NCBI GenBank assembly: GCA_009927815.1
Contig: RFMI01000093.1
Span: forward strand, 678-64,677
Direction: 5' to 3'
Source of the DNA: Betaproteobacteria bacterium
GTDB taxonomy: Bacteria; Pseudomonadota; Gammaproteobacteria; Burkholderiales; UBA3065
DNA: 64,000 nucleotides
The translations under genes were made by a program, and so were the position numbers. The number at the start of each line of letters is the position of its first letter. The stretch's first letter is position 1. The notes under the pieces are model-generated. The model worked only from the letters and a program-made list of their open reading frames with translations. It was not told where the DNA came from and did not search any database. Below, piece by piece: positions 1-64,000 of this stretch.

Positions 1-1
1 G

Positions 2-262
2 ATGCCAACGTCGCTTGTGCTGGCTGATTGGCTCGTGCTGGTGCTGCTGGGCGTGGTCATGTTCGCCATCAGCTTGATCATCCAATACGGCGTGGCGCGA
101 GTGCCGGCCAACACGGCGATCGTGGTCTTTTTGGTGGAGTTGGTGGCGGGTGCGATCTCATCAGCCTTGCTGTCGGACGAAGTCTTGACCACGCGTGAAT
201 GGCTGGGCGGGGCGATGATCGTGAGCGCCAGTCTGGTGGCGGCTGTGCGCGCGCGGTCTTAG
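2..262 (+). CDS. DMT/EamA-family transporter, C-terminal fragment (5' end outside window)
   Basis: The ORF is open to the window edge. Its 86-aa tail consists of hydrophobic helices typical of EamA-domain permeases. Confidence 0.45.
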   Translation: MPTSLVLADWLVLVLLGVVMFAISLIIQYGVARVPANTAIVVFLVELVAGAISSALLSDEVLTTREWLGGAMIVSASLVAAVRARS

Positions 263-909
263 TCGGTCAGCGACTTGAGCAGCACCAGCGCGGCGCCACC
301 ACCACCCTCGACGTTCGGCGCCTGACAAAAAGCCAGCACCTCGTCGCGTTGCATCAACCAGCTCCGCACCTTGCCCTTGAGCACCGGCTCTTTGTTTGGC
401 GAGCGCAGCCCTTTGCCATGGATGATGCGAACGCAGCGGAAACCGGCCTGCCGGCAGCGAGCCAGGAAACCGGCCAGTTCCAGCCGCGCCACCTCGCGCG
501 TCAGGCCGTGTAAATCGAGCTGCGCCTGGATCACCCAGTGGCCGCGTTTGAGCTTGCGCAGCGCGGCGGCAGTAACACCTGGGCGGGCAAATAGCAGTTC
601 TTCGCCGGTCTCGAGGTCTTCCGGTTCGTAGTCCGAGAGGCTGTCGGCCAACACCTGCTGCTCGTCGGCCAGGCGCTGCGCAGGCCAGGCCGGGACGGTA
701 GGGCGGGGTGGCTCGACGCGGTCGCTGGGCGGTAGCGGCGTGACATCAGTCACTGCCTTGCGAAACACATCGCGTTGAGCGGCCGCCGCCTGCGCCGCTG
801 CGGCGGCGCGGCGCTCCGCCGCAGCGCGATCGCGGGCCTGTGACTCCAGGGTGCGCTGAACGCCGGCCAAGGCCGCGGCGAGGGGGCTGTCGGCAGGTCG
901 TTTGCTCAC
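259..909 (-). CDS. Smr (MutS2-related) domain protein
   Basis: The C-terminal Smr-like block reads 'LDLHG...IIHGKGLRSP...LKGKV..WL'. The N-terminal part is low-complexity and Ala/Arg rich. Confidence 0.65.
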   Translation of the reverse strand: MSKRPADSPLAAALAGVQRTLESQARDRAAAERRAAAAAQAAAAQRDVFRKAVTDVTPLPPSDRVEPPRPTVPAWPAQRLADEQQVLADSLSDYEPEDLETGEELLFARPGVTAAALRKLKRGHWVIQAQLDLHGLTREVARLELAGFLARCRQAGFRCVRIIHGKGLRSPNKEPVLKGKVRSWLMQRDEVLAFCQAPNVEGGGGAALVLLKSLTD

Positions 910-950
910 GCCAGTGGCCTTGCAGGTCGTCGTCGTGGGAGTGAGCCGGT

Positions 951-1991
<1,041 letters not shown>

Positions 1992-2003
1992 TCAGAGGCT
2001 CGA

Positions 2004-2783
2004 TCAGCCGCGGTGGCCGGCATGTGAGTCTTGCAGATGCACCACCACGGGCGCGGGTGCGTCCGGCGCCCGGCTGAACAGTGCGACAAGGCCCGGCGCC
2101 AGCGTTTCCGGCAGCGGCAGTGCGTGGGTCTCGCCAAGGGCGTCGCCGGCCGAGTGGCTCTTCAGGCGGATTGGCGACTTCATCGGCCCCGGCACTACGG
2201 CGTGGACGCGGTGCGTCGGCCGGTGCGACCACTCGGCGTCCCACGACTCCGCCAGCGCGATCAAGCCTGCCTTGGCCACGCCGTAGGCGCCCCAGAAGGC
2301 CGCCGGCCGGGCGCCGTGCGTGTCGGAGACGAACACCACCGTTGCGGTGGACGCGGCTTGCAGCAACTCGCTGCAGGCGCGGGTGAGCAGGGCCGGCGCC
2401 ATCAGGTCGACGCGGAGTAGCGTGTTCCAGGTGTCGAGGTCTTGCTGGGCCATCGGCGTGAGCGTGCGGAATTGAGCAGCTGCATGGACGATGCCATCGA
2501 GCCGGCCAAGTTGTGACGCGATGCCCTCGGCGATGCGCTCGAAGCCGGTCTCGTCGGCGCGCGCCAGATCGAACGGAATGATCGACGGGTGCGCCCCGCC
2601 GGCCGCGACGATGTCGTCGTAGACCGACTCCAGCGGCTGCGTCTTGCGACCGAGCAGCACTACCGTAGCCCCGGCTGACGCCAGCGCCAGTGCGCTGGCG
2701 CGGCCAAAACCGGAGCCGGCGCCAGTGACCAGGACCACGTGGTCGCGCAAGTCTGGCAGGTGCAGGGGGTCAGACATCGGCAA
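2004..2783 (-). CDS. short-chain dehydrogenase/reductase (YciK-like)
   Basis: Contains the Rossmann motif 'TGAGSGFG' and the catalytic 'YGVAK' (Y-x3-K). About 259 aa. Confidence 0.7.
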   Translation of the reverse strand: MPMSDPLHLPDLRDHVVLVTGAGSGFGRASALALASAGATVVLLGRKTQPLESVYDDIVAAGGAHPSIIPFDLARADETGFERIAEGIASQLGRLDGIVHAAAQFRTLTPMAQQDLDTWNTLLRVDLMAPALLTRACSELLQAASTATVVFVSDTHGARPAAFWGAYGVAKAGLIALAESWDAEWSHRPTHRVHAVVPGPMKSPIRLKSHSAGDALGETHALPLPETLAPGLVALFSRAPDAPAPVVVHLQDSHAGHRG

Positions 2784-2840
2784 GGCTCCGCAAGGACAGC
2801 AATTAAGGGGCTGCGTGGGTAGGCAGTTCGGGTGCCACGC

Positions 2841-4157
2841 TCAAGCGGCAGCCGCGGCAATTCGGCGCGCGCATTCTACCCCGCTGCGCACCGCACCCTC
2901 GAGTGTGGCCGGGTAGGGGCCAGCGGTGTAGTCGCCAGCCAGCCAGACACCAGGCAGGCCGGTTGCATGACCGGGGCGGACCAGGTCAGGCGTGCAGGCG
3001 AAGGTGGCGCGCTTCTCGCAGATCAGCTGGCTGGCAAGCGCTGGCGGCCAATGCGGGAATCGCTGCGCCAATTGGCGGACGACGGCGTCGGCCTGTGCGT
3101 CTTGCCGGGCACTGGTGACAACGCTGAGCCGTCCTTCGCCATGGTCGAACAGCCATTCGCCAGGATTGCCATCCAACATGTGCATCGGTGGCTCAAGTTG
3201 CAATGCCTGCGGATAGCGCACGTGGACTGTGGTGATTGGCCGGTACTCGAAGGCATCAAGCGCTGAGCAGACGCTTTCGCTCTCGCCCGAGGGCGCTCCC
3301 GCTGCAGCGCCGGTTCGCAGCAGCGCTGTGACATGTTGCGGTGCGGTGGCAATCACCACCGCATCAAACCGCGCACCCGGGTACACGATCGGAGCCTCGC
3401 TCGTCAGCGATTCGGAAGCAGCGGTACCCAGCGCCAACTGCCATGCGCCGTCCGCAGGCTGCAGCGCGTGCACCCGAGCACCGTAGTGCACGTCGGCGCC
3501 GTGGCTCCGCAGCCAGTCGACCGCCGGCTCGGCCAGCACCTCGCCCAGCGGTACGCAGGGCAATTCGAGGCCAGCGTCGCGGCCCGCCGCGAACAGCCCG
3601 TCTACCAGGACGCGGGCGAGCACCCGCGCCGAGGCCTCGTGCACATCGGTGTTGAGCGCAGCGACGCAGAGCGGTGCCCATAGGGCCTCGACCAGCGCGT
3701 CGGGCTGGCCGGTGCGGCGCAGCCAGTCCAGCGCGACGCAGTCAGGCGTGTGGCTATTCGCCATTTGGCGAGCGGCAGGTGCCAGCCGCAGTAGGGCCAG
3801 TCGCGCGCGAAAATCGAGTCCGCGTGCGGTGATGACAGCCGCCAGTCCGCCCAGTCCGAAGGGCCATGCCGGCACCGTCATCTGCAAGCCCCCGGGGTGA
3901 TGCAGGCTCAAGGGCAGTCGGCGCAACACGGCTTCGCGCCGGACGCCAAGGGTTTGCATCAGGTCAAAGGTCTGGCGGTACGGGCCGATCAGCACGTGCT
4001 GGCCGTTGTCGACCGCGCCGAGACGCCCGTGCACGGTGCGGGCGCGTCCACCCGGCACGCGTGCGGCCTCGAACACCTGCACCGCCGCGCCGGCCTCCAC
4101 TAGACGCACGGCGCAGGCCAATCCCGCCCAGCCGGCGCCGATTACGGCGACGCGCAT
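2841..4157 (-). CDS. hpnE: FAD-dependent hydroxysqualene dehydroxylase-like oxidoreductase
   Basis: The N-terminus 'MRVAVIGAGWAGLACA' is a dinucleotide-binding motif, and the protein is amine-oxidase/phytoene-desaturase-like. It lies 17 nt downstream of hpnD. I trimmed the start from ORF 2841..4343 to this internal ATG. Confidence 0.7.
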   Translation of the reverse strand: MRVAVIGAGWAGLACAVRLVEAGAAVQVFEAARVPGGRARTVHGRLGAVDNGQHVLIGPYRQTFDLMQTLGVRREAVLRRLPLSLHHPGGLQMTVPAWPFGLGGLAAVITARGLDFRARLALLRLAPAARQMANSHTPDCVALDWLRRTGQPDALVEALWAPLCVAALNTDVHEASARVLARVLVDGLFAAGRDAGLELPCVPLGEVLAEPAVDWLRSHGADVHYGARVHALQPADGAWQLALGTAASESLTSEAPIVYPGARFDAVVIATAPQHVTALLRTGAAAGAPSGESESVCSALDAFEYRPITTVHVRYPQALQLEPPMHMLDGNPGEWLFDHGEGRLSVVTSARQDAQADAVVRQLAQRFPHWPPALASQLICEKRATFACTPDLVRPGHATGLPGVWLAGDYTAGPYPATLEGAVRSGVECARRIAAAAA

Positions 4158-4174
4158 TCGTGTCAGCGCCGGCT

Positions 4175-5014
4175 TCACAGACGTCCGGTCAGCGCCACCT
4201 GCAAGCCGATCAGCGCTTTGCGCAACGGTGGCAAGCTGGTCTTTTCGCGGAGTACGCGGCTGCCGCTCGTCGCGATCTCTTCGAGCAAGGTGCGATACAC
4301 CGCCGCCATGACCAGGCCGGGTCTTTGCGATCGGCGATCGCAATCTGGCAGCACGGCCAGGGCTTCGGTGAAGGTGCTGCGTGCGCGCGTGATTTGCATC
4401 GCCATCAGGGCCGCAAAGCCGGGCGATTCGCGCCGTGCCAGCACATCGCCGGGCAGCACGCCGTGTGCGCGCAATTCATCGGCTGGCAGGTAGATGCGGC
4501 CCCGCATGGCGTCCTCGCCGACGTCGCGGACGATGTTGGTGAGCTGCAAGGCGAGGCCGAGGCGAGCTGCGTAAGTCTCGGTGCTGGCATCGCGATAGCC
4601 GAAGATGCGCGCCGAGAGCAGACCCACCACCCCGGCGACACGGTGGCAATACAGCCGCAAGGCCTCGAAGTCGGCGAATCCACCGTGTTGCAGGTCCATC
4701 GCCATGCCATCAAGGATGGCCTCGAAGTGCTCGCGTGGCAGCGTGTAGTCGCGCACCGCTGGCAGCAGTGCGCGCGTCACCGGATGTCGCGGCGCGCCTT
4801 CATACAGCCGCCCGACCTCGTCGCGCCACCAGGCCAGCACGGTGTAGGCCGGCACCGGATCGGTGATGTCGTCGACCACGTCGTCCACCGCACGGCAGAA
4901 GGCGTATAGCGCGGTCATGGCGCGGCGCCGAGGTTCGGGCAGAAGGCGGAAGCTCAGCGTGAAACTGGAGCCCGCCTTGCGGCAGACCTCGGCGCAATAC
5001 TGGTCCGGACTCAC
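4175..5014 (-). CDS. hpnD: presqualene diphosphate synthase (squalene/phytoene synthase family)
   Basis: Contains the Asp-rich motifs 'AVDDVVDD' and 'VRDVGED..GRIYLP'. The upstream part of the ATG-started ORF overlaps hpnC by 280 nt. An in-frame GTG at 5014 overlaps the hpnC stop (GTGA) and gives about 279 aa. Confidence 0.75.
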   Translation of the reverse strand: MSPDQYCAEVCRKAGSSFTLSFRLLPEPRRRAMTALYAFCRAVDDVVDDITDPVPAYTVLAWWRDEVGRLYEGAPRHPVTRALLPAVRDYTLPREHFEAILDGMAMDLQHGGFADFEALRLYCHRVAGVVGLLSARIFGYRDASTETYAARLGLALQLTNIVRDVGEDAMRGRIYLPADELRAHGVLPGDVLARRESPGFAALMAMQITRARSTFTEALAVLPDCDRRSQRPGLVMAAVYRTLLEEIATSGSRVLREKTSLPPLRKALIGLQVALTGRL

Positions 5015-5865
5015 TGGCAGCCCCCGCCGGCTGGCTCGGCGAATAGCGAGCCCAGCCCCGGGAACAGTGCTCGCGGCAGGTTGCGCGCGATGTCCTGCCA
5101 GCCGACCACCGGCCGTTGCGTCAGCACATCGCCTCCGGCCGCGTGAATCTTGCGCAACACGGCCTCGCCACCCAGCACGATCAGCCGGATCTCGAGTCCC
5201 AGTCGCCCCGGCAGCGCCCGTCCCAGCGGTGCGCCGGCTTGTAGTAGACGGCGTGCGCGGTCGGTCTCGAAGGCCATGAGCGCCCGCCATTGCGGGGATG
5301 CCCGGCGCGCGGCGATGTCAGCCTCGCTCACACCGAAGCGCGCGAGTTCGTCTTGCGGCAGGTAGACGCGGCCTTTGTCCCAGTCCACCGTCACGTCCTG
5401 CCAAAAATTGATCAGCTGCAGGGCGGTGCAGATGCCGTCTGAGTACGCGAGGTTGCGCGGGGTGGCCGCGCCGAACAGGTGCAGCAGGATACGGCCCACC
5501 GGATTCGCCGAGCGGCGGCAGTAGTCGGCGAGTTCGGCGTAGCCAGCGTAGCGGGTCACGCGCACATCCTGCTCGAACGCGCTCAGCAGGTCGGTGAACA
5601 GCTCGAGCGGCAACTGATGGCGACGGATTACATCGGCGAGGGGCGCGAAGATCGCGTGGTCAGGCGTCTCGCCGCGACCAATGGCGGCCAGCATCTGGCG
5701 GTACTCGCCAAGCTGCGCCATGCGTTCGCCAGCGCTTGCGTCGCCCTCGTCGGCAAAGTCGTCGGCGCTGCGTGCGAAGTGGTAGATCCAGCGCACTGGC
5801 TCGCGCAGGCGACGCGGCAATGCGAGCGAGGCCACGGGGAAGTTCTCGTAATGATCGACCTGCAT
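5011..5865 (-). CDS. hpnC: hydroxysqualene synthase (squalene synthase family)
   Basis: Starts 'MQVDHYENFPVAS' and contains 'SADDFADE' and 'FWQDV..D...GRVYLP'. I set the start at the internal ATG 5865, because the longer ORF runs antisense through tRNA-Leu. Confidence 0.75.
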   Translation of the reverse strand: MQVDHYENFPVASLALPRRLREPVRWIYHFARSADDFADEGDASAGERMAQLGEYRQMLAAIGRGETPDHAIFAPLADVIRRHQLPLELFTDLLSAFEQDVRVTRYAGYAELADYCRRSANPVGRILLHLFGAATPRNLAYSDGICTALQLINFWQDVTVDWDKGRVYLPQDELARFGVSEADIAARRASPQWRALMAFETDRARRLLQAGAPLGRALPGRLGLEIRLIVLGGEAVLRKIHAAGGDVLTQRPVVGWQDIARNLPRALFPGLGSLFAEPAGGGCQ

Positions 5866-5953
5866 GCGGGAGCGGCTCGCGTCGGGAGCGCGTAGTTTAC
5901 ACTCGAGGGCGCAGCGGCTCGGCTGCCGGCTCAGGTCGGCGATGACCGTCGGC

Positions 5954-6040
5954 GCGACCGTGGCGAAATTGGTAGACGCAACAGGTTTAGGTCCTGTCGG
6001 GGGCAACCCTGTGGAGGTTCGAGTCCTCTCGGTCGCACCA
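5954..6040 (+). tRNA. tRNA-Leu (anticodon UAG), long variable arm, encoded CCA
   Basis: The acceptor stem pairs GCGACCG with CGGTCGC. The anticodon loop TTTAGGT sits between ACAGG and CCTGT. The T-loop GGTTCGAGTCC is present. 87 nt. Confidence 0.9.
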
Positions 6041-6144
6041 GTGCCCATCAGATCTCGCAGCCTGATCCGGAAATTCACCGGGGGCTGCGTATAATGTCGG
6101 GTTCTACATCATATTCGCGGCCTGACCGCGCAAACGAGACAGCC

Positions 6145-7449
6145 ATGGCAGCAAACATCGAAACCCTCCAGGGCCTGCAACGCAAGGCTAGCCTGGCCAT
6201 CCCTCTGGCCACCATCGAAGCCGAAGCGGCACGGCGGCTCAAGGACCTTTCCCGCACCGTCAACATCAAGGGTTTCCGCAAGGGCAAAGCGCCGGTCAAG
6301 CTGGTCGATCAGCAGTACGGCCAGCAAGTCCGTCAGGAGGTGGTGGGCGACCAGCTGCGCGAGGTTTTCACCGAAGCCGCACTGACCCACAAGCTGCGCA
6401 TCGCCGGCAACCCGCGCTTCGAGCCGAAGGCGGGCGATGGTCAGACCGATCTGCTGTTCGACGCGCATTTCGAGGTGTATCCCGACATTCAGCTGGGCGA
6501 CATCAAGACTTGGTCGCTGGAGCGCCAGACGCTCGAGGTGACCGAGAAGCACGTCGACAAGACGCTCGAAATCCTCCGCAAGCAGCGCACCACGTACAAG
6601 ACCGCCAAGCGCGCCGCCAAGGCCGATGACCGCGTCACTGTCGACTTCGAGTCGACCCTCGACGGCCAGCCGATGGCCGGTGGTCAGGGCGCCGATTTCC
6701 CCTTCGTGCTCGGCGCCGGCCAGATGCTGCCCGATTTCGAGGCGGCGGTGACTGGCAAGGCGGCCAAGGAGGCGGTCGAGTTCGACCTCACGTTCCCGAC
6801 CGATTACCGCGCCACCGATGTCGCCGGTAAGACGGCGCAATTCAAGGTTACGGTGAAGTTGGTGGAGTCGCCGGTGCTGCCGAAGATCGACGAGGACTTC
6901 GCCCGCGCGCTTGGCGTCGACAGTGGTGATGTTGAGGAGCTGCGTCGCGAACTGCGCGCCAATGTTGAGCGCGAGGTCGCCCGCCGCTTGCAGTCGAAAG
7001 CCAAGAACTCGGTGATGGAGGCCCTGCGCGATTTGCCGGACGTCGACCTGCCGAAGAACCTGGTCGACACCGAGATTCGTCGCTTGATGCAGATCACCCG
7101 TGCCGACCTCGAATCCAAGGGCATCCCCAATGCCAAGGACGTGCCGCTGGCGCCGGAGATCTTCGTCGAGGAGGCTCAGGCCCGCGTCAAGCTCGGTCTG
7201 CTGGTTGGCGAAATCGCTCGCCTCAACCAGCTGCAGCCGTCGCCGGAAAAAGTGCGCGACCTGGTCATCCAGCAAGCCACCAGCTACGAGAACCCGGCCG
7301 AGATGGTGCAGTGGTTCTACGCCGACCCGCGCCGCCTGCAAGAAGTCCAAGCGGTGGTGCTGGAGGACGAGGTGGTCGAGTGGGTGTTCGCCCAAGGCAA
7401 GCCCAAGACCAGCAAGATCGCCTTCGAAGAACTCATGGACATCGCCTGA
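6145..7449 (+). CDS. tig: trigger factor
   Basis: Starts '[14 protein letters not shown]..', has an FKBP-type central domain and sits immediately upstream of clpP-clpX. I chose the internal ATG 6145 as the start. Confidence 0.9.
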
Positions 7450-7516
7450 TGATGCACTTTCCGAACGGATACCCCGACGCCACTGCCGGCGCCATGACCG
7501 AACCGCAAACCTCGGC

Positions 7517-8107
<591 letters not shown>

Positions 8108-8132
8108 GCGCCTTGGCGTACACTCACCGGCA

Positions 8133-9392
8133 ATGAGCGACAAGACCAGTAGCGACAAGCCTTTGTACTGCTCCTTCTGCGGCAAGGGGCAGCACGATGT
8201 TCGCAAGCTGATCGCCGGACCGTCGGTGTTCATCTGCGACGAGTGCATCGAGCTGTGCAACGACATCATCCGCGAGGAGGTCGGCGACGGTGATGAGGCG
8301 TCGACCCGAGATGGCCTGCCGACGCCGCATGAGGTGCGCGACATCCTTGATCAATACGTGATCGGTCAGTCGTCGGCCAAAAAAATCCTCTCGGTGGCGG
8401 TCTACAACCACTACAAACGTATCCGCAGTGGCAGCCGCCGCGACGACGTTGATCTGTCCAAGAGCAACATTCTGCTTATCGGCCCGACCGGTTCGGGCAA
8501 GACCTTGTTCGCGCAAACCCTGGCTCGTCTGCTTAACGTGCCATTTGTGATGGCCGATGCGACCACCCTCACCGAGGCTGGTTATGTCGGCGAGGACGTC
8601 GAGAACATCATCCAGAAGCTGCTGCAGAAGTGCGACTACGACGTCGAGCGGGCCCAGCAGGGCATCGTCTACATCGACGAGATCGACAAGATCTCTCGCA
8701 AGAGCGATAACCCGTCAATCACCCGCGACGTGTCTGGCGAAGGCGTCCAGCAGGCCTTGCTCAAGTTGATCGAGGGCACTACGGCATCGGTGCCGCCTCA
8801 GGGTGGGCGCAAGCACCCCAATCAAGAGTTCGTGCAGGTCGACACCACCAATATTTTGTTCATTTGCGGCGGCGCCTTCGACGGCCTCGACAAGGTCATT
8901 CGCAACCGCTCGGAGCGCGGCGGCATTGGTTTTGGTGCCGACGTGCGCAGCAAGGATTCCAGCCGCGAGATCAGCAGCTTGCTGAGCGAAGTCGAGCCGG
9001 AAGACCTCATCAAGTACGGGCTGATCCCCGAATTCATCGGGCGCCTGCCAGTCACGGCGACGCTCGAGGAGTTGGACGAGGCGGCGCTGGTGCGCATCCT
9101 CACCGAGCCCAAGAACGCGCTGGTCAAGCAGTTCCAAGCCTTGTTCGCCATGGAAGGCGTGCAACTCGAAGTGCGTGAAGATGCGCTGCAGGCCATCGCC
9201 GCGAAAGCGCTGGCGCGCAAGACCGGCGCCCGCGGGCTGCGTTCGATCCTTGAGCAGGCCTTGCTTGAGACCATGTTCGACCTGCCCTCGCTGAGCCATG
9301 TCGAGTCGGTGGTGGTCGATGCCGGCGTCATCAGTTCGGGCAATCGGCCACTCGTCGTCTATGCCGAACAGGCCGCTGCTGGGAGCGCGTAA
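8133..9392 (+). CDS. clpX: ATP-dependent Clp protease ATP-binding subunit ClpX
   Basis: Has an N-terminal C4 zinc finger (CSFCGK...CDEC) and the Walker A motif 'GPTGSGKT'. 419 aa. Confidence 0.95.
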
Positions 9393-9482
9393 TCCGGCTG
9401 TCTTGAGTTTTTGCTTGAGCGCCTCCATCTGTCGCAGTAATCTGCGCTAGAACCCGCGCCAAACGGCCAATAAGGAACCCCG

Positions 9483-11896
9483 ATGACCGATTCGACCCCC
9501 ACCACTGGCGACACCGTGGATTTGTCGCTGCTGCCGCTGCGCGACGTCGTGGTCTTTCCGCACATGGTCATCCCGCTGTTTGTTGGGCGACCCAAGTCGA
9601 TTAAAGCGCTCGAGCTGGCGATGGACGCCGGTAAGAGCATCCTGCTGGTGGCGCAGAAGTCCGCCGCCAAGGACGAGCCCGCCACCGACGACCTCTACGC
9701 TGTCGGCACGGTCGCCAGCATCTTGCAGATGCTGAAGCTGCCCGATGGCACGGTGAAGGTGTTGGTGGAGGGTGGCCAGCGCGCGCAAGTTCTGGACGTG
9801 CGCGACGAAAAGACGCATTTCAGCGGTCGCGCCGAGTTGATCGGCGACCTCAACGCCGAGACCCATGAGGTTGAGGCGATGCGCCGCGCCATGCTGGCGC
9901 AGTTTGACCAATACGTGAAGCTCAACAAGAAGATTCCGCCCGAGGTGCTGACCTCGGTCGCGGGCATCGATGAAGCCGGGCGTCTGGCCGACATGATTGC
10001 CGCCCACCTGCCGCTCAAGCTCGAGCAGAAGCAGGACGTGCTCGACATTTTTGACGTGCGCCAGCGGCTCGAACACCTGCTCGGTCTGCTCGAGGCCGAG
10101 ATCGACATCCTGCAAGTCGAGAAGCGCATCCGTGGCCGCGTCAAGCGGCAGATGGAGAAGTCGCAGCGCGAGTACTACCTCAACGAGCAGGTCAAGGCGA
10201 TCCAAAAAGAGCTCGGTGAGCTGGAAGAGGGCAGCGACCTCGACGAGTTGGAGCGCAAGCTGCGCACCTCGGGCATGTCGAAGGAGGCGTTGGCCAAGGC
10301 TGAAGCCGAACTCAAAAAGCTCAAGATGATGTCGCCGATGTCGGCTGAAGCCACTGTCGTGCGCAACTACATCGAACGCTCATCGGCCTGCCGTGGAAGA
10401 AGAAGTCGAAGATCAGCAAGGACCTGGCGGCTGCCGGCAAGGTTCTGGAGACCGATCACCACGGTCTCGAGAAGGTTAAGGAACGCATCCTCGAATATCT
10501 CGCGGTGCAGCAGCGGGTCGACAAGGTCAAGGCGCCTATCCTCTGTCTGGTCGGGCCTCCGGGCGTCGGCAAGACTTCGCTCGGCCAGTCGATTGCCCGC
10601 GCCACCAATCGCAAATTCGTGCGCATGGCGCTTGGCGGCGTGCGCGACGAGGCCGAGATCCGTGGCCACCGTCGCACCTACATCGGCTCAATGCCGGGCA
10701 AGATCCTGCAGAACATGAGCAAGGTCGGCGTCAAGAACCCCTTGTTCCTGCTCGACGAGGTCGACAAGATGGGTCAGGACTTCCGCGGCGATCCTTCGTC
10801 GGCTTTGCTGGAAGTGCTTGATCCGGAACAGAACTCAAGCTTCGCCGATCATTACATCGAGGTTGATTACGACCTGTCCGACGTGATGTTCGTGGCTACC
10901 GCCAACACGCTCGATATTCCGGCGCCACTGCTCGACCGGATGGAGGTGATTCGCCTGTCGGGTTACACCGAGGACGAAAAGGTCGGTATCGCCCTACGCT
11001 ATTTGGTGCCCAAGCAGATGAAGAACCACGGCCTCAAGGCCGAGGAAGTCAACATCGGCGAAGCCGCGATCCGCGAAATGATCCAGTTCTACACGCGCGA
11101 GGCTGGCGTGCGCTCGCTGGAGCGTGAGCTGGCCAAGATCTGCCGCAAGGTCGTGAAGGACTTGCTGCTGAAGAAATCGACCGGCCGCGTCTCGGTGACG
11201 CCGCGATCCATCCACAAGTACCTCGGCGTGCGGCGTTATCAGATTGGCCTTGCTGAGAAGCACAACCAAGTCGGGCAAGTCACTGGCTTGGCGTGGACCG
11301 AGGTCGGCGGCGAGCTCCTCACCATCGAGGCCGTGACCATGCCTGGCAAGGGCAATGTGGTGACCACCGGCAAGCTGGGCGAGGTGATGCAGGAATCGAT
11401 GAAGGCGGCGATGACCGTGGTGCGTGCGCGTTCCGACAAGCTTGGCATCAAGCCGGACTTCTATCAGAACAGTGACGTCCACATCCACGTGCCGGAAGGC
11501 GCCACGCCGAAAGACGGCCCGAGTGCCGGCATCGCCATCGTCACTGCGCTGACCTCGATGCTGACTGGTATCCCGGTGCGTGCCGACGTGGCCATGACCG
11601 GCGAGATTACGCTGCGCGGCGAGGTGCTGGCGATCGGCGGTCTCAAGGAAAAGCTGTTAGCGGCGCATCGTGCGGGCATCAAGACCGTGTTGATCCCTCA
11701 GGAAAACGTCAAAGACCTCAGTGAGATTCCCGACAATGTGAAGAGTCGTCTGGACATTAAGGCGGTGAAGTGGATCGACGAGGTCCTGGCGACGGCTTTG
11801 GAACGGTTGCCAGAGCCTCCAGCGGAATTGGTCGAGGTGCCGCCTCTGGCGGTGCCCTTGGCCGAGGGAGCGCCCGCTCCGGTCGTCAAACACTAG
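9483..11896 (+). pseudogene. lon: Lon protease, reading frame interrupted by a 1-nt deletion near 10377-10379 (true pseudogene or consensus error)
   Basis: ORF 9483.. carries the LON N-domain. ORF 10505.. carries the Walker A 'GPPGVGKTS' and the catalytic Ser motif 'PKDGPSAG'. Canonical sequence continues in the -1 frame from 10379 ([11 protein letters not shown]...). The span is 2414 nt, one short of 805 codons. Confidence 0.9.
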
Positions 11897-11937
11897 CTCT
11901 TAGACTCAGTTTTTGCGGTTGTAATTATGTCACGCGG

Positions 11938-11967
11938 TTGACACGCCTTTTTACGGCTTGCTATACA
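11938..11967 (+). promoter_or_regulatory. candidate sigma70 promoter for hupB
   Basis: TTGACA (11938-43), an 18-nt spacer, then TATACA (11962-67), within an AT-richer intergenic region about 95 nt upstream of hupB. Confidence 0.35.
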
Positions 11968-12061
11968 GGCATACGGACTTTGTACTTCGCAGCACCTGGC
12001 AGTAACAACTCCAGCGGAAATCGTTGTAGTCAACAAAAATCTGACAAAGAAGGGGACTCAG

Positions 12062-12334
12062 TTGAACAAATCGGATCTGATCGATGCAATCGCCGCGGAA
12101 GCGGATATCTCCAAGGCTTCAGCCGGACGCGCACTTGACGCCGTCGTGGCGGCTGTTGCGCACGCGTTGAAGGGTGGCGACACTGTCAGCCTGGTCGGTT
12201 TCGGCACCTTCTACGCGTCGGAGCGCGCTGCCCGCACCGGCCGCAACCCGCGCACCGGCGCCGAAATCAAGATCAAGGCGACCAAGGTGCCGAAGTTCCG
12301 CCCTGGCAAGGCGCTGAAGGATGGTGTAAACTAA
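12062..12334 (+). CDS. hupB: DNA-binding protein HU-beta
   Basis: A 90-aa protein reading '[11 protein letters not shown]...GFGTF....[14 protein letters not shown]......[10 protein letters not shown]'. It uses a TTG start with a GAAGGGGA ribosome-binding site upstream and sits in the canonical position after lon. Confidence 0.9.
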
Positions 12335-12346
12335 AGGGCTTAGGTC

Positions 12347-12422
12347 GGGTGCTTAGCTCAGCTGGTAGAGCGTCGCCCTTACAAGGCGAATGTCAGCGGT
12401 TCGATCCCGTTAGCACCCACCA
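12347..12422 (+). tRNA. tRNA-Val (anticodon UAC)
   Basis: The acceptor stem pairs GGGTGCT with AGCACCC. The anticodon loop is CTTACAA and the T-loop is GGTTCGATCC. CCA is encoded. 76 nt. Confidence 0.9.
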
Positions 12423-12484
12423 GCACGCAGCGCAGTGAGTCTCGCGCTGCAGTGCAGCCCTGCTGTAAGGCAGTTCCGGTTATT

Positions 12485-12561
12485 GGAGTGGTAGTTCAGT
12501 TGGTTAGAATACCGGCCTGTCACGCCGGGGGTCGCGGGTTCGAGTCCCGTCCACTCCGCCA
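12485..12561 (+). tRNA. tRNA-Asp (anticodon GUC)
   Basis: The acceptor stem pairs GGAGTGG with CCACTCC. The anticodon loop is CTGTCAC and the T-loop is GGTTCGAGTCC. CCA is encoded. 77 nt. Confidence 0.9.
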
Positions 12562-12572
12562 AAATTGAAGAC

Positions 12573-12598
12573 AGGGGCGATCGAGTCGCCCCTTTTTC
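12573..12598 (+). terminator. intrinsic terminator after the tRNA pair
   Basis: Hairpin AGGGGCGA-tcgag-TCGCCCCT followed by TTTTC. Confidence 0.5.
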
Positions 12599-12623
12599 AT
12601 GTCCGTTGCCCCGAGCTCTCGCT

Positions 12624-14516
12624 ATGTTCGATTTAATCCGAAACAACCCTCGCATCGCCCAGGCGATTCTTGCCCTGTTGATTCTGCCCTTTGCCGTCTG
12701 GGGCTTGGAGTCTTACTTCACCAGCAGCGGCGGTGACGGGGTCGCCACGGTGGCCGGTGTTCGTATCGCCGAAAAGGATTACCAGCAGCAATTGGCTGAC
12801 CAGCGTGACGCGCTGCGCGAGCAGATGGGCGAGCGCTTCGATCCGACGGTGGCTGAATCCAGCAAGTTCAAGCTCGCGGTGCTCGAGGACATGATTAACC
12901 GCCAGCTTTTGATCGGCACGGCGGTCGGCAATGGCATGACCGTGCCAGACGACAAACTCGCGGACATCATCCGCAAGATCCCGGCCTTTCAGAAGGACGG
13001 CAAGTTCGACGTCAAGACCTACGAGACCCTGCTGCGCCAGCAGGGCTACACGCCAGCCAGCTTCCAAGAGCAGATCCGCGCGCAGATTGTTGGCGAGCAG
13101 AGCAATGGCTTCTTCCAGCGCATGCAATGGATGCCGCAGGTGGTGGTGGACCGTGCCGCTGACCTCGGCGAACAAGAGCGCGATGTTCAGCAGGCGCTGA
13201 TCAGCCCGGATCAGTTCCTTGACAAGGTTGCGGTGACTGCCGACGAAGTGCGAGCGTACTTCGACAAGAATCCGAAAGAGTTCGAGGTTCCGGCACGGCT
13301 CAAGATCGAATACGTGATGCTCGACGCCGCCAAAGTGGCCGAAAAGGCTGTGGTGCCCGACGCTGAGATCGAAGCTTTCTTCAAAGCGAACGAAGGCAAG
13401 TTCGCTACCGAAGAGCAGCGTCGTGCGTCTCACATTCTAATTGGCGTTGATAAGGCCGCCGATGCGGCGGCTCGAACGGCAGCCAAGGCAAAAGCGCAGC
13501 GGCTGCTCGGCGAAGTGCGTGCCGGCAAGGACTTTGGTGAGTTGGCCAAGGCCAATTCGACCGATCCTGGCTCGGCGCAACAGAACGGCGACCTCGGCGC
13601 CTTCGGCCGTGGCGCTATGGTCAAGCCGTTCGAAGACGCCGTGTTCGCGCTCAAGGTCGGGCAGGTGTCGGATGTCGTCGAAACCGACTTCGGCTACCAC
13701 ATCATCAAGCTCACCGAGATCAAGGGCGGTGGCAAGGGCGATCTCGCTTCAGCTCGCCCGCAGATCGAGGCAGAACTGAAGAAGCAGCGCTCCGCCAAGC
13801 AGTTTGCCGAACTCGCCGAAACATTTGCCGACGCCGTTTACGAGCAGAGCGACAGCCTGTCCGCGGCCTCGGCCAAGCTGGGAACCAGCATCCAGACTGC
13901 AGACAACGTGACTCGCAAGGGTATCGAGCGCGACCCCTTGCTGGGCAACGCCAAGTTCCTCAAAGCGCTGTTTGAGGACGCCCTCCCCAACAAACGCAAC
14001 ACCGAAGTGGTTGAGCTGTCGCCGACGCAATTGGTGGCGGCTCGGGTGCTGGCCGAGACACCCTCATCGATACTGCCGTTCGCGGTCATCCAGTCGGACC
14101 TGACTGATCGCCTCAAGCGCAAAAAGGCTGCCGAACTTGCGATCGCCGAGGGCAAGCGCATCATGGCCGACCTCTCCGCCGGTAAGGATGCCCCAGTGAA
14201 GTGGGGTGCCAACTTGACTGTCAGCCGCAAAAAGCCGACGGGTCTGCCGCTGCCGGCGATGCAACTGGTGTTCCGCGCCCGGACGGCGCCATTGCCCTCA
14301 TACGCAGCTGTGGAGATCCCCGGTCAGGGCTACGCGATGTTCCGCATCAACCGCGTCGCTCCGCCGACGGTGTCCGATCCGGCTGAGCGCAAGCGGTATT
14401 CCGACGATGCCAACCGGATGATGGCCGAGGAAGAGCAGAAGATTTATTCGGCGGCGCTGCGGGCCTCAGCCAAGGTCGAGGTCAAGACCGCAGCGGTCGA
14501 GAAGACGGCGCCTTAA
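12624..14516 (+). CDS. ppiD: periplasmic chaperone / peptidyl-prolyl isomerase PpiD
   Basis: Has an N-terminal membrane anchor '[16 protein letters not shown]' and a parvulin domain ('SHILI...FGYHIIKL'). It sits in the conserved position after hupB. Confidence 0.85.
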
Positions 14517-15298
14517 GTGCCGCTCATGCCGACGATGTTGTAACCGGCGTCGACGTAGGTGACTTCGCCGGTGATGCCACTGGCGAGATCCGACAACATG
14601 AAGGCTGCGGTGTTGCCGACGTCGTCGATGGTGACGTTGCGGCGCAGCGGTGCGGTTTGCTCCACTGCAGCGAGAATCTTGCCGAAGCCGCCGATGCCAG
14701 CGGCTGCCAGCGTCTTAATCGGTCCCGCCGAAATTGCATTGACGCGGATACCGCGCGGCCCGAGGCTCGCCGCCAAATAGCGAACGTTGGCCTCCAGCGC
14801 AGCTTTGGCGACGCCCATCACGTTGTAATTGGGGATGGCGCGCTCGGCGCCCAGATACGACAGCGTCACGATCGATCCGGCGCGGCCCTGCATCAGCGGC
14901 AGCGCGGCCTTTGCCAGCGCGGTCAGGCTGTAGGCGCTGATGTCGTGGCTGATGCGGAAATCTTCCCGCGTCGCGTGATCAAGGTAATCGCCAGCCAGCG
15001 CTTCACGCGGCGCAAACGCGATGGCGTGCACCAGGCCGTCGAGGGAGTCCCAGTGTTGGCGCAAGTCGGCAAACACCGCGTCGATTTGTTCATCAGAGGC
15101 GACATCGCAATCAAACACGCGCGACTCAGCGCCGAACTCGCGGGCCAGATCTACGGTACGCTGCCGGACGCGTTCACCTTGGCACGTGAAGGCCAGTTCG
15201 GCGCCTTCGCGGTGGGCTGCGACAGCGATGCCGTATGCAATCGAACGATTCGATAGCATCCCGGTCACAAGCAAGCGTTTGCCGGCAAGAAATGGCAT
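14513..15298 (-). CDS. fabI: enoyl-[acyl-carrier-protein] reductase (NADH)
   Basis: Starts '[20 protein letters not shown]', contains '[13 protein letters not shown]' (Y-x6-K) and '[11 protein letters not shown]'. 261 aa. Confidence 0.9.
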
Positions 15299-15313
15299 TT
15301 CAGACTCCGATCA

Positions 15314-17524
15314 ATGACCCAGACAAGAGCCGGCGAGTATAGCCGAGCCCCGCATCCCCCCCGCAGCCTGGTGGCGCGCTTGATGACCGGCGCGCTGCTG
15401 GCGTGCGCCTTGAGCGGGTGCTCGCAGCCCTGGAACAACCCCTATCCGGCGGCCGAAACGGGTCAGGCCATCCTCTATTCGGCGTTCGTCGAGCGGCCCA
15501 AACACCTTGACCCGGCGCAGTCGTACAGCGAGAACGAGGCCACCTTCAACGCGCAGATCTACGAGCCGGTGGTGCAGTACCACTATTTTAAGCGTCCGTA
15601 TCAGTTGATCCCTTTGACCGCCAAAGAGTTGCCGAAGCCGATTTACCTCGACGCCTACGGCGGTCTGCTGCCCGACGATGCGCCCGATCAACTGGTGGCG
15701 CAGAGTGTGTACACCATCCGCATCCGTGACGACCGCGCCTACCAACCGCACCCGGCGCTCGCCCGTGACGGCCAAGGCCAGCTCCTCTACCACCAGATGG
15801 GTGAGCCGCAGCGGGCAGCGGTCACGTCCATCTACGACCTGCCGCAGACCGGCAGCCGGCCTTTGCGTGCCGAGGACTACGTTTACGAGATCAAGCGGCT
15901 GGCGCATCCGCGCCTGCACTCGCCGATCTTCGGGCTGATGGCCGAATACATCGTCGGCATGGACGCCTACGCGAAGCGTTTGCGGGTCGAGGACAAGAAA
16001 ATTGGTGGCCAAGGCTTTCTTGACCTGCGGAAGTTCGACCTCCCGGGCGCCGAGGTGATCGACACCAATACCTATCGCGTGCGCGTCAAAGGCAAGTACC
16101 CGCAGTTCGTTTACTGGCTGGCGATGCCCTTCTTTGCGCCGGTTCCCTGGGAGGCGGATAGCTTTTACAGTCAGCCTGGATTCGCCGAACGCAACGTCAG
16201 CCTCGACTGGTATCCGATTGGCACTGGTCCCTATTACCTGGCCGAGAACAACCCGAACAGCCGCATGGTTCTGCGGCGCAATCCGCATTTTCCCGGTGAA
16301 CGCTACCCGGCTGAGGGCGAATCGGGCGACCGCGACCGCGGACTGCTGAAAGACGCGGGCAAGACCATGCCCTTCATCGACACGGTGGTGTTCAGTCGCG
16401 AGCGCGAGTCGATCCCGTACTGGAACAAGTTTCTGCAGGGCTGGTACGACACCTCCGGCATCAGTTCCGACAACTTCGACCAGGCTGTTCAAAGCGCGTC
16501 CGGTGGTGATTCGGTCATCTCCGAGGACATGGCTAAAAAAGGTATCCGCCTCGAAACGGCGCTGTCGGCATCGATCAACTACGTCGGCTTCAATATGCTC
16601 GACCCGGTCGTTGGCGGCAGCTCCGAGCGTGCGCGCAAGCTCCGGCAGGCGCTGTCGATCGCCATCGATTTCGAGGAGAACATCGCCATCTTCGCCAACG
16701 GGCGGGGTATTCCGGCGATGGGGCCGATCGCGCCCGGCATCTGGGGCTACCGTGATGGCGAGGCAGGCCTGAATCCGCTGGTGTACGACTGGGTCGAGGG
16801 CAAACCGCGGCGCAAGTCGATCGCCGAGGCGCGTCGTCTCTTGGCCGAAGCCGGCTATCCGGATGGACGCGACGCCGCCACGGGCCAGCCGCTGGTGCTC
16901 AACTTTGACGCGACCAGTCGCGGCCCCGACGACAAAGCCGAGCTCGACTGGATGCGTAAGCAGTTCGGCAAGCTCAACATCCAGCTGGTGGTTCGTGGCA
17001 CCGACTACAACCGGTTCCAAGAAAAAGTGCGCAAGGGAACCGCGCAAATCTTCGAGTGGGGCTGGAATGCCGATTACCCTGATCCGGAGAATTTTTTGTT
17101 CTTGCTGTATGGCCCGCAGAGCCGGGTCAAGAGTGGCGGCGAGAATTCCGCCAACTACAGCAATCCGGAGTTCGATCGTCTGTTCGAGCAGATGAAGAAC
17201 ATGCCCAACGGTTCGGCGCGTCAAGCCATCATTGATCGCATGCTCGAGATCGTGCGTCAGGACGCCCCGTGGATCTGGGGTCTGCACCCCAAGCGCTACA
17301 GCCTGGTGCATGGCTGGCTTGGCAATGTGAAGCCCAACCAGATGGCGCGCAACGGGCTCAAGTACCAGCGGCTCGATGTGACCGCGCGTGAAGCCGCCCG
17401 CGCCGAGTGGAATGCTCCGGTGGTGTGGCCGCTACTGGCTGTGGCGTTGTTGTCGCTGATTGTGTTTGCGCCGGCATGGCTGGCATGGCGACGCAAGGAG
17501 ACGGCGAAAGGGGTGGCGGCGTGA
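15314..17524 (+). CDS. ABC transporter substrate-binding protein, family 5 (peptide/opine type, YejA-like), lipoprotein
   Basis: Has a lipobox 'ALSGC', a family-5 SBP body and a hydrophobic C-terminal segment. It is the first gene of a four-gene ABC operon. An alternative GTG start at 15371 is possible. Confidence 0.75.
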   Translation: MTQTRAGEYSRAPHPPRSLVARLMTGALLACALSGCSQPWNNPYPAAETGQAILYSAFVERPKHLDPAQSYSENEATFNAQIYEPVVQYHYFKRPYQLIPLTAKELPKPIYLDAYGGLLPDDAPDQLVAQSVYTIRIRDDRAYQPHPALARDGQGQLLYHQMGEPQRAAVTSIYDLPQTGSRPLRAEDYVYEIKRLAHPRLHSPIFGLMAEYIVGMDAYAKRLRVEDKKIGGQGFLDLRKFDLPGAEVIDTNTYRVRVKGKYPQFVYWLAMPFFAPVPWEADSFYSQPGFAERNVSLDWYPIGTGPYYLAENNPNSRMVLRRNPHFPGERYPAEGESGDRDRGLLKDAGKTMPFIDTVVFSRERESIPYWNKFLQGWYDTSGISSDNFDQAVQSASGGDSVISEDMAKKGIRLETALSASINYVGFNMLDPVVGGSSERARKLRQALSIAIDFEENIAIFANGRGIPAMGPIAPGIWGYRDGEAGLNPLVYDWVEGKPRRKSIAEARRLLAEAGYPDGRDAATGQPLVLNFDATSRGPDDKAELDWMRKQFGKLNIQLVVRGTDYNRFQEKVRKGTAQIFEWGWNADYPDPENFLFLLYGPQSRVKSGGENSANYSNPEFDRLFEQMKNMPNGSARQAIIDRMLEIVRQDAPWIWGLHPKRYSLVHGWLGNVKPNQMARNGLKYQRLDVTAREAARAEWNAPVVWPLLAVALLSLIVFAPAWLAWRRKETAKGVAA

Positions 17525-18498
17525 TCAACTACATTATCCGGCGCGTCCTGTATGCCTTGCCGATCCTGATCGGCGTCAATCTGATCACCTTTGCCTTGTT
17601 CTTTGTGGTGAACACGCCCGAGGACATGGCGCGCATGCAGTTGGGCATGAAGCGAGTCACGCCGGAGGCCATCGAGCGCTGGAAGGCCGAGCGCGGCTAC
17701 GACAAGCCCTTGGTATTCGACGCAAGCAAGCAGGGTGTGCACACAGTCACCGAGACCATCTTCTTTGAGAAGTCCGCGGCCATGTTCGCCCTCGATTTCG
17801 GTCAGGCTGATGACGGTCGTGACATCGCCAGCGAGATCGCCAAGCGCGCGGGCCCCAGCCTCGCCATCGCCTTGCCAGTGTTCGTTGTAGGGCTGATGAC
17901 CATGGTCAGCGTGGCCCTGCTGATGGTGTTTTTCCGGGCTACGTATGTCGACGCCGGTGGCGTGGTGCTGTGCGTCGCATTGATGTCGATCTCGGCCCTG
18001 TTTTACATCATCGCCGGACAGTGGCTGGTGGCCAAGGTCTGGCGGCTGGTGCCGATCTCAGGCTTTGCCGACGGCGGCGATGCGCTGCGCTTTTTGCTGC
18101 TGCCGGTGCTGATCGGCGTGGTCAGCGGCATCGGCTCCGGCGCGCGTTGGTATCGCACCCTGTTTCTCGAGGAAATCAACCGCGAGTATGTGCGGACCGC
18201 GCGCGCCAAGGGCCTGTCCGAATTGCAGGTGTTGTTCCGGCATGTGCTGCGCAACGGTCTCATTCCCATCCTCACGGCTTCGGTTGCAGCCATTCCGCTG
18301 CTGTTCATGGGCAGCCTGCTGACCGAGAGCTTCTTCGGCATCCCCGGTTTGGGCAGCTACACCATCGACGCCATCAACCATCAGGACTTCGCTGTGGTGC
18401 GCTCGATGGTGTTCCTCGGCTCGGCGCTGTACATCGTCGGACTGGTGCTCACCGATATCTCGTACACGTGGGCTGATCCGCGGGTGAGGCTGGAATGA
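17521..18498 (+). CDS. ABC transporter permease (DppB/YejB-like)
   Basis: The GTG start overlaps the upstream stop (GTGA). The N-terminus reads 'INYIIRRVLYALPILIGVNLITF'. The EAA-loop region reads 'EYVRTARAKGLS'. Confidence 0.85.
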   Translation: MINYIIRRVLYALPILIGVNLITFALFFVVNTPEDMARMQLGMKRVTPEAIERWKAERGYDKPLVFDASKQGVHTVTETIFFEKSAAMFALDFGQADDGRDIASEIAKRAGPSLAIALPVFVVGLMTMVSVALLMVFFRATYVDAGGVVLCVALMSISALFYIIAGQWLVAKVWRLVPISGFADGGDALRFLLLPVLIGVVSGIGSGARWYRTLFLEEINREYVRTARAKGLSELQVLFRHVLRNGLIPILTASVAAIPLLFMGSLLTESFFGIPGLGSYTIDAINHQDFAVVRSMVFLGSALYIVGLVLTDISYTWADPRVRLE

Positions 18499-19922
18499 GC
18501 GCATTCCTCGGGTTTAAGCCGGCACTGTTGTGGACCGATGCACTATTGCTGCTGCTGGTAGTCGCGGTCTTGCTGGTGGTGCGTCACATCCGCCGTCACG
18601 AGCACCTGGCGGCACCCTGGCGCAAAGTCGCGCTGTCGCGTGCGGGTATGGTTTCGGCCACCGTGTTGATGGTGTTCGCCACGATTGGTCTGCTCGATTC
18701 GATGCACTATCGACCGGAGTTGCCCCGTGAGCCGGGAGCCCCGGCTGGAGCGGTGCGCTACGCGGTCGAGATGCGCAGCCTCCTGGACCATCTGCTCGAT
18801 CCGCTGCCGGTGCAGGTGGAGACCAGCTATTCGGCGCCGCTGGCGACCCAAGCCTTCAACAAGACTTCGATGGAGAGTGACTCGGGCACCGTGCGGGACT
18901 ATCCACGGCTCAAGTTTGGCGGGGCGCACCTGTCCGATTCCAACACGCAATGGGCCACCGACATCAGCGCCCGTGTACTGCGCGGCACCCTTTGGGGTTT
19001 GGCGACGGGACTGGCCATCCTGCTGTTCGCGGCCTTCGTGCGGGGTCCGGCGCAGGCCCTGTCGCGGTTGTTCCGCTGGCTGGTCGGCAATGGTGACGAC
19101 GCCGTGCACTGCGTCGCTTGGACCGTGTTGGCGCTCTCAGTGCTGGGCGGCGCTGTGGCGACGCTGGCGCAGGGCTATCACGTGTTCGGCACTGACAAGG
19201 TGGGACAGGACGTGCTCTACCAGATTCTCAAGAGCATCCGCACCGCGCTCGTCATCGGCACGCTGACCACGCTGGTGACGCTGCCCATCGGCGTGGTGCT
19301 GGGCATAGCGGCAGGGTACTTCCGCGGCTGGATCGACGATGTTATCCAGTACCTGTACACCACCCTCAACTCGATCCCGGGTGTGCTGCTGATTGCCGCC
19401 GCGGTGCTGATGACGCAGGTGTTCATGGATACGCATCCCGAGGCGTTCGAGACGGTCACCGAGCGTGCCGATTTCCGCTTGTTGTTCCTGTGCCTGATCC
19501 TCGGCATCACCAGCTGGACCGGGCTGGCACGACTGCTGCGCGGCGAGACGCTTAAGCTGCGCGAGCTCGAGTACGTGCAGGCGGCGCAGGCTTTCGGCGT
19601 GTCGAGTGCGGCGATCATCGGGCGGCACATCGTGCCGAATGTCATGCACATCATCCTGATTAGTCTGGTGATGGACTTTTCCGGCCTCGTTTTGGCCGAG
19701 GCGGTCCTCAGCTATGTTGGCGTCGGGGTCGACCCGTCGATGATCAGTTTCGGCACCATGATCAACTCAGCGCGCCTCGAGATGGCCCGCGAACCCATGG
19801 TTTGGTGGGCACTGGCGGCGGCCTTCGTGGTGATGTTCGTGCTGGTGCTGGCGGCCAATCTGTTCGCCGACGCCGTGCGCGACGCACTCGATCCGCGCAC
19901 CCGTGTGCGGGGGGTGGCATGA
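18495..19922 (+). CDS. ABC transporter permease (DppC/YejE-like) with a long N-terminal extension
   Basis: The ATGA start overlaps the upstream stop. The C-terminal half is a BPD-type permease ('EYVQAAQAFGVS'). Confidence 0.85.
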   Translation: MSAFLGFKPALLWTDALLLLLVVAVLLVVRHIRRHEHLAAPWRKVALSRAGMVSATVLMVFATIGLLDSMHYRPELPREPGAPAGAVRYAVEMRSLLDHLLDPLPVQVETSYSAPLATQAFNKTSMESDSGTVRDYPRLKFGGAHLSDSNTQWATDISARVLRGTLWGLATGLAILLFAAFVRGPAQALSRLFRWLVGNGDDAVHCVAWTVLALSVLGGAVATLAQGYHVFGTDKVGQDVLYQILKSIRTALVIGTLTTLVTLPIGVVLGIAAGYFRGWIDDVIQYLYTTLNSIPGVLLIAAAVLMTQVFMDTHPEAFETVTERADFRLLFLCLILGITSWTGLARLLRGETLKLRELEYVQAAQAFGVSSAAIIGRHIVPNVMHIILISLVMDFSGLVLAEAVLSYVGVGVDPSMISFGTMINSARLEMAREPMVWWALAAAFVVMFVLVLAANLFADAVRDALDPRTRVRGVA

Positions 19923-21988
19923 GCGATAGCGTATTGCGCGTCAGCGATCTGGACGTCGACCTGCACCTGGGCGGCAAGCGGGTGCGGGCGGTGGCCGGCG
20001 TCGGTCTGGAGATCCGTCGCGGCGAGACCTTTGCCCTGCTCGGCGAGTCCGGCTGCGGCAAGTCGATGACGGCGCTGGCGCTGATGCGCTTGTTGCCCGA
20101 CGTCGCCGGCATCGCCGGTGGCCAAGTGCGCCTCGATGACGAGGACATCCTGCAGCGCCCCGAGGCCCTGATGCGCGAGTTGCGCGGTCGCCGCATGGCA
20201 ATGATCTTCCAGGAGCCGATGCTCTCGCTGAATCCGGTGATGACCATCGGCGACCAGATCGGCGAGGTGCTGACCGGTCACTTGGGGCTGTCGGGTGCTG
20301 CGGCGCGGACGCGCACCATCGAGTTGCTGACAGCGGTCGGCATCGCCGACCCGCAACGGCGGATCCGCGAATACCCGTTCCAGTTGTCGGGTGGTATGAA
20401 GCAGCGCGTCATGATCGCCATGGCGCTGGCGGGCGAGCCGGAACTGCTGATCGCTGATGAGCCAACCACTGCGCTTGACGTGACCATCCAGGCGCAGGTG
20501 CTCGACCTGCTGCGCCGCCTGCAGGCCGAGCGCGGCATGTCGCTGCTGCTCATCACCCACGACCTTGGCGTCGTGGCGAACATGGCCCATCAGGTGGCAG
20601 TGATGTACGCCGGCCAGGTGGTCGAGAGCGGGTCCTGCGAGCAAGTCTTGCAGCGTCCCCGCCACCCGTACACGCGCTTGCTGTTGACTGCGCTGCCTGA
20701 GATCACCGGCAGCAACCAGCAGCTGGCGACCATCCCCGGGCAGGTGCCGCCGCTTGATGGCGGCATTGCCGGCTGCCGCTTCGCGCCGCGCTGCGCGTGG
20801 GTGCGCGACGACTGTCGCAGCCGGGCCCCGGTCTGGCAGGGCGAGTTGCGCGACGGTGTGCGTTGCCCGCATGTGGCGGAGCTCGCGCCGCTGCCAGAGC
20901 AACTGCGCGAGCCGATGGCGCGGCCCTTGCACGTCGGCCCCCCTCTGTTGCAGGTGCAGGACGTGCAGGTCCATTTCCCGATTCGCGCCGGCCTGCTGCA
21001 GCGCCAAGTGGGCGCGGTGAAGGCGGTCGACGGCGTGAATCTTGCGATTGCGGCGGGACAGACCTTGGCGTTGGTCGGCGAGTCGGGCTGCGGCAAGACC
21101 ACGGTCGGCAAGGCCATCGTTCGCTTAAATCGACTCACTGCCGGAGACATCCGTTACGCCGGTCAGCCGTGGGCCAGTCTGGACGGCGAGGCGCTGCGGC
21201 GTCAGCGCAGCCAAGTCCAGATCGTGTTCCAGGATCCCTACGCCTCACTCGACCCGCGAATGCGCGTGGCCGACATCCTCATGGAGGGTATGGCCTCGCT
21301 CGGCGTCGGCGGCAGCTCGGCGGAGCGATTGGCGCGAGTCGACCGCTTGCTCGACCAGGTCGGATTGCCCGCGGCAGCGCGCTGGCGATATCCGCATGAG
21401 TTTTCGGGTGGCCAGCGCCAGCGCATCGCCATCGCCCGGGCGCTGGCGGTCGAGCCGAAACTGATCGTCTGCGACGAGCCGACCTCGGCGCTCGACGTCT
21501 CGGTGCAAGCGCAGATCCTCAACCTGCTGCGTGATTTGCAGACCGAGCTGGGCGTCGCGTATTTGCTGATTTCACACAATCTGTCGGTGGTCGAATATTT
21601 GGCGCACGAGGTCGCGGTGATGTACCTCGGCCGCATCGTCGAGCAAGGCGAGGCCAAAGCCGTACTCAAGCGTCCCCAGCATCCGTACACGCAGGCGCTG
21701 CTGTCAGCGATTCCGAGGGTCGACGTGGCGCGTCAGCCGCAGCGCATCCAGCTGAACGGCGAGTTGCCGTCGCCGGCCGATCCACCCACCGGCTGCCACT
21801 TCAACCCGCGCTGCGCGCACGCCGATCGGTTGTGCCGCCAGGAATACCCGCCGGTCACCGTTGCTGATGGACGCGAGGTGCGTTGCCACCACATCGTGCA
21901 GACCGGCGGCGCTTATGTGCCGGCACCGCTTAAGCCGGCGCTCGGGGGCGATGACGCGATCTCGAAGCTTCCGCAGGGCCCGGCCTGA
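19919..21988 (+). CDS. fused double ATP-binding ABC protein (YejF-like)
   Basis: Has two Walker A motifs (both 'GESGCGKS/T'), two signature motifs ('LSGGMKQR', 'FSGGQRQR') and two Cys-rich oligopeptide-type C-terminal motifs. The ATGA start overlaps the upstream stop. Confidence 0.9.
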
Positions 21989-22016
21989 GCGTCTGCCGCG
22001 GCTTGATTTGCGGGAG

Positions 22017-24272
<2,256 letters not shown>

Positions 24273-24295
24273 TCGGCTGCCGAGGCGTGGCCGAC

Positions 24296-24568
24296 TTAGG
24301 CCGAAGCCGTGCTCTCCGACACCACGCTGACAGTGCGGCGCTTCTTCTCGCCCTTGACGGTGAAGTCGACGCGTCCCTCGGTCAACGCGAACAGGGTGTG
24401 GTCCTTGCCCATGCCGACGTTATCGCCCGGGTGAAACTCGGTCCCGCGTTGGCGCACGATGATGTTGCCCGGTACCACGGCTTCGCCGCCGTAGACCTTG
24501 ACGCCAAGGCGTTTGCTTTCCGAGTCGCGGCCGTTGCGTGAACTGCCGCCTGCCTTTTTGTGTGCCAT
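24296..24568 (-). CDS. rpmA: 50S ribosomal protein L27
   Basis: Reads '[26 protein letters not shown]'. 90 aa. Confidence 0.95.
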
Positions 24569-24580
24569 TGTGCTTTCTCC

Positions 24581-24895
24581 TTACTTGGCCGAGATGCTGT
24601 CGATCAGCAGTTCGGTGAAGTTCTGACGATGTCCCATGCGCTTCTGGTAATGCTTGCGGCGGCGCATCTTGAAGATGCGGATCTTATCGCCACGGCCATG
24701 GGACACCACGGTAGCCTTGACCGAGGCGCCGGCCAGCAGCGGGGTGCCCACCGACACCGACTCGCCGTCACCGATCATCAAAACCTGGTCCAGCGCGATC
24801 TGGCTGCCGGCTTCGGCCACCAGAGTCTCGACGCGCAACTTGGCGCCCGGCTCGACGCGGTACTGCTTGCCACCTGTCTTGATCACTGCGTACAT
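24581..24895 (-). CDS. rplU: 50S ribosomal protein L21
   Basis: Starts '[14 protein letters not shown]'. I used the internal ATG 24895. Confidence 0.95.
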
Positions 24896-25061
24896 ATCGT
24901 GTCCTGCCATTGCGGGATTAGTAAACCGGTAAGGATATCAAGGCATCTGCCAGTTCGTCAAAGATTTCGGGGGGCGGAGTCGCGTGGGCGGTTGAGGCGT
25001 GGCTGGCCGCTGCGCTAGACTCGCCGCACTTGATCAAGGCCGTCCGGCCACAGGACCCTGC

Positions 25062-26030
25062 GTGGCACTCGCTCTCATCCAGCAGCATCTCGCGGCCGAC
25101 ATGGCCGCTGTCGACCGGGTCATCCGCGAGCGCCTGCATTCCGAGGTGGCGCTGGTCAGCCAAGTCGCGGATTACATCATCTCGGCGGGCGGCAAGCGCC
25201 TGCGTCCGGCGCTGGTGGTGCTGTCGTCGCGGGCGCATGGCATCCAGGATGCCCGCGTCCACGAGTTGGCGGCCATCATCGAGTTCATCCACACCGCGAC
25301 CCTGCTGCACGATGACGTCGTCGACGAGTCGGCGCTGCGCCGCGGACGTGACACCGCCAACGCGGCGTTCGGCAATGCGCCGGCTGTGCTGGTCGGCGAT
25401 TTTCTCTACAGCCGCGCGTTTCAGATGATGGTCGGGATTGGCAGCATGCGAGTGATGGAGGTGCTGGCCGACGCCACCAACATCATTGCCGAGGGTGAGG
25501 TGTTGCAGCTGATGAATTGCAACGACCCGGACATCGACGAGGCCGCTTACCTGCGGGTGATTCGTTACAAGACGGCAAAACTGTTTGAGGCATCGACGCG
25601 ACTGGGCGCCGTGCTGGGTGCGGCCGACGCGCCTCACGAGGCCGCTATGGCCGAGTACGGGATGCGTCTTGGCACGGCCTACCAGCTGGTCGACGACATC
25701 CTCGACTATTCGGGCGACTCGGGCAGTACGGGCAAGAATGTGGGTGACGACCTCGCCGAGGGCAAGCCGACGCTACCGCTGATCCACGTGCTCAAACATG
25801 GTGACGCCGAGGAGCGCGCCCTCGTGCGGCGGGCGATCGAGGATGGCGGCGCCGGCGACATTGACGCGGTGCTCGCAGCGATCCGCCGGACCGGCGCCCT
25901 CGATTACGCGCGGCAGGTCGCAGACGCCGAGTTGGCCGCCGCGCGGGCCGCGTTGGACTCGCTGCAGGCTTCACCCGATCGCGAAGTTCTGCTATCTTTG
26001 ACAGTCTTTGCAGCCGAACGCGACCGTTGA
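25062..26030 (+). CDS. ispB: octaprenyl-diphosphate synthase (trans-polyprenyl diphosphate synthase)
   Basis: Contains the DDxxD motifs 'LLHDDVVDES' and 'DDILDY'. It is divergent from rplU as in many proteobacteria. The start is either GTG 25062 or GTG 24999. Confidence 0.85.
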   Translation: MALALIQQHLAADMAAVDRVIRERLHSEVALVSQVADYIISAGGKRLRPALVVLSSRAHGIQDARVHELAAIIEFIHTATLLHDDVVDESALRRGRDTANAAFGNAPAVLVGDFLYSRAFQMMVGIGSMRVMEVLADATNIIAEGEVLQLMNCNDPDIDEAAYLRVIRYKTAKLFEASTRLGAVLGAADAPHEAAMAEYGMRLGTAYQLVDDILDYSGDSGSTGKNVGDDLAEGKPTLPLIHVLKHGDAEERALVRRAIEDGGAGDIDAVLAAIRRTGALDYARQVADAELAAARAALDSLQASPDREVLLSLTVFAAERDR

Positions 26031-26058
26031 GTCACGTTGGGCCGTGCGAAGCGGGAAT

Positions 26059-26142
<84 letters not shown>

Positions 26143-26162
26143 TTCGGAGACTTGCCAACGTC

Positions 26163-26399
26163 ATGTTCAAGCTCCTGGCTCTCCTCATAGGCATCGCCGG
26201 CGGTTTATGGTGGTTTGCTCGGTCTGGTCGAGTGCGGTCGAGCGATCGCGGCGGCCGGAGCCGTTCCGATCCGGCCCGTCTGGCGCCGCAGATGCTCCGT
26301 TGCGAGTACTGCAACGTCCACTTTCCAGAGTCTGAGGCGGTCAACGCGGAGAAACACGTGTTCTGCTGCGCCGAGCATCGCGCCGCCGCGGGGTACTGA
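26163..26399 (+). CDS. small membrane-anchored Cys-rich protein (PP0621-family-like)
   Basis: Has an N-terminal TM helix 'LLALLIGIAGGLWWF' and C-terminal 'CEYCNVHFP...FCCAEH', a putative zinc ribbon. It lies 2 nt upstream of ampD. Confidence 0.5.
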   Translation: MFKLLALLIGIAGGLWWFARSGRVRSSDRGGRSRSDPARLAPQMLRCEYCNVHFPESEAVNAEKHVFCCAEHRAAAGY

Positions 26400-26401
26400 G
26401 C

Positions 26402-26941
26402 GTGGGCTTCGACCGGGCGGGCTGGTTGCGCGGCGTTCGCCGCGAGCCCTCTCCAAACTGCGACCCGCGCCCCGAGCAGCCGGTCGAACTGTTGGTGCTG
26501 CACAACATTAGCCTTCCGCCTGACGAGTTCGGCAGCGGTGACATCTTCGCGTTGTTTGGCAACCGACTGGACGTGACGCGGCATCCGTTCTACCGAACCA
26601 TCGAAGGGCTGCGGGTTTCGGCGCATTTCGTTATCGAGCGCGACGGCCGCATCACCCAGTGCGTGCCGATTCACCAGCGCGCTTGGCACGCCGGCGTCTC
26701 CAGCTGGCAGGGCCGGGAGCGTTGCAATGATTATTCGGTCGGGGTCGAGCTTGAGGGCACCGATACCGCGCCGTTCACCTCGGACCAGTACATAGCGTTG
26801 ACAGCCTTGGCAATGCAGCTGATGGCCGAGTTGCCACTGGCCGGGGTGGCGGGCCACAGCGATATTGCACCGGGCCGCAAGACCGACCCGGGTCCGCACT
26901 TCGAGTGGCCGCGCTTCTGGCGTTCGATTCGCCTGAACTGA
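26402..26941 (+). CDS. ampD: 1,6-anhydro-N-acetylmuramyl-L-alanine amidase AmpD
   Basis: Has an amidase_2 fold: 'LLVLHNISLPP', 'SAHF.I.RDG...Q', 'RAWHAG.S.W', 'NDYS.G.ELEG', 'GHSDIAPGRKTDPG'. Confidence 0.85.
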   Translation: MGFDRAGWLRGVRREPSPNCDPRPEQPVELLVLHNISLPPDEFGSGDIFALFGNRLDVTRHPFYRTIEGLRVSAHFVIERDGRITQCVPIHQRAWHAGVSSWQGRERCNDYSVGVELEGTDTAPFTSDQYIALTALAMQLMAELPLAGVAGHSDIAPGRKTDPGPHFEWPRFWRSIRLN

Positions 26942-27044
26942 CCCAGCGTGGGCGGCCGTTTGCTGCAGCGCACACTAGGGATTGGGCGGTCTTCCAGCTG
27001 GCATAAAAATGCAACACGGTTGTCCTTGCGCTGGTGACCGCAAA

Positions 27045-27060
27045 CCCCTAGGATTAGTGT
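27045..27060 (+). promoter_or_regulatory. possible second (weak) NrdR box
   Basis: CCCCTAGGATTAGTGT has a good right half-site and a poor left half. Its centre is 32 bp upstream of the stronger box. Confidence 0.25.
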
Positions 27061-27076
27061 CATGCCCACGAGCCAG

Positions 27077-27092
27077 ACACAAGATGTAGTGT
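27077..27092 (+). promoter_or_regulatory. NrdR box candidate upstream of nrdA
   Basis: ACACAAGATGTAGTGT matches my recollection of the NrdR consensus acaCwAnATnTwGtgt. It lies 110 nt upstream of the nrdA ATG. Confidence 0.45.
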
Positions 27093-27201
27093 TTGATCAT
27101 CCGGACATCGCGATGCTCGGCAGGCCGCAGAACCACCCAATAAGGTCCTGATTCGTCGGGCCGACTCATTGTCCAAGATCCACCGCAGAGGGGGCTAAGC
27201 C

Positions 27202-30072
27202 ATGCAACTGACCACCACCGAAACCAGTTCAGCCGGCGATCATCGCCAGGCCTCCTTGCTGCCTGCCAGCGATTTGGCCAGCGACGCCCGTTACAACGAT
27301 TACAAGGTGATCCGCCGCAATGGCGCGGTGGTCCCCTTTGAGCCGTCCAAGATCGCGGTCGCTATGACCAAAGCGTTCATCGCCGTCGATGGCGCTCAGG
27401 GCGCAGCGTCGGCGCGGGTGCGCGAGCAAGTCGCCATGCTCACCGAGCAGGTGGTGGCGGCGCTGATGCGGCGCAAGCCAGAGGGTGGTGCCATTCACAT
27501 CGAGGATGTCCAGGATCAGGTCGAGCTGTCGATGATGCGCGCCGGTGCGCATCACGTCGCCCGCGCCTACGTGCTCTATCGCGAGGAGCGCTCACGCGAG
27601 CGCGCCCAGCAAGCAGCCGAATCCGGTGAGACACAACTGACCGGTTTGAGCGTGACCGAGAATGGCGCCAAGCGCCCGCTCGACATGAAGCGCCTCGAGG
27701 CGCTGGTCGTTGCGTCCTGTGAGGGTCTCGGTCCCCAAGTCGACCCGCAAGCAATCCTCAAGTCGGCGGTTCGCGACCTCTACGACGGCATCCCGGCTGA
27801 AGAGGTCGCCAAGTCGCTGGTACTGGCTGCCCGCACCCTGATTGAACACGACCCGGCCTACAGCCAGGTCACGGCCCGTCTGCTGCTGGACCAGATTCGC
27901 CACGAGATTCTCGGTGAGCCGGCCACTCAGGCCGACATGGCGACCCGCTACGCCGAATATTTCCCGGGCTTCATCCAGCGCGGCATCGCCGTCGAGCTGC
28001 TCGACGACAAGATGGGCCATTACGACCTCGCCCGTCTCGGAGCAGCGCTCAAGCCGGAGCGCGACCTGCAGTTCCAATATCTTGGCCTGCAAACCCTGTA
28101 CGACCGCTATTTCCTGCACACCGACGGCAAGCGCATCGAGCTGCCGCAGGCGTTCTTCATGCGGGTCGCGATGGGCCTGGCGCTCGGCGAGATCGACCGC
28201 GAGACCCGCGCCATTGAGTTCTATAACGTGTTGTCGACCTTCGACTTCATGAGCAGCACACCGACCCTGTTCAACAGCGGCACGCAGCGCAGCCAGCTCT
28301 CCAGCTGCTACCTCACCACGGTTGCCGACGACCTCGATGGCATCTACGAGGCGATCAAGGAGAACGCGCTGCTCTCGAAGTTCGCCGGTGGTCTCGGCAA
28401 CGACTGGACCAACGTCCGCGCCCTGGGTAGCCACATCAAGGGCACCAACGGCAAGTCGCAAGGCGTGGTGCCTTTCCTCAAGGTGGTCAACGACACCGCC
28501 GTGGCGGTGAATCAGGGCGGCAAGCGCAAAGGCGCGGTCTGCGCTTACCTCGAGACCTGGCACCTCGATATCGAGGAGTTTCTCGAGCTGCGCAAGAACA
28601 CTGGCGACGACCGCCGTCGTACCCACGACATGAACACCGCCAACTGGGTCCCCGACCTGTTCATGAAGCGGGTGATGGAGGGCGCCGAGTGGACATTGTT
28701 CTCGCCGGCTGACTGCCCCGACCTGCACGATCTGTATGGATCGGCGTTCGAGCAAGCCTACACCGGCTACGAAGCCCGGGCCGCGCGCGGCGAACTGAAG
28801 CTGTTCAAGAAGGTACCGGCGCAGACACTCTGGCGTCGCATGCTGACCATGTTGTTTGAGACTGGCCACCCCTGGATCACCTTCAAGGACCCGTGCAACA
28901 TTCGCAGCCCGCAACAACACGTCGGCGTGGTGCACTCGTCCAACCTGTGCACCGAGATCACGCTCAACACCAATGACAGCGAGATTGCCGTCTGCAACCT
29001 CGGTTCGGTCAATATGGCCAACCACATGGTGCAAGACGCCGAAGGACATTGGAGTCTGGATACGGCCAAGGTCGAGCGTACCGTCAAGGTCGCGATGCGC
29101 ATGCTCGACAACGTGATCGACATCAACTACTACGCCGTCAAAAAAGCGCGCGACAGCAACCTGCGTCACCGCCCGGTGGGCCTGGGCATCATGGGTTTCC
29201 AAGATTGTCTGCACAAGATGCGTGTGCCCTACGCCAGCAATGAGGCCGTTGAGTTTGCCGATCGCAGCATGGAAGCCGTCTGCTACTACGCCTACTGGGC
29301 CTCGACCGACCTCGCCGCCGAGCGCGGTCGCTACTCGAGCTTCACCGGCAGTCTGTGGGACCGCGGCATCCTGCCGCAGGATTCGCTGAAGCTGCTGGCC
29401 GAGGCACGCGGCGGTCATGTCGAGGTCGACGGCTCGTCGACCCTGGACTGGGACGCGCTGCGCAAGCGCATCAAGCAATACGGCATGCGCAATAGCAACT
29501 GCGTCGCCATCGCGCCGACCGCGACCATCTCCAATATCGTCGGTGTGTCGGCCAGCATCGAGCCGAACTACAAGAACCTCTACGTCAAGAGCAACTTGTC
29601 GGGCGAGTTCACGGTGGTGAACGATCAGCTGGTGAGCGACCTCAAAGCGCGTGGCCTGTGGGACGAAGTGATGGTGGCTGACATGAAGTACTTTGACGGC
29701 TCCCTATCGAAGATCGACCGCATTCCGGCCGACCTGCGGGCGCTCTATGCCACCAGCTTTGAGGTGGATTCAAGCTGGCTGGTGGAGGCGGCGTCGCGTC
29801 GTCAGAAGTGGATCGACCAAGCGCAGAGTCTCAACCTGTACGTGGCTCAACCGTCGGGCAAGAAGCTCGACGAGACCTACAAGCTGGCTTGGCTGCGCGG
29901 TCTCAAGACCACCTACTACCTGCGCACCATGGGTGCCACCAGTGCCGAGAAGTCGACCGGCCGCGGCGGCGAACTCAATGCCGTGCCGGTGGCGGGCGGC
30001 GAAGCCGCTGCTGCAGCGGCCGAGGCCAAGTTCTGCTCGATCGACAACCCCGAGTGCGAGGCCTGCCAGTAA
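27202..30072 (+). CDS. nrdA: ribonucleoside-diphosphate reductase, class Ia alpha subunit
   Basis: Has an N-terminal ATP-cone, the catalytic core 'NLCTEI' and a C-terminal redox pair 'CEAC'. 956 aa. Confidence 0.95.
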   Translation: MQLTTTETSSAGDHRQASLLPASDLASDARYNDYKVIRRNGAVVPFEPSKIAVAMTKAFIAVDGAQGAASARVREQVAMLTEQVVAALMRRKPEGGAIHIEDVQDQVELSMMRAGAHHVARAYVLYREERSRERAQQAAESGETQLTGLSVTENGAKRPLDMKRLEALVVASCEGLGPQVDPQAILKSAVRDLYDGIPAEEVAKSLVLAARTLIEHDPAYSQVTARLLLDQIRHEILGEPATQADMATRYAEYFPGFIQRGIAVELLDDKMGHYDLARLGAALKPERDLQFQYLGLQTLYDRYFLHTDGKRIELPQAFFMRVAMGLALGEIDRETRAIEFYNVLSTFDFMSSTPTLFNSGTQRSQLSSCYLTTVADDLDGIYEAIKENALLSKFAGGLGNDWTNVRALGSHIKGTNGKSQGVVPFLKVVNDTAVAVNQGGKRKGAVCAYLETWHLDIEEFLELRKNTGDDRRRTHDMNTANWVPDLFMKRVMEGAEWTLFSPADCPDLHDLYGSAFEQAYTGYEARAARGELKLFKKVPAQTLWRRMLTMLFETGHPWITFKDPCNIRSPQQHVGVVHSSNLCTEITLNTNDSEIAVCNLGSVNMANHMVQDAEGHWSLDTAKVERTVKVAMRMLDNVIDINYYAVKKARDSNLRHRPVGLGIMGFQDCLHKMRVPYASNEAVEFADRSMEAVCYYAYWASTDLAAERGRYSSFTGSLWDRGILPQDSLKLLAEARGGHVEVDGSSTLDWDALRKRIKQYGMRNSNCVAIAPTATISNIVGVSASIEPNYKNLYVKSNLSGEFTVVNDQLVSDLKARGLWDEVMVADMKYFDGSLSKIDRIPADLRALYATSFEVDSSWLVEAASRRQKWIDQAQSLNLYVAQPSGKKLDETYKLAWLRGLKTTYYLRTMGATSAEKSTGRGGELNAVPVAGGEAAAAAAEAKFCSIDNPECEACQ

Positions 30073-30106
30073 GGCCGGCCGACTGAAGATTTGAGGAGAG
30101 ACCCTG

Positions 30107-31279
30107 ATGCTGAATTTTGAAGACGACTTCGCCGCACCGCAGCCGCGCCTGCAGCCTCATTTGCCGCAAGCGCCGGTGGGCGACCTGTTCGACGGCGCTA
30201 CGCCGTCCCGTGCCGACCTCAGCACGCTGGCCGATGACGCCGCCGTTGCCGACGAGACGGACCGCCGCATCAATGCCGCTGACAAGCGCGTGATCAATGG
30301 CAGCACCGACGTCAACCAGCTGGTGCCGTTCAAGTACAAGTGGGCGTGGGAGAAGTACCTGGCCGGCTGTGCCAATCACTGGATGCCGCAAGAGGTGCAG
30401 ATGTCACGCGACATCGCCCTGTGGAAGGACCCGAATGGCCTGACCGAGGACGAGCGCCTGATCGTCAAGCGCAACCTGGGTTTCTTTGTGACCGCCGACT
30501 CGCTGGCCGCCAACAACATCGTGCTCGGCACCTACCGCCACATCACCGCGCCGGAGTGCCGCCAGTTTCTGCTGCGTCAGGCTTTCGAAGAGGCGATCCA
30601 CACCCACGCCTATCAGTACATTGTGGAGAGCCTGGGGCTGGACGAGGGCGAGATTTTCAACGCCTATCACGAGGTCGCCAGTATCCGTGACAAGGACGAG
30701 TTCCTCATCCCCTTCATCGAGACGCTGACTGACCCCGAGTTCACCACCGGCACGCTGGAAAACGACCAGAAGCTGTTGAAGAGCCTGATCGTGTTCAGCT
30801 GCATTATGGAAGGCATCTTCTTCTACGTCGGTTTTGTGCAGATCCTTGCGCTGGGCCGCCAGAACAAGATGACCGGCGCTGCCGAGCAGTACCAGTACAT
30901 CCTGCGCGACGAGTCGATGCACTGCAATTTTGGCGTCGACCTGGTTAACACCATCAAGCTCGAGAACCCGCACCTCTGGACGCCGGAATTCCGCGCCGAG
31001 TTGGTGACGTTGTTCAAGAAGGCGGTGGACCTGGAATACGCCTACGCCGAGGCGACCATGCCGCGCGGCGTGCTCGGCCTGAATGCGCCGATGTTCAAGG
31101 AATACCTGCGCTTCATCTGCAACCGTCGTTGCCGTCAGATCGGCCTTGACGAGCTGTTCTCCGGTGCCGAGAACCCGTTCCCGTGGATGAGCGAGATGAT
31201 CGACCTGAAGAAGGAGAAGAACTTCTTCGAGACGCGCGTCACCGAGTATCAGACCGGTGGGGCCTTGAGCTGGGATTGA
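30107..31279 (+). CDS. nrdB: ribonucleoside-diphosphate reductase, class Ia beta subunit
   Basis: Contains the di-iron/tyrosyl-radical motifs '[10 protein letters not shown]' and 'LRDESMH'. It follows nrdA. Confidence 0.95.
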
Positions 31280-31293
31280 GTACGCTCGATTGC

Positions 31294-31328
31294 AAAAGAA
31301 AAACCCCGTTTCGGCGGGGTTTTTCTTT
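31294..31328. terminator. bidirectional intrinsic terminator between nrdB and the convergent adenosyltransferase gene
   Basis: AAACCCCG, a 6-nt loop, CGGGGTTT, flanked by an A-run on the 5' side and a T-run on the 3' side. Confidence 0.65.
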
Positions 31329-31348
31329 GGGCGCTCGGCTTTCTGTGT

Positions 31349-31903
31349 TCAGTCTCGCCGGATCGCTGGTTGCCAGCTGACGTCCGCTACGCCGGCCATC
31401 TGATTGAGGCAGCGGCTGAGGATGAACAGCAGGTCGGACAGGCGGTTGAGATACAGCCGGGGGTTGTCGCCCACGATACTGGCGCGGTCCAGCGCCACCA
31501 GCGAACGCTCAGCGCGGCGGCACACGGTGCGGGCGACGTGGGCATGCGCGGCGGCGGATGAGCCGCCCGGTAGCACAAACTCCTTCAGCGGCGGCAGCAG
31601 CGCGTTGTAGGCGGCGATGGCGGCGTCCAGTCGGCCGACATGCTCGGGTTTGAGCAGACTCGACCCGGGGATGGCCAGCTCGCTGCCAAGGTCGAACAGG
31701 TCGTTCTGCACTTGCGCCAAAAGCCGACCGATGTCCTCAGGCACCGGGTGGGTCAGCAAGACCCCCAGCTGGCTGTTGAGCTCGTCGACGTCGCCGAGCG
31801 CGTGGATGCGCGGGTCGGTTTTTGGCACGCGGGTGCCGTCGGCCAGGCCGGTTTCGCCGGCGTCGCCGCTGCGGGTGGTGATGTGGGTCAGGCGGTCGCT
31901 CAT
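31349..31903 (-). CDS. ATP:cob(I)alamin adenosyltransferase, PduO type
   Basis: Reads 'ITTRSGDAGETGL.DG.RV.K...RI.ALGDVDELNS'. 184 aa. Confidence 0.8.
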   Translation of the reverse strand: MSDRLTHITTRSGDAGETGLADGTRVPKTDPRIHALGDVDELNSQLGVLLTHPVPEDIGRLLAQVQNDLFDLGSELAIPGSSLLKPEHVGRLDAAIAAYNALLPPLKEFVLPGGSSAAAHAHVARTVCRRAERSLVALDRASIVGDNPRLYLNRLSDLLFILSRCLNQMAGVADVSWQPAIRRD

Positions 31904-31912
31904 CGGGGCTCC

Positions 31913-32338
31913 TCAGACAAGACGCCGCACGGCGTCCAGATAGGCCGGCACGTCAAATGGCGTGCCGTGGCGTTGGGTGGTCCACAGCTGTTCCAGCAGA
32001 CAATCGAGGACAGCGTGGCTCGCGGCATGCGGGTCGCCCAGTTTCTCGGCTGCGGCGGTCCATCCGGCGCGGATCCCCGGCGGCTGGTCGATGGCCAACT
32101 GCTCGGCCAGCGCGAGGTGAAAGCTCAAGTGCATGAAGGGATTGGTTTCGCCGTCTTCGGGATGCCAGGTTCGGGCGGCATAGGTGTCCGGCGCCTCCAA
32201 CACCGGGTGGTACTCGGGGTGCTCGAGGATGATCGGCAGCAGCGTGGTCTCTGCCCCCTGTAGACCGACGCCAGCGCGGTACTTGCGCCAGGTTTCGAAC
32301 ATGAAGCTGCGGACGTCGTCGCGGGAGGGGTTGAACAT
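31913..32338 (-). CDS. DUF1841-like conserved protein
   Basis: Reads 'MFNPSRDDVR.F....W.K'. 141 aa. It sits between nth and the adenosyltransferase gene on the same strand. Confidence 0.5.
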   Translation of the reverse strand: MFNPSRDDVRSFMFETWRKYRAGVGLQGAETTLLPIILEHPEYHPVLEAPDTYAARTWHPEDGETNPFMHLSFHLALAEQLAIDQPPGIRAGWTAAAEKLGDPHAASHAVLDCLLEQLWTTQRHGTPFDVPAYLDAVRRLV

Positions 32339-32362
32339 GGCAAGGGGCGGGGGAGAGTTGGT

Positions 32363-33058
32363 TCAGACCAGCGGCGTCGGTTTTGGTTTGCGCTGGGCCG
32401 CTTTGACTGCCAGCGACTCGCCGGGCGGCGGCGTCTTGTGACGGTAGTCGCAGAGATCGGCGATCACGCAGTCGTAGCAGCGCGGCTTGCGCGCCTGGCA
32501 GGTGTAGCGCCCATGCAGGATTAGCCAGTGGTGTGCGTCGACCTTGAACTCGGCCGGGATGTTCTTGAGCAACGCCAGCTCCACTGCCAGCGGCGTCTTG
32601 CCCTTGCCCAGCCCTGTGCGGTTGCCGACGCGGAACACGTGCGTGTCGACGGCGATGGTCGGCTCGCCAAAGGCGGTGTTGAGCACCACGTTGGCGGTCT
32701 TGCGGCCGACCCCGGGCAAGGCCTGCAGCGCGTCGCGGTCGCGTGGCACCTCGCCGCCGTGCTGCTCGAGAATCAGCCGGCAGGTCTCGATGACGTTTTT
32801 GGCCTTGCTGCGATAGAGGCCAATGGTCTGGATGTAGGGGATGAGGCCGTCGACGCCGAGCGCGAGAATGGCCTCGGGCGTGCCGGCCACCGGGTAGAGC
32901 TTGCGGGTGGCGGCGTTGACGCTGACATCGGTCGCTTGTGCCGAGAGGATGACGGCGATCAGCAGCTGGAAGACCGAGTCGTATTCGAGCTCGGTGGTGG
33001 GCGCCGGCATGATGGCGGCGAGGCGCTGCAGGGCCTCGCGGCGGGTGCTTGGGTTCAT
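32363..33058 (-). CDS. nth: endonuclease III
   Basis: Contains the HhH-GPD motif 'LPGVGRKTANVVL' and the 4Fe-4S ligand pattern C-x6-C-x2-C-x5-C ('CQARKPRCYDCVIADLC'). I used the internal ATG 33058, which overlaps the upstream stop (ATGA). Confidence 0.9.
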   Translation of the reverse strand: MNPSTRREALQRLAAIMPAPTTELEYDSVFQLLIAVILSAQATDVSVNAATRKLYPVAGTPEAILALGVDGLIPYIQTIGLYRSKAKNVIETCRLILEQHGGEVPRDRDALQALPGVGRKTANVVLNTAFGEPTIAVDTHVFRVGNRTGLGKGKTPLAVELALLKNIPAEFKVDAHHWLILHGRYTCQARKPRCYDCVIADLCDYRHKTPPPGESLAVKAAQRKPKPTPLV

Positions 33059-33930
33059 GGCGAGCCTGCCGGCGGCTTGCGCCAGACGCGCAAGCGATGC
33101 CAGGGCAAGAGCCGGTAATGCTGACTGCCACTGGTCTCGAGCACGCGCAGGTCGAGCCGGCTCGCGTTGAGGCGGGCTGACACCGGTGCCGGCACCGGCT
33201 GTCCTGGCTGGTGCAGCCAAACCAGCGTCTGCGCCACGGTGACGTCGGCCAAGGGCAGGGCGCAGCGCAGCGGATGGGCGCCGATCAGGTGGACGCCGGC
33301 TGCCCGCGGCGGCGGCGCGCTGGGTGCGCCGCCGCTCAACCACAGTGCGTTCAGCGGCCGCAGGCCGCGGGCTTCGCGCGCCTCGTTGAGCGGATGCACG
33401 TGCAGCAGCATCTGCGCCTCGGTGAGCCAGCGCCGCCAGTCAGCGCCGCGCGGGCCGTCGGGCAGGTGCGCGTCGAGCGGCCGACCCGCGACCCGCCACA
33501 CCGGCTGAAAGCGCGCTCCGGCCGGTGCTGCGAGATCGAGCAGAGCGAAACCCGCGTCATCGGCCGGCGCATGCAGCGCCCCCAACGCTGGCAGGTGTGC
33601 CAGCACGTCGGTGATCAGCTGCGCAGCGTCGGCAGCGTCCTCGGGCTGCTGCGGCAGGGCCACCAGCCGGTCGCGGGTGATAACCAGCGACAGCGCGTCT
33701 AGCTTGAGCCAGCCGTGTTGCGCCGCGGGCGATCCCCGTGTTGCTGCCAGCAGGGCCGCCTCGGCCTCGGCAGGGATGCCGTGTTGCGCCAGCAGCCAGT
33801 CGTCCAGTGCCAAGAAGTCATCACGCCGATGGTCGGCCCGCGCTAGTCGCGCCGCCAGTCCGGGCACGTCGCGCAACAGTTGCTGCGCGTCGGCGGAGGC
33901 AATCAGGGTGGAGCCGAGGGCGTTCGACAT
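33055..33930 (-). CDS. conserved hypothetical protein (function unknown)
   Basis: A 291-aa ORF whose codon usage resembles its neighbours and which is translationally coupled to nth. I recognise no catalytic motif. Confidence 0.5.
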   Translation of the reverse strand: MSNALGSTLIASADAQQLLRDVPGLAARLARADHRRDDFLALDDWLLAQHGIPAEAEAALLAATRGSPAAQHGWLKLDALSLVITRDRLVALPQQPEDAADAAQLITDVLAHLPALGALHAPADDAGFALLDLAAPAGARFQPVWRVAGRPLDAHLPDGPRGADWRRWLTEAQMLLHVHPLNEAREARGLRPLNALWLSGGAPSAPPPRAAGVHLIGAHPLRCALPLADVTVAQTLVWLHQPGQPVPAPVSARLNASRLDLRVLETSGSQHYRLLPWHRLRVWRKPPAGSP

Positions 33931-33970
33931 GCGTCGGAGTGTAGCCGCTGGCGTGTAGCATGGCGGGCTT

Positions 33971-35217
33971 ATGCGGCTGCCCTTCGAACTCTTTGTCGCC
34001 TACCGCTACACCCGGTCGCGCGGGCGCTCCGGTTTCGTCTCGTTCATCTCAGGCGTGTCGATGCTGGGCATCGCGCTCGGGGTCGCGGCATTGATCATCG
34101 TACTGTCGGTGATGAACGGCTTTCAGAAGGAGGTGCGCGACCGCATGCTCTCGGTGTTGGCGCACGTCGAGCTGGTGGGGCCGGGGAACCGCCTGAGTGG
34201 CTGGCCTGCCGTGCAGCAGACGGCGCAGCGTCACCCGGAGGTGGTCGCGACAGCGCCTTTCGTGGTCGGCCAAGCGCTGCTAAGCCGCGGCGAGCAAGTC
34301 CAGGGCGCCGCGGTGCGCGGCATCGACCCGATTGCCGAAGCCGCAGTCTCGGATATCGGCCGCAGCATGCTTGGGGGCTCACTGGGCAGCTTGAAGGCGG
34401 GCGAGTTCAACGTGGTGCTGGGGCGCGAGTTGGCGCGCAATCTCGATGTGCGACTGGGCGACAAAGTGACCCTGATCATCCCGCAGGGCCAGGTTACTGC
34501 CGCCGGCATGATCCCTCGACTCAAGCAGTTCAACGTTAGCGGCGTATTCGAGATGGGCACGCCGAGTTTGACAGCGGTCTGGCGCTGATTAGCCTGGCGG
34601 ACGCGCAGATCCTCTACCGCTTGGGCGGTGATGTCAGTGGCGTGCGGCTCAAGCTCGCCGACCTGCACCGCGCCACCGAGGTGGCACGCCAACTGGCGCT
34701 GACTCTGCCGCCTGACGTGCTGCCGGTGGACTGGCCGTCGCAGAACCGAAACTGGTTTGCTGCCGTGCAGACCGAGAAACGCATGATGTTCATCATCCTG
34801 ACGCTGATCATCGCGGTGGCGGCGTTCAATCTGGTGAGTTCGCTGGTGATGGCGGTCAACGAGAAGCGCGCTGACATCGCGATCCTGCGAACCCTGGGCG
34901 CGACGCCGTCGAGCATCCGCCAGATCTTTTTGGTGCAGGGCGTGGTGACCGGCTGCATCGGCACTGTGCTGGGTGTGGCGGGTGGCGCGCTGGTGGCGTT
35001 CAATATCGACGTCATCCTGCCGGCGATCGAGCACGCGCTGGGCTTCAAGTTTTTGGCCAGTGGGGTCTATTACATCAGCGAGCTGCCGTCGGATCCGCAG
35101 CTGGCCGACATGGTTTGGGTGGCCGGGGTGTCGATGCTGCTCTCGGTGCTGGCAACGCTCTACCCCAGTTCAAGGGCCGCGGCGACGCAGCCGGCCGAGG
35201 CCTTGCGCTATGAGTGA
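33971..35217 (+). pseudogene. lolC: lipoprotein-releasing system permease LolC/E, frame interrupted by a 1-nt deletion near 34555-34560
   Basis: The N-terminal ORF reads 'MRLPFELFVAYRYTRSR....FISGVSMLGIALGVAAL'. The C-terminal ORF holds the FtsX domain. The -1 frame continues canonically from 34558 (HAEFDSGLALISLADAQ...). The span is 1247 nt, one short of 416 codons. Confidence 0.85.
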
Positions 35218-35902
35218 GCAACACGTGTTGTCGGCGCAGGGTCTGGCCAAGCACTTTGGCAGCGGGGCCACGGCTACGCCGGTGCTCGACGCGGTCGACC
35301 TCGAGGTCGATGCCGGCGAACGGGTGGCCGTTGTTGGCGCCTCGGGCGCTGGCAAGAGCACGCTCTTGCATCTGCTCGGTGGTCTGGAGCCTCCCGATGC
35401 GGGTCGGGTGTGCTGGTCGGGTGTTGACGTTGCCAGTCTCGGCGAATCGGCCCGCTGCGAGCGGCGCAATCACCACCTCGGCTTTGTGTACCAGTTCCAC
35501 CACCTGTTGCCGGAATTCACCGCGCAGGAGAACGCCGCCATGCCGCTGCTGCTGCGCCGCATCGACCGCGACGTGGCACTGGCCACGGCGGCTGAAGGGC
35601 TGCGGCGGGTGGGATTGGGGGCGCGACTCGACCATCGCCCGGGCGAGTTGTCGGGTGGCGAGCGGCAGCGGGTTGCCGTGGTGCGGGCGCTGATCGGTGA
35701 GCCAGCCTGTGTGCTGGCCGACGAGCCAACCGGCAATCTGGATCGCCACACCGCCGAGCAGGTGTTCGGTCTGATGCTGGAACTGGCGGAAAGTCACGCC
35801 ACGGCGTTCATCATCGTCACCCACGACGAGCGGCTGGCGGCGCGTGCCGGTCGCATCCTCGAATTGACCGACCGTCATTTGCGATCGTTTGCGAGCGCCT
35901 AG
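35210..35902 (+). CDS. lolD: lipoprotein-releasing system ATP-binding protein LolD
   Basis: Contains Walker A 'GASGAGKST', the signature 'LSGGERQR' and Walker B '[11 protein letters not shown]'. It overlaps the lolC/E stop. Confidence 0.9.
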
Positions 35903-35903
35903 A

Positions 35904-36698
35904 ATGGACGCCATGGACACGCCCTTCACCATTGCTGGCACGACTTACCACTCTCGTTTGCTGGTCGGCACCGGCAAGTACCGCGATTTTGAGCAGACGC
36001 GGCTGGCAGTCGAGGCCAGCGGCGCGCAGATCGTCACCGTCGCCATCCGCCGCACCAACATCGGTCAAGACCCGAATCAGCCGAGCCTGCTCGATGCGCT
36101 GCCGCCGGACCGTTACACCTTGCTGCCCAACACCGCCGGCTGCTACACCGCCGAGGACGCGCTGCGCACGCTGCGTCTGGCGCGTGAGCTGCTCGACGAC
36201 CATCGACTGGTGAAGCTCGAGGTGCTCGGCGACCCGCAATCGCTGTACCCGAATGTTGTGGAGACGATTGCAGCGGCCAAAGTGCTGGTGGCCGAGGGCT
36301 TCGACGTGATGGTCTACACCTCTGACGACCCCATCGTTGCGCAGCAACTGCAGGACGTCGGCTGTTGCGCAGTCATGCCTTTGGCCAGCCTGATTGGTTC
36401 GGGTATGGGCATCCTCAACCCGTGGAATCTGGAGATCATCCTCTCGCGGCTGACGGTGCCGGTAATCGTCGATGCCGGCGTCGGCACCGCCTCGGATGCG
36501 GCCATCGCGATGGAGCTGGGCTGTGCCGGTGTGCTGATGAACACAGCGATCGCCGCCGCCCGGGACCCGATTCGCATGGCGCACGCCATGAAATTGGGCA
36601 TCGAGGCGGGCCGCGAGGCGTATCTGGCCGGGCGCATGCCGAAGAAGGTGTACACGGCGAGTCCGAGTTCCCCCACCAGCGGACTGATTGGGTCGTGA
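35904..36698 (+). CDS. thiG: thiazole synthase
   Basis: Reads 'F.IAG..Y.SRLL.GTGKY' and '[12 protein letters not shown]'. About 265 aa. The start lies 1 nt after the lolD stop. Confidence 0.9.
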
Positions 36699-37459
36699 GC
36701 GACGACACGCTGCCGCCCAAGCAGCGTCTGCTTCTGCCCAAACCGTACACGCCGGCGGCCGATGGCCACCGGGCGGTGCGCAGCTTCGTGTTGCGTCAGG
36801 GCCGCGTCTCCAACGCCCAGGCGCGCGCGGTCGAGACCCTGTTGCCGCGCTGGGGGATACCGTTTTCGCCGGAGCCGCTCGATTACGCAGCGGTATTCGG
36901 TCGCGTGGCGCCAGTGGTGCTGGAGATCGGCTTTGGCATGGGCGAGACCACGGCTGCCATCGCCCGCACGATGCCGGAGCGTGATTTCATCGCGATCGAA
37001 GTGCACACACCGGGGGTCGGTAATTTGCTCAAGTTGATCGACACCCACTTCATTCGCAATCTGCGCGTCATTCAGCACGACGCCGTGGAAGTGCTCGACG
37101 CGATGATTCCCGACGCCAGTCTGGCGGGCGTGCACGTGTTCTTCCCCGACCCGTGGCCGAAGAAGCGCCACCACAAGCGGCGTTTGCTGCAGGCTCCGCT
37201 GGTCGCGACACTCGCACGCAAATTGGTAGCTGGCGGCTATTTGCACGCTGCGACGGATGTCGAGGATTACGCGGCGCAGATGTTGGCGGTGTTCTCGGCG
37301 ACGCCGGGTTTAGTCAATACGGCTGCGGGACTGTCATCCGGCGAACATCTCGTGACCGGCTATGCCGAGCGGCCGGCCTACCGGCCGCAGACCAAGTTCG
37401 AGGCGCGCGGGCTCAAGCTCGGGCATGGCGTGTGGGACGTGGTGTTCCGGCGGGACTGA
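36695..37459 (+). CDS. trmB: tRNA (guanine46-N7)-methyltransferase
   Basis: Contains 'VLEIGFGMG' and '[15 protein letters not shown]'. The GTG start overlaps the thiG stop (GTGA). Confidence 0.85.
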
Positions 37460-37480
37460 GCCTTACAGCCGTACGGCGAC

Positions 37481-38044
37481 TCAATCCAGCGCGGCGTACC
37501 GCACGGCGCTGACCTCCAAGCGCCGGTCGCCGCCCGGCGTGCGCAGAGTCACGCTGTCGCCCTCGCGTGCTTTGAGCAGGGCGCGGGCCATGGGTGACAC
37601 CCAGCTGATGCGACCGCGGCCGACGTCAGCCTCATCGATGCCGACGATGCTGACGGTCTGCTCCTCGCCCGAATCGATATCGAAGATGTCTACAGTGGCG
37701 CCGAAGAACACTTGGTCAGTGGCGTCGCGGGTGGCCGGGTCGACCACTTCAGCGTTGTCGAGGCGCTTACCGAGAAAGCGCAGTCGGCGGTCGATCTCGC
37801 GCAGGCGTTTTTTGCCGTAAAGATAATCACCGTTTTCAGAGCGGTCGCCGTTGCTGGCTGCCCAAGCCACGGTCTCCACCAGTTTGGGCCGCTCGACTTT
37901 CCACAGTTGGTCGAACTCGGCTTGCAGCTGAGCGTGACCGGCCGGTGTCATGTAGTTCTTACTGCCCGCGGGCACCGGATTCGCGTCAACGAATTCCTCG
38001 TCGTCGTCCGGCGGTGTGTCCTCCTTGAAAAACGCTTTGCTCAA
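37481..38044 (-). CDS. greB: transcription elongation factor GreB
   Basis: Has Gre coiled-coil and C-terminal domains: 'NYMTP.G...L..E...L', 'AA..GDRSENGDY.Y.K', 'ISW.SP.A.AL..A..GD'. Confidence 0.8.
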   Translation of the reverse strand: MSKAFFKEDTPPDDDEEFVDANPVPAGSKNYMTPAGHAQLQAEFDQLWKVERPKLVETVAWAASNGDRSENGDYLYGKKRLREIDRRLRFLGKRLDNAEVVDPATRDATDQVFFGATVDIFDIDSGEEQTVSIVGIDEADVGRGRISWVSPMARALLKAREGDSVTLRTPGGDRRLEVSAVRYAALD

Positions 38045-38061
38045 GGGGCTGCCCGCAGGCC

Positions 38062-38910
38062 TCAGATGCCGACTTTCGGCAGGCTCAAGGTTGAGGAAAA
38101 GGTCAAGTCCTTGGAGTCGACAACCTTGGCGGTGAGCTCGCTGCCACCCGCCTTCGGCATGAAGTAAAAGCGGAAATTGGGATTCTCGCTGATCGAGAAG
38201 TCGACATCGGCGCTCAGAATCACCTTGCCGCCATACGCCACTTCAACGTGGCGTACGTATTGCGGTGGGACGAACAAGCGCGTCACCTGGTCCATCTGCA
38301 TGCCGGAGTTGTTGGGGTGCGAGACCATCATCTGCGCCAGGGTCGGCTTACCAGTCTCGACCTCACCTTCAAGCTTGAACTTGATCTTGCCCAGCCGCGC
38401 CAGGGCGGCCTCGTTGTCCTTGCCCGCTGGTGCCGAGCAACCGCCGGCCGCGCGCACATACTTGCGCGCCATGTGCAATTGGCCATCGCTGGTTTCGGCG
38501 ATCACTCGCACCCACGTGTACTCCTCGAGGCGGATGCGCGTCTCGACATCGGCGCGGCCGGATTCGGGGGTCAGCTCAAAGCTGGCGGCGACCGGGGTCG
38601 GGTTCTTGTCGACCACCAGCCACAGTTTGCGGATGTACCGTCCACCCGACTGGTCGATCTTGGCTTTGAGGCCGATCGGTACCACCGAGGCGTCCTCGGC
38701 GCGGAACGGCGCGTCGAGGTCCACCACATCGCCCACGTTGTCGGCAATCGGGCGGTTAGCGAACAGGTACTGGCGCAGGCCCGCCCACTGTTCGGTGTCG
38801 GGGGAGGGCTCGTCGGCAGCGATGGCGAGGGACGTGCCAAGCATCAGGCTGACGATGCCAACAAGCACGGCGCGGAGCAGGGAACGCGGGGATGTCATGG
38901 AAACCTCCAA
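38062..38910 (-). CDS. secreted SoxY-SoxZ fusion-like carrier protein (quinoprotein-dehydrogenase-associated type)
   Basis: Has a Sec signal '...SLAIAADEP'. The SoxY-like half ends in 'AAGGCSAP', which holds the only Cys of the protein (codon 38437-38439). The SoxZ-like half reads 'MVSHPNNSGMQMD...'. Confidence 0.65.
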   Translation of the reverse strand: MEVSMTSPRSLLRAVLVGIVSLMLGTSLAIAADEPSPDTEQWAGLRQYLFANRPIADNVGDVVDLDAPFRAEDASVVPIGLKAKIDQSGGRYIRKLWLVVDKNPTPVAASFELTPESGRADVETRIRLEEYTWVRVIAETSDGQLHMARKYVRAAGGCSAPAGKDNEAALARLGKIKFKLEGEVETGKPTLAQMMVSHPNNSGMQMDQVTRLFVPPQYVRHVEVAYGGKVILSADVDFSISENPNFRFYFMPKAGGSELTAKVVDSKDLTFSSTLSLPKVGI

Positions 38911-39005
38911 GGTCTGTTGCGTTGTCGGCGTAAGCGTGCCGAAACGCCGTAGTTAGTTTTCAGACAACGCGAACCTTACAAGGTTTTGTGGCTGTTGCGA
39001 TGCAG

Positions 39006-40010
39006 TCAGTCTTCCCACTCCAGTTCGGCGTAGGCGGCGGTGACATTGCGGCGGTGGTACAGCTCCGTAAGCTGCCAGCCGGCGGGCGCAGTCAGCGTGT
39101 CGACGGCACGCGCCAAGGCGGTGCCAATGCGCAAGCTGGCGCGCACCCGGTCACGCAGGTCGAGCAGATAGGCGTGTTCGCGGTCCCAAGCGGCTGCAAC
39201 TGCCGCGGCGCCGCTGGCGACGCCGCCATGACCCGGCACCACCCGGGTGGCGGATAGCGCCCGCAGGGTCGGGATCTGCGCCAGCCAGCCGGTCAGGCTG
39301 CCATCCAGCACCGGAATGTGGTCGACAAACAGCAAATCGCCTGCGAACAGCGTGCCACTGGTCTCGTCGGATACGGTCAGGTCGTTGTCGGTGTGGGCGG
39401 TGGGCCAGCTGCGTACGGTCAGGTCGCGATTGCCCAGGTTGATTTGCACGGTCTGCGCCCCCACCAGCGAGGTCGGCGCGACGAACACCGGTGCACGGTC
39501 GGCGCCAAGCTGGCGCAAGGCCAAGGCCGTGTACGTCGACTGACGGGCGGCCAAGGCTGCTGGCAAGCGCTGGCTGGCGACGAACTCTGGCGCGGGCTTC
39601 AGCGAGGCCAGCGCGGCGTTGCCGAGAATGTGGTCGGGGTGAACATGTGTGCTGATTACCGCACACACTGGCAATGGGCTTTGGCTACGAATAGCGGCGA
39701 GCAGGGCTTCGCCGGTCGCGGTGCTGCCGCCACTGTCGATCACGGCGATGCAGCGTTCGCCGACCACGAAACCCCAGTTGGAGGTGTCGCCATCGTTGTC
39801 GCGGGTGGCCTCCGCGATCTGGCCCGTGTGCACGAACACGCCCGGCGCGACTTCATTCACCGGTGCGGGGTCCGCCGCCCGCGTTGATCCGCTCGCGCCG
39901 GTCAGCGCGAGCGTCAGGACCAGAGCTGGCATGCGCAGCCATCCGCCGACCCGCCGGATGTCCGCCGGACGGGCCCGCGAAACCGCAGCGATGCAGCGAG
40001 GATTGCTCAT
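39006..40010 (-). CDS. secreted metallo-beta-lactamase-fold zinc hydrolase (quinoprotein-relay-associated type)
   Basis: Contains 'STHVHPDH' (HxHxDH), 'HTDNDL' and 'VVPGHG', with a signal-like 'MPALVLTLALTGASG'. A shorter start at 39932 is possible. Confidence 0.7.
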   Translation of the reverse strand: MSNPRCIAAVSRARPADIRRVGGWLRMPALVLTLALTGASGSTRAADPAPVNEVAPGVFVHTGQIAEATRDNDGDTSNWGFVVGERCIAVIDSGGSTATGEALLAAIRSQSPLPVCAVISTHVHPDHILGNAALASLKPAPEFVASQRLPAALAARQSTYTALALRQLGADRAPVFVAPTSLVGAQTVQINLGNRDLTVRSWPTAHTDNDLTVSDETSGTLFAGDLLFVDHIPVLDGSLTGWLAQIPTLRALSATRVVPGHGGVASGAAAVAAAWDREHAYLLDLRDRVRASLRIGTALARAVDTLTAPAGWQLTELYHRRNVTAAYAELEWED

Positions 40011-40092
40011 AGAACGAGTCTACCGCCGGGCGCCTGGCAGGCGCGACTTTGTTACACTCGATCCATCAGTCAACGTTGTGAAGGCCGCTGCC

Positions 40093-41418
40093 ATGACCTC
40101 TGCCGCTCAGTCTCCGCACCGCATCGTCGTTGTCGGTGGAGGTGCCGGTGGCCTTGAGTTGGCCACTCGGCTGGGCGACACGCTGGGGCGAAAGGGTGTG
40201 GCCGAGATCACGCTCGTCGACCGCAGCCGTACGCATTTATGGAAGCCGCTGCTGCACGAGGTCGCCGCAGGCAGCATGGACATCGACGATCACGAGTTGG
40301 AGTACCTGGCGCAGGCGCGCTGGCACCACTTCAAGTACCGACTCGGCGCTCTGGCCGGCATCGACCGGCAGAAGAAGTTGGTCAAGCTGGCGCCAGTGTT
40401 CGACGACGAGGGCGAGGTCATCATCGAGGCGCGTACGGTGCCGTACGACACCCTGGTGGTTGCCATCGGTTCGGTGTCCAACGACTTCGGCACGCCGGGT
40501 GTGGCCGAGTACTGCATCTCGCTGGACACCCAAGCCGACGCCGAGCGCTTTCATAAGCGGCTGATCAACAACTGCATGCGCGCGCAAGCCCAGCGCGGCC
40601 CCTTGCAAGCGGGGCAGCTCAGTGTGGCGATCGTGGGTGCCGGCGCCACGGGCGTCGAGCTGGCGGCAGAACTCCACCGCACCGTGCGCGAGCTGGCGGC
40701 GTTCGGCCTCGACAAGATCGATCCGGCACGCGACATCCAAATCACCATCATCGAGGCGGCGCCCCGCATCCTGATGCAGTTACCGGACCGGCTGGCATCT
40801 TCGGCGATGGACCTGCTGCGCGGACTCAATGTGCAGGTGCTGACCAACGAGAAAGTCACTGCGGTCACTGCCGAGGGGGTGAAGACCGCCAGCGGTAGGT
40901 TTGTGCCGGCGCGTCAGGTGGTGTGGGCGGCTGGCATCAAGGGCTCCCCCATTCTCGCTGGCCTCGACGGCCTCGAGGTGACGCGCAATCATCTGCTGGT
41001 GGTGCGTTCGACGCTGCAGACCAGTCGTGATGACGACATCTTCGCCATCGGCGATTGCGCCGCCTGCCCCTGGCCGGAGAAGGACAGCACTGTGCCGCCG
41101 CGCGCTCAGGCCGCGCATCAGCAAGCCAGCACATTGCTCAAGACGCTTAAGCGCCGCCTCCAGGGGCGTCCGCCGCTCGACTACCGCTATCAGGACTTCG
41201 GTTCGCTGGTGAGCTTGGGCGAATACAGCACGGTTGGCTCATTGATGGGCGGCCTGCACAAAGGCACGCTGATGCTCGAGGGCTTCATTGCCGGGCTGAT
41301 GTACAAATCGCTCTATCAGATGCACTTGGTGGCTCTTCACGGCTGGGTCAAGGTGGGGCTCGATACGCTCGCGCGCACCATCACCCGGCGGACTGAGCCG
41401 CACATCAAGCTGCACTGA
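40093..41418 (+). CDS. ndh: type II NADH:quinone oxidoreductase (NDH-2)
   Basis: Contains 'IVVVGGGAGGLELATRLG', 'HLWKPLLHEVA' and the second dinucleotide motif 'IVGAGATGVELA'. I used the internal ATG 40093. Confidence 0.9.
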   Translation: MTSAAQSPHRIVVVGGGAGGLELATRLGDTLGRKGVAEITLVDRSRTHLWKPLLHEVAAGSMDIDDHELEYLAQARWHHFKYRLGALAGIDRQKKLVKLAPVFDDEGEVIIEARTVPYDTLVVAIGSVSNDFGTPGVAEYCISLDTQADAERFHKRLINNCMRAQAQRGPLQAGQLSVAIVGAGATGVELAAELHRTVRELAAFGLDKIDPARDIQITIIEAAPRILMQLPDRLASSAMDLLRGLNVQVLTNEKVTAVTAEGVKTASGRFVPARQVVWAAGIKGSPILAGLDGLEVTRNHLLVVRSTLQTSRDDDIFAIGDCAACPWPEKDSTVPPRAQAAHQQASTLLKTLKRRLQGRPPLDYRYQDFGSLVSLGEYSTVGSLMGGLHKGTLMLEGFIAGLMYKSLYQMHLVALHGWVKVGLDTLARTITRRTEPHIKLH

Positions 41419-41422
41419 CACC

Positions 41423-42844
41423 ATGCTCGGCGTGATCGCGCGTCTGCGCCAGCCGCTCGCCTGCGCCGCGCTGCTGTGCGTGACGCTGTTGCCGGCGCTA
41501 ACTGGCTGCGCGTGGCGCGAATACCGGCCGGCTCCGCTAGACCTGCCTGCTGGCGAGGCAGCCTTTGTTGCCAGCCGCCTCGACGATGCCGACACCCGCG
41601 GTCTGCTGGAGCACTATGGCGTCGACACGCGTGACTGGCCCGACCTGGTCTGGACCCGCGAGACCTTGCTGGTGCCGCTGGTTGCGCGCCACCCTGAGCT
41701 GCGAGCGGCGAGGTCGCGAGCTGAGGCTGCTGCCGCGCGCGTGGCCATCCCGAAGCCACGACCGAATCCGGAGCTCAGCACCACGCTCGAGAACCACAGT
41801 GCTAGCGGCACGTCGCCTTGGAGTGTTGGGGCGGCGCTGTCGTTCAGCGTCAATTCTCAGCCGCTGCGAAACGCGCAAATCGCTGTGGCCAGCGCCGAGG
41901 CGCGCGACGCTGCATTGGCGGCCGGCGAGGTGGCGTGGCGCCTCTACCGAGCGTTGGGTGATGCGCTGTTGGAGCAGCAGTCGGCTGAGTCGGCCTTGCG
42001 GCTCGCCGACGATGCGCTGGCACTGGCGCAAGCCCGCAGCGAGAGCGTGGCGGTGCGGCAGCGCTATGGCGTGGCTGCCGCCGTCGAGTTGCAACTGACC
42101 AATGAGGCGCTGATCGCGGTGCGGCGAGAGCGCGCGGTTGCCGAGGGCGCGGTGACCAAGGCGCGTGCTCGTTTGGCGCAGGCGCTGGCCGTGCCGGTCG
42201 CGGCCTTGGACCGCGTGCGTGTGGCGCCTTGGCCGGTCCTGGCGCCCGATGCCGAAGCACCGTTACCGGCGCTGGACGCAGCCGACGCCCGTGCGATCGC
42301 GCTGCGCAACCGCCTCGACCTCGCCCGCGAACTGGCGCGCTATGAAGTCGCGGAAGCCGATGTGCGACTGGAGGTTGCACGGCAATACCCGCAGGTCCGG
42401 CTCAGTCCCGGCTTGCTGTGGGACCAGGGCGATCGGGTCTGGCAGCTTGGCCTGAGCCTGCCGCTGCAACTGTTCCAGCGCAACCGGGCAGCGATCGACG
42501 CAGCTGAAGCGCGGCGGACGGCGCAGGCGCAAACCGTGCTGGCGCGGCAGAGCGCGATCGCCAGCGAGATCGAATCGCTGCGTCAGGCGGTGCTGGCTAG
42601 CGATGCCCCGATACGGCTGGCGCGGCTTGAGGTCGAGGCGACCACGACGCATGTCCAGCAGGTGCAGGCGCAGTTCGATGCCGGTGCGGCTGACGCTTTA
42701 ACCCTGATCAACGCGCGCGGCCTCGCCTTGCAAGCCCGGCGCCACTTGAATGACGCAGGCCAGGCTTGGCGGCAGGCACAATGGGCGCTTGAAACCGGTT
42801 TGCAGTCACCTTTGCCGACCGACCCGCCACACCAACACCCCTGA
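41423..42844 (+). CDS. outer-membrane efflux lipoprotein (TolC/NodT family)
   Basis: Has a lipobox 'LTGC' and a coiled, repeat-rich OMF architecture. The start lies 4 nt after the ndh stop. Confidence 0.75.
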   Translation: MLGVIARLRQPLACAALLCVTLLPALTGCAWREYRPAPLDLPAGEAAFVASRLDDADTRGLLEHYGVDTRDWPDLVWTRETLLVPLVARHPELRAARSRAEAAAARVAIPKPRPNPELSTTLENHSASGTSPWSVGAALSFSVNSQPLRNAQIAVASAEARDAALAAGEVAWRLYRALGDALLEQQSAESALRLADDALALAQARSESVAVRQRYGVAAAVELQLTNEALIAVRRERAVAEGAVTKARARLAQALAVPVAALDRVRVAPWPVLAPDAEAPLPALDAADARAIALRNRLDLARELARYEVAEADVRLEVARQYPQVRLSPGLLWDQGDRVWQLGLSLPLQLFQRNRAAIDAAEARRTAQAQTVLARQSAIASEIESLRQAVLASDAPIRLARLEVEATTTHVQQVQAQFDAGAADALTLINARGLALQARRHLNDAGQAWRQAQWALETGLQSPLPTDPPHQHP

Positions 42845-42848
42845 GCCG

Positions 42849-43886
42849 ATGAATCTGCGCTGGAAATCTGTATTGATCGCTGTTCAGGCGCTGCTCATCG
42901 TCGGGCTGGTGTGGACCTTGGCGCTGTATGGCCGCGACGAGTTTCAGGCCGATGGCGACGGTGACGACGCGCTCGCCACACCCGCAGCGCGGGTCGTCGG
43001 CAACCGTGTGCTGATTCCGGCGGAGGCCCAGCGTGCCGCCGGCATCGCGGTGGAGAGTGCACCGACGGCCGAATATCGTGCGGCGCAACGCTTCTTCGGC
43101 GCTGTGGCCGATCCGCGGTCGCTGGTGGACGCGCGTCAGCGCTACCTCAATCTGTCGAGCCAGATGGCTGCTGTTGAGGCCGCACTGACGCAGCGGCGGG
43201 CCGAGCTGGCGCGGATCCAGGGTCTCTACAACGAAGGCCGCAACGCTACGACGCGTGAGCTGGAGGCGGCACAAGCCACGCTGACGGTCGACGAGCAGCG
43301 CTTGCTCGCCTTGCAGACCGAGCGTCGTGGCATCGTTGAGGCGCTCCGAGTGACTTGGGGCGAGGCATTTGCGGCCCAGCCGGGGGACACCGGTGGCCTG
43401 CTGGGGCAAGCCGCCGCGCGCGCCATCGACGTCGTCCAGTTCGTGGTTCCGCCGGGCTTTGATCCGCGCGATGTGCATTGGCGGGTGGCGCCGGTGGCGA
43501 CTGGCACCACGGGGGTCGCTGCGCATCTGATTGGCCGCTCACCGCAGGCCCTTGCGGGGGTGCCCGGCGAGACCTGGTTGCTGACACTGCCTCCGAGCGG
43601 TCAGCCAGCCGGGTCGCGGGTGCGGGTGTCGGCCGATAGTTCGCGCCCTCTGACAGGTGTCCGGGTGCCGCCGGCGGCCGTGGTGCGATTCGGTGGCAAG
43701 GCTTGGGTCTACGTGCGCGTCGCGCCCGAGCAGTTTGAGCGCCAGCCGCTGGCGACCGATCGGCCGCTGGCTGACGGTCTGTTTAGCGATACCTTGACGC
43801 CGCAGTCGCAGCTGGTGGTTAGCGGCGCGCAGCTGCTGCTGTCCGAAGAGTTCAAGTTCCAGATCAAGAACGAGAACTCGGACTAG
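42849..43886 (+). CDS. RND efflux periplasmic adaptor (membrane fusion protein)
   Basis: Has an N-terminal TM anchor, a coiled-coil hairpin region and a C-terminal beta domain. It sits between the OMF and RND genes. I used the internal ATG 42849, 4 nt after the OMF stop. Confidence 0.65.
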   Translation: MNLRWKSVLIAVQALLIVGLVWTLALYGRDEFQADGDGDDALATPAARVVGNRVLIPAEAQRAAGIAVESAPTAEYRAAQRFFGAVADPRSLVDARQRYLNLSSQMAAVEAALTQRRAELARIQGLYNEGRNATTRELEAAQATLTVDEQRLLALQTERRGIVEALRVTWGEAFAAQPGDTGGLLGQAAARAIDVVQFVVPPGFDPRDVHWRVAPVATGTTGVAAHLIGRSPQALAGVPGETWLLTLPPSGQPAGSRVRVSADSSRPLTGVRVPPAAVVRFGGKAWVYVRVAPEQFERQPLATDRPLADGLFSDTLTPQSQLVVSGAQLLLSEEFKFQIKNENSD

Positions 43887-43900
43887 GCCACGCCCAGGTC

Positions 43901-46900
43901 ATGCTCGCGGCCCTTGTCCGTTTTTCGATCCGCAACCCCGGTGCCGTGCTGGCGCTGGCCGTGGCGACCCTGGTGTACGGCATCTATTCGGCGCGGGTGG
44001 CGCGGCTCGATGTCTTCCCCGAATTCTCGCCGCCGCAGGTGGTGATCCAGACCGAGGCGCCGGGGTTTTCCGCCGAACTGGTCGAGACCTTGGTCAGCCG
44101 CCCGATCGAGGCGGTGCTCAACGGCACCGTGGGGGTCGCGAGTCTGCGCAGCCAGTCGATCCCGGGCTTGTCGGTGGTCACCCTGATCTTCGACGATGAC
44201 AGCGACGTGTTCCGCAATCGCCAACTGGTGGGCGAGAAGCTCGGCATTCTGGCCAACCGTCTGCCATCCGGGGTGGCAGCGCCCAACATCACGCCGCTGA
44301 CATCCTCGGCCAGTTCAACGCTGGGCATCGGCTTGACCGCCAAAGACCGCACCCTGATGGACGTGTACGACCTCGCTCAGTTCGTCGTGCGTCCGCATCT
44401 ACTCAGTGCATCCGGCGTCGCCGACGTCAATGTGTTCGGCGGCAAGGTGCGGCAGTGGCAGGTCCAGTTCGAGCCGGATACGTTGATTCGTGCCGGTGTG
44501 GGGGTCAATGACCTGGTGGAGGCGGTGCGGCGCAGCAGCGGGCTGCGGCCGGGCGGCACCGTTGAGACGCGCAACCAGCGGATCCTCGTCACCAGCGAGG
44601 GCCAACCCGCCAGTGCCGCCGAACTGGCACAGGCGGTGTTGAGCGTGCGCAACGGTCAGGTTTTGCGGCTGGCTGACGTGGCGACGGTGGTCGAGGCGCC
44701 AGCGCCGTCAATCAGCGCGGCTACGATCAATGGCACGCCGGGTGTGTTCTTGATGGTGCAGGGTCAGCTCGGCGCCAACACGTATGCCACCACGCTGGCG
44801 GTGGAGTCTCGTCTTGACCAGTTGCGGCCGCTCTTGCAACGCGAGGGCTTGACCGTGCATACGCAGTTGTTCCGGCCGGCCAGCTTCATCGAGACCTCGA
44901 TCGGCAATGTGCAGCGCGATATTCTCATCGGCTCGGCGCTGGTGGTGGCGGTGCTGTTCCTCTTCTTGTTCAACGCTCGCACGGCGTTGGTGTCGGCCAC
45001 GGCCATCCCTTTGTCGCTGCTGGCCTCGATCATCGTGCTGGTGGAGCAGGGCGTCTCGCTCAACATCATGGTGCTGGGCGGCTTGGTGATCGCGCTGGGC
45101 GAGGTGGTCGATGACGCGATCATCGATGTCGAGAACATCTTCCGGCGCCTGCGCGAAAACCGTGCGGCAGGCGGGGCGCGTCCCGACTGGCAGGTGGTGC
45201 TCGATGCGTCGCTGGAAGTGCGATCGTCAGTCATTTACGCCACGTTCATTGTGGTGGTGGTGTTCTTCCCGCTGCTGACCTTGTCCGGCGTGGCCGGCCG
45301 CTTGTTCGAACCACTCGGGCTGGCCTATATCTACGCGCTGCTGGCGTCACTGGCGGTGGCGCTGACGGTGACGCCGGCGCTGTGCTACCTGCTGCTGACC
45401 CACGGCGTGCCCTTAAAGTCCGAGGATCCGCCGGTGATCGCGTGGCTTCGCCGCGGCTACATCACGCTTTTGCGGGGCATCGAAACTTCGGCGCGACCGG
45501 TGGTGCTCACGACCTTGGCTGTGGTGCTGCTTGGTCTGGCGGCTTTGCCGCTGTTCCGCATCGAGTTCGTGCCCGAGCTGCGCGAGGGGCACTACATCGT
45601 CCACATGACGGCGCTGCCCGGCACCAGCGAGGCCGAGTCGCTGCGCATCGGGCGCAAGGTGACCGATGCCATCGGCAGCGTGCCCGGGGTGCAATCGGTG
45701 ACGCAGTGGGTCGGGCGCGCGCAGAACGGCGCCGACACCTTTGGCATGCACTATTCCGAGATCGAGGTCGAGATCGGACCGCTGCCCGCCGAAGAGCAGG
45801 CGCGGGTGCTCGACGGTATCCGCGAGCACCTCACCACGATACCGGGCAAGCCAGGCGTCGCGCCGTTTCCCGGAGTGAGTTTTGGCGTCAATACCTTTCT
45901 GGCCGAGCGTATCGAAGAAACGGTGTCGGGCTATGCCGCTGAATTCGTGGTGGAGTTGTTCGGCAACGACCTCGACTTGCTCGACCGCGACGCCAAGGCG
46001 GTGGCGCAGACGCTGTCGGGCATCGCCGGTGCCCGCGACATCACCATCCAGTCGCCGCCCGGTACGCCTCAGTTCACGTTCCGCCTGGACGCGGCACGAC
46101 TGGCCGAGCGCGGCCTGCAGACCTTGGAGATGCTTGAGCTCATTCGCACGGTCTACGGGGGTATCGAGGTCGGTCAGGTGCTGGAGCAGGGCCGCACCAT
46201 CCCGCTGGTGGTGATCGCCGCCAGCGATGAGCGCTTGGCCCTCGAACGTGCCGGCCAGCTGCGCTTCACTGCGCCCGACGGCAGCCTGTTTGCCCTGAAG
46301 GACGTTGCCGAAGTGCGTCAGACCAATGGCCGCAGCAAGATCTTGCACAGCGGCGGCAAGCGCGTGCAGACCGTCACCTGCAACATCCAGGGCCGCGACG
46401 TGCCGGGATTCTTGCGCGAAGTCGAGACCGCGCTGCGCCAGCAGGTGCGCCTCGGCACCGGCAACTACCTGAGCATCGGCGGAGATGCCGCCGCCGCGGC
46501 CAAGGCCCGCAACGACCTCTTGGCGCACACGGTGCTAGCGACCGTGGGCGTGCTGTTGCTGCTGTACCTGGCCCTGGGCAGTGGCCGCAATCTGCTGATC
46601 ACCCTGCTCAACTTACCGTTTGCCTTGATCGGTGGCGTGGCCGCGGTGGTGGTGTCCGGCGGCTGGCTGTCGATCGGCTCGCTGGTGGGGTTCGTCACCC
46701 TGTTTGGCATTACCCTGCGCAACACGATCATGCTGGTCTCGCACTACCAGCACTTGGTCGAGGTCGATGGCCTGCCCTGGAACGCCCAGACCGCGCTGCT
46801 GGGGGCGTCGGAACGGCTGCCGTCGATCCTGATGACGGCCATCGTCACCGCGCTGGGGCTCATGCCCCTGGTGGTTGGCAGTGGCGAACCGGGCCGCGAG

Positions 46901-47017
46901 ATCGAGGGGCCGATGGCGAGCATCATTGTCGGGGGCTTGGTGACCTCAACCCTGCTCAATCTGCTAATCCTGCCGACGGTGCTGCTCCACTTCGGACGCT
47001 TCAATCGTCGTATTTGA
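43901..47017 (+). CDS. RND efflux permease, CusA/CzcA-like family (substrate unknown)
   Basis: A 1038-aa, 12-TM RND protein. The N-terminus reads 'LDVFPEFSPPQVVIQTEAPG..AELVE..V..PIE'. The TM4 proton-relay region reads 'ALGEVVDDAIIDVENIFRRL'. Confidence 0.85.
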   Translation: MLAALVRFSIRNPGAVLALAVATLVYGIYSARVARLDVFPEFSPPQVVIQTEAPGFSAELVETLVSRPIEAVLNGTVGVASLRSQSIPGLSVVTLIFDDDSDVFRNRQLVGEKLGILANRLPSGVAAPNITPLTSSASSTLGIGLTAKDRTLMDVYDLAQFVVRPHLLSASGVADVNVFGGKVRQWQVQFEPDTLIRAGVGVNDLVEAVRRSSGLRPGGTVETRNQRILVTSEGQPASAAELAQAVLSVRNGQVLRLADVATVVEAPAPSISAATINGTPGVFLMVQGQLGANTYATTLAVESRLDQLRPLLQREGLTVHTQLFRPASFIETSIGNVQRDILIGSALVVAVLFLFLFNARTALVSATAIPLSLLASIIVLVEQGVSLNIMVLGGLVIALGEVVDDAIIDVENIFRRLRENRAAGGARPDWQVVLDASLEVRSSVIYATFIVVVVFFPLLTLSGVAGRLFEPLGLAYIYALLASLAVALTVTPALCYLLLTHGVPLKSEDPPVIAWLRRGYITLLRGIETSARPVVLTTLAVVLLGLAALPLFRIEFVPELREGHYIVHMTALPGTSEAESLRIGRKVTDAIGSVPGVQSVTQWVGRAQNGADTFGMHYSEIEVEIGPLPAEEQARVLDGIREHLTTIPGKPGVAPFPGVSFGVNTFLAERIEETVSGYAAEFVVELFGNDLDLLDRDAKAVAQTLSGIAGARDITIQSPPGTPQFTFRLDAARLAERGLQTLEMLELIRTVYGGIEVGQVLEQGRTIPLVVIAASDERLALERAGQLRFTAPDGSLFALKDVAEVRQTNGRSKILHSGGKRVQTVTCNIQGRDVPGFLREVETALRQQVRLGTGNYLSIGGDAAAAAKARNDLLAHTVLATVGVLLLLYLALGSGRNLLITLLNLPFALIGGVAAVVVSGGWLSIGSLVGFVTLFGITLRNTIMLVSHYQHLVEVDGLPWNAQTALLGASERLPSILMTAIVTALGLMPLVVGSGEPGREIEGPMASIIVGGLVTSTLLNLLILPTVLLHFGRFNRRI

Positions 47018-47372
47018 TATAGCGATGGCGGGGGTCGTCGGGTGTGCCTTCGAGGATGCCCTCGCGTGCTGGCTGCCAGCCAACCACTGTCTCGATCTTG
47101 TGCGCGAGCGCGAAATCGAGCTCGGTGATGCCGTTCGCTGAGTGGGTCTGCAGCTTGACGATGACGAAGGCGTAGGATGCGGCGAGGTCGGGATGGTGCC
47201 AGGCGGCCTCGGCCAAGTGGCCGACTGTGTTGATCACCATGAGCGTCGATTTCCAGCCCTGGGTGCGGAAGCGGCGGCGGATCCAGCCGTCCTCCAGTCG
47301 CCAGTGCGGCAGTTCCAGCGCCAGGCGGCGTTCGACCTCGACAGGGTCTAGAGGCGAGTGGGTGTGTTGCAT
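47001..47372 (-). CDS. pterin-4-alpha-carbinolamine dehydratase (PCD/DCoH) family protein
   Basis: Contains 'EAAWHHPDL....FV.V.L.THS..GIT..D' plus a C-terminal tail of about 20 aa. Its 3' end overlaps the RND gene's 3' end by 17 nt. Confidence 0.75.
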   Translation of the reverse strand: MQHTHSPLDPVEVERRLALELPHWRLEDGWIRRRFRTQGWKSTLMVINTVGHLAEAAWHHPDLAASYAFVIVKLQTHSANGITELDFALAHKIETVVGWQPAREGILEGTPDDPRHRYIKYDD

Positions 47373-47466
47373 AGTGTGTCTCCTTGGGGGCGGTGTGGGC
47401 GCTGGGGCGATTTGCTCGGCCGTGAGATATGGAAACTATCCAAATCGGGCTGTGAGCCGCGCAGAA

Positions 47467-47482
47467 TTGTGCATATGCACAA
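47467..47482. promoter_or_regulatory. perfect 16-bp palindrome, candidate regulator-binding site upstream of xoxF
   Basis: TTGTGCATATGCACAA lies in the AT-richer 303-bp intergenic region, 194 nt upstream of the xoxF ATG. Confidence 0.3.
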
Positions 47483-47675
47483 AAAGAATAGGCTCATTCA
47501 GAAAACTTCAAAAGGGTCTTGCAGGGAAGAATTCCTGTGCTAGAGTTACAAGCGGAAACAACTGTAACGTTCCTAAAAAGGGTCTCCCTTGGAGCAACCA
47601 GTTGGGTCTGGCGCCTAGATCATCATCCGATGGTCGGGCAAATCGCTAAATGCGACTTCATCTGAGGAGGTTGTT

Positions 47676-49481
47676 ATGGCAGTTAAGAACCTGTGGCCCG
47701 TAGTGGCCCTGGCTGTTGCAGCACCGTCGGCCGCTCTGGCCAACGCTGACCTGGCCAAGCTGATGGCTGATTCGAAGAACTGGGCCGCTCCGGCCGGTAA
47801 CTTCTCGAACCATCGTCACACCAAGTTGACCCAGATCAACAAGAGCAACGTTAACAAGCTGCAAGTGGCTTGGACGTTCTCGACCGGCGTCCTGCGCGGC
47901 CACGAAGGCGGCCCGCTGGTCATCGGCGACACCCTGTACGTTCACTCGGCTTTCCCGAACAAGGTTTTCGCCATCAACCTGGCTGACCAAACCATCAAGT
48001 GGAAGTACGAGCCGAAGCAAGACCCGAGCGTGATCCCGGTCATGTGCTGTGACACCGTTAACCGTGGCCTGGCCTACGGCGACGGCAAGATCCTGCTGCA
48101 ACAAGCTGACACCACCCTCGTTGCTCTCGACGCCAAGTCGGGCAAGCCGGTGTGGTCGGTTAAGAACGGCGACCCGAAGGTCGGCCAAACCAACACCAAC
48201 GCCCCCCACGTCTTCAAGGACAAGGTCTTCACCGGTATCTCCGGTGGTGAATTCGGCGTTCGCGGTTGGGTTGCTGCCTACAACCTGAAGGACGGCAAGC
48301 TGGCATGGAAGGGTTACTCGATGGGTCCGGACAGCGACATGCTGATGGATCCGAACACCACCATGACCTTCACCGACGGCAAGATGGCTCCGGTCGGCAA
48401 GGACAGCTCGCTGAAGACCTGGCAGGGCGATCAGTGGAAGATCGGCGGCGGCACCACCTGGGGCTGGTACTCGTACGATCCGGAACTGAACGCAATGTTC
48501 TACGGCAACGGCAACCCGTCGACCTGGAACCCGAAGCAACGCCCGGGCGACAACAAGTGGTCGATGAGCCTGTGGTCGCGTGACGTTGACAGCGGTAAGG
48601 TCAACTGGGTCTACCAAATGACCCCGCACGACGAGTGGGACTTTGACGGCATCAACGAAGTGCCGCTGTTCGAAGGCAAGGACAAGAACGGCAAAGAGCG
48701 CAAGATGCTGGCTCACTTCGACCGTAACGGCTTCGGCTACACCCTGGATCGTAAGACCGGCGAACTGCTGGTTGCTGAGAAGTTCGATCCGGCCGTGAAC
48801 TGGGCCACCCACGTCGACATGAAGACTGGCCGTCCGCAAGTCGTGGCCAAGTACTCGACCCACCAGAACGGTGAAGACGTCAACTCGAAGGGCATCTGCC
48901 CGGCAGCTCTGGGTACCAAGGATCAACAGCCGGCGGCTTACGATCCGGTCTCGGGTCTGTTCCTGGTCCCGACCAACCACGTGTGTATGGACTACGAGCC
49001 GTTCCGTGTCGAGTACACCGCTGGTCAACCGTACGTTGGCGCAACCCTGGCCATGTTCCCGGCTCCGAACAGCCACGGCGGCATGGGCAACTTCATCGGT
49101 TGGGATCCGATCAAGGGCAAGATCGTTTGGTCGATCCCCGAGAAGTTCTCGGTTTGGTCGGGCGCTCTGACCACCGCTTCGGGTCTGGCTTTCTACGGCA
49201 CGCTGGACGCCCGTCTGAAGGCTGTTGACATCAAGGCTGGTAAGGTTGTTTGGACCTCGCCGAAGCTCCCGTCGGGCGTGATCGGTAACGTTCACAGCTG
49301 GGAATTCCAAGGCAAGCAGTACGTCGGCGTTCTGACCGGCATCGGTGGCTGGGCCGGTATCGGCATGGCTGCTGGCCTGGAGAAGGACAGCGACGGTCTG
49401 GGCGCTGTGGGTGGCTACAAGGAACTCGCCAAGTACGGCGATCTGGGTGGCACCCTGATGGTCTTCGCTCTGGCGAACTAA
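47676..49481 (+). CDS. xoxF: PQQ-dependent methanol/alcohol dehydrogenase, XoxF (lanthanide) type
   Basis: Has a Sec signal '[12 protein letters not shown]', '[14 protein letters not shown]', the vicinal disulfide 'MCCD', 'WDFDG' (D322-x-D324) and 'HFDRNGF.YTLDR'. A strong GGAGG ribosome-binding site precedes the start. 601 aa. Confidence 0.9.
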
Positions 49482-49524
49482 TTCGGACCTGCGGCAGTCC
49501 TACTGCCGCAACCGAGTCAGGGAA

Positions 49525-49557
49525 ACTGGCACTCTTTCGGGAGTGCCAGTTTTTTTT
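49525..49557 (+). terminator. strong intrinsic terminator after xoxF
   Basis: A 10-bp perfect stem (ACTGGCACTC pairing with GAGTGCCAGT), a 6-nt loop, then T8. Confidence 0.8.
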
Positions 49558-49577
49558 GTGTCCGCAGGAGGAGCATT

Positions 49578-50471
49578 TTGAAAACCATCGCATCAACCCT
49601 CGCTGGCGCCGTCTTTACGGCTGCTGCCCTTGTTGCACCCCAGGCACAAGCCGCAACCGCCCAAGAAAAAGGCATCCTGCGCGTCTGCGCCGACCCCAAC
49701 AGCATGCCGTTCTCCAATCAAGCCGGTGAAGGCCTGGAAAACCGCATCGCCGAGATGATGGCCAAAGATTTCGGCTGGAAGGTCGAGTTTTTCTTTTTCC
49801 CTCAACGCATGGCGTTCTTCCGCAACAGCCTGAAGGCCAAAGCGGCCGATGGTGAAGAGGGGTACAAGTGCGATCTCGCCACAAGCTCGGCACCTGAGGC
49901 CGAGGGTGCTGTGGCGACCAAAACCTATTACACGTCGACCTGGACTATGGTGATGCCGGCCGGCAAAGGTCTGGACGCAATCCGTCAGCCGGATGATCTG
50001 CTGAAACTGCCTAAGGACCAGCTCGCCAAGCTGCGCTTTGGCGTGTTCCCGGCATCTCCCGGGGCTGACTGGGTGCTGCGCAACGGGTTCGATAAGCAGA
50101 TGGTGCCGTTCCAGCAAATGCTGGGCGATCCGAATTCGTATCCCGGCCAGATGGTGGACGTGTCTTTGGTGAAGGGCGACATCGATGTGGCCTTTATCTG
50201 GGGCCCCATCGGCAGTTATCACGCGCGCCAGAGTAAGGCCGTCAAGCTGCGGGTGGTGCCGATGGTGCCGGACGCTGAGACCGTGACCGACTTCTCTATC
50301 GCCATGGCCGTTCGCTACCGCGAGCCGGAATGGAAAGCCAAGGTCGAGGACTTCCTCACCCGCCGCAAGGCCGACATCGACAAAGTCATGGCCGACTATG
50401 GCGTGCCGCTGGTGCAGACCGACGGCTCGGTGTTGGTCAACGGCGAGCGCTTCGACCGCCCGCGTAAGTGA
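49578..50471 (+). CDS. xoxJ: quinoprotein-dehydrogenase-associated periplasmic binding protein (MxaJ/XoxJ-like)
   Basis: Has a signal peptide ending in 'AQA', 'LRVCADPNSMPFSN' and a type-2 PBP fold. It uses a TTG start and lies directly downstream of xoxF. Confidence 0.7.
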   Translation: MKTIASTLAGAVFTAAALVAPQAQAATAQEKGILRVCADPNSMPFSNQAGEGLENRIAEMMAKDFGWKVEFFFFPQRMAFFRNSLKAKAADGEEGYKCDLATSSAPEAEGAVATKTYYTSTWTMVMPAGKGLDAIRQPDDLLKLPKDQLAKLRFGVFPASPGADWVLRNGFDKQMVPFQQMLGDPNSYPGQMVDVSLVKGDIDVAFIWGPIGSYHARQSKAVKLRVVPMVPDAETVTDFSIAMAVRYREPEWKAKVEDFLTRRKADIDKVMADYGVPLVQTDGSVLVNGERFDRPRK

Positions 50472-51442
50472 GCGTAAACGCAGTTCGCCATGCCCTGACC
50501 CGCCTGCACCTGCTGGCGGGTTTTTTGTGTCTAGCGGACGGGGTATGGGCCCAGCCGCTGGCAGTCGTCACCGAGCAGGGCGCGCATGCAGTGGCCATGG
50601 TGGACCTCTCGGCTCTGTCAGTGCGGCGTCAGGTGGCTGTGGGCGAGGCCCCGGCCGGTGTCGCGGTGGATGTGCAACGCCGCCGAGCGTACGTTAGCAA
50701 CGCCGAGGGTCGCAGTGTCAGCATGATCGACGTCGACCACGACAGCGTACTGCTGACCCGCGCGCTGGGTGCGGGTCCGGTGGGAATTGCCGTCGATCCG
50801 GCGCGAGGCGTCGTGGCGGTCGCCGATTGGTACCGCAATAGCCTGTGGTTGCTGAGCGCCGATGACTTGTCGGTGCAAGCCGAGGTGCCCGTCGGTCGTG
50901 CGCCCGCCGGGGTTGAATTCAGCGACGACGGTCGGCGCGTGTACGTCGCCAATCGTGACGACAATAGCGTCTCGGTGGTGGACATCGAGGCGAGGCGCGA
51001 GTCTGAGCGCTGGCCGGTGGGCGATCATCCATTCGGCCTGCGCCTGAGTCCCGATGGCCGCCAATTGTGGGTTACCAACGTGCAGAGCCATGACGTCACG
51101 GTTTTGGATACGGCGCCCATAGCCGCCGCAGGGCGTACCCTGGCCACCCTGCCGGTCGGGCACCGCCCGTATTGCGTCGCTTTTGCGGCTGGTCGTGCCT
51201 TTGTCACCAATCAGTACGGCGACAGTTTGAGCGTGATCGATGCGACATCACGGCATACCGTGGCGACCATTCCGACCGGCGCCTATCCTGAGGGCATCGA
51301 CGCGCTGGGAGACCGCGTGTGGGTGGTGTCGTGGATGGACGAGGTGCTGATTGCCTTGGACGCACGGACCTTAAAAGTGACCGCCCGCGTACCTTTAGGC
51401 AGTAACCCCCGCGGTTTTGGCCGGTTTGTTTTGGCAGAATAG
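50468..51442 (+). CDS. YVTN-family beta-propeller repeat protein (PQQ-catabolism-associated type)
   Basis: Contains repeated units such as 'P.GVA.....R.YV.N...N.VSVID'. The GTG start overlaps the xoxJ stop (GTGA). Confidence 0.7.
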   Translation: MSVNAVRHALTRLHLLAGFLCLADGVWAQPLAVVTEQGAHAVAMVDLSALSVRRQVAVGEAPAGVAVDVQRRRAYVSNAEGRSVSMIDVDHDSVLLTRALGAGPVGIAVDPARGVVAVADWYRNSLWLLSADDLSVQAEVPVGRAPAGVEFSDDGRRVYVANRDDNSVSVVDIEARRESERWPVGDHPFGLRLSPDGRQLWVTNVQSHDVTVLDTAPIAAAGRTLATLPVGHRPYCVAFAAGRAFVTNQYGDSLSVIDATSRHTVATIPTGAYPEGIDALGDRVWVVSWMDEVLIALDARTLKVTARVPLGSNPRGFGRFVLAE

Positions 51443-51478
51443 AGTCAGTCTTGTTTCATCAACCTGTGGAGATTTGCC

Positions 51479-51985
51479 ATGCAGTTGTCCCGCCTGATTG
51501 CCCTGGCCACCTTGTTGTTGCCTGGCCTCGCCTTTGCGCACGGTCCGACCCGTCAAAAAGCTGTTGAAACCATCGAGATCGCTGCGCCACCGGCTCAGGT
51601 GTGGGCGATGGTCAAAGATTGGGCTGGAATGGCCAAATGGCACCCGGCAGTCGCCGAGGTTGGCGGCAACGGCAACGAGCGCATCTTGAATCTGAAGAGC
51701 GGCGGCAAGGTGGTCGAGGAGTTGGAGGCCGTAGACGACGCCAGCATGTTGCTGCGGTACCGCATGAAAGATCCGGGCCCGGTGCCGGTCAACAATTACA
51801 GCGCCGCCATGACCGTCGTGGCCCAAGGTGGCGGTTCGATGGTGCAGTGGAAGGGCGCTTTCTATCGGGCTTTTCTGAATAACGACCCGCCGCCGGACCA
51901 AAACGACGAAGCAGCAGTAAAAGCCATCACGGGAATCTACAAATCAGGTCTTGAGGGTCTGAAGAAGGCTGTTGAGGGCAAGTAA
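51479..51985 (+). CDS. mxaD: secreted SRPBCC-fold protein, MxaD-like
   Basis: Has the signal 'LLLPGLAFAHG' and an SRPBCC-type sequence ('VWAMVKDWAGMAKWHPAV'). The assignment also relies on its position in a methanol-oxidation cluster. Confidence 0.55.
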   Translation: MQLSRLIALATLLLPGLAFAHGPTRQKAVETIEIAAPPAQVWAMVKDWAGMAKWHPAVAEVGGNGNERILNLKSGGKVVEELEAVDDASMLLRYRMKDPGPVPVNNYSAAMTVVAQGGGSMVQWKGAFYRAFLNNDPPPDQNDEAAVKAITGIYKSGLEGLKKAVEGK

Positions 51986-51988
51986 ACG

Positions 51989-53065
51989 TCAGACTGGGCG
52001 GCGGCGCAAACGCTGCTGCCGCCATTGACGTAGCGGCCAGCCGAGCCAGTAGCGAGTCCAGTCCAAGGGGCTGAGGTTGCTGCGCCAGTACGCCATGATC
52101 AGACATATCAGTGCCAATACGCCCAGCGCCGGGCTGATCGGGGTTTTAACCCAACGCCACGTCGACGCCGGCCCGCCGATCAGCTGATCGGCCAGCCCTG
52201 AGCCGGTACCCAAGCGCGTGTATCCGAACTCGAGCTCTTCGGCGAGCAGCTTGAGATAGCTCTCGCGCAGTTGCGACAGGTGCTCCCGGCCAGGCTGCGC
52301 CTGCAGGCGCAAGGTGACGTCGCTCGACACTTTGCCGGCATCCGCGTCGGCCATCTTCTCGCCACCACCCGTGGTCGAGCGTCCGCTGGTGTAGGGATCC
52401 GATTGCGCGACCTCTTGCGCCTGCCAGACGCCGATTTGCCGGCCACGCTCGTCGAGCTTGGGGATCGGGCTGAGGGTCGGCTCGCCGACGCCCACCAACC
52501 AGCCTTTGACCGCGCCGACCGTACCGCGGAACTGCGGCCGGTAGCGCGCTGACACGGGTGGTGCTTCCTGCCCGTCGGTGAGAAACACCAGTTGCGTGCT
52601 GCTAGACGATCCATCGATGAAGCCGATCGCGTTGTAGATGCCCTTGGCGATTTCGCTGTCGGTCGCCCAGATGGTGTCGGGCGAAATGCCCGAGGCGCTT
52701 TTCTCGAGTTCGTTGTAGTACTCGCAGACCTCGACCGGCTGGAACATGACCATGGTCTGGTAGCCGGCGAATACGCCCAGGCCGACTTCGGTGCCGCAGG
52801 GCAGGGCGCGCACGGTCTCAGCAATGCGGCGTTGGATGGCTGCTGCACGGCTGGTGAGCTCACCGTCCACCCGCATGTCGCGCACATACATGCTGCGCGA
52901 GATGTCGACCACCATCAGAAAGCTATGCACCGGTTGCAGCACCGGAATTTCCGGTTGCACCGCGGCCAGGGCCATTAGCACGCCGGCGGTATTGAGCATG
53001 GCGCGGCGGGTCGGCGTGAAGCCACGGCCGAGCCTGGGCAGGTGCAATCGGGGAATCCGCATCAC
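51989..53065 (-). CDS. mxaL: VWA-domain protein, MxaL-like
   Basis: Contains the VWA MIDAS start 'LMVVDISRSM', 'VFLTDGQE' and a C-terminal TM helix. It is the last gene of the MoxR cluster, with an ATGA overlap onto the upstream gene. Confidence 0.6.
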   Translation of the reverse strand: MMRIPRLHLPRLGRGFTPTRRAMLNTAGVLMALAAVQPEIPVLQPVHSFLMVVDISRSMYVRDMRVDGELTSRAAAIQRRIAETVRALPCGTEVGLGVFAGYQTMVMFQPVEVCEYYNELEKSASGISPDTIWATDSEIAKGIYNAIGFIDGSSSSTQLVFLTDGQEAPPVSARYRPQFRGTVGAVKGWLVGVGEPTLSPIPKLDERGRQIGVWQAQEVAQSDPYTSGRSTTGGGEKMADADAGKVSSDVTLRLQAQPGREHLSQLRESYLKLLAEELEFGYTRLGTGSGLADQLIGGPASTWRWVKTPISPALGVLALICLIMAYWRSNLSPLDWTRYWLGWPLRQWRQQRLRRRPV

Positions 53066-53616
53066 GGCAGGCCCTGGGCTTCCACTTGCATGGTGGTCAC
53101 CGAGCGCTCGGCTTTGGGCGGCGGCGGCAGCACCTCGGTCTCTTCCAGTTCGGCTTCCGGGTTGCGGCGGAGGGCACGCTCGAGGTTGTAGCGCGCGTCC
53201 ATCTGCAGAGGCTCGCTGCGCAGCACCGATCGGTACGAGGCTTTCGCCAGCTCGAAATTGGGGATAGCCGCCGCGGTCTCGCCGGCATCTGCGGCTTCGA
53301 TGGCGTCGCGCAGGTAGAGGTTGCCGCTGTTAAACCGCGCCGCCAAGCGCAGCGTCGGCGAGCTGCTGTCGTCGTTTTCGACGCGGTTGTAGAGCGCCAG
53401 GGCTTCGGTGATCTTGCCGGTGCCAGCGGTCTTCACCGCGGCGGCAAACAGCTCTTCGGGGTGCGGCGACGTCGGTTGTGCCAGACCGCCAGCGATGCGG
53501 GCATTCACGCTGTCGGCTTCGCGCAAGGCCAGCCCGTCGCGCGTGGCAAGAGAGGCCAGCGTGACCAGGGCGACGACGCTGGTCAGCGTGATGAGGGTGC
53601 GGCGGATCTTGACCAT
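53062..53616 (-). CDS. mxaK: TPR-like membrane-anchored protein, MxaK-like
   Basis: Has an N-terminal TM helix 'LITLTSVVALVTLASLA' and a helical-repeat C-terminal part. It sits between the two VWA genes. Confidence 0.45.
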   Translation of the reverse strand: MVKIRRTLITLTSVVALVTLASLATRDGLALREADSVNARIAGGLAQPTSPHPEELFAAAVKTAGTGKITEALALYNRVENDDSSSPTLRLAARFNSGNLYLRDAIEAADAGETAAAIPNFELAKASYRSVLRSEPLQMDARYNLERALRRNPEAELEETEVLPPPPKAERSVTTMQVEAQGLP

Positions 53617-54604
53617 CGGGTCACCTGTAGGGCGGAGACAACAATCACGGGGGCCAGCAGCAACAGCGCGAGGCCAAAGGTTAAGACGTCGAGCGGTTGG
53701 CGCGGCAGGATCTCGGTGGTGCGGGTGGGGAGTCGCTGCAGACGGTCGATGTCGGCGATCGCCGCTTTCAGCCGTGCTGGGTCCTCAACCTCATAAGCGT
53801 GGTAGGGCACGCCCATCTGCTTGAAGAACCGGTCGAGGAAGTACTCGGGCACCGAGTCGCTCTGTTCGCCGCTGGCAGCAGCGGACTGCAGCCCCGGGCT
53901 GCCGCTGCCGCGCAGGTAAATCCAGTAGAGCGACACCCGGTAGAAGCGGGTGGCCTCGACGATGCGTTTGCGGGTGATTTCGTCCAGTTGGGCGCCGCCG
54001 TCGGAGACCAGCAGCAACACGCGCGACCGTTGTAGGGGCGATTCTCGAAGTACTGCAAGCCCGCCAGCACCGCTTGGCCGATGTCGGTCTCGGCGAGCCC
54101 ACGGCCCAGACCCGCGGCGTCGATTGCCGCTTGCAGGGCAGCGTGATGGGTGGTCAGCGGCAGCACCGGTATCGGCCGCGTCGAGAAATTGAGTAGACCG
54201 ATGGCGTCGTTAGGGCGCTGCGTTACGAATTCGGAGAGCACCCGGCGAGCCGCTGCGTTTTTTGTTTCGCCCATCTGCATCAGAAGCTGTTGGCCAGCTT
54301 GCATCCGGCCAAACCCTTGGTCCATGCTGCGGCTGCGATCGAGCATGATGACGATCTCGGCACCGGTGCCGACAGTTTCGATCACCCGTTCGCCACGCGA
54401 CAGTCCGGCAACGCCCAGCACCAGCGAGACGATGCCCAGCATCGAGCCGACCCGCAGCGCGGTCTCGAGGCTGCGGCTCAAGGGGTCTGCCGGCACAAGC
54501 GCCAGGTTGGGGTGCATCACCGATTGCATCGGGATGCGCAACAGCGGTAGCAAGGCCAGCGGCAGGGCCAGCAGCAGCCACGGGTGATCGAAGGCGAGAT
54601 TCAC
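53583..54604 (-). pseudogene. mxaC: VWA-domain protein, MxaC/BatA-like, frame interrupted by a 1-nt deletion near 54026
   Basis: The GTG start at 54604 gives 'MNLAFDHPWLLLALPLALLPLL' and the MIDAS motif 'IMLDRSRSM'. The upstream frame ends '...YFENRPYNG', and the other frame continues 'SRVLLLVSDGGAQ'. The span is 1022 nt, one short of 341 codons. Confidence 0.7.
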
Positions 54605-54612
54605 CGGTGCCC

Positions 54613-55515
54613 CTAGTGGATGCCGCGCTCGATGGCGCGCGCATCGTTGAGCGTCTGCAACAGGCGCGCGCGTTGGTCGCGTCCCGGCCAGGCGCCGTCG
54701 GTGAAGAACACGGCTCGCGACACCGTTAACCACTCGCTAAGCGCCGGCAGCAGGCGGTCCCAGGCAGCGTTGCGCTGTGCCAACAGCGTCACATTGTGCG
54801 TAAACACGGTCTGTCCCGCGGTTTGGTCGAGGGCTGCGTGCAGAGCACGCAAGGCGGCACTCCAGAACTCTTGGTCGTCGCGGTTGCGCGCGCGGTGCGC
54901 TTGGCGAACGGCTTTGGCGAACGGACGTGGGCGCGGCAACAAGGCGTCCCACGGTGTCCAGCAGTACACCAGCGCCAGGATTGGCAGCAAGGCGGCCAGC
55001 GCCAGCCAGCGCAGTCGCGTCGTCAACGGCGCGGTATCGATGCCTTTGGCCGGAATGTCAGCTTGCGTTTCGGTGAGCCGGTCGCGGCCGAGAACCGTCT
55101 GCGGCGTCATCGGCGCCACTGTGACCCAGGCCGGCTGCAGCGGCAGACGGACCAAGCGCTGACCGTCGGTGACCGGTACGGCAAAGCTTGGCGTGCTCAC
55201 CGTACGCACTTCGGTGGGCACGTTGATCACCTGGTAATCCAACACCAAGCGGACACTGCCATCGTCAGGGCGGTCCACAGCGATACTGCGCAACTCGAAC
55301 CAGGTGCCGGCACGGCCCGGCTTTGTCAGCGCTTTGTCTTGCACGCGGACGCCGGGCGCCGGGAATACCCGCACTTCGCGCTGGAAGGTGTCGCCAATCT
55401 GGTAGCCGTAGGGTCGCGGGTCGTGGACCGCGATGCGGGTTTCAGTGAGCGTGTCGTCGGCGTGGGCCGAACCCGCCAGGAGCAGGGCCGCCAAAGTTGC
55501 AAACAGTCGTTTCAT
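54613..55515 (-). CDS. mxaA: MxaA-like protein (signal peptide, periplasmic domain, TM, DUF4381-like tail)
   Basis: Starts 'MKRLFATLAALLLAGSAHA' and has an internal TM helix 'LRWLALAALLPILALVYCW'. I used the internal ATG 55515, which overlaps the DUF58 gene stop (ATGA). Confidence 0.5.
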   Translation of the reverse strand: MKRLFATLAALLLAGSAHADDTLTETRIAVHDPRPYGYQIGDTFQREVRVFPAPGVRVQDKALTKPGRAGTWFELRSIAVDRPDDGSVRLVLDYQVINVPTEVRTVSTPSFAVPVTDGQRLVRLPLQPAWVTVAPMTPQTVLGRDRLTETQADIPAKGIDTAPLTTRLRWLALAALLPILALVYCWTPWDALLPRPRPFAKAVRQAHRARNRDDQEFWSAALRALHAALDQTAGQTVFTHNVTLLAQRNAAWDRLLPALSEWLTVSRAVFFTDGAWPGRDQRARLLQTLNDARAIERGIH

Positions 55516-56360
55516 GCAGCGATCCCGTAGAAATGCGCGCTCACCGCGTCGGCCGAGAAGCCGTCGCGCAAAAACAAGGGGCGGGTGTCGAACGACTGAC
55601 ACAGGTCGCGCAGCGCCTGGTCTCGCTCGGCGTAGGCATCTGCCGGCGCAGCGTCCCAACTGCGGCGCAGCCAGAGCAGCCGGCGCTCGCCACTTTCGAT
55701 GTCCTGCCCCAGGGCAAAGCCGCGCGTCGGCCAGTCGCTGAATTCGCTGCGGTCGCGGATCACCACCGGCACCACGTGGTGCCGCGGCACCGCTTCCAGA
55801 AAGCTCTGCAGGACTGTCAGCGGCCAGTGAAAGTCGGAGACGACAAAAATCAGCCCCGATTCACGCGGCAGCCATGCGGGAACCTCGAGCAGGCCTGCGT
55901 GGCCCGCTTGGCGCTGCGGGTTGTCGCGCAGCTGTTCGAGGACGCTGTCGACCGCCGCACGCTGTTGTCGCACCGGAAGATAGCAGTCGTCGCGCAAGCG
56001 TGCGTCAAAACCGACGAGTCCGAAGCGGTCGCCCATCCGGCTGGCTGACCACGCCGCCGCGTGAACGAAATCAGACGCCGTGGCAGCGGTGTCATGCTGG
56101 CCAGCAAATGTCATCGACGACGATAGATCGAGCACGGTGACCACTGGGATTGCCGCCCGCTGCTGGTACTCGCGGACCCACCATTGCTCGGCCGGGTCAC
56201 GCAGGCTGGCGCGAACATCGAGCCGGCGCGGGTCGGGGTGGGCGAACAGCGAGACATGGCGGCGAAACAGCATGCCGCCGCCGCTCATATTGCTCTGGTG
56301 AGCCCCCGGGCGTTGGCTGTAAGCCTTGCCCGGTAGCCGATAGTGGAATTCGGCGACCAT
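55512..56360 (-). CDS. mxaS: DUF58-family protein, MxaS-like
   Basis: Contains 'VREYQQ......V.DLSSSM' and 'IFVVSDF'. It immediately follows the MoxR ATPase gene. Confidence 0.7.
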   Translation of the reverse strand: MVAEFHYRLPGKAYSQRPGAHQSNMSGGGMLFRRHVSLFAHPDPRRLDVRASLRDPAEQWWVREYQQRAAIPVVTVLDLSSSMTFAGQHDTAATASDFVHAAAWSASRMGDRFGLVGFDARLRDDCYLPVRQQRAAVDSVLEQLRDNPQRQAGHAGLLEVPAWLPRESGLIFVVSDFHWPLTVLQSFLEAVPRHHVVPVVIRDRSEFSDWPTRGFALGQDIESGERRLLWLRRSWDAAPADAYAERDQALRDLCQSFDTRPLFLRDGFSADAVSAHFYGIAA

Positions 56361-56373
56361 GGGTCAGAGCCGG

Positions 56374-57408
56374 TCAGGGTGCGGCGATCTGATCGGTGCA
56401 GGCCTGCAGCAGGGCGTTGACCACCTCGCTGCGGCGCATCTCGTAATTCGGATACAGGAAGATGCGATGGGCCACCGTTTCGCGCAAGGCGCCGTGCAAG
56501 TCTTCCGGGACCAGCTGGGTGCGGCCCTGCAGCCAAGCTTCGACCCGCGCCGCCCGCAGCATCAGGCTCATGCCGCGCGGGCTGGCGCCGGCCTCGACCA
56601 GACGGTTGGTGTCGATGCCGTCGATGCGGATGCCGGCCTCTCCGGGTCGGCGCAAGGCGCGCCACAAGCGCACCGCGTATTGCTGCAGCGCCGGGCTGGC
56701 GGTAACCGACTCTTGGATCAGCTTGCCGATGCCGTTGAGCTCGGTGTAGGGCATCACCGCTTCCGGAACTTGCGAGATCAGCGCATCGCCGTCGTGGAAG
56801 CGGGTGTTGAACATCAGATCGGTCTGAATCGCCTCGTCGCTCGGCGTCTCGATCTGGATCTCCATCAGGAAGCGGTCGCGTGCCGCCGAGGAGATCTCGA
56901 AGGTCTCTTCCTTCTCGATGCGGTTGCGGTCGGCAAACACTTGCAGATGCGGGAACTGGTATTCGCGGTTGAAGGCGTTGACGCTGCGTTCGGCCATGAT
57001 CCGCAGCAGCAGCGAGTGCACTTGCGGTCGGGCACGGTTGATTTCGTTGAAGAAGAAGGTCGAGAGGTGGGCGCCGTGTTTGAGGATGGGGCCGGCATCG
57101 ACGCGCGGGCGGCCGTCTTCACCGATGTAGGTGTAGTAGACAAGGTCGGTCGGCATCAGGTCGACGGTGCCCTCGATGCGCTCGTAGGCGCCGCCGACAG
57201 CACGCGCCACTGCGCGCAGCAGCGTGGTCTTGCCGACGCCGACGTCGCCCTCGAGCAGAACGTGGCCGCGCGCGAACACCGCCAAGGTGATCAGGTGGAT
57301 GGCGCGATCCTGACCCACGACGGCGGTCTTCAATGCGGCTTCAAAGGTGTTGGCGCGATCACGCCAGTCGGCAAGCAGATTCTCGGACACGCCGTTTTCC
57401 TCGGACAT
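56374..57408 (-). CDS. mxaR: MoxR-family AAA+ ATPase, MxaR-like
   Basis: Contains 'VVGQDRAI..I.LA.FA.GHVLLEG.VGVGKT' and 'FFFNEINRA.P.V.S.LL..M.ER'. I used the internal ATG 57408. Confidence 0.85.
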   Translation of the reverse strand: MSEENGVSENLLADWRDRANTFEAALKTAVVGQDRAIHLITLAVFARGHVLLEGDVGVGKTTLLRAVARAVGGAYERIEGTVDLMPTDLVYYTYIGEDGRPRVDAGPILKHGAHLSTFFFNEINRARPQVHSLLLRIMAERSVNAFNREYQFPHLQVFADRNRIEKEETFEISSAARDRFLMEIQIETPSDEAIQTDLMFNTRFHDGDALISQVPEAVMPYTELNGIGKLIQESVTASPALQQYAVRLWRALRRPGEAGIRIDGIDTNRLVEAGASPRGMSLMLRAARVEAWLQGRTQLVPEDLHGALRETVAHRIFLYPNYEMRRSEVVNALLQACTDQIAAP

Positions 57409-57584
57409 TAGTAAGGTCAAGACCGAGTTGAAAGCTAGCACAAATCGATTCGGCTTTTATCCCGCCGAAAGGCATAGGCCGCCGCACGCCGGAACTCTCG
57501 GCGATGCACGCATTCTGAGTAGGGCTTGGCGCACAATCGCGCCGCGGCGTCGGTGACGACGTGACCATTAGAGGAACTCGACGT

Positions 57585-58394
57585 ATGAACACTCACAACC
57601 GCGGCTTGCTGGCCGCAAGATTCCTAGTTGTAGCCGCAGGCACGGCGCTGGCGCTCTCAGCAGTTGCCGCGGATGCACCGGTCGCTGCTGACAAGCCGGC
57701 GGCGTCCAATAAGGATATCGGCCCGGTTAAGCCGACCAAGCCGCAGTACGACACGGGCCTTAAGCCCAAGGAGGAAATCACCGCCGCCGAGCAGATGGTC
57801 TTTCTCGATGAGCATCTCGCCAATATCAAGGCCTCTGCCACGCTGACCTACGCGTTTACCAAGCAAGGCTCGATGGAAAAAGGGTTCTCGGACAGCGTTG
57901 AGGAGGCAGTCACCCTCAATGGCAAGAGCCGCACGGTTAAGGCCAAATTCCTGAGTGGGCTCAATAGCAAGGAGTTCGCGCCGATCGACGAGGCTTTGAG
58001 CAACCCGGTCATCCTGCATTTTCTCGAGCGCGATCTGGCCGAGATGCAACGTCTGACCAGCGGTCAGCCCAACTATTTCCGCAAACGCATCCGCTTGGCA
58101 TTGGCCGAGGGCCCGGAGGCCAAGCCGGTCAAGTTTACGTTCAATGGCAAGCCAGTCGACGCCAAGGCGGTTTCAGTTGAGCCTTACATCACCGACCCGA
58201 TGGTCAACGACCCGTCACGCGCGGCCTACAAGCGCTACCGCGGCAAGCGTTACACCTTTGTGTTCTCGGACGCCGTGCCAGGCAAGGTGGCCGAGATGCG
58301 CTTCACCATCCCCGACATGGGCTTGGCTGGTGAGTCTGCGTTCGAGAAGCCGCTGCTCGAAGAGGTGTTGACCCTGCAGGGCCCCAAGAAGTAA
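57585..58394 (+). CDS. secreted hypothetical protein
   Basis: The ATG follows a GAGGA ribosome-binding site. The Sec signal reads 'FLVVAAGTALALSAVAADAP'. I recognise no motif. It is divergent from mxaR. Confidence 0.5.
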   Translation: MNTHNRGLLAARFLVVAAGTALALSAVAADAPVAADKPAASNKDIGPVKPTKPQYDTGLKPKEEITAAEQMVFLDEHLANIKASATLTYAFTKQGSMEKGFSDSVEEAVTLNGKSRTVKAKFLSGLNSKEFAPIDEALSNPVILHFLERDLAEMQRLTSGQPNYFRKRIRLALAEGPEAKPVKFTFNGKPVDAKAVSVEPYITDPMVNDPSRAAYKRYRGKRYTFVFSDAVPGKVAEMRFTIPDMGLAGESAFEKPLLEEVLTLQGPKK

Positions 58395-58415
58395 GCCGAG
58401 TCTGTGCTGCACCCC

Positions 58416-58450
58416 AACAGGCCCGTCGATGACGGGCCTGTTTGCTTGTT
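58416..58450 (+). terminator. intrinsic terminator after the secreted hypothetical gene
   Basis: A 12-bp stem (AACAGGCCCGTC, loop gat, GACGGGCCTGTT) followed by a T-rich tract (TGCTTGTT). Confidence 0.6.
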
Positions 58451-58541
58451 GGCCGATGACACGACTGTTACCATCGCGCGCCGGCTCAAGAGCCAATGTG
58501 TGTTCAACTCGCAGGAGCGGCCCTCACCGGCCCGCCAGACC

Positions 58542-59609
58542 ATGACCAAGCCCCAGACCGACGACACCCGTATCCGCCAGAGCGACGTTTTGCTCGCCCC
58601 GATGCAATTGCTGCGCGAGCTCGACGCCAGCGAAGCGGCGTTGGCCGTGACCGCCGAGGCGCGCGAGGGTATTCACCGCATCTTGCGCGGTGAGGACGAC
58701 CGGCTGGTGGTGGTGGTCGGCCCGTGTTCGATTCATGATCCGAAGGCCGCGATGGACTACGCACAGCGCCTCAAGGCCCTGTTGCCGGAGGTCGATCGTG
58801 AGCTGCTGGTGGTGATGCGCGTCTACTTCGAGAAGCCACGCACTACGGTCGGCTGGAAGGGTCTGATCAACGACCCGCACCTCAACGAGACCTATGACAT
58901 CAACGAGGGCCTGCGCCTGGCACGCAAGATCCTGCTCGACATCAACGAGCTCGGCCTGCCCTGCGGCACCGAGTTCCTCGACCTGATCAGCCCGCAATAC
59001 ATTGCCGATCTGGTCGCTTGGGGCGCCATCGGCGCCCGCACCACCGAGTCGCAGTCGCATCGCCAGCTCGCTTCGGGCCTGAGCTGTCCGGTGGGTTTCA
59101 AGAACGGCACCGATGGCAACATTCGCATCGCTGTTGACGCGATGCGCGCCGCTGCTGCGTCGCACAGCTTCATCTCGGTGACCAAGACCGGTCAGGTCGC
59201 AGTGTTCGAGACCGCGGGCAACGAGGACTGCCACGTCATTTTGCGGGGCGGCAAGTCCACCAACTTCGACGCCGCCAGTGTCGACGCCGCGTGCAACGAA
59301 CTGGCCGCCGCCAAGCAGCGGCCGCAGGTGATGATCGATTTCTCGCATGCCAATTCGAGCAAGCAGCACCAAAAGCAAATCGAGGTGGGCGCCGACGTCG
59401 CCGGGCAGATCGCTGGCGGCGAGACGCGCGTTATGGGCGTGATGATCGAGAGCCACCTCAAGGCGGGTCGTCAAGACTTGGTGGTGGGGCAGTCGCTTGA
59501 GTATGGCCAGTCGATCACCGACGCCTGCATCTCGTGGGATGACACGGCGCCGCTGCTGCGCCAGTTGGCTCAGGCGGTCGCGACGCGCCGCCAACGCCAG
59601 TCCGCCTGA
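58542..59609 (+). CDS. aroG: 3-deoxy-7-phosphoheptulonate (DAHP) synthase, class I
   Basis: Contains 'VVVGPCSIHD', 'YFEKPRTTVGWKGL' and 'GARTTESQ.HR..ASG'. I used the internal ATG 58542. The isozyme letter is not determinable. Confidence 0.9.
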   Translation: MTKPQTDDTRIRQSDVLLAPMQLLRELDASEAALAVTAEAREGIHRILRGEDDRLVVVVGPCSIHDPKAAMDYAQRLKALLPEVDRELLVVMRVYFEKPRTTVGWKGLINDPHLNETYDINEGLRLARKILLDINELGLPCGTEFLDLISPQYIADLVAWGAIGARTTESQSHRQLASGLSCPVGFKNGTDGNIRIAVDAMRAAAASHSFISVTKTGQVAVFETAGNEDCHVILRGGKSTNFDAASVDAACNELAAAKQRPQVMIDFSHANSSKQHQKQIEVGADVAGQIAGGETRVMGVMIESHLKAGRQDLVVGQSLEYGQSITDACISWDDTAPLLRQLAQAVATRRQRQSA

Positions 59610-59639
59610 GCGGCCACCAAGCACCACTGCGGGCGCGGC

Positions 59640-60473
59640 GTGCAGCGCATCCACAGCGTCGCTGACTTGCACGCGGCCCTTGCAGGGGCGCGCTCCAGCG
59701 TGCTGGTGCCGACCATGGGCAACCTCCACGAGGGGCACCTGCAACTGGTCCGTCACGCGGGGAGTCTGGGCGCACCCGTGGTCGCCAGTGTCTTCGTCAA
59801 CCGGCTGCAATTCGGCGTTGGCGAGGACTTCGACCGCTATCCCCGCACCCTTGACGACGACGCGACGGCGCTGGCTGGCGCCGGCTGCGACATCCTGTTC
59901 GCGCCGGATGAGCGCGAACTCTACCCGCACCCACAGCAGATCCTGATCCAGCCGCCTCCCGAAGCGGACCAGCTCTGTGGCGCGCACCGCGCGGGCCACT
60001 TTGCTGGCGTGCTGACGGTGGTCAACAAGCTATTCAATCTGGTGCAACCGGCAGCGGCAGTGTTTGGCGAGAAGGATTTTCAGCAGCTTTGGCTGATTCG
60101 CAGCATGGTGGCGCAGCTGGCGATGCCGGTGCGCGTCGTCGGGCACCCGACGGCCCGTGCGGATGATGGCTTGGCCCTCTCTAGTCGCAATCGCTACTTA
60201 AGTGCTGCCGAACGCACGGAGGCGCCGCAGCTCTACCAAGCCCTGTGCCGGGTGCGCGACCGGGCTTGTGGCGGTCATTGGGACCCGCAGGCGCTGGCGG
60301 CCGGGGCTGAGCGCGAGCTGGAAGCGCGCGGCTGGCGCGTCGACTACGTTGCGCTGCGGGATGCCGTCAGCCTGCGCGAGCCCGACGCGCGCACCCGCGA
60401 TTGGGTGGTGTTGGCCGCCGCCCGGCTCGGCGATACCCGGCTGATCGACAACCTGATGTTTCGCCGCCTCTAG
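59640..60473 (+). CDS. panC: pantoate--beta-alanine ligase
   Basis: Contains 'VPTMGNLHEGHL', 'FVNRLQF' and 'FGEKDFQQ'. It uses a GTG start. Confidence 0.9.
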   Translation: MQRIHSVADLHAALAGARSSVLVPTMGNLHEGHLQLVRHAGSLGAPVVASVFVNRLQFGVGEDFDRYPRTLDDDATALAGAGCDILFAPDERELYPHPQQILIQPPPEADQLCGAHRAGHFAGVLTVVNKLFNLVQPAAAVFGEKDFQQLWLIRSMVAQLAMPVRVVGHPTARADDGLALSSRNRYLSAAERTEAPQLYQALCRVRDRACGGHWDPQALAAGAERELEARGWRVDYVALRDAVSLREPDARTRDWVVLAAARLGDTRLIDNLMFRRL

Positions 60474-61552
60474 CCCACCAGGGTCATGCGGATCAGTTCT
60501 TGCTGGTTGCGCGTGCCAGTTTTGCGAAAGATCGACGACAGCTGACAACGTACAGTGCGCTCGCTGGTGCCAAGCAGGGCGGCGATGCCGGCGGGCGTCT
60601 GTCCCGACCGCACCAAATGCACCATGACCCGCTTTTCGGCGCGGCTCAAGGCAAAGGCTTCAGCCTGGCGCTCGATCTTGAGCATGATGTCGCGCTTGAG
60701 TTCGTGCACCAGCACCATCAAGTGTTCCGGGCGCTCGTCGCTGCGGCCGTTGGCGCCATAGATCGGCAAGACGTCGAAGCTGACCTGTCCACCGTCCGGG
60801 CTCATGGCGATGGTACGGATCTCCTCGCCGGTCCAGCCGGCGAGGATCGCTTCACGTAAGACCAGCTCAGCTTGGCGATCCGGCAAGGTCAGTCGTCCGT
60901 GTTCAAGGCGCGCGATGTCGGACCGCAGCAGAAAGCTGCGCGCCAAGGGATTGCAGTCCACTACGCGGTCGTTGGCGTCGATCACCAGCCAGGCCTCACC
61001 CAGATGCAGCACCGCGGTGCTGTGGAAGCTGGCGGTGCGTTGCTTGCGCGCCAGAGCGCGTTGCATCCGCGCCGCGCCCAGCAGGTGCTGCGACACCAGC
61101 AGTCGCAGGTCTTGCTGCTGCGACGAGAACCGCACGCGACCCTCGGCGTGTGCCACGCTCAGATGGGCAGGGGCGCAGCCTTCAATCGCATCGATTTCGG
61201 GGATGACCACGGTGAGCACCCGGCCGCGGCCGCTGGCCGGCTTCACATCGCGGGCGAAGGCGGCATCGTCGACCGTGCGGGGCGCTCGAGCACTGTGATC
61301 GCTAACCCGTCGTGTCGTCGCTGCCGGCTGAGCGTATTCGCCGGGAAGGCGCTCGGCCTGATTACTGTCGACGTTGTAGTAGCCGTCGCCGAGCAGCTTG
61401 ACCGCTTCGCCTTCGGTGTGACACAAGACCACGGCATCGGCATCGAACAGGTGCGCGAGCCGCTCGGCAACCTCTCGCCACAACGACGGGTTCATTGCCG
61501 CTTGGTACATCGTCGCGACCGTGCCCGAAAAGTCCGGGGTGTCCATGTTCAT
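60470..61552 (-). CDS. LuxR-family transcriptional regulator with an uncharacterised N-terminal sensor domain
   Basis: The C-terminal HTH reads 'LSRAEKRVMVHLVRSGQTPAGIAALLGTSERTVRCQLSSIFRKTG'. I used the internal ATG 61552 (MNMDTPDF). Confidence 0.7.
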   Translation of the reverse strand: MNMDTPDFSGTVATMYQAAMNPSLWREVAERLAHLFDADAVVLCHTEGEAVKLLGDGYYNVDSNQAERLPGEYAQPAATTRRVSDHSARAPRTVDDAAFARDVKPASGRGRVLTVVIPEIDAIEGCAPAHLSVAHAEGRVRFSSQQQDLRLLVSQHLLGAARMQRALARKQRTASFHSTAVLHLGEAWLVIDANDRVVDCNPLARSFLLRSDIARLEHGRLTLPDRQAELVLREAILAGWTGEEIRTIAMSPDGGQVSFDVLPIYGANGRSDERPEHLMVLVHELKRDIMLKIERQAEAFALSRAEKRVMVHLVRSGQTPAGIAALLGTSERTVRCQLSSIFRKTGTRNQQELIRMTLVG

Positions 61553-61705
61553 GGTCTGTCTTCCATTGGATGAGTAACGTACAGCCATGGCAGGACGGCG
61601 GCAAGCCGGCGGTGCTTTGGCCTCCCGAACCCTCGTGCAGCGGTGCCTTGGGTTCAGACTCAATCTACGTTGACAGTTTTTCTTTTGACATCGGTCAAGT
61701 GGACG

Positions 61706-61737
61706 ACAAAAAACCCGGCCTGGGCCGGGTTTTTTTG
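61706..61737. terminator. bidirectional hairpin downstream of the H-NS-like gene
   Basis: AAAAAACCCGGCC-TG-GGCCGGGTTTTTTT: a GC stem flanked by A6 and T7 runs. Confidence 0.5.
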
Positions 61738-61752
61738 CGGATGCTGTGGCGC

Positions 61753-62076
61753 TTACGCTGCAAGTTGGTCGAGACTCTTGCCGCCGCTGAGCCACGCCTC
61801 GATCCAACGCGGCCGCTTGCCGCGCCCGGTCCAGGTCAGGCTGGCATCGTCGGGGTGGCGGTACTTGACCGCGACTTTGCCACGCACACTGCCGCTGGCA
61901 CGCCCGGCGCCCTTGGCAGCGACCAGGTCATCGAGCGATAGGCCCAGTTCGGCCGCGCGGCGGCGAAATTCGTTAACCAGCCCGTCGGCTTCCGATTTAC
62001 GGCGCTGGTTCAATTCGCGTTCGATGTCTTTTTGCAGGGTGGTCAGTTCGCTGACCGAAAGACGGCTGATATCCAT
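61753..62076 (-). CDS. H-NS-family nucleoid-associated protein
   Basis: Has an N-terminal coiled coil and the C-terminal DNA-binding motif 'TWTGRGKRPRW'. 107 aa. An AT-richer region lies upstream. Confidence 0.8.
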   Translation of the reverse strand: MDISRLSVSELTTLQKDIERELNQRRKSEADGLVNEFRRRAAELGLSLDDLVAAKGAGRASGSVRGKVAVKYRHPDDASLTWTGRGKRPRWIEAWLSGGKSLDQLAA

Positions 62077-62390
62077 TGTGTCGTGCCTCTTGTTTGATTG
62101 AGCGTTGGTTTTTATTGAGGGTTGTTTGCGCGTTCAGTATGGCTTTTGGATTCGATCAGGTTTCCACCACGCAAATATCAGCAGGCGGTTTAACCAAACC
62201 GAAGCCGTCAATATATCCCAAATCAAACGATAATGCGGCGAATCCATGCAAGAAGCCGATTGCGGGCGAACACTCGAATAATCGATCGGCCGAATCGGAC
62301 AGTCATAATCGCTCCGACCGGCAACTGTGTGACCGCGAGTGCCAAGCCGTCCGGTGCTAACATCTGTAGCTTCTTCAGCAAGGATTCGAC

Positions 62391-63506
62391 GTGTCAGGCA
62401 ACAGCATCGGCACCCTGTTTAGAGTCAGTTCGTTCGGCGAATCGCATGGCCCCGCCATCGGTTGCGTGGTCGACGGTTGCCCGCCGGGGTTGACACTCGA
62501 CCTTGAGGCCATCCAGCGCGACCTTGATCGCCGCAAGCCGGGGACGTCGCGGCACGTCACCCAGCGTGCCGAGGACGATCGGGTGGAGGTGCTGTCCGGC
62601 GTGTTCGAGGGGCGCACCACTGGCACGCCGATTGCGCTGTTGATTCGCAACACCGACCAGCGCAGTGGCGACTACAGCAAGATTGCGCGCACTTTCCGCC
62701 CCGGCCATGCGGATTACACCTACTGGCATAAATATGGCGTTCGCGATTATCGCGGCGGCGGTCGCTCGTCGGCGCGTGAGACTGCTGTCCGTGTGGCTGC
62801 CGGTGCGATCGCCAAGCAATGGCTTTCATCGCGATTCGGTATCGACATTCATGGTTGGATGAGCCAACTCGGCGAGCTGGCGATTCCCTACACCGATCGC
62901 AGCGAAATCGATCGCAACGCATTTTTCGCGCCGGATGCGGCGAGCGTGACACGTCTCGAGGCACTGATGGACGCGGTGCGCAGCGAGCGCGACTCGGTTG
63001 GCGCGCGCATCGAGGTGATGGCGCGCGGTGTCCCGGTGGGCTGGGGGCAGCCAGTGTTTGACCGCCTCGACGCCGACATTGCCCACGCCATGATGGGCAT
63101 TAACGCGGTCAAGGCAGTGTCGATCGGCGACGGCTTCGACGTGGTGGCGCAGCGTGGCTCCCTCCACGGCGACGAACTTACGCCGCGTGGCTTTGCGAGC
63201 AACCATGCCGGCGGCGTGCTCGGGGGCATTAGCACCGGTCAGGACATTCGCGTGAGTCTTGCGATCAAGCCGACCTCGAGCATCCCTCAGCTGCGCCATT
63301 CGATCGACATCGAGGGTCAGCCGGTCGAGATGCAGACGACCGGTCGCCATGATCCTTGCGTCGGCATCCGTGCCACACCGATCGCCGAGGCCATGCTGGC
63401 GCTGGTGCTGATCGACCACGCGCTAATGCACCGCGCTCAATGCGGCGATGTCGCCACCCTGACCCCAGCCATTCCCGGCCGCATCGCCGACGAGCCGGGC
63501 GCTTGA
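62391..63506 (+). CDS. aroC: chorismate synthase
   Basis: Contains '[25 protein letters not shown]', '[11 protein letters not shown]' and 'GRHDPCV'. It uses a GTG start. Confidence 0.95.
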
Positions 63507-64000
63507 CCGGCCCGGCGCGGCGCTTTGCCGCCTACTATTTCTTCTATTTCGCGTTCGTTGGCGTCTTCTCGCCGTACTGGTCGCTGTACCTGAAGCATCT
63601 CGGGTTTGGCGCCTTCGACATCGCCGTACTGATGTCGCTGCTGCAGGTGACGCGGGTGTTTGCGCCGGCGTTGTGGGGTTGGTTGGCCGACCACCTTGGC
63701 CGGCAGGCAGTGGTGGTTCGGGCGGCGGCCTTGGCCGGGATGTTGGTGTTCCTGCCGGTGTTCTGGGTGCGCGACTTTGCCGGCATGTTTGCGACCATGC
63801 TGCTCATAGCCTTCTTCTGGAGCGCGTCGCTGCCGCTGGTAGAGGCGATGACGCTGGGCCACCTCGACCGCAACACCGCCCACTATGGCCGCATCCGTCT
63901 GTGGGGCTCGGTCGGTTTCGTGTTGACGGTGCTCGGCTGCGGCTGGTGGCTCGACCACGCCAGCATCGACGCGCTGCCGTGGCTCGTGTTGGCGCTGCTG
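63502..64000 (+). CDS. MFS transporter, N-terminal fragment (3' end outside window)
   Basis: This frame is open to the window edge and is not in the ORF track. It reads '[25 protein letters not shown]' and '[11 protein letters not shown]'. The TTG 63502 start overlaps the aroC stop and is tentative. Confidence 0.55.

What the first reader, a model, noticed from the sequence alone, without database searches (positions are those of the whole stretch)
38062..40010. Secreted single-cysteine SoxYZ-fusion carrier paired with a secreted MBL hydrolase: a poorly understood module near the quinoprotein island
The 282-aa protein has a Sec signal. Its SoxY-like half ends in AAGGCSAP, matching the GGC carrier-cysteine motif of SoxY but sitting internally at the fusion joint, followed by a SoxZ-like half. 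This Cys (codon 38437-38439) is the only cysteine in the protein. The next gene on the same strand encodes a signal-bearing HxHxDH zinc hydrolase. No other sox genes (soxA/X/B/CD) are in the window. What is nearby is the XoxF cluster, 7.7 kb away. To my knowledge such SoxYZ-like and MBL pairs have been grouped with PQQ dehydrogenases only by comparative genomics, with no biochemical function assigned. A covalent Cys-bound intermediate, for example a thiohemiacetal or persulfide handling of an aldehyde or sulfur product, is conceivable but is pure inference. This is my best candidate for undescribed chemistry here.
Basis: partly seen in the sequence, partly recalled or inferred. Interest (0 to 1): 0.6.

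Follow-up and report, generated by a model that had tools for sequence, protein, structure and literature searches.

The report
XoxF-associated SoxYZ-like carrier plus hydrolase
This is a real two-gene unit for a secreted cysteine-carrier protein and a secreted zinc hydrolase; both families are already named in databases as companions of PQQ alcohol dehydrogenases, and nobody has yet shown what they do.

Summary
Window 38062-38898(-) encodes a 278-aa secreted SoxY-SoxZ fusion. Its only cysteine (Cys154, codon 38437-38439) lies in an invariant GGCSAPxGKD loop. Window 39006-40010(-), transcribed first, encodes a secreted MBL-fold hydrolase with a complete two-metal ligand set. [quoted passage not shown] The exact carrier protein already carries that name in NCBI. 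Recent papers discuss the P. putida homologues PP_2677/PP_2678 and report no known function. The finding is therefore already known as a named but uncharacterised module.

New here:
- The conserved core is the ordered pair hydrolase then carrier.
- A lanthanide-type XoxF lies within 10 kb in 31 of 42 close relatives with full flanks, and in about 40% of a broader sample.
- Some bona fide family members instead sit beside sulfide-dehydrogenase-like flavoproteins, or beside a SoxA-like cytochrome plus rhodanese.
- Hydrolase copies downstream of the carrier are usually degenerate.

Best reading, by inference: a Sox-derived periplasmic cycle in which the cysteine arm carries a sulfur-linked adduct and the hydrolase removes it, serving XoxF. 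An aldehyde (thiohemiacetal) relay remains possible.

The parts
39006..40010 (-). Gene for the secreted MBL-fold two-metal hydrolase (quinoprotein relay system zinc metallohydrolase 2). This is the maximal ORF; the probable start is the ATG at 39932 (308 aa). It is the first gene of the pair.
   Evidence: TIGR04559 scores 335.3 bits against a cut-off of 280, and Pfam Lactamase_B gives E=3e-23. A 308-aa gene call is found on metagenome contigs. The AF2 model has pLDDT 93.
39630..39647 (-). HVHPDH metal-binding motif of the hydrolase (H96-H101 in 308-aa numbering).
   Evidence: Read directly from the sequence. It is invariant in 30 homologues, together with D66, H180, D199 and H235. The ligand set is intact in all 49 upstream copies in related loci.
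38062..38898 (-). Gene for the secreted fused SoxY-SoxZ-like carrier (278 aa). The maximal ORF extends to the TTG at 38910.
   Evidence: TIGR04557 scores 269.5 bits against a cut-off of 140, and Pfam finds SoxY plus SoxZ. GGAGG lies 6 nt before the ATG at 38898. The identical protein P0001 is named in NCBI. The AF2 model has pLDDT 87, and its domains match SoxY and SoxZ.
38818..38898 (-). Sec-type signal peptide of the carrier (residues 1-27, with cleavage predicted after AIA).
   Evidence: Sequence read. The AF2 model has a helix at residues 4-21, separate from the folded domains. The cleavage site is inferred by eye; no predictor was run.
38437..38766 (-). SoxY-like domain, ending at the carrier cysteine.
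   Evidence: Pfam PF13501 covers residues 49-158 of the 282-aa form. phmmer aligns it to 4uwq_B SoxY, ending in GGC.
38416..38445 (-). Arm motif GGCSAPAGKD (residues 152-161). Cys154 is encoded by codon 38437-38439 and is the only cysteine in the protein.
   Evidence: The motif is invariant in alignment A1. GGCSAP is present in 85 of 86 carrier ORFs of related loci. Residues 155-157 are the only stretch of the AF2 model with pLDDT below 50.
38089..38364 (-). SoxZ-like domain.
   Evidence: Pfam PF08770 covers residues 183-274 of the 282-aa form. Foldseek matches 2oxh_A with TM 0.86 and 1v8h_A with TM 0.81.
47676..49481 (+). Context: the lanthanide-type PQQ methanol dehydrogenase XoxF, the usual genomic partner of the pair. 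It lies 7.7 kb away, beyond an ndh-2 gene, an RND efflux operon and a pterin-4a dehydratase gene.
   Evidence: TIGR03075 scores 701 bits. The sequence has WDFDG and a vicinal CC. Best PDB matches are 6dam and 6oc5 XoxF. The intervening genes are listed.
49578..51985 (+). Context: XoxF accessory genes. These are a MoxJ_2-type binding protein (49578-50471), a beta-propeller (50468-51442) and an MxaD-like SRPBCC protein (51479-51985). In some genomes they lie directly beside the carrier.
   Evidence: TIGR03871 scores 235 bits. TIGR03866 scores 179 bits, below its cut-off. Pfam Polyketide_cyc2 gives E=2e-34. They are contiguous with the carrier in L055, L058 and L075.
57561..58394 (+). Context: a secreted protein of unknown family. 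Its homologues (41-43% identity) lie between MoxJ_2 and the hydrolase gene in 28 related loci.
   Evidence: tblastn of cluster 12 against the window. No Pfam or NCBIfam match was found.

Best explanation
The pair is a periplasmic carrier-and-unloader unit that evolved from the SoxYZ and SoxH(G) parts of the sulfur-oxidation system. In this genome it serves the lanthanide-dependent methanol dehydrogenase XoxF system.

Shown by computation:
- Both proteins carry signal peptides.
- The carrier reproduces the SoxY and SoxZ folds in a single chain.
- It presents one nearly invariant cysteine, Cys154, in the only flexible loop of the model. That cysteine sits at the position where SoxY carries its sulfur intermediates.
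- The upstream gene encodes an MBL-fold enzyme with a complete, invariant two-metal site.
- The order hydrolase then carrier is conserved across the family.

Inferred:
- Cys154 forms a covalent adduct. The hydrolase inserts the arm into its active site and cleaves the adduct off, regenerating the free thiol. This parallels SoxB unloading SoxY.
- My preferred identity for the adduct is a sulfur species, either S-sulfonate/thiosulfonate or sulfane sulfur.
- On that reading the unit keeps XoxF working by scavenging or relaying reactive sulfur that would otherwise attack PQQ or the strained vicinal disulfide of the dehydrogenase.

I put about 0.55 on the general carrier-plus-hydrolase cycle and about 0.35 on the sulfur identity of the adduct.
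For: - Family membership is above the curated cut-offs.
- Cys154 aligns with the SoxY carrier Cys.
- The arm is the only low-confidence stretch of an otherwise confident model, and the domains match the SoxY and SoxZ folds.
- The cysteine is kept in 86 of 86 related ORFs and in about 146 of 148 diverse representatives.
- The two-metal ligand set is invariant in 30 homologues and in all 49 upstream copies.
- The hydrolase gene lies directly upstream on the same strand in 48 of 75 genome loci. In the metagenome sample it is within 400 bp in 34 of 43 loci, with 55 copies upstream against 4 downstream.
- XoxF-type PQQ dehydrogenase lies within 10 kb in 31 of 42 full-flank genome loci, and 40 of 43 of these enzymes have the lanthanide-type WD[FY]DG motif.

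For a sulfur adduct specifically:
- Bona fide TIGR04557 and TIGR04559 members also occur beside other partners, with no PQQ dehydrogenase in reach. In L091 the order is carrier, hydrolase, c-type cytochrome, FCSD-like flavoprotein. In L092 the carrier sits beside an FCSD-like flavoprotein. In L094 the order is SoxA-like cytochrome, hydrolase, TIGR03865 rhodanese, carrier.
- FccB-like genes occur in 3 and rhodanese genes in 5 of 37 longer metagenome loci.
- After chlorothalonil dehalogenase and the uncharacterised protein 8d2z, the nearest solved folds are alkylsulfatases. No glyoxalase II appears in the top 50.
- The P. putida cluster also holds a rhodanese-domain protein, and thiosulfate is reported to impair growth of H. 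denitrificans on methanol (PMC12997753 section 15).
Against: - No experiment on any member shows an adduct or a hydrolase activity.
- RB-TnSeq of the P. putida homologues gave minimal phenotypes on alcohols, although without lanthanides (PMC12997753).
- In H. denitrificans, the pmpAB genes next to the Sox(YZ) fusion and SoxH do not respond to thiosulfate, and the authors assign that gene group to PQQ alcohol catabolism (PMC11582611).
- Many hosts are not sulfur oxidisers.
- The reason a sulfur relay should accompany an alcohol dehydrogenase is pure inference.
- Fold similarity within the MBL superfamily does not define a substrate.
- The carrier occurs without any nearby hydrolase in some genomes, for example the orphan gene in Methyloversatilis and loci L017, L020, L054 and L081.
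- In this window the pair is 7.7 kb from xoxF, so co-regulation is not shown.
Confidence: 0.4

Rival explanations
1. Periplasmic aldehyde relay. Cys154 adds to the formaldehyde made by XoxF, giving S-hydroxymethyl-cysteine, which is itself a primary alcohol. XoxF oxidises this to an S-formyl thioester. The MBL enzyme, acting like glyoxalase II, hydrolyses it to formate and free carrier. This would be a protein-thiol counterpart of the cytoplasmic glutathione pathway (Gfa, FlhA, FghA).
For: - PQQ alcohol dehydrogenases are the commonest neighbour by far. The association extends to a distant PQQ dehydrogenase only 32% identical to XoxF (L090).
- The MBL superfamily includes thioester hydrolases. 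The window enzyme has a weak partial match to the glyoxalase II model TIGR03413 (30 bits).
- Genes for gfa, flhA and fghA lie in 10-15 of the 80 genome loci.
- A GFA-domain gene lies directly upstream of the carrier in L090.
Against: - Family members that sit with FCSD-like or SoxA-like plus rhodanese partners, with no PQQ dehydrogenase in reach, are hard to fit.
- The GFA-domain protein of L090 has no signal peptide, so it is probably cytoplasmic.
- No glyoxalase II or thioesterase appears among the top 50 structural neighbours.
- The PQQ site of methanol dehydrogenases lies at the bottom of a narrow funnel, so entry of a protein loop is doubtful (my own knowledge, not tested).
- RB-TnSeq showed minimal phenotypes on alcohols in P. 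putida (PMC12997753).
Confidence: 0.2
2. Maturation or maintenance factor for the dehydrogenase. The carrier thiol, with partner proteins, makes or repairs the vicinal Cys-Cys disulfide, or escorts PQQ or the metal into apo-XoxF. The MBL protein acts on something other than a carrier adduct.
For: - The surrounding conserved genes are mostly accessory or activation factors: MoxJ_2, MxaD-like, MoxR/VWA, and MoxZ in L093.
- 41 of 43 neighbouring dehydrogenases carry the vicinal CC.
- Degenerate, probably non-catalytic, MBL paralogues flank the carrier in many loci, which suggests protein-binding roles.
- The 2026 review favours enzyme maturation or redox control (PMC12997753 section 15).
Against: - Ca-dependent PQQ dehydrogenases with the same disulfide work in species that lack these genes, such as P. 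aeruginosa (PMC12997753).
- Thiol-disulfide exchange needs no metallohydrolase, yet the intact two-metal site is invariant.
- The pair also occurs with no PQQ dehydrogenase nearby.
Confidence: 0.15
3. The pair is a detached piece of a canonical Sox thiosulfate-oxidation pathway encoded elsewhere in the genome, and its position near xoxF is incidental.
For: The domains are homologous to SoxY, SoxZ and SoxH. The rest of the genome cannot be seen from this window.
Against: - Scores are below the cut-offs of the true SoxY and SoxZ models and above the cut-off of the quinoprotein-associated model.
- The arm is internal (GGCSAP), not the C-terminal GGCGG.
- No soxAXBCD genes lie in the window or in the 80 genome loci as recurrent neighbours.
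- XoxF co-localisation in 31 of 42 loci is far above my rough chance estimate of about 1-3%.
Confidence: 0.03
4. The MBL gene is an ordinary beta-lactamase or an unrelated hydrolase that happens to lie next to the carrier gene.
For: There are weak matches to subclass B1 lactamase models (41.6 bits against a cut-off of 200) and B1/B2 lactamases among the structural neighbours.
Against: - All lactamase scores are far below their cut-offs.
- The adjacency and gene order are conserved in most of about 160 loci across Proteobacteria.
- The enzyme has family-specific invariant residues, including the C-terminal HRRNxT...ELEW.
Confidence: 0.02

Closest known systems
[quoted passage not shown]
   Same: - The window protein scores 269.5 bits against a cut-off of 140.
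- It is a fused SoxY-SoxZ protein with a signal peptide and a single Cys in the GGCSAP motif.
- It neighbours a PQQ dehydrogenase and a SoxH-like MBL.
- The identical protein already bears this name in NCBI.
   Different: Nothing essential differs. Here the pair is separated from xoxF by 7.7 kb (ndh-2, RND efflux and pterin-4a dehydratase genes) instead of lying inside the xox/ped operon. In P. putida the MBL gene follows the carrier, whereas here it precedes it.
NCBIfam TIGR04559 'quinoprotein relay system zinc metallohydrolase 2' / SoxH of Paracoccus pantotrophus
   Same: The window enzyme scores 335.3 bits against a cut-off of 280. It is secreted, MBL-fold, with an HxHxDH motif and a full two-metal ligand set. 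As with SoxH, no substrate is known.
   Different: SoxH proper lies in the sox cluster (soxEFGH) and is dispensable for thiosulfate oxidation (my own knowledge, Rother et al. 2001, not re-read here). This subfamily is defined by its PQQ-dehydrogenase context. The window lacks the second, usually degenerate, MBL paralogue seen in many related loci.
Canonical SoxYZ carrier with SoxB thiosulfohydrolase (PDB 2ox5, 4uwq)
   Same: Both domains have the same folds, and the carrier Cys is at the homologous position on a flexible Gly-Gly-Cys arm. The logic is the same: a metal hydrolase regenerates the carrier thiol.
   Different: - The two subunits are fused.
- The arm is an internal loop followed by the invariant SAPxGKD, not a free C-terminal GGCGG.
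- The partner hydrolase is MBL-fold with a predicted di-zinc site, not the dimanganese SoxB.
- No SoxAX or SoxCD is present.
- Scores are below the true SoxY and SoxZ cut-offs.
Glutathione-dependent formaldehyde oxidation (Gfa, FlhA, FghA) and glyoxalase II
   Same: This is a conceptual parallel only: thiol capture of an aldehyde, oxidation to a thioester, then hydrolysis. Glyoxalase II is an MBL-fold thioesterase.
   Different: That pathway is cytoplasmic and uses a small-molecule thiol. The window enzyme matches the glyoxalase II model only weakly and partially (30 bits against 200.8), and no glyoxalase II is among its top 50 structural neighbours.
MBL-fold alkylsulfatases (SdsA1, Pisa1, YjcS) and chlorothalonil dehalogenase Chd
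   Same: These are the closest solved folds apart from the uncharacterised protein 8d2z, with TM 0.68-0.78. They are two-zinc or one-zinc hydrolases that act on non-lactam substrates.
   Different: Sequence identity is only 15-23%. The alkylsulfatases have extra dimerisation and SCP-2 domains that are absent here. The similarity says nothing firm about substrate.

Membership tests
[quoted passage not shown] | Score at or above the curated cut-off of the equivalog model (140 bits), over the full length | tested here: met
   269.5 bits, E=1.7e-80, covering model positions 1-225 of 226.
[quoted passage not shown] | Single-chain fusion of a SoxY-like and a SoxZ-like domain, with a secretion signal | tested here: met
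   Pfam finds SoxY plus SoxZ. The AF2 domains match 2ox5_Y and 2oxh_A. The signal peptide was read from the sequence.
[quoted passage not shown] | Conserved carrier cysteine in a GGC arm at the domain junction | tested here: met
   GGCSAP is at residues 152-157. The motif is invariant in alignment A1, present in 85 of 86 related ORFs, and the Cys is kept in about 146 of 148 representatives.
[quoted passage not shown] | Genomic association with a PQQ-dependent dehydrogenase | tested here: met
   XoxF lies 7.7 kb away in the window. A PQQ dehydrogenase lies within 10 kb in 31 of 42 full-flank genome loci and in 16 of 37 longer metagenome loci. The association is not universal across the family.
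TIGR04559 quinoprotein relay system zinc metallohydrolase 2 | Score at or above the curated cut-off (280 bits) | tested here: met
   335.3 bits, E=2.9e-100. The sister model TIGR04558 gives only 160.9 bits against a cut-off of 300.
TIGR04559 quinoprotein relay system zinc metallohydrolase 2 | MBL fold with a complete metal-binding ligand set (D, HxHxDH, H, D, H) | tested here: met
   D66, H96, H98, D100, H101, H180, D199 and H235 are invariant in alignment A2. The AF2 model has pLDDT 93 and an MBL fold.
TIGR04559 quinoprotein relay system zinc metallohydrolase 2 | Zinc content and hydrolase activity | not testable with these tools
   The name is by homology only. I found no biochemical report in the library.
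Canonical SoxY / SoxZ (TIGR04488, TIGR04490) | Score above the curated cut-offs; C-terminal GGCGG arm; separate subunits | tested here: not met
   SoxY scores 78.6 against 125 and SoxZ 59.9 against 76. The arm is internal GGCSAP, and the protein is a single fused chain.
Canonical Sox pathway | soxAX, soxB and soxCD in the neighbourhood | tested here: not met
   None were found in the window, and none appear as recurrent neighbours in the 80 genome loci. The rest of the genome is not visible.
Acquired metallo-beta-lactamases (subclass B1/B2/B3) | Score above the NCBIfam lactamase cut-offs | tested here: not met
   The best match is bla_subclass_B1 at 41.6 bits against a cut-off of 200.
Glyoxalase II (TIGR03413) | Score above the cut-off over the full length | tested here: not met
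   30.3 bits against 200.8, covering only residues 79-140. It is absent from the top 50 Foldseek PDB matches.

The most novel reading that the evidence does not exclude
The MBL-then-carrier pair is a free-standing, minimal periplasmic covalent-carrier system, a 'mini-Sox'. Its protein thiol carries a reactive intermediate, and different dehydrogenases (XoxF, FCSD-like flavoproteins, SoxA-like cytochromes) plug into it. In methylotrophs it would carry out chemistry not yet described. One option is oxidation of carrier-bound S-hydroxymethyl-cysteine to formate. Another is hydrolytic removal of S-sulfo or persulfide adducts that would otherwise inactivate PQQ enzymes. The degenerate MBL paralogue and the small 4-Cys protein would be further uncharacterised components.
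Probability: 0.25. Interest if true: 0.7.

Novelty: already known. Interest (0 to 1): 0.33.

Why it matters
Lanthanide-dependent methanol and ethanol dehydrogenases are central to methylotrophy and to alcohol oxidation in soil bacteria. Several genes that travel with them still have no function. The carrier-and-hydrolase pair is among the most widespread of these: 222 clusters at 50% identity match at E<=1e-30, and it occurs in genetically tractable hosts such as P. putida KT2440 and M. extorquens.

If the cysteine arm does carry an intermediate, this would be only the second known pathway after Sox that runs on a protein-bound periplasmic thiol. It could explain how these bacteria cope with reactive aldehydes or sulfur species outside the cytoplasm.

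This window adds no special experimental handle. The comparative results obtained here narrow the hypotheses and suggest which constructs to build: the ordered core pair, the intact and degenerate hydrolase paralogues, the alternative sulfur-enzyme partners, and two further conserved proteins of unknown family.

Tried and rejected
- Exact-sequence look-up of the 282-aa TTG-start form found nothing. The 278-aa ATG form was found, so the start was revised.
- I searched for shared promoter words between the regions upstream of the hydrolase gene, xoxF and the 57561 gene. The only hit was an 11-mer inside the ndh coding sequence, so there is no evidence of a common operator. The sigma-70 and terminator scan of 37300-40400 gave nothing above shuffles.
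- I looked for the CXXCW rhodanese in the 80 genome loci by motif. All hits were Gfa proteins, so that rhodanese is not part of the XoxF5-type clusters. It does occur in L094 and in some metagenome loci.
- The FCSD link in genome locus L033 was examined and judged incidental: it lies 4-5 kb away on the opposite strand, beside gfa.
- The GFA-domain gene next to the carrier in L090 looked like support for the aldehyde model, but it lacks a signal peptide.
- The look-up of P0154, the Methyloversatilis hydrolase, failed because that exact sequence is not on record. I therefore could not see where the hydrolase sits in a genome whose carrier gene is an orphan.
- A literature search for SoxG/SoxH biochemistry returned only eukaryotic SOX papers. 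Statements about Paracoccus SoxEFGH therefore rest on my memory.
- A persulfide-dioxygenase reading of the hydrolase was considered and not adopted. The full two-metal ligand set is invariant, and no persulfide dioxygenase or glyoxalase II fold appears among the top matches. It is not excluded, however.


Full report
**What is there**

On the minus strand, two ORFs fill the stated interval. The upstream one, 39006-40010, is 334 aa as a maximal ORF. Gene callers on identical metagenome contigs start it at the ATG at 39932, giving 308 aa. It encodes an MBL-fold protein.

After a 107-bp spacer comes the second ORF. Its maximal form starts at the TTG at 38910 (282 aa). The ATG at 38898 is preceded by GGAGG at the right distance. 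The 278-aa product of that start is the one recorded on at least 23 contigs, whereas the 282-aa form is not on record.

The N-terminus MTSPRSLLRAVLVGIVSLMLGTSLAIA|ADE looks like a Sec signal. The hydrolase motif HVHPDH lies at 39630-39647.

**Identity**

[quoted passage not shown] It stays below the cut-offs of true SoxY (78.6 against 125) and true SoxZ (59.9 against 76). The hydrolase scores 335.3 bits on TIGR04559, 'quinoprotein relay system zinc metallohydrolase 2' (cut-off 280), and 160.9 on the sister model TIGR04558 (cut-off 300). All beta-lactamase and glyoxalase II models are far below their cut-offs. Pfam gives SoxY plus SoxZ, and Lactamase_B. The identical carrier protein, P0001, is already named this way in NCBI for a Betaproteobacteria MAG.

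**Structure**

The AlphaFold2 model of the carrier, built on 28 homologues, has mean pLDDT 87 and pTM 0.81. Its only stretch below pLDDT 50 is residues 155-157, directly after Cys154. The two domains superpose on Paracoccus SoxY (2ox5_Y, TM 0.85) and SoxZ (2oxh_A, TM 0.86). phmmer aligns Cys154 with the carrier cysteine that ends Thermus SoxY in the SoxB-SoxYZ complex 4uwq.

The hydrolase model has pLDDT 93. Its nearest solved folds are chlorothalonil dehalogenase (6uxu), an uncharacterised Burkholderia protein (8d2z), then the MBL-fold alkylsulfatases SdsA1, Pisa1 and YjcS, then B1/B2 lactamases. Glyoxalase II and persulfide dioxygenase are not in the top 50.

**Conservation**

In 28 homologues (52-81% identical) the stretch A-[AS]-G-G-C-S-A-P-x-G-K-D is invariant. 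All 86 carrier ORFs in 80 genome loci have GGC, 85 of them as GGCSAP. This includes second paralogous copies that were found by tblastn rather than by the search pattern. Of the 86, 84 have a single cysteine in the mature part.

Among 150 representatives of clusters at 50% identity, all full-length sequences keep the cysteine except two, P0289 and P0351, which have Phe there. The family is large, with 222 such clusters at E<=1e-30.

In the hydrolase, D66, H96, H98, D100, H101, H180, D199 and H235 are invariant in 30 homologues. So are family-specific residues such as TAHTDxD and the C-terminal HRRNxT...ELEW.

**Neighbourhood in the window**

No sox genes were found among the ORFs I scanned. 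The first 27 kb hold housekeeping genes. The 27-49 kb stretch holds ribonucleotide reductase, thiG, trmB and greB, then the pair, then a divergent ndh-2, an RND efflux operon and a pterin-4a dehydratase.

At 47676 begins a PQQ dehydrogenase scoring 701 bits on TIGR03075. It has the lanthanide-type WDFDG motif and a vicinal CC. Its best solved relatives are the XoxF structures 6dam and 6oc5. It is followed by a MoxJ_2-type binding protein, a beta-propeller and an MxaD-like SRPBCC protein. A MoxR/VWA operon follows on the other strand.

No c-type cytochrome gene follows xoxF here, unlike in most related loci.

**Neighbourhood elsewhere: close relatives**

A scan of one genome per species returned 80 loci, with carriers 43-86% identical to the window protein.

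- Of the 42 loci with at least 9 kb on both sides, 31 carry a PQQ dehydrogenase within 10 kb, at a median distance of 3.5 kb. Of 43 such enzymes, 40 have WD[FY]DG and 41 have the vicinal CC.
- Chance expectation is of the order of 1-3%. This is my estimate, based on a few such genes per 4-5 Mb genome and a 20-kb span.
- The hydrolase gene lies directly upstream on the same strand in 48 of 75 loci.
- The commonest order is xoxF, a c-type cytochrome (TIGR03874-like), MoxJ_2, an unknown secreted protein of about 247 aa, a small secreted 4-Cys protein, the hydrolase, the carrier, and a second MBL.
- The window arrangement, with a divergent ndh-2 and RND efflux next to the pair, recurs in L007, L011, L012, L014, L022 and L026.
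- In Methyloversatilis thermotolerans the carrier gene is an orphan beside crp and relA.

**Neighbourhood elsewhere: the wider family**

Six representatives 35-38% identical to the window protein all pass TIGR04557, at 208-234 bits. Their contexts split into two groups.

Three are methanol or PQQ contexts:
- L089: a divergent PQQ dehydrogenase, the 4-Cys protein, the unknown protein, and H4MPT and Fae genes.
- L090: a distant DYD-type PQQ dehydrogenase, a cytochrome, an unknown protein, a GFA-domain protein, then the carrier.
- L093: VWA, MxaD-like and MoxZ genes and an ABC-2 transporter.

Three are sulfur-type contexts with no PQQ dehydrogenase in reach:
- L091: carrier, TIGR04559 hydrolase (408 bits), a small cytochrome c, then an FCSD-like flavoprotein.
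- L092: carrier, then an FCSD-like flavoprotein.
- L094: a SoxA-like cytochrome, TIGR04559 hydrolase (357 bits), a TIGR03865 CXXCW rhodanese (182 bits), then the carrier.

A metagenome scan seeded with these distant members gave 80 more loci.
- An MBL gene lies within 400 bp in 34 of 43 loci with at least 1.1 kb on each side. Across all loci, 55 adjacent copies are upstream on the same strand and 4 are downstream.
- Among the 37 loci with at least 8 kb of total flank, a PQQ dehydrogenase is present in 16, an FccB-like gene in 3 and the rhodanese in 5.

The conserved core is therefore the ordered pair hydrolase then carrier. PQQ dehydrogenase is the commonest partner but not an obligatory one.

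**Literature**

- A 2026 review of the Pseudomonas ped cluster lists PP_2677 (carrier), PP_2678 (hydrolase) and PP_2666 (rhodanese domain) as uncharacterised. It notes minimal RB-TnSeq phenotypes on alcohols, in experiments done without rare earths. It offers two guesses: disulfide or cofactor maintenance of lanthanide enzymes, or protection of PQQ from sulfur nucleophiles (PMC12997753, section 15).
- A 2024 study of lucinid symbionts describes soxYZ fusion clades next to PQQ alcohol dehydrogenase plus soxH, and next to xoxF plus fdh (PMC11237559).
[quoted passage not shown] It reports that the neighbouring pmpAB genes do not respond to thiosulfate (PMC11582611).
- soxH next to xoxF5 in Rhodobacterales has been drawn in gene maps since at least 2018 (PMC5934484).
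- I found no biochemical study.

**How it most likely works**

Shown: localisation signals, folds, the homologous position and flexibility of the cysteine arm, the intact two-metal site, and the conserved gene order and neighbourhoods.

Inferred: the cysteine carries a covalent adduct, and the hydrolase removes it, as SoxB does for SoxY.

I favour a sulfur-linked adduct for four reasons.
- All three domains descend from Sox components.
- Bona fide family members pair with sulfide-dehydrogenase-like flavoproteins, or with a SoxA-like cytochrome plus rhodanese.
- A rhodanese also accompanies the module in Pseudomonas.
- The hydrolase fold is closer to sulfate-ester hydrolases than to thioesterases.

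Why such a unit should accompany XoxF is not known. Protecting PQQ or the strained vicinal disulfide from sulfite, sulfide or thiosulfate is a guess.

It fits the dominant PQQ association. It explains the sulfur-type contexts poorly, and it requires a protein loop to reach a buried PQQ site. A maturation role is the third option.

**Verdict**

It concerns a module that is already curated, named and discussed, so it is not a discovery. Its function is a genuine open question, but this window offers no advantage over tractable model organisms.

The side results may be useful to whoever takes up the biochemistry:
- the ordered core pair;
- intact upstream against degenerate downstream hydrolase paralogues;
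- two further conserved secreted proteins without a family;
- rare Cys-to-Phe carriers;
- sulfur-enzyme partners in part of the family.

Noticed in passing
Related loci L007-L086 and L095-L174 (for example L021:11168-12178, L075:12254-13240, L016:11796-12785); not in the window: MBL paralogues downstream of the carrier gene have degenerate metal ligands in 34 of 36 cases, and so do all 6 paralogues elsewhere in the loci. The commonest pattern is D-H-R-E-F-S-G-H in place of D-H-H-D-H-H-D-H. The three examples tested (the loci named above) score below the cut-offs of both TIGR04558 and TIGR04559. All 49 upstream copies are intact. This looks like a catalytically dead partner protein.
   Followed up: partly
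Related loci, for example L054:9574-9915, L037:8592-8936, L089:2665-3000(-); absent from the window: A small secreted protein of about 90 mature residues with four cysteines (consensus nD.PT..rV.yV..Cm...e..yKCSC.iD.iA...GerG...Rd...k.Cf) lies next to the hydrolase or carrier gene in 55 of 80 genome loci and 21 of 80 metagenome loci. It has no Pfam or NCBIfam match.
   Followed up: partly
window 57561-58394 (+): This is a secreted protein with no Pfam or NCBIfam match. Its homologues (41-43% identical) lie between MoxJ_2 and the hydrolase gene in 28 related loci. It is probably another uncharacterised member of the xox accessory set, displaced here to the far side of the MoxR/VWA operon.
   Followed up: partly
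window 47001-47372 (-): A pterin-4a-carbinolamine dehydratase gene sits divergently beside xoxF here and in at least 12 related loci (for example L016, L020, L021, L029, L040, L047), at 64-75% identity. No reason for the link is apparent.
   Followed up: no
window 47676-51985 (+): The xoxF cluster here has no cytochrome gene (xoxG/c550 type) between xoxF and the MoxJ_2 gene, whereas 40 of the 80 related genome loci carry a cytochrome of about 147 aa, typically between xoxF and MoxJ_2. The electron acceptor of this XoxF must be encoded elsewhere.
   Followed up: partly
window 51989-57441 (-): An operon on the opposite strand, directly after the xoxF cluster, was only weakly typed here. It shows faint AAA-ATPase (MoxR-like) and TPR/BatC-like matches, while DUF58 and MoxR-type ORFs recur in about 8-10 related loci. 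It recalls the mxaRS/ACKL metal-insertion genes of Ca-dependent methanol dehydrogenase.
   Followed up: no
window 40093-41418 (+): A type-2 NADH dehydrogenase gene lies divergently next to the hydrolase gene here, in genome loci L007 and L011, and in 4 metagenome loci (for example L104). The adjacency is recurrent but unexplained.
   Followed up: no
Proteins P0289 and P0351 (cluster representatives, not in the window): Two otherwise full-length family members have Phe in place of the carrier cysteine (GGFSAP and GGFSIAP). They may be non-carrier paralogues.
   Followed up: no
window 9483-11896 (+): The lon protease gene appears as two overlapping ORFs (9483-10718 and 10505-11896), which match the N- and C-terminal parts of endopeptidase La. 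This suggests a frameshift, which could be real or an assembly error.
   Followed up: no
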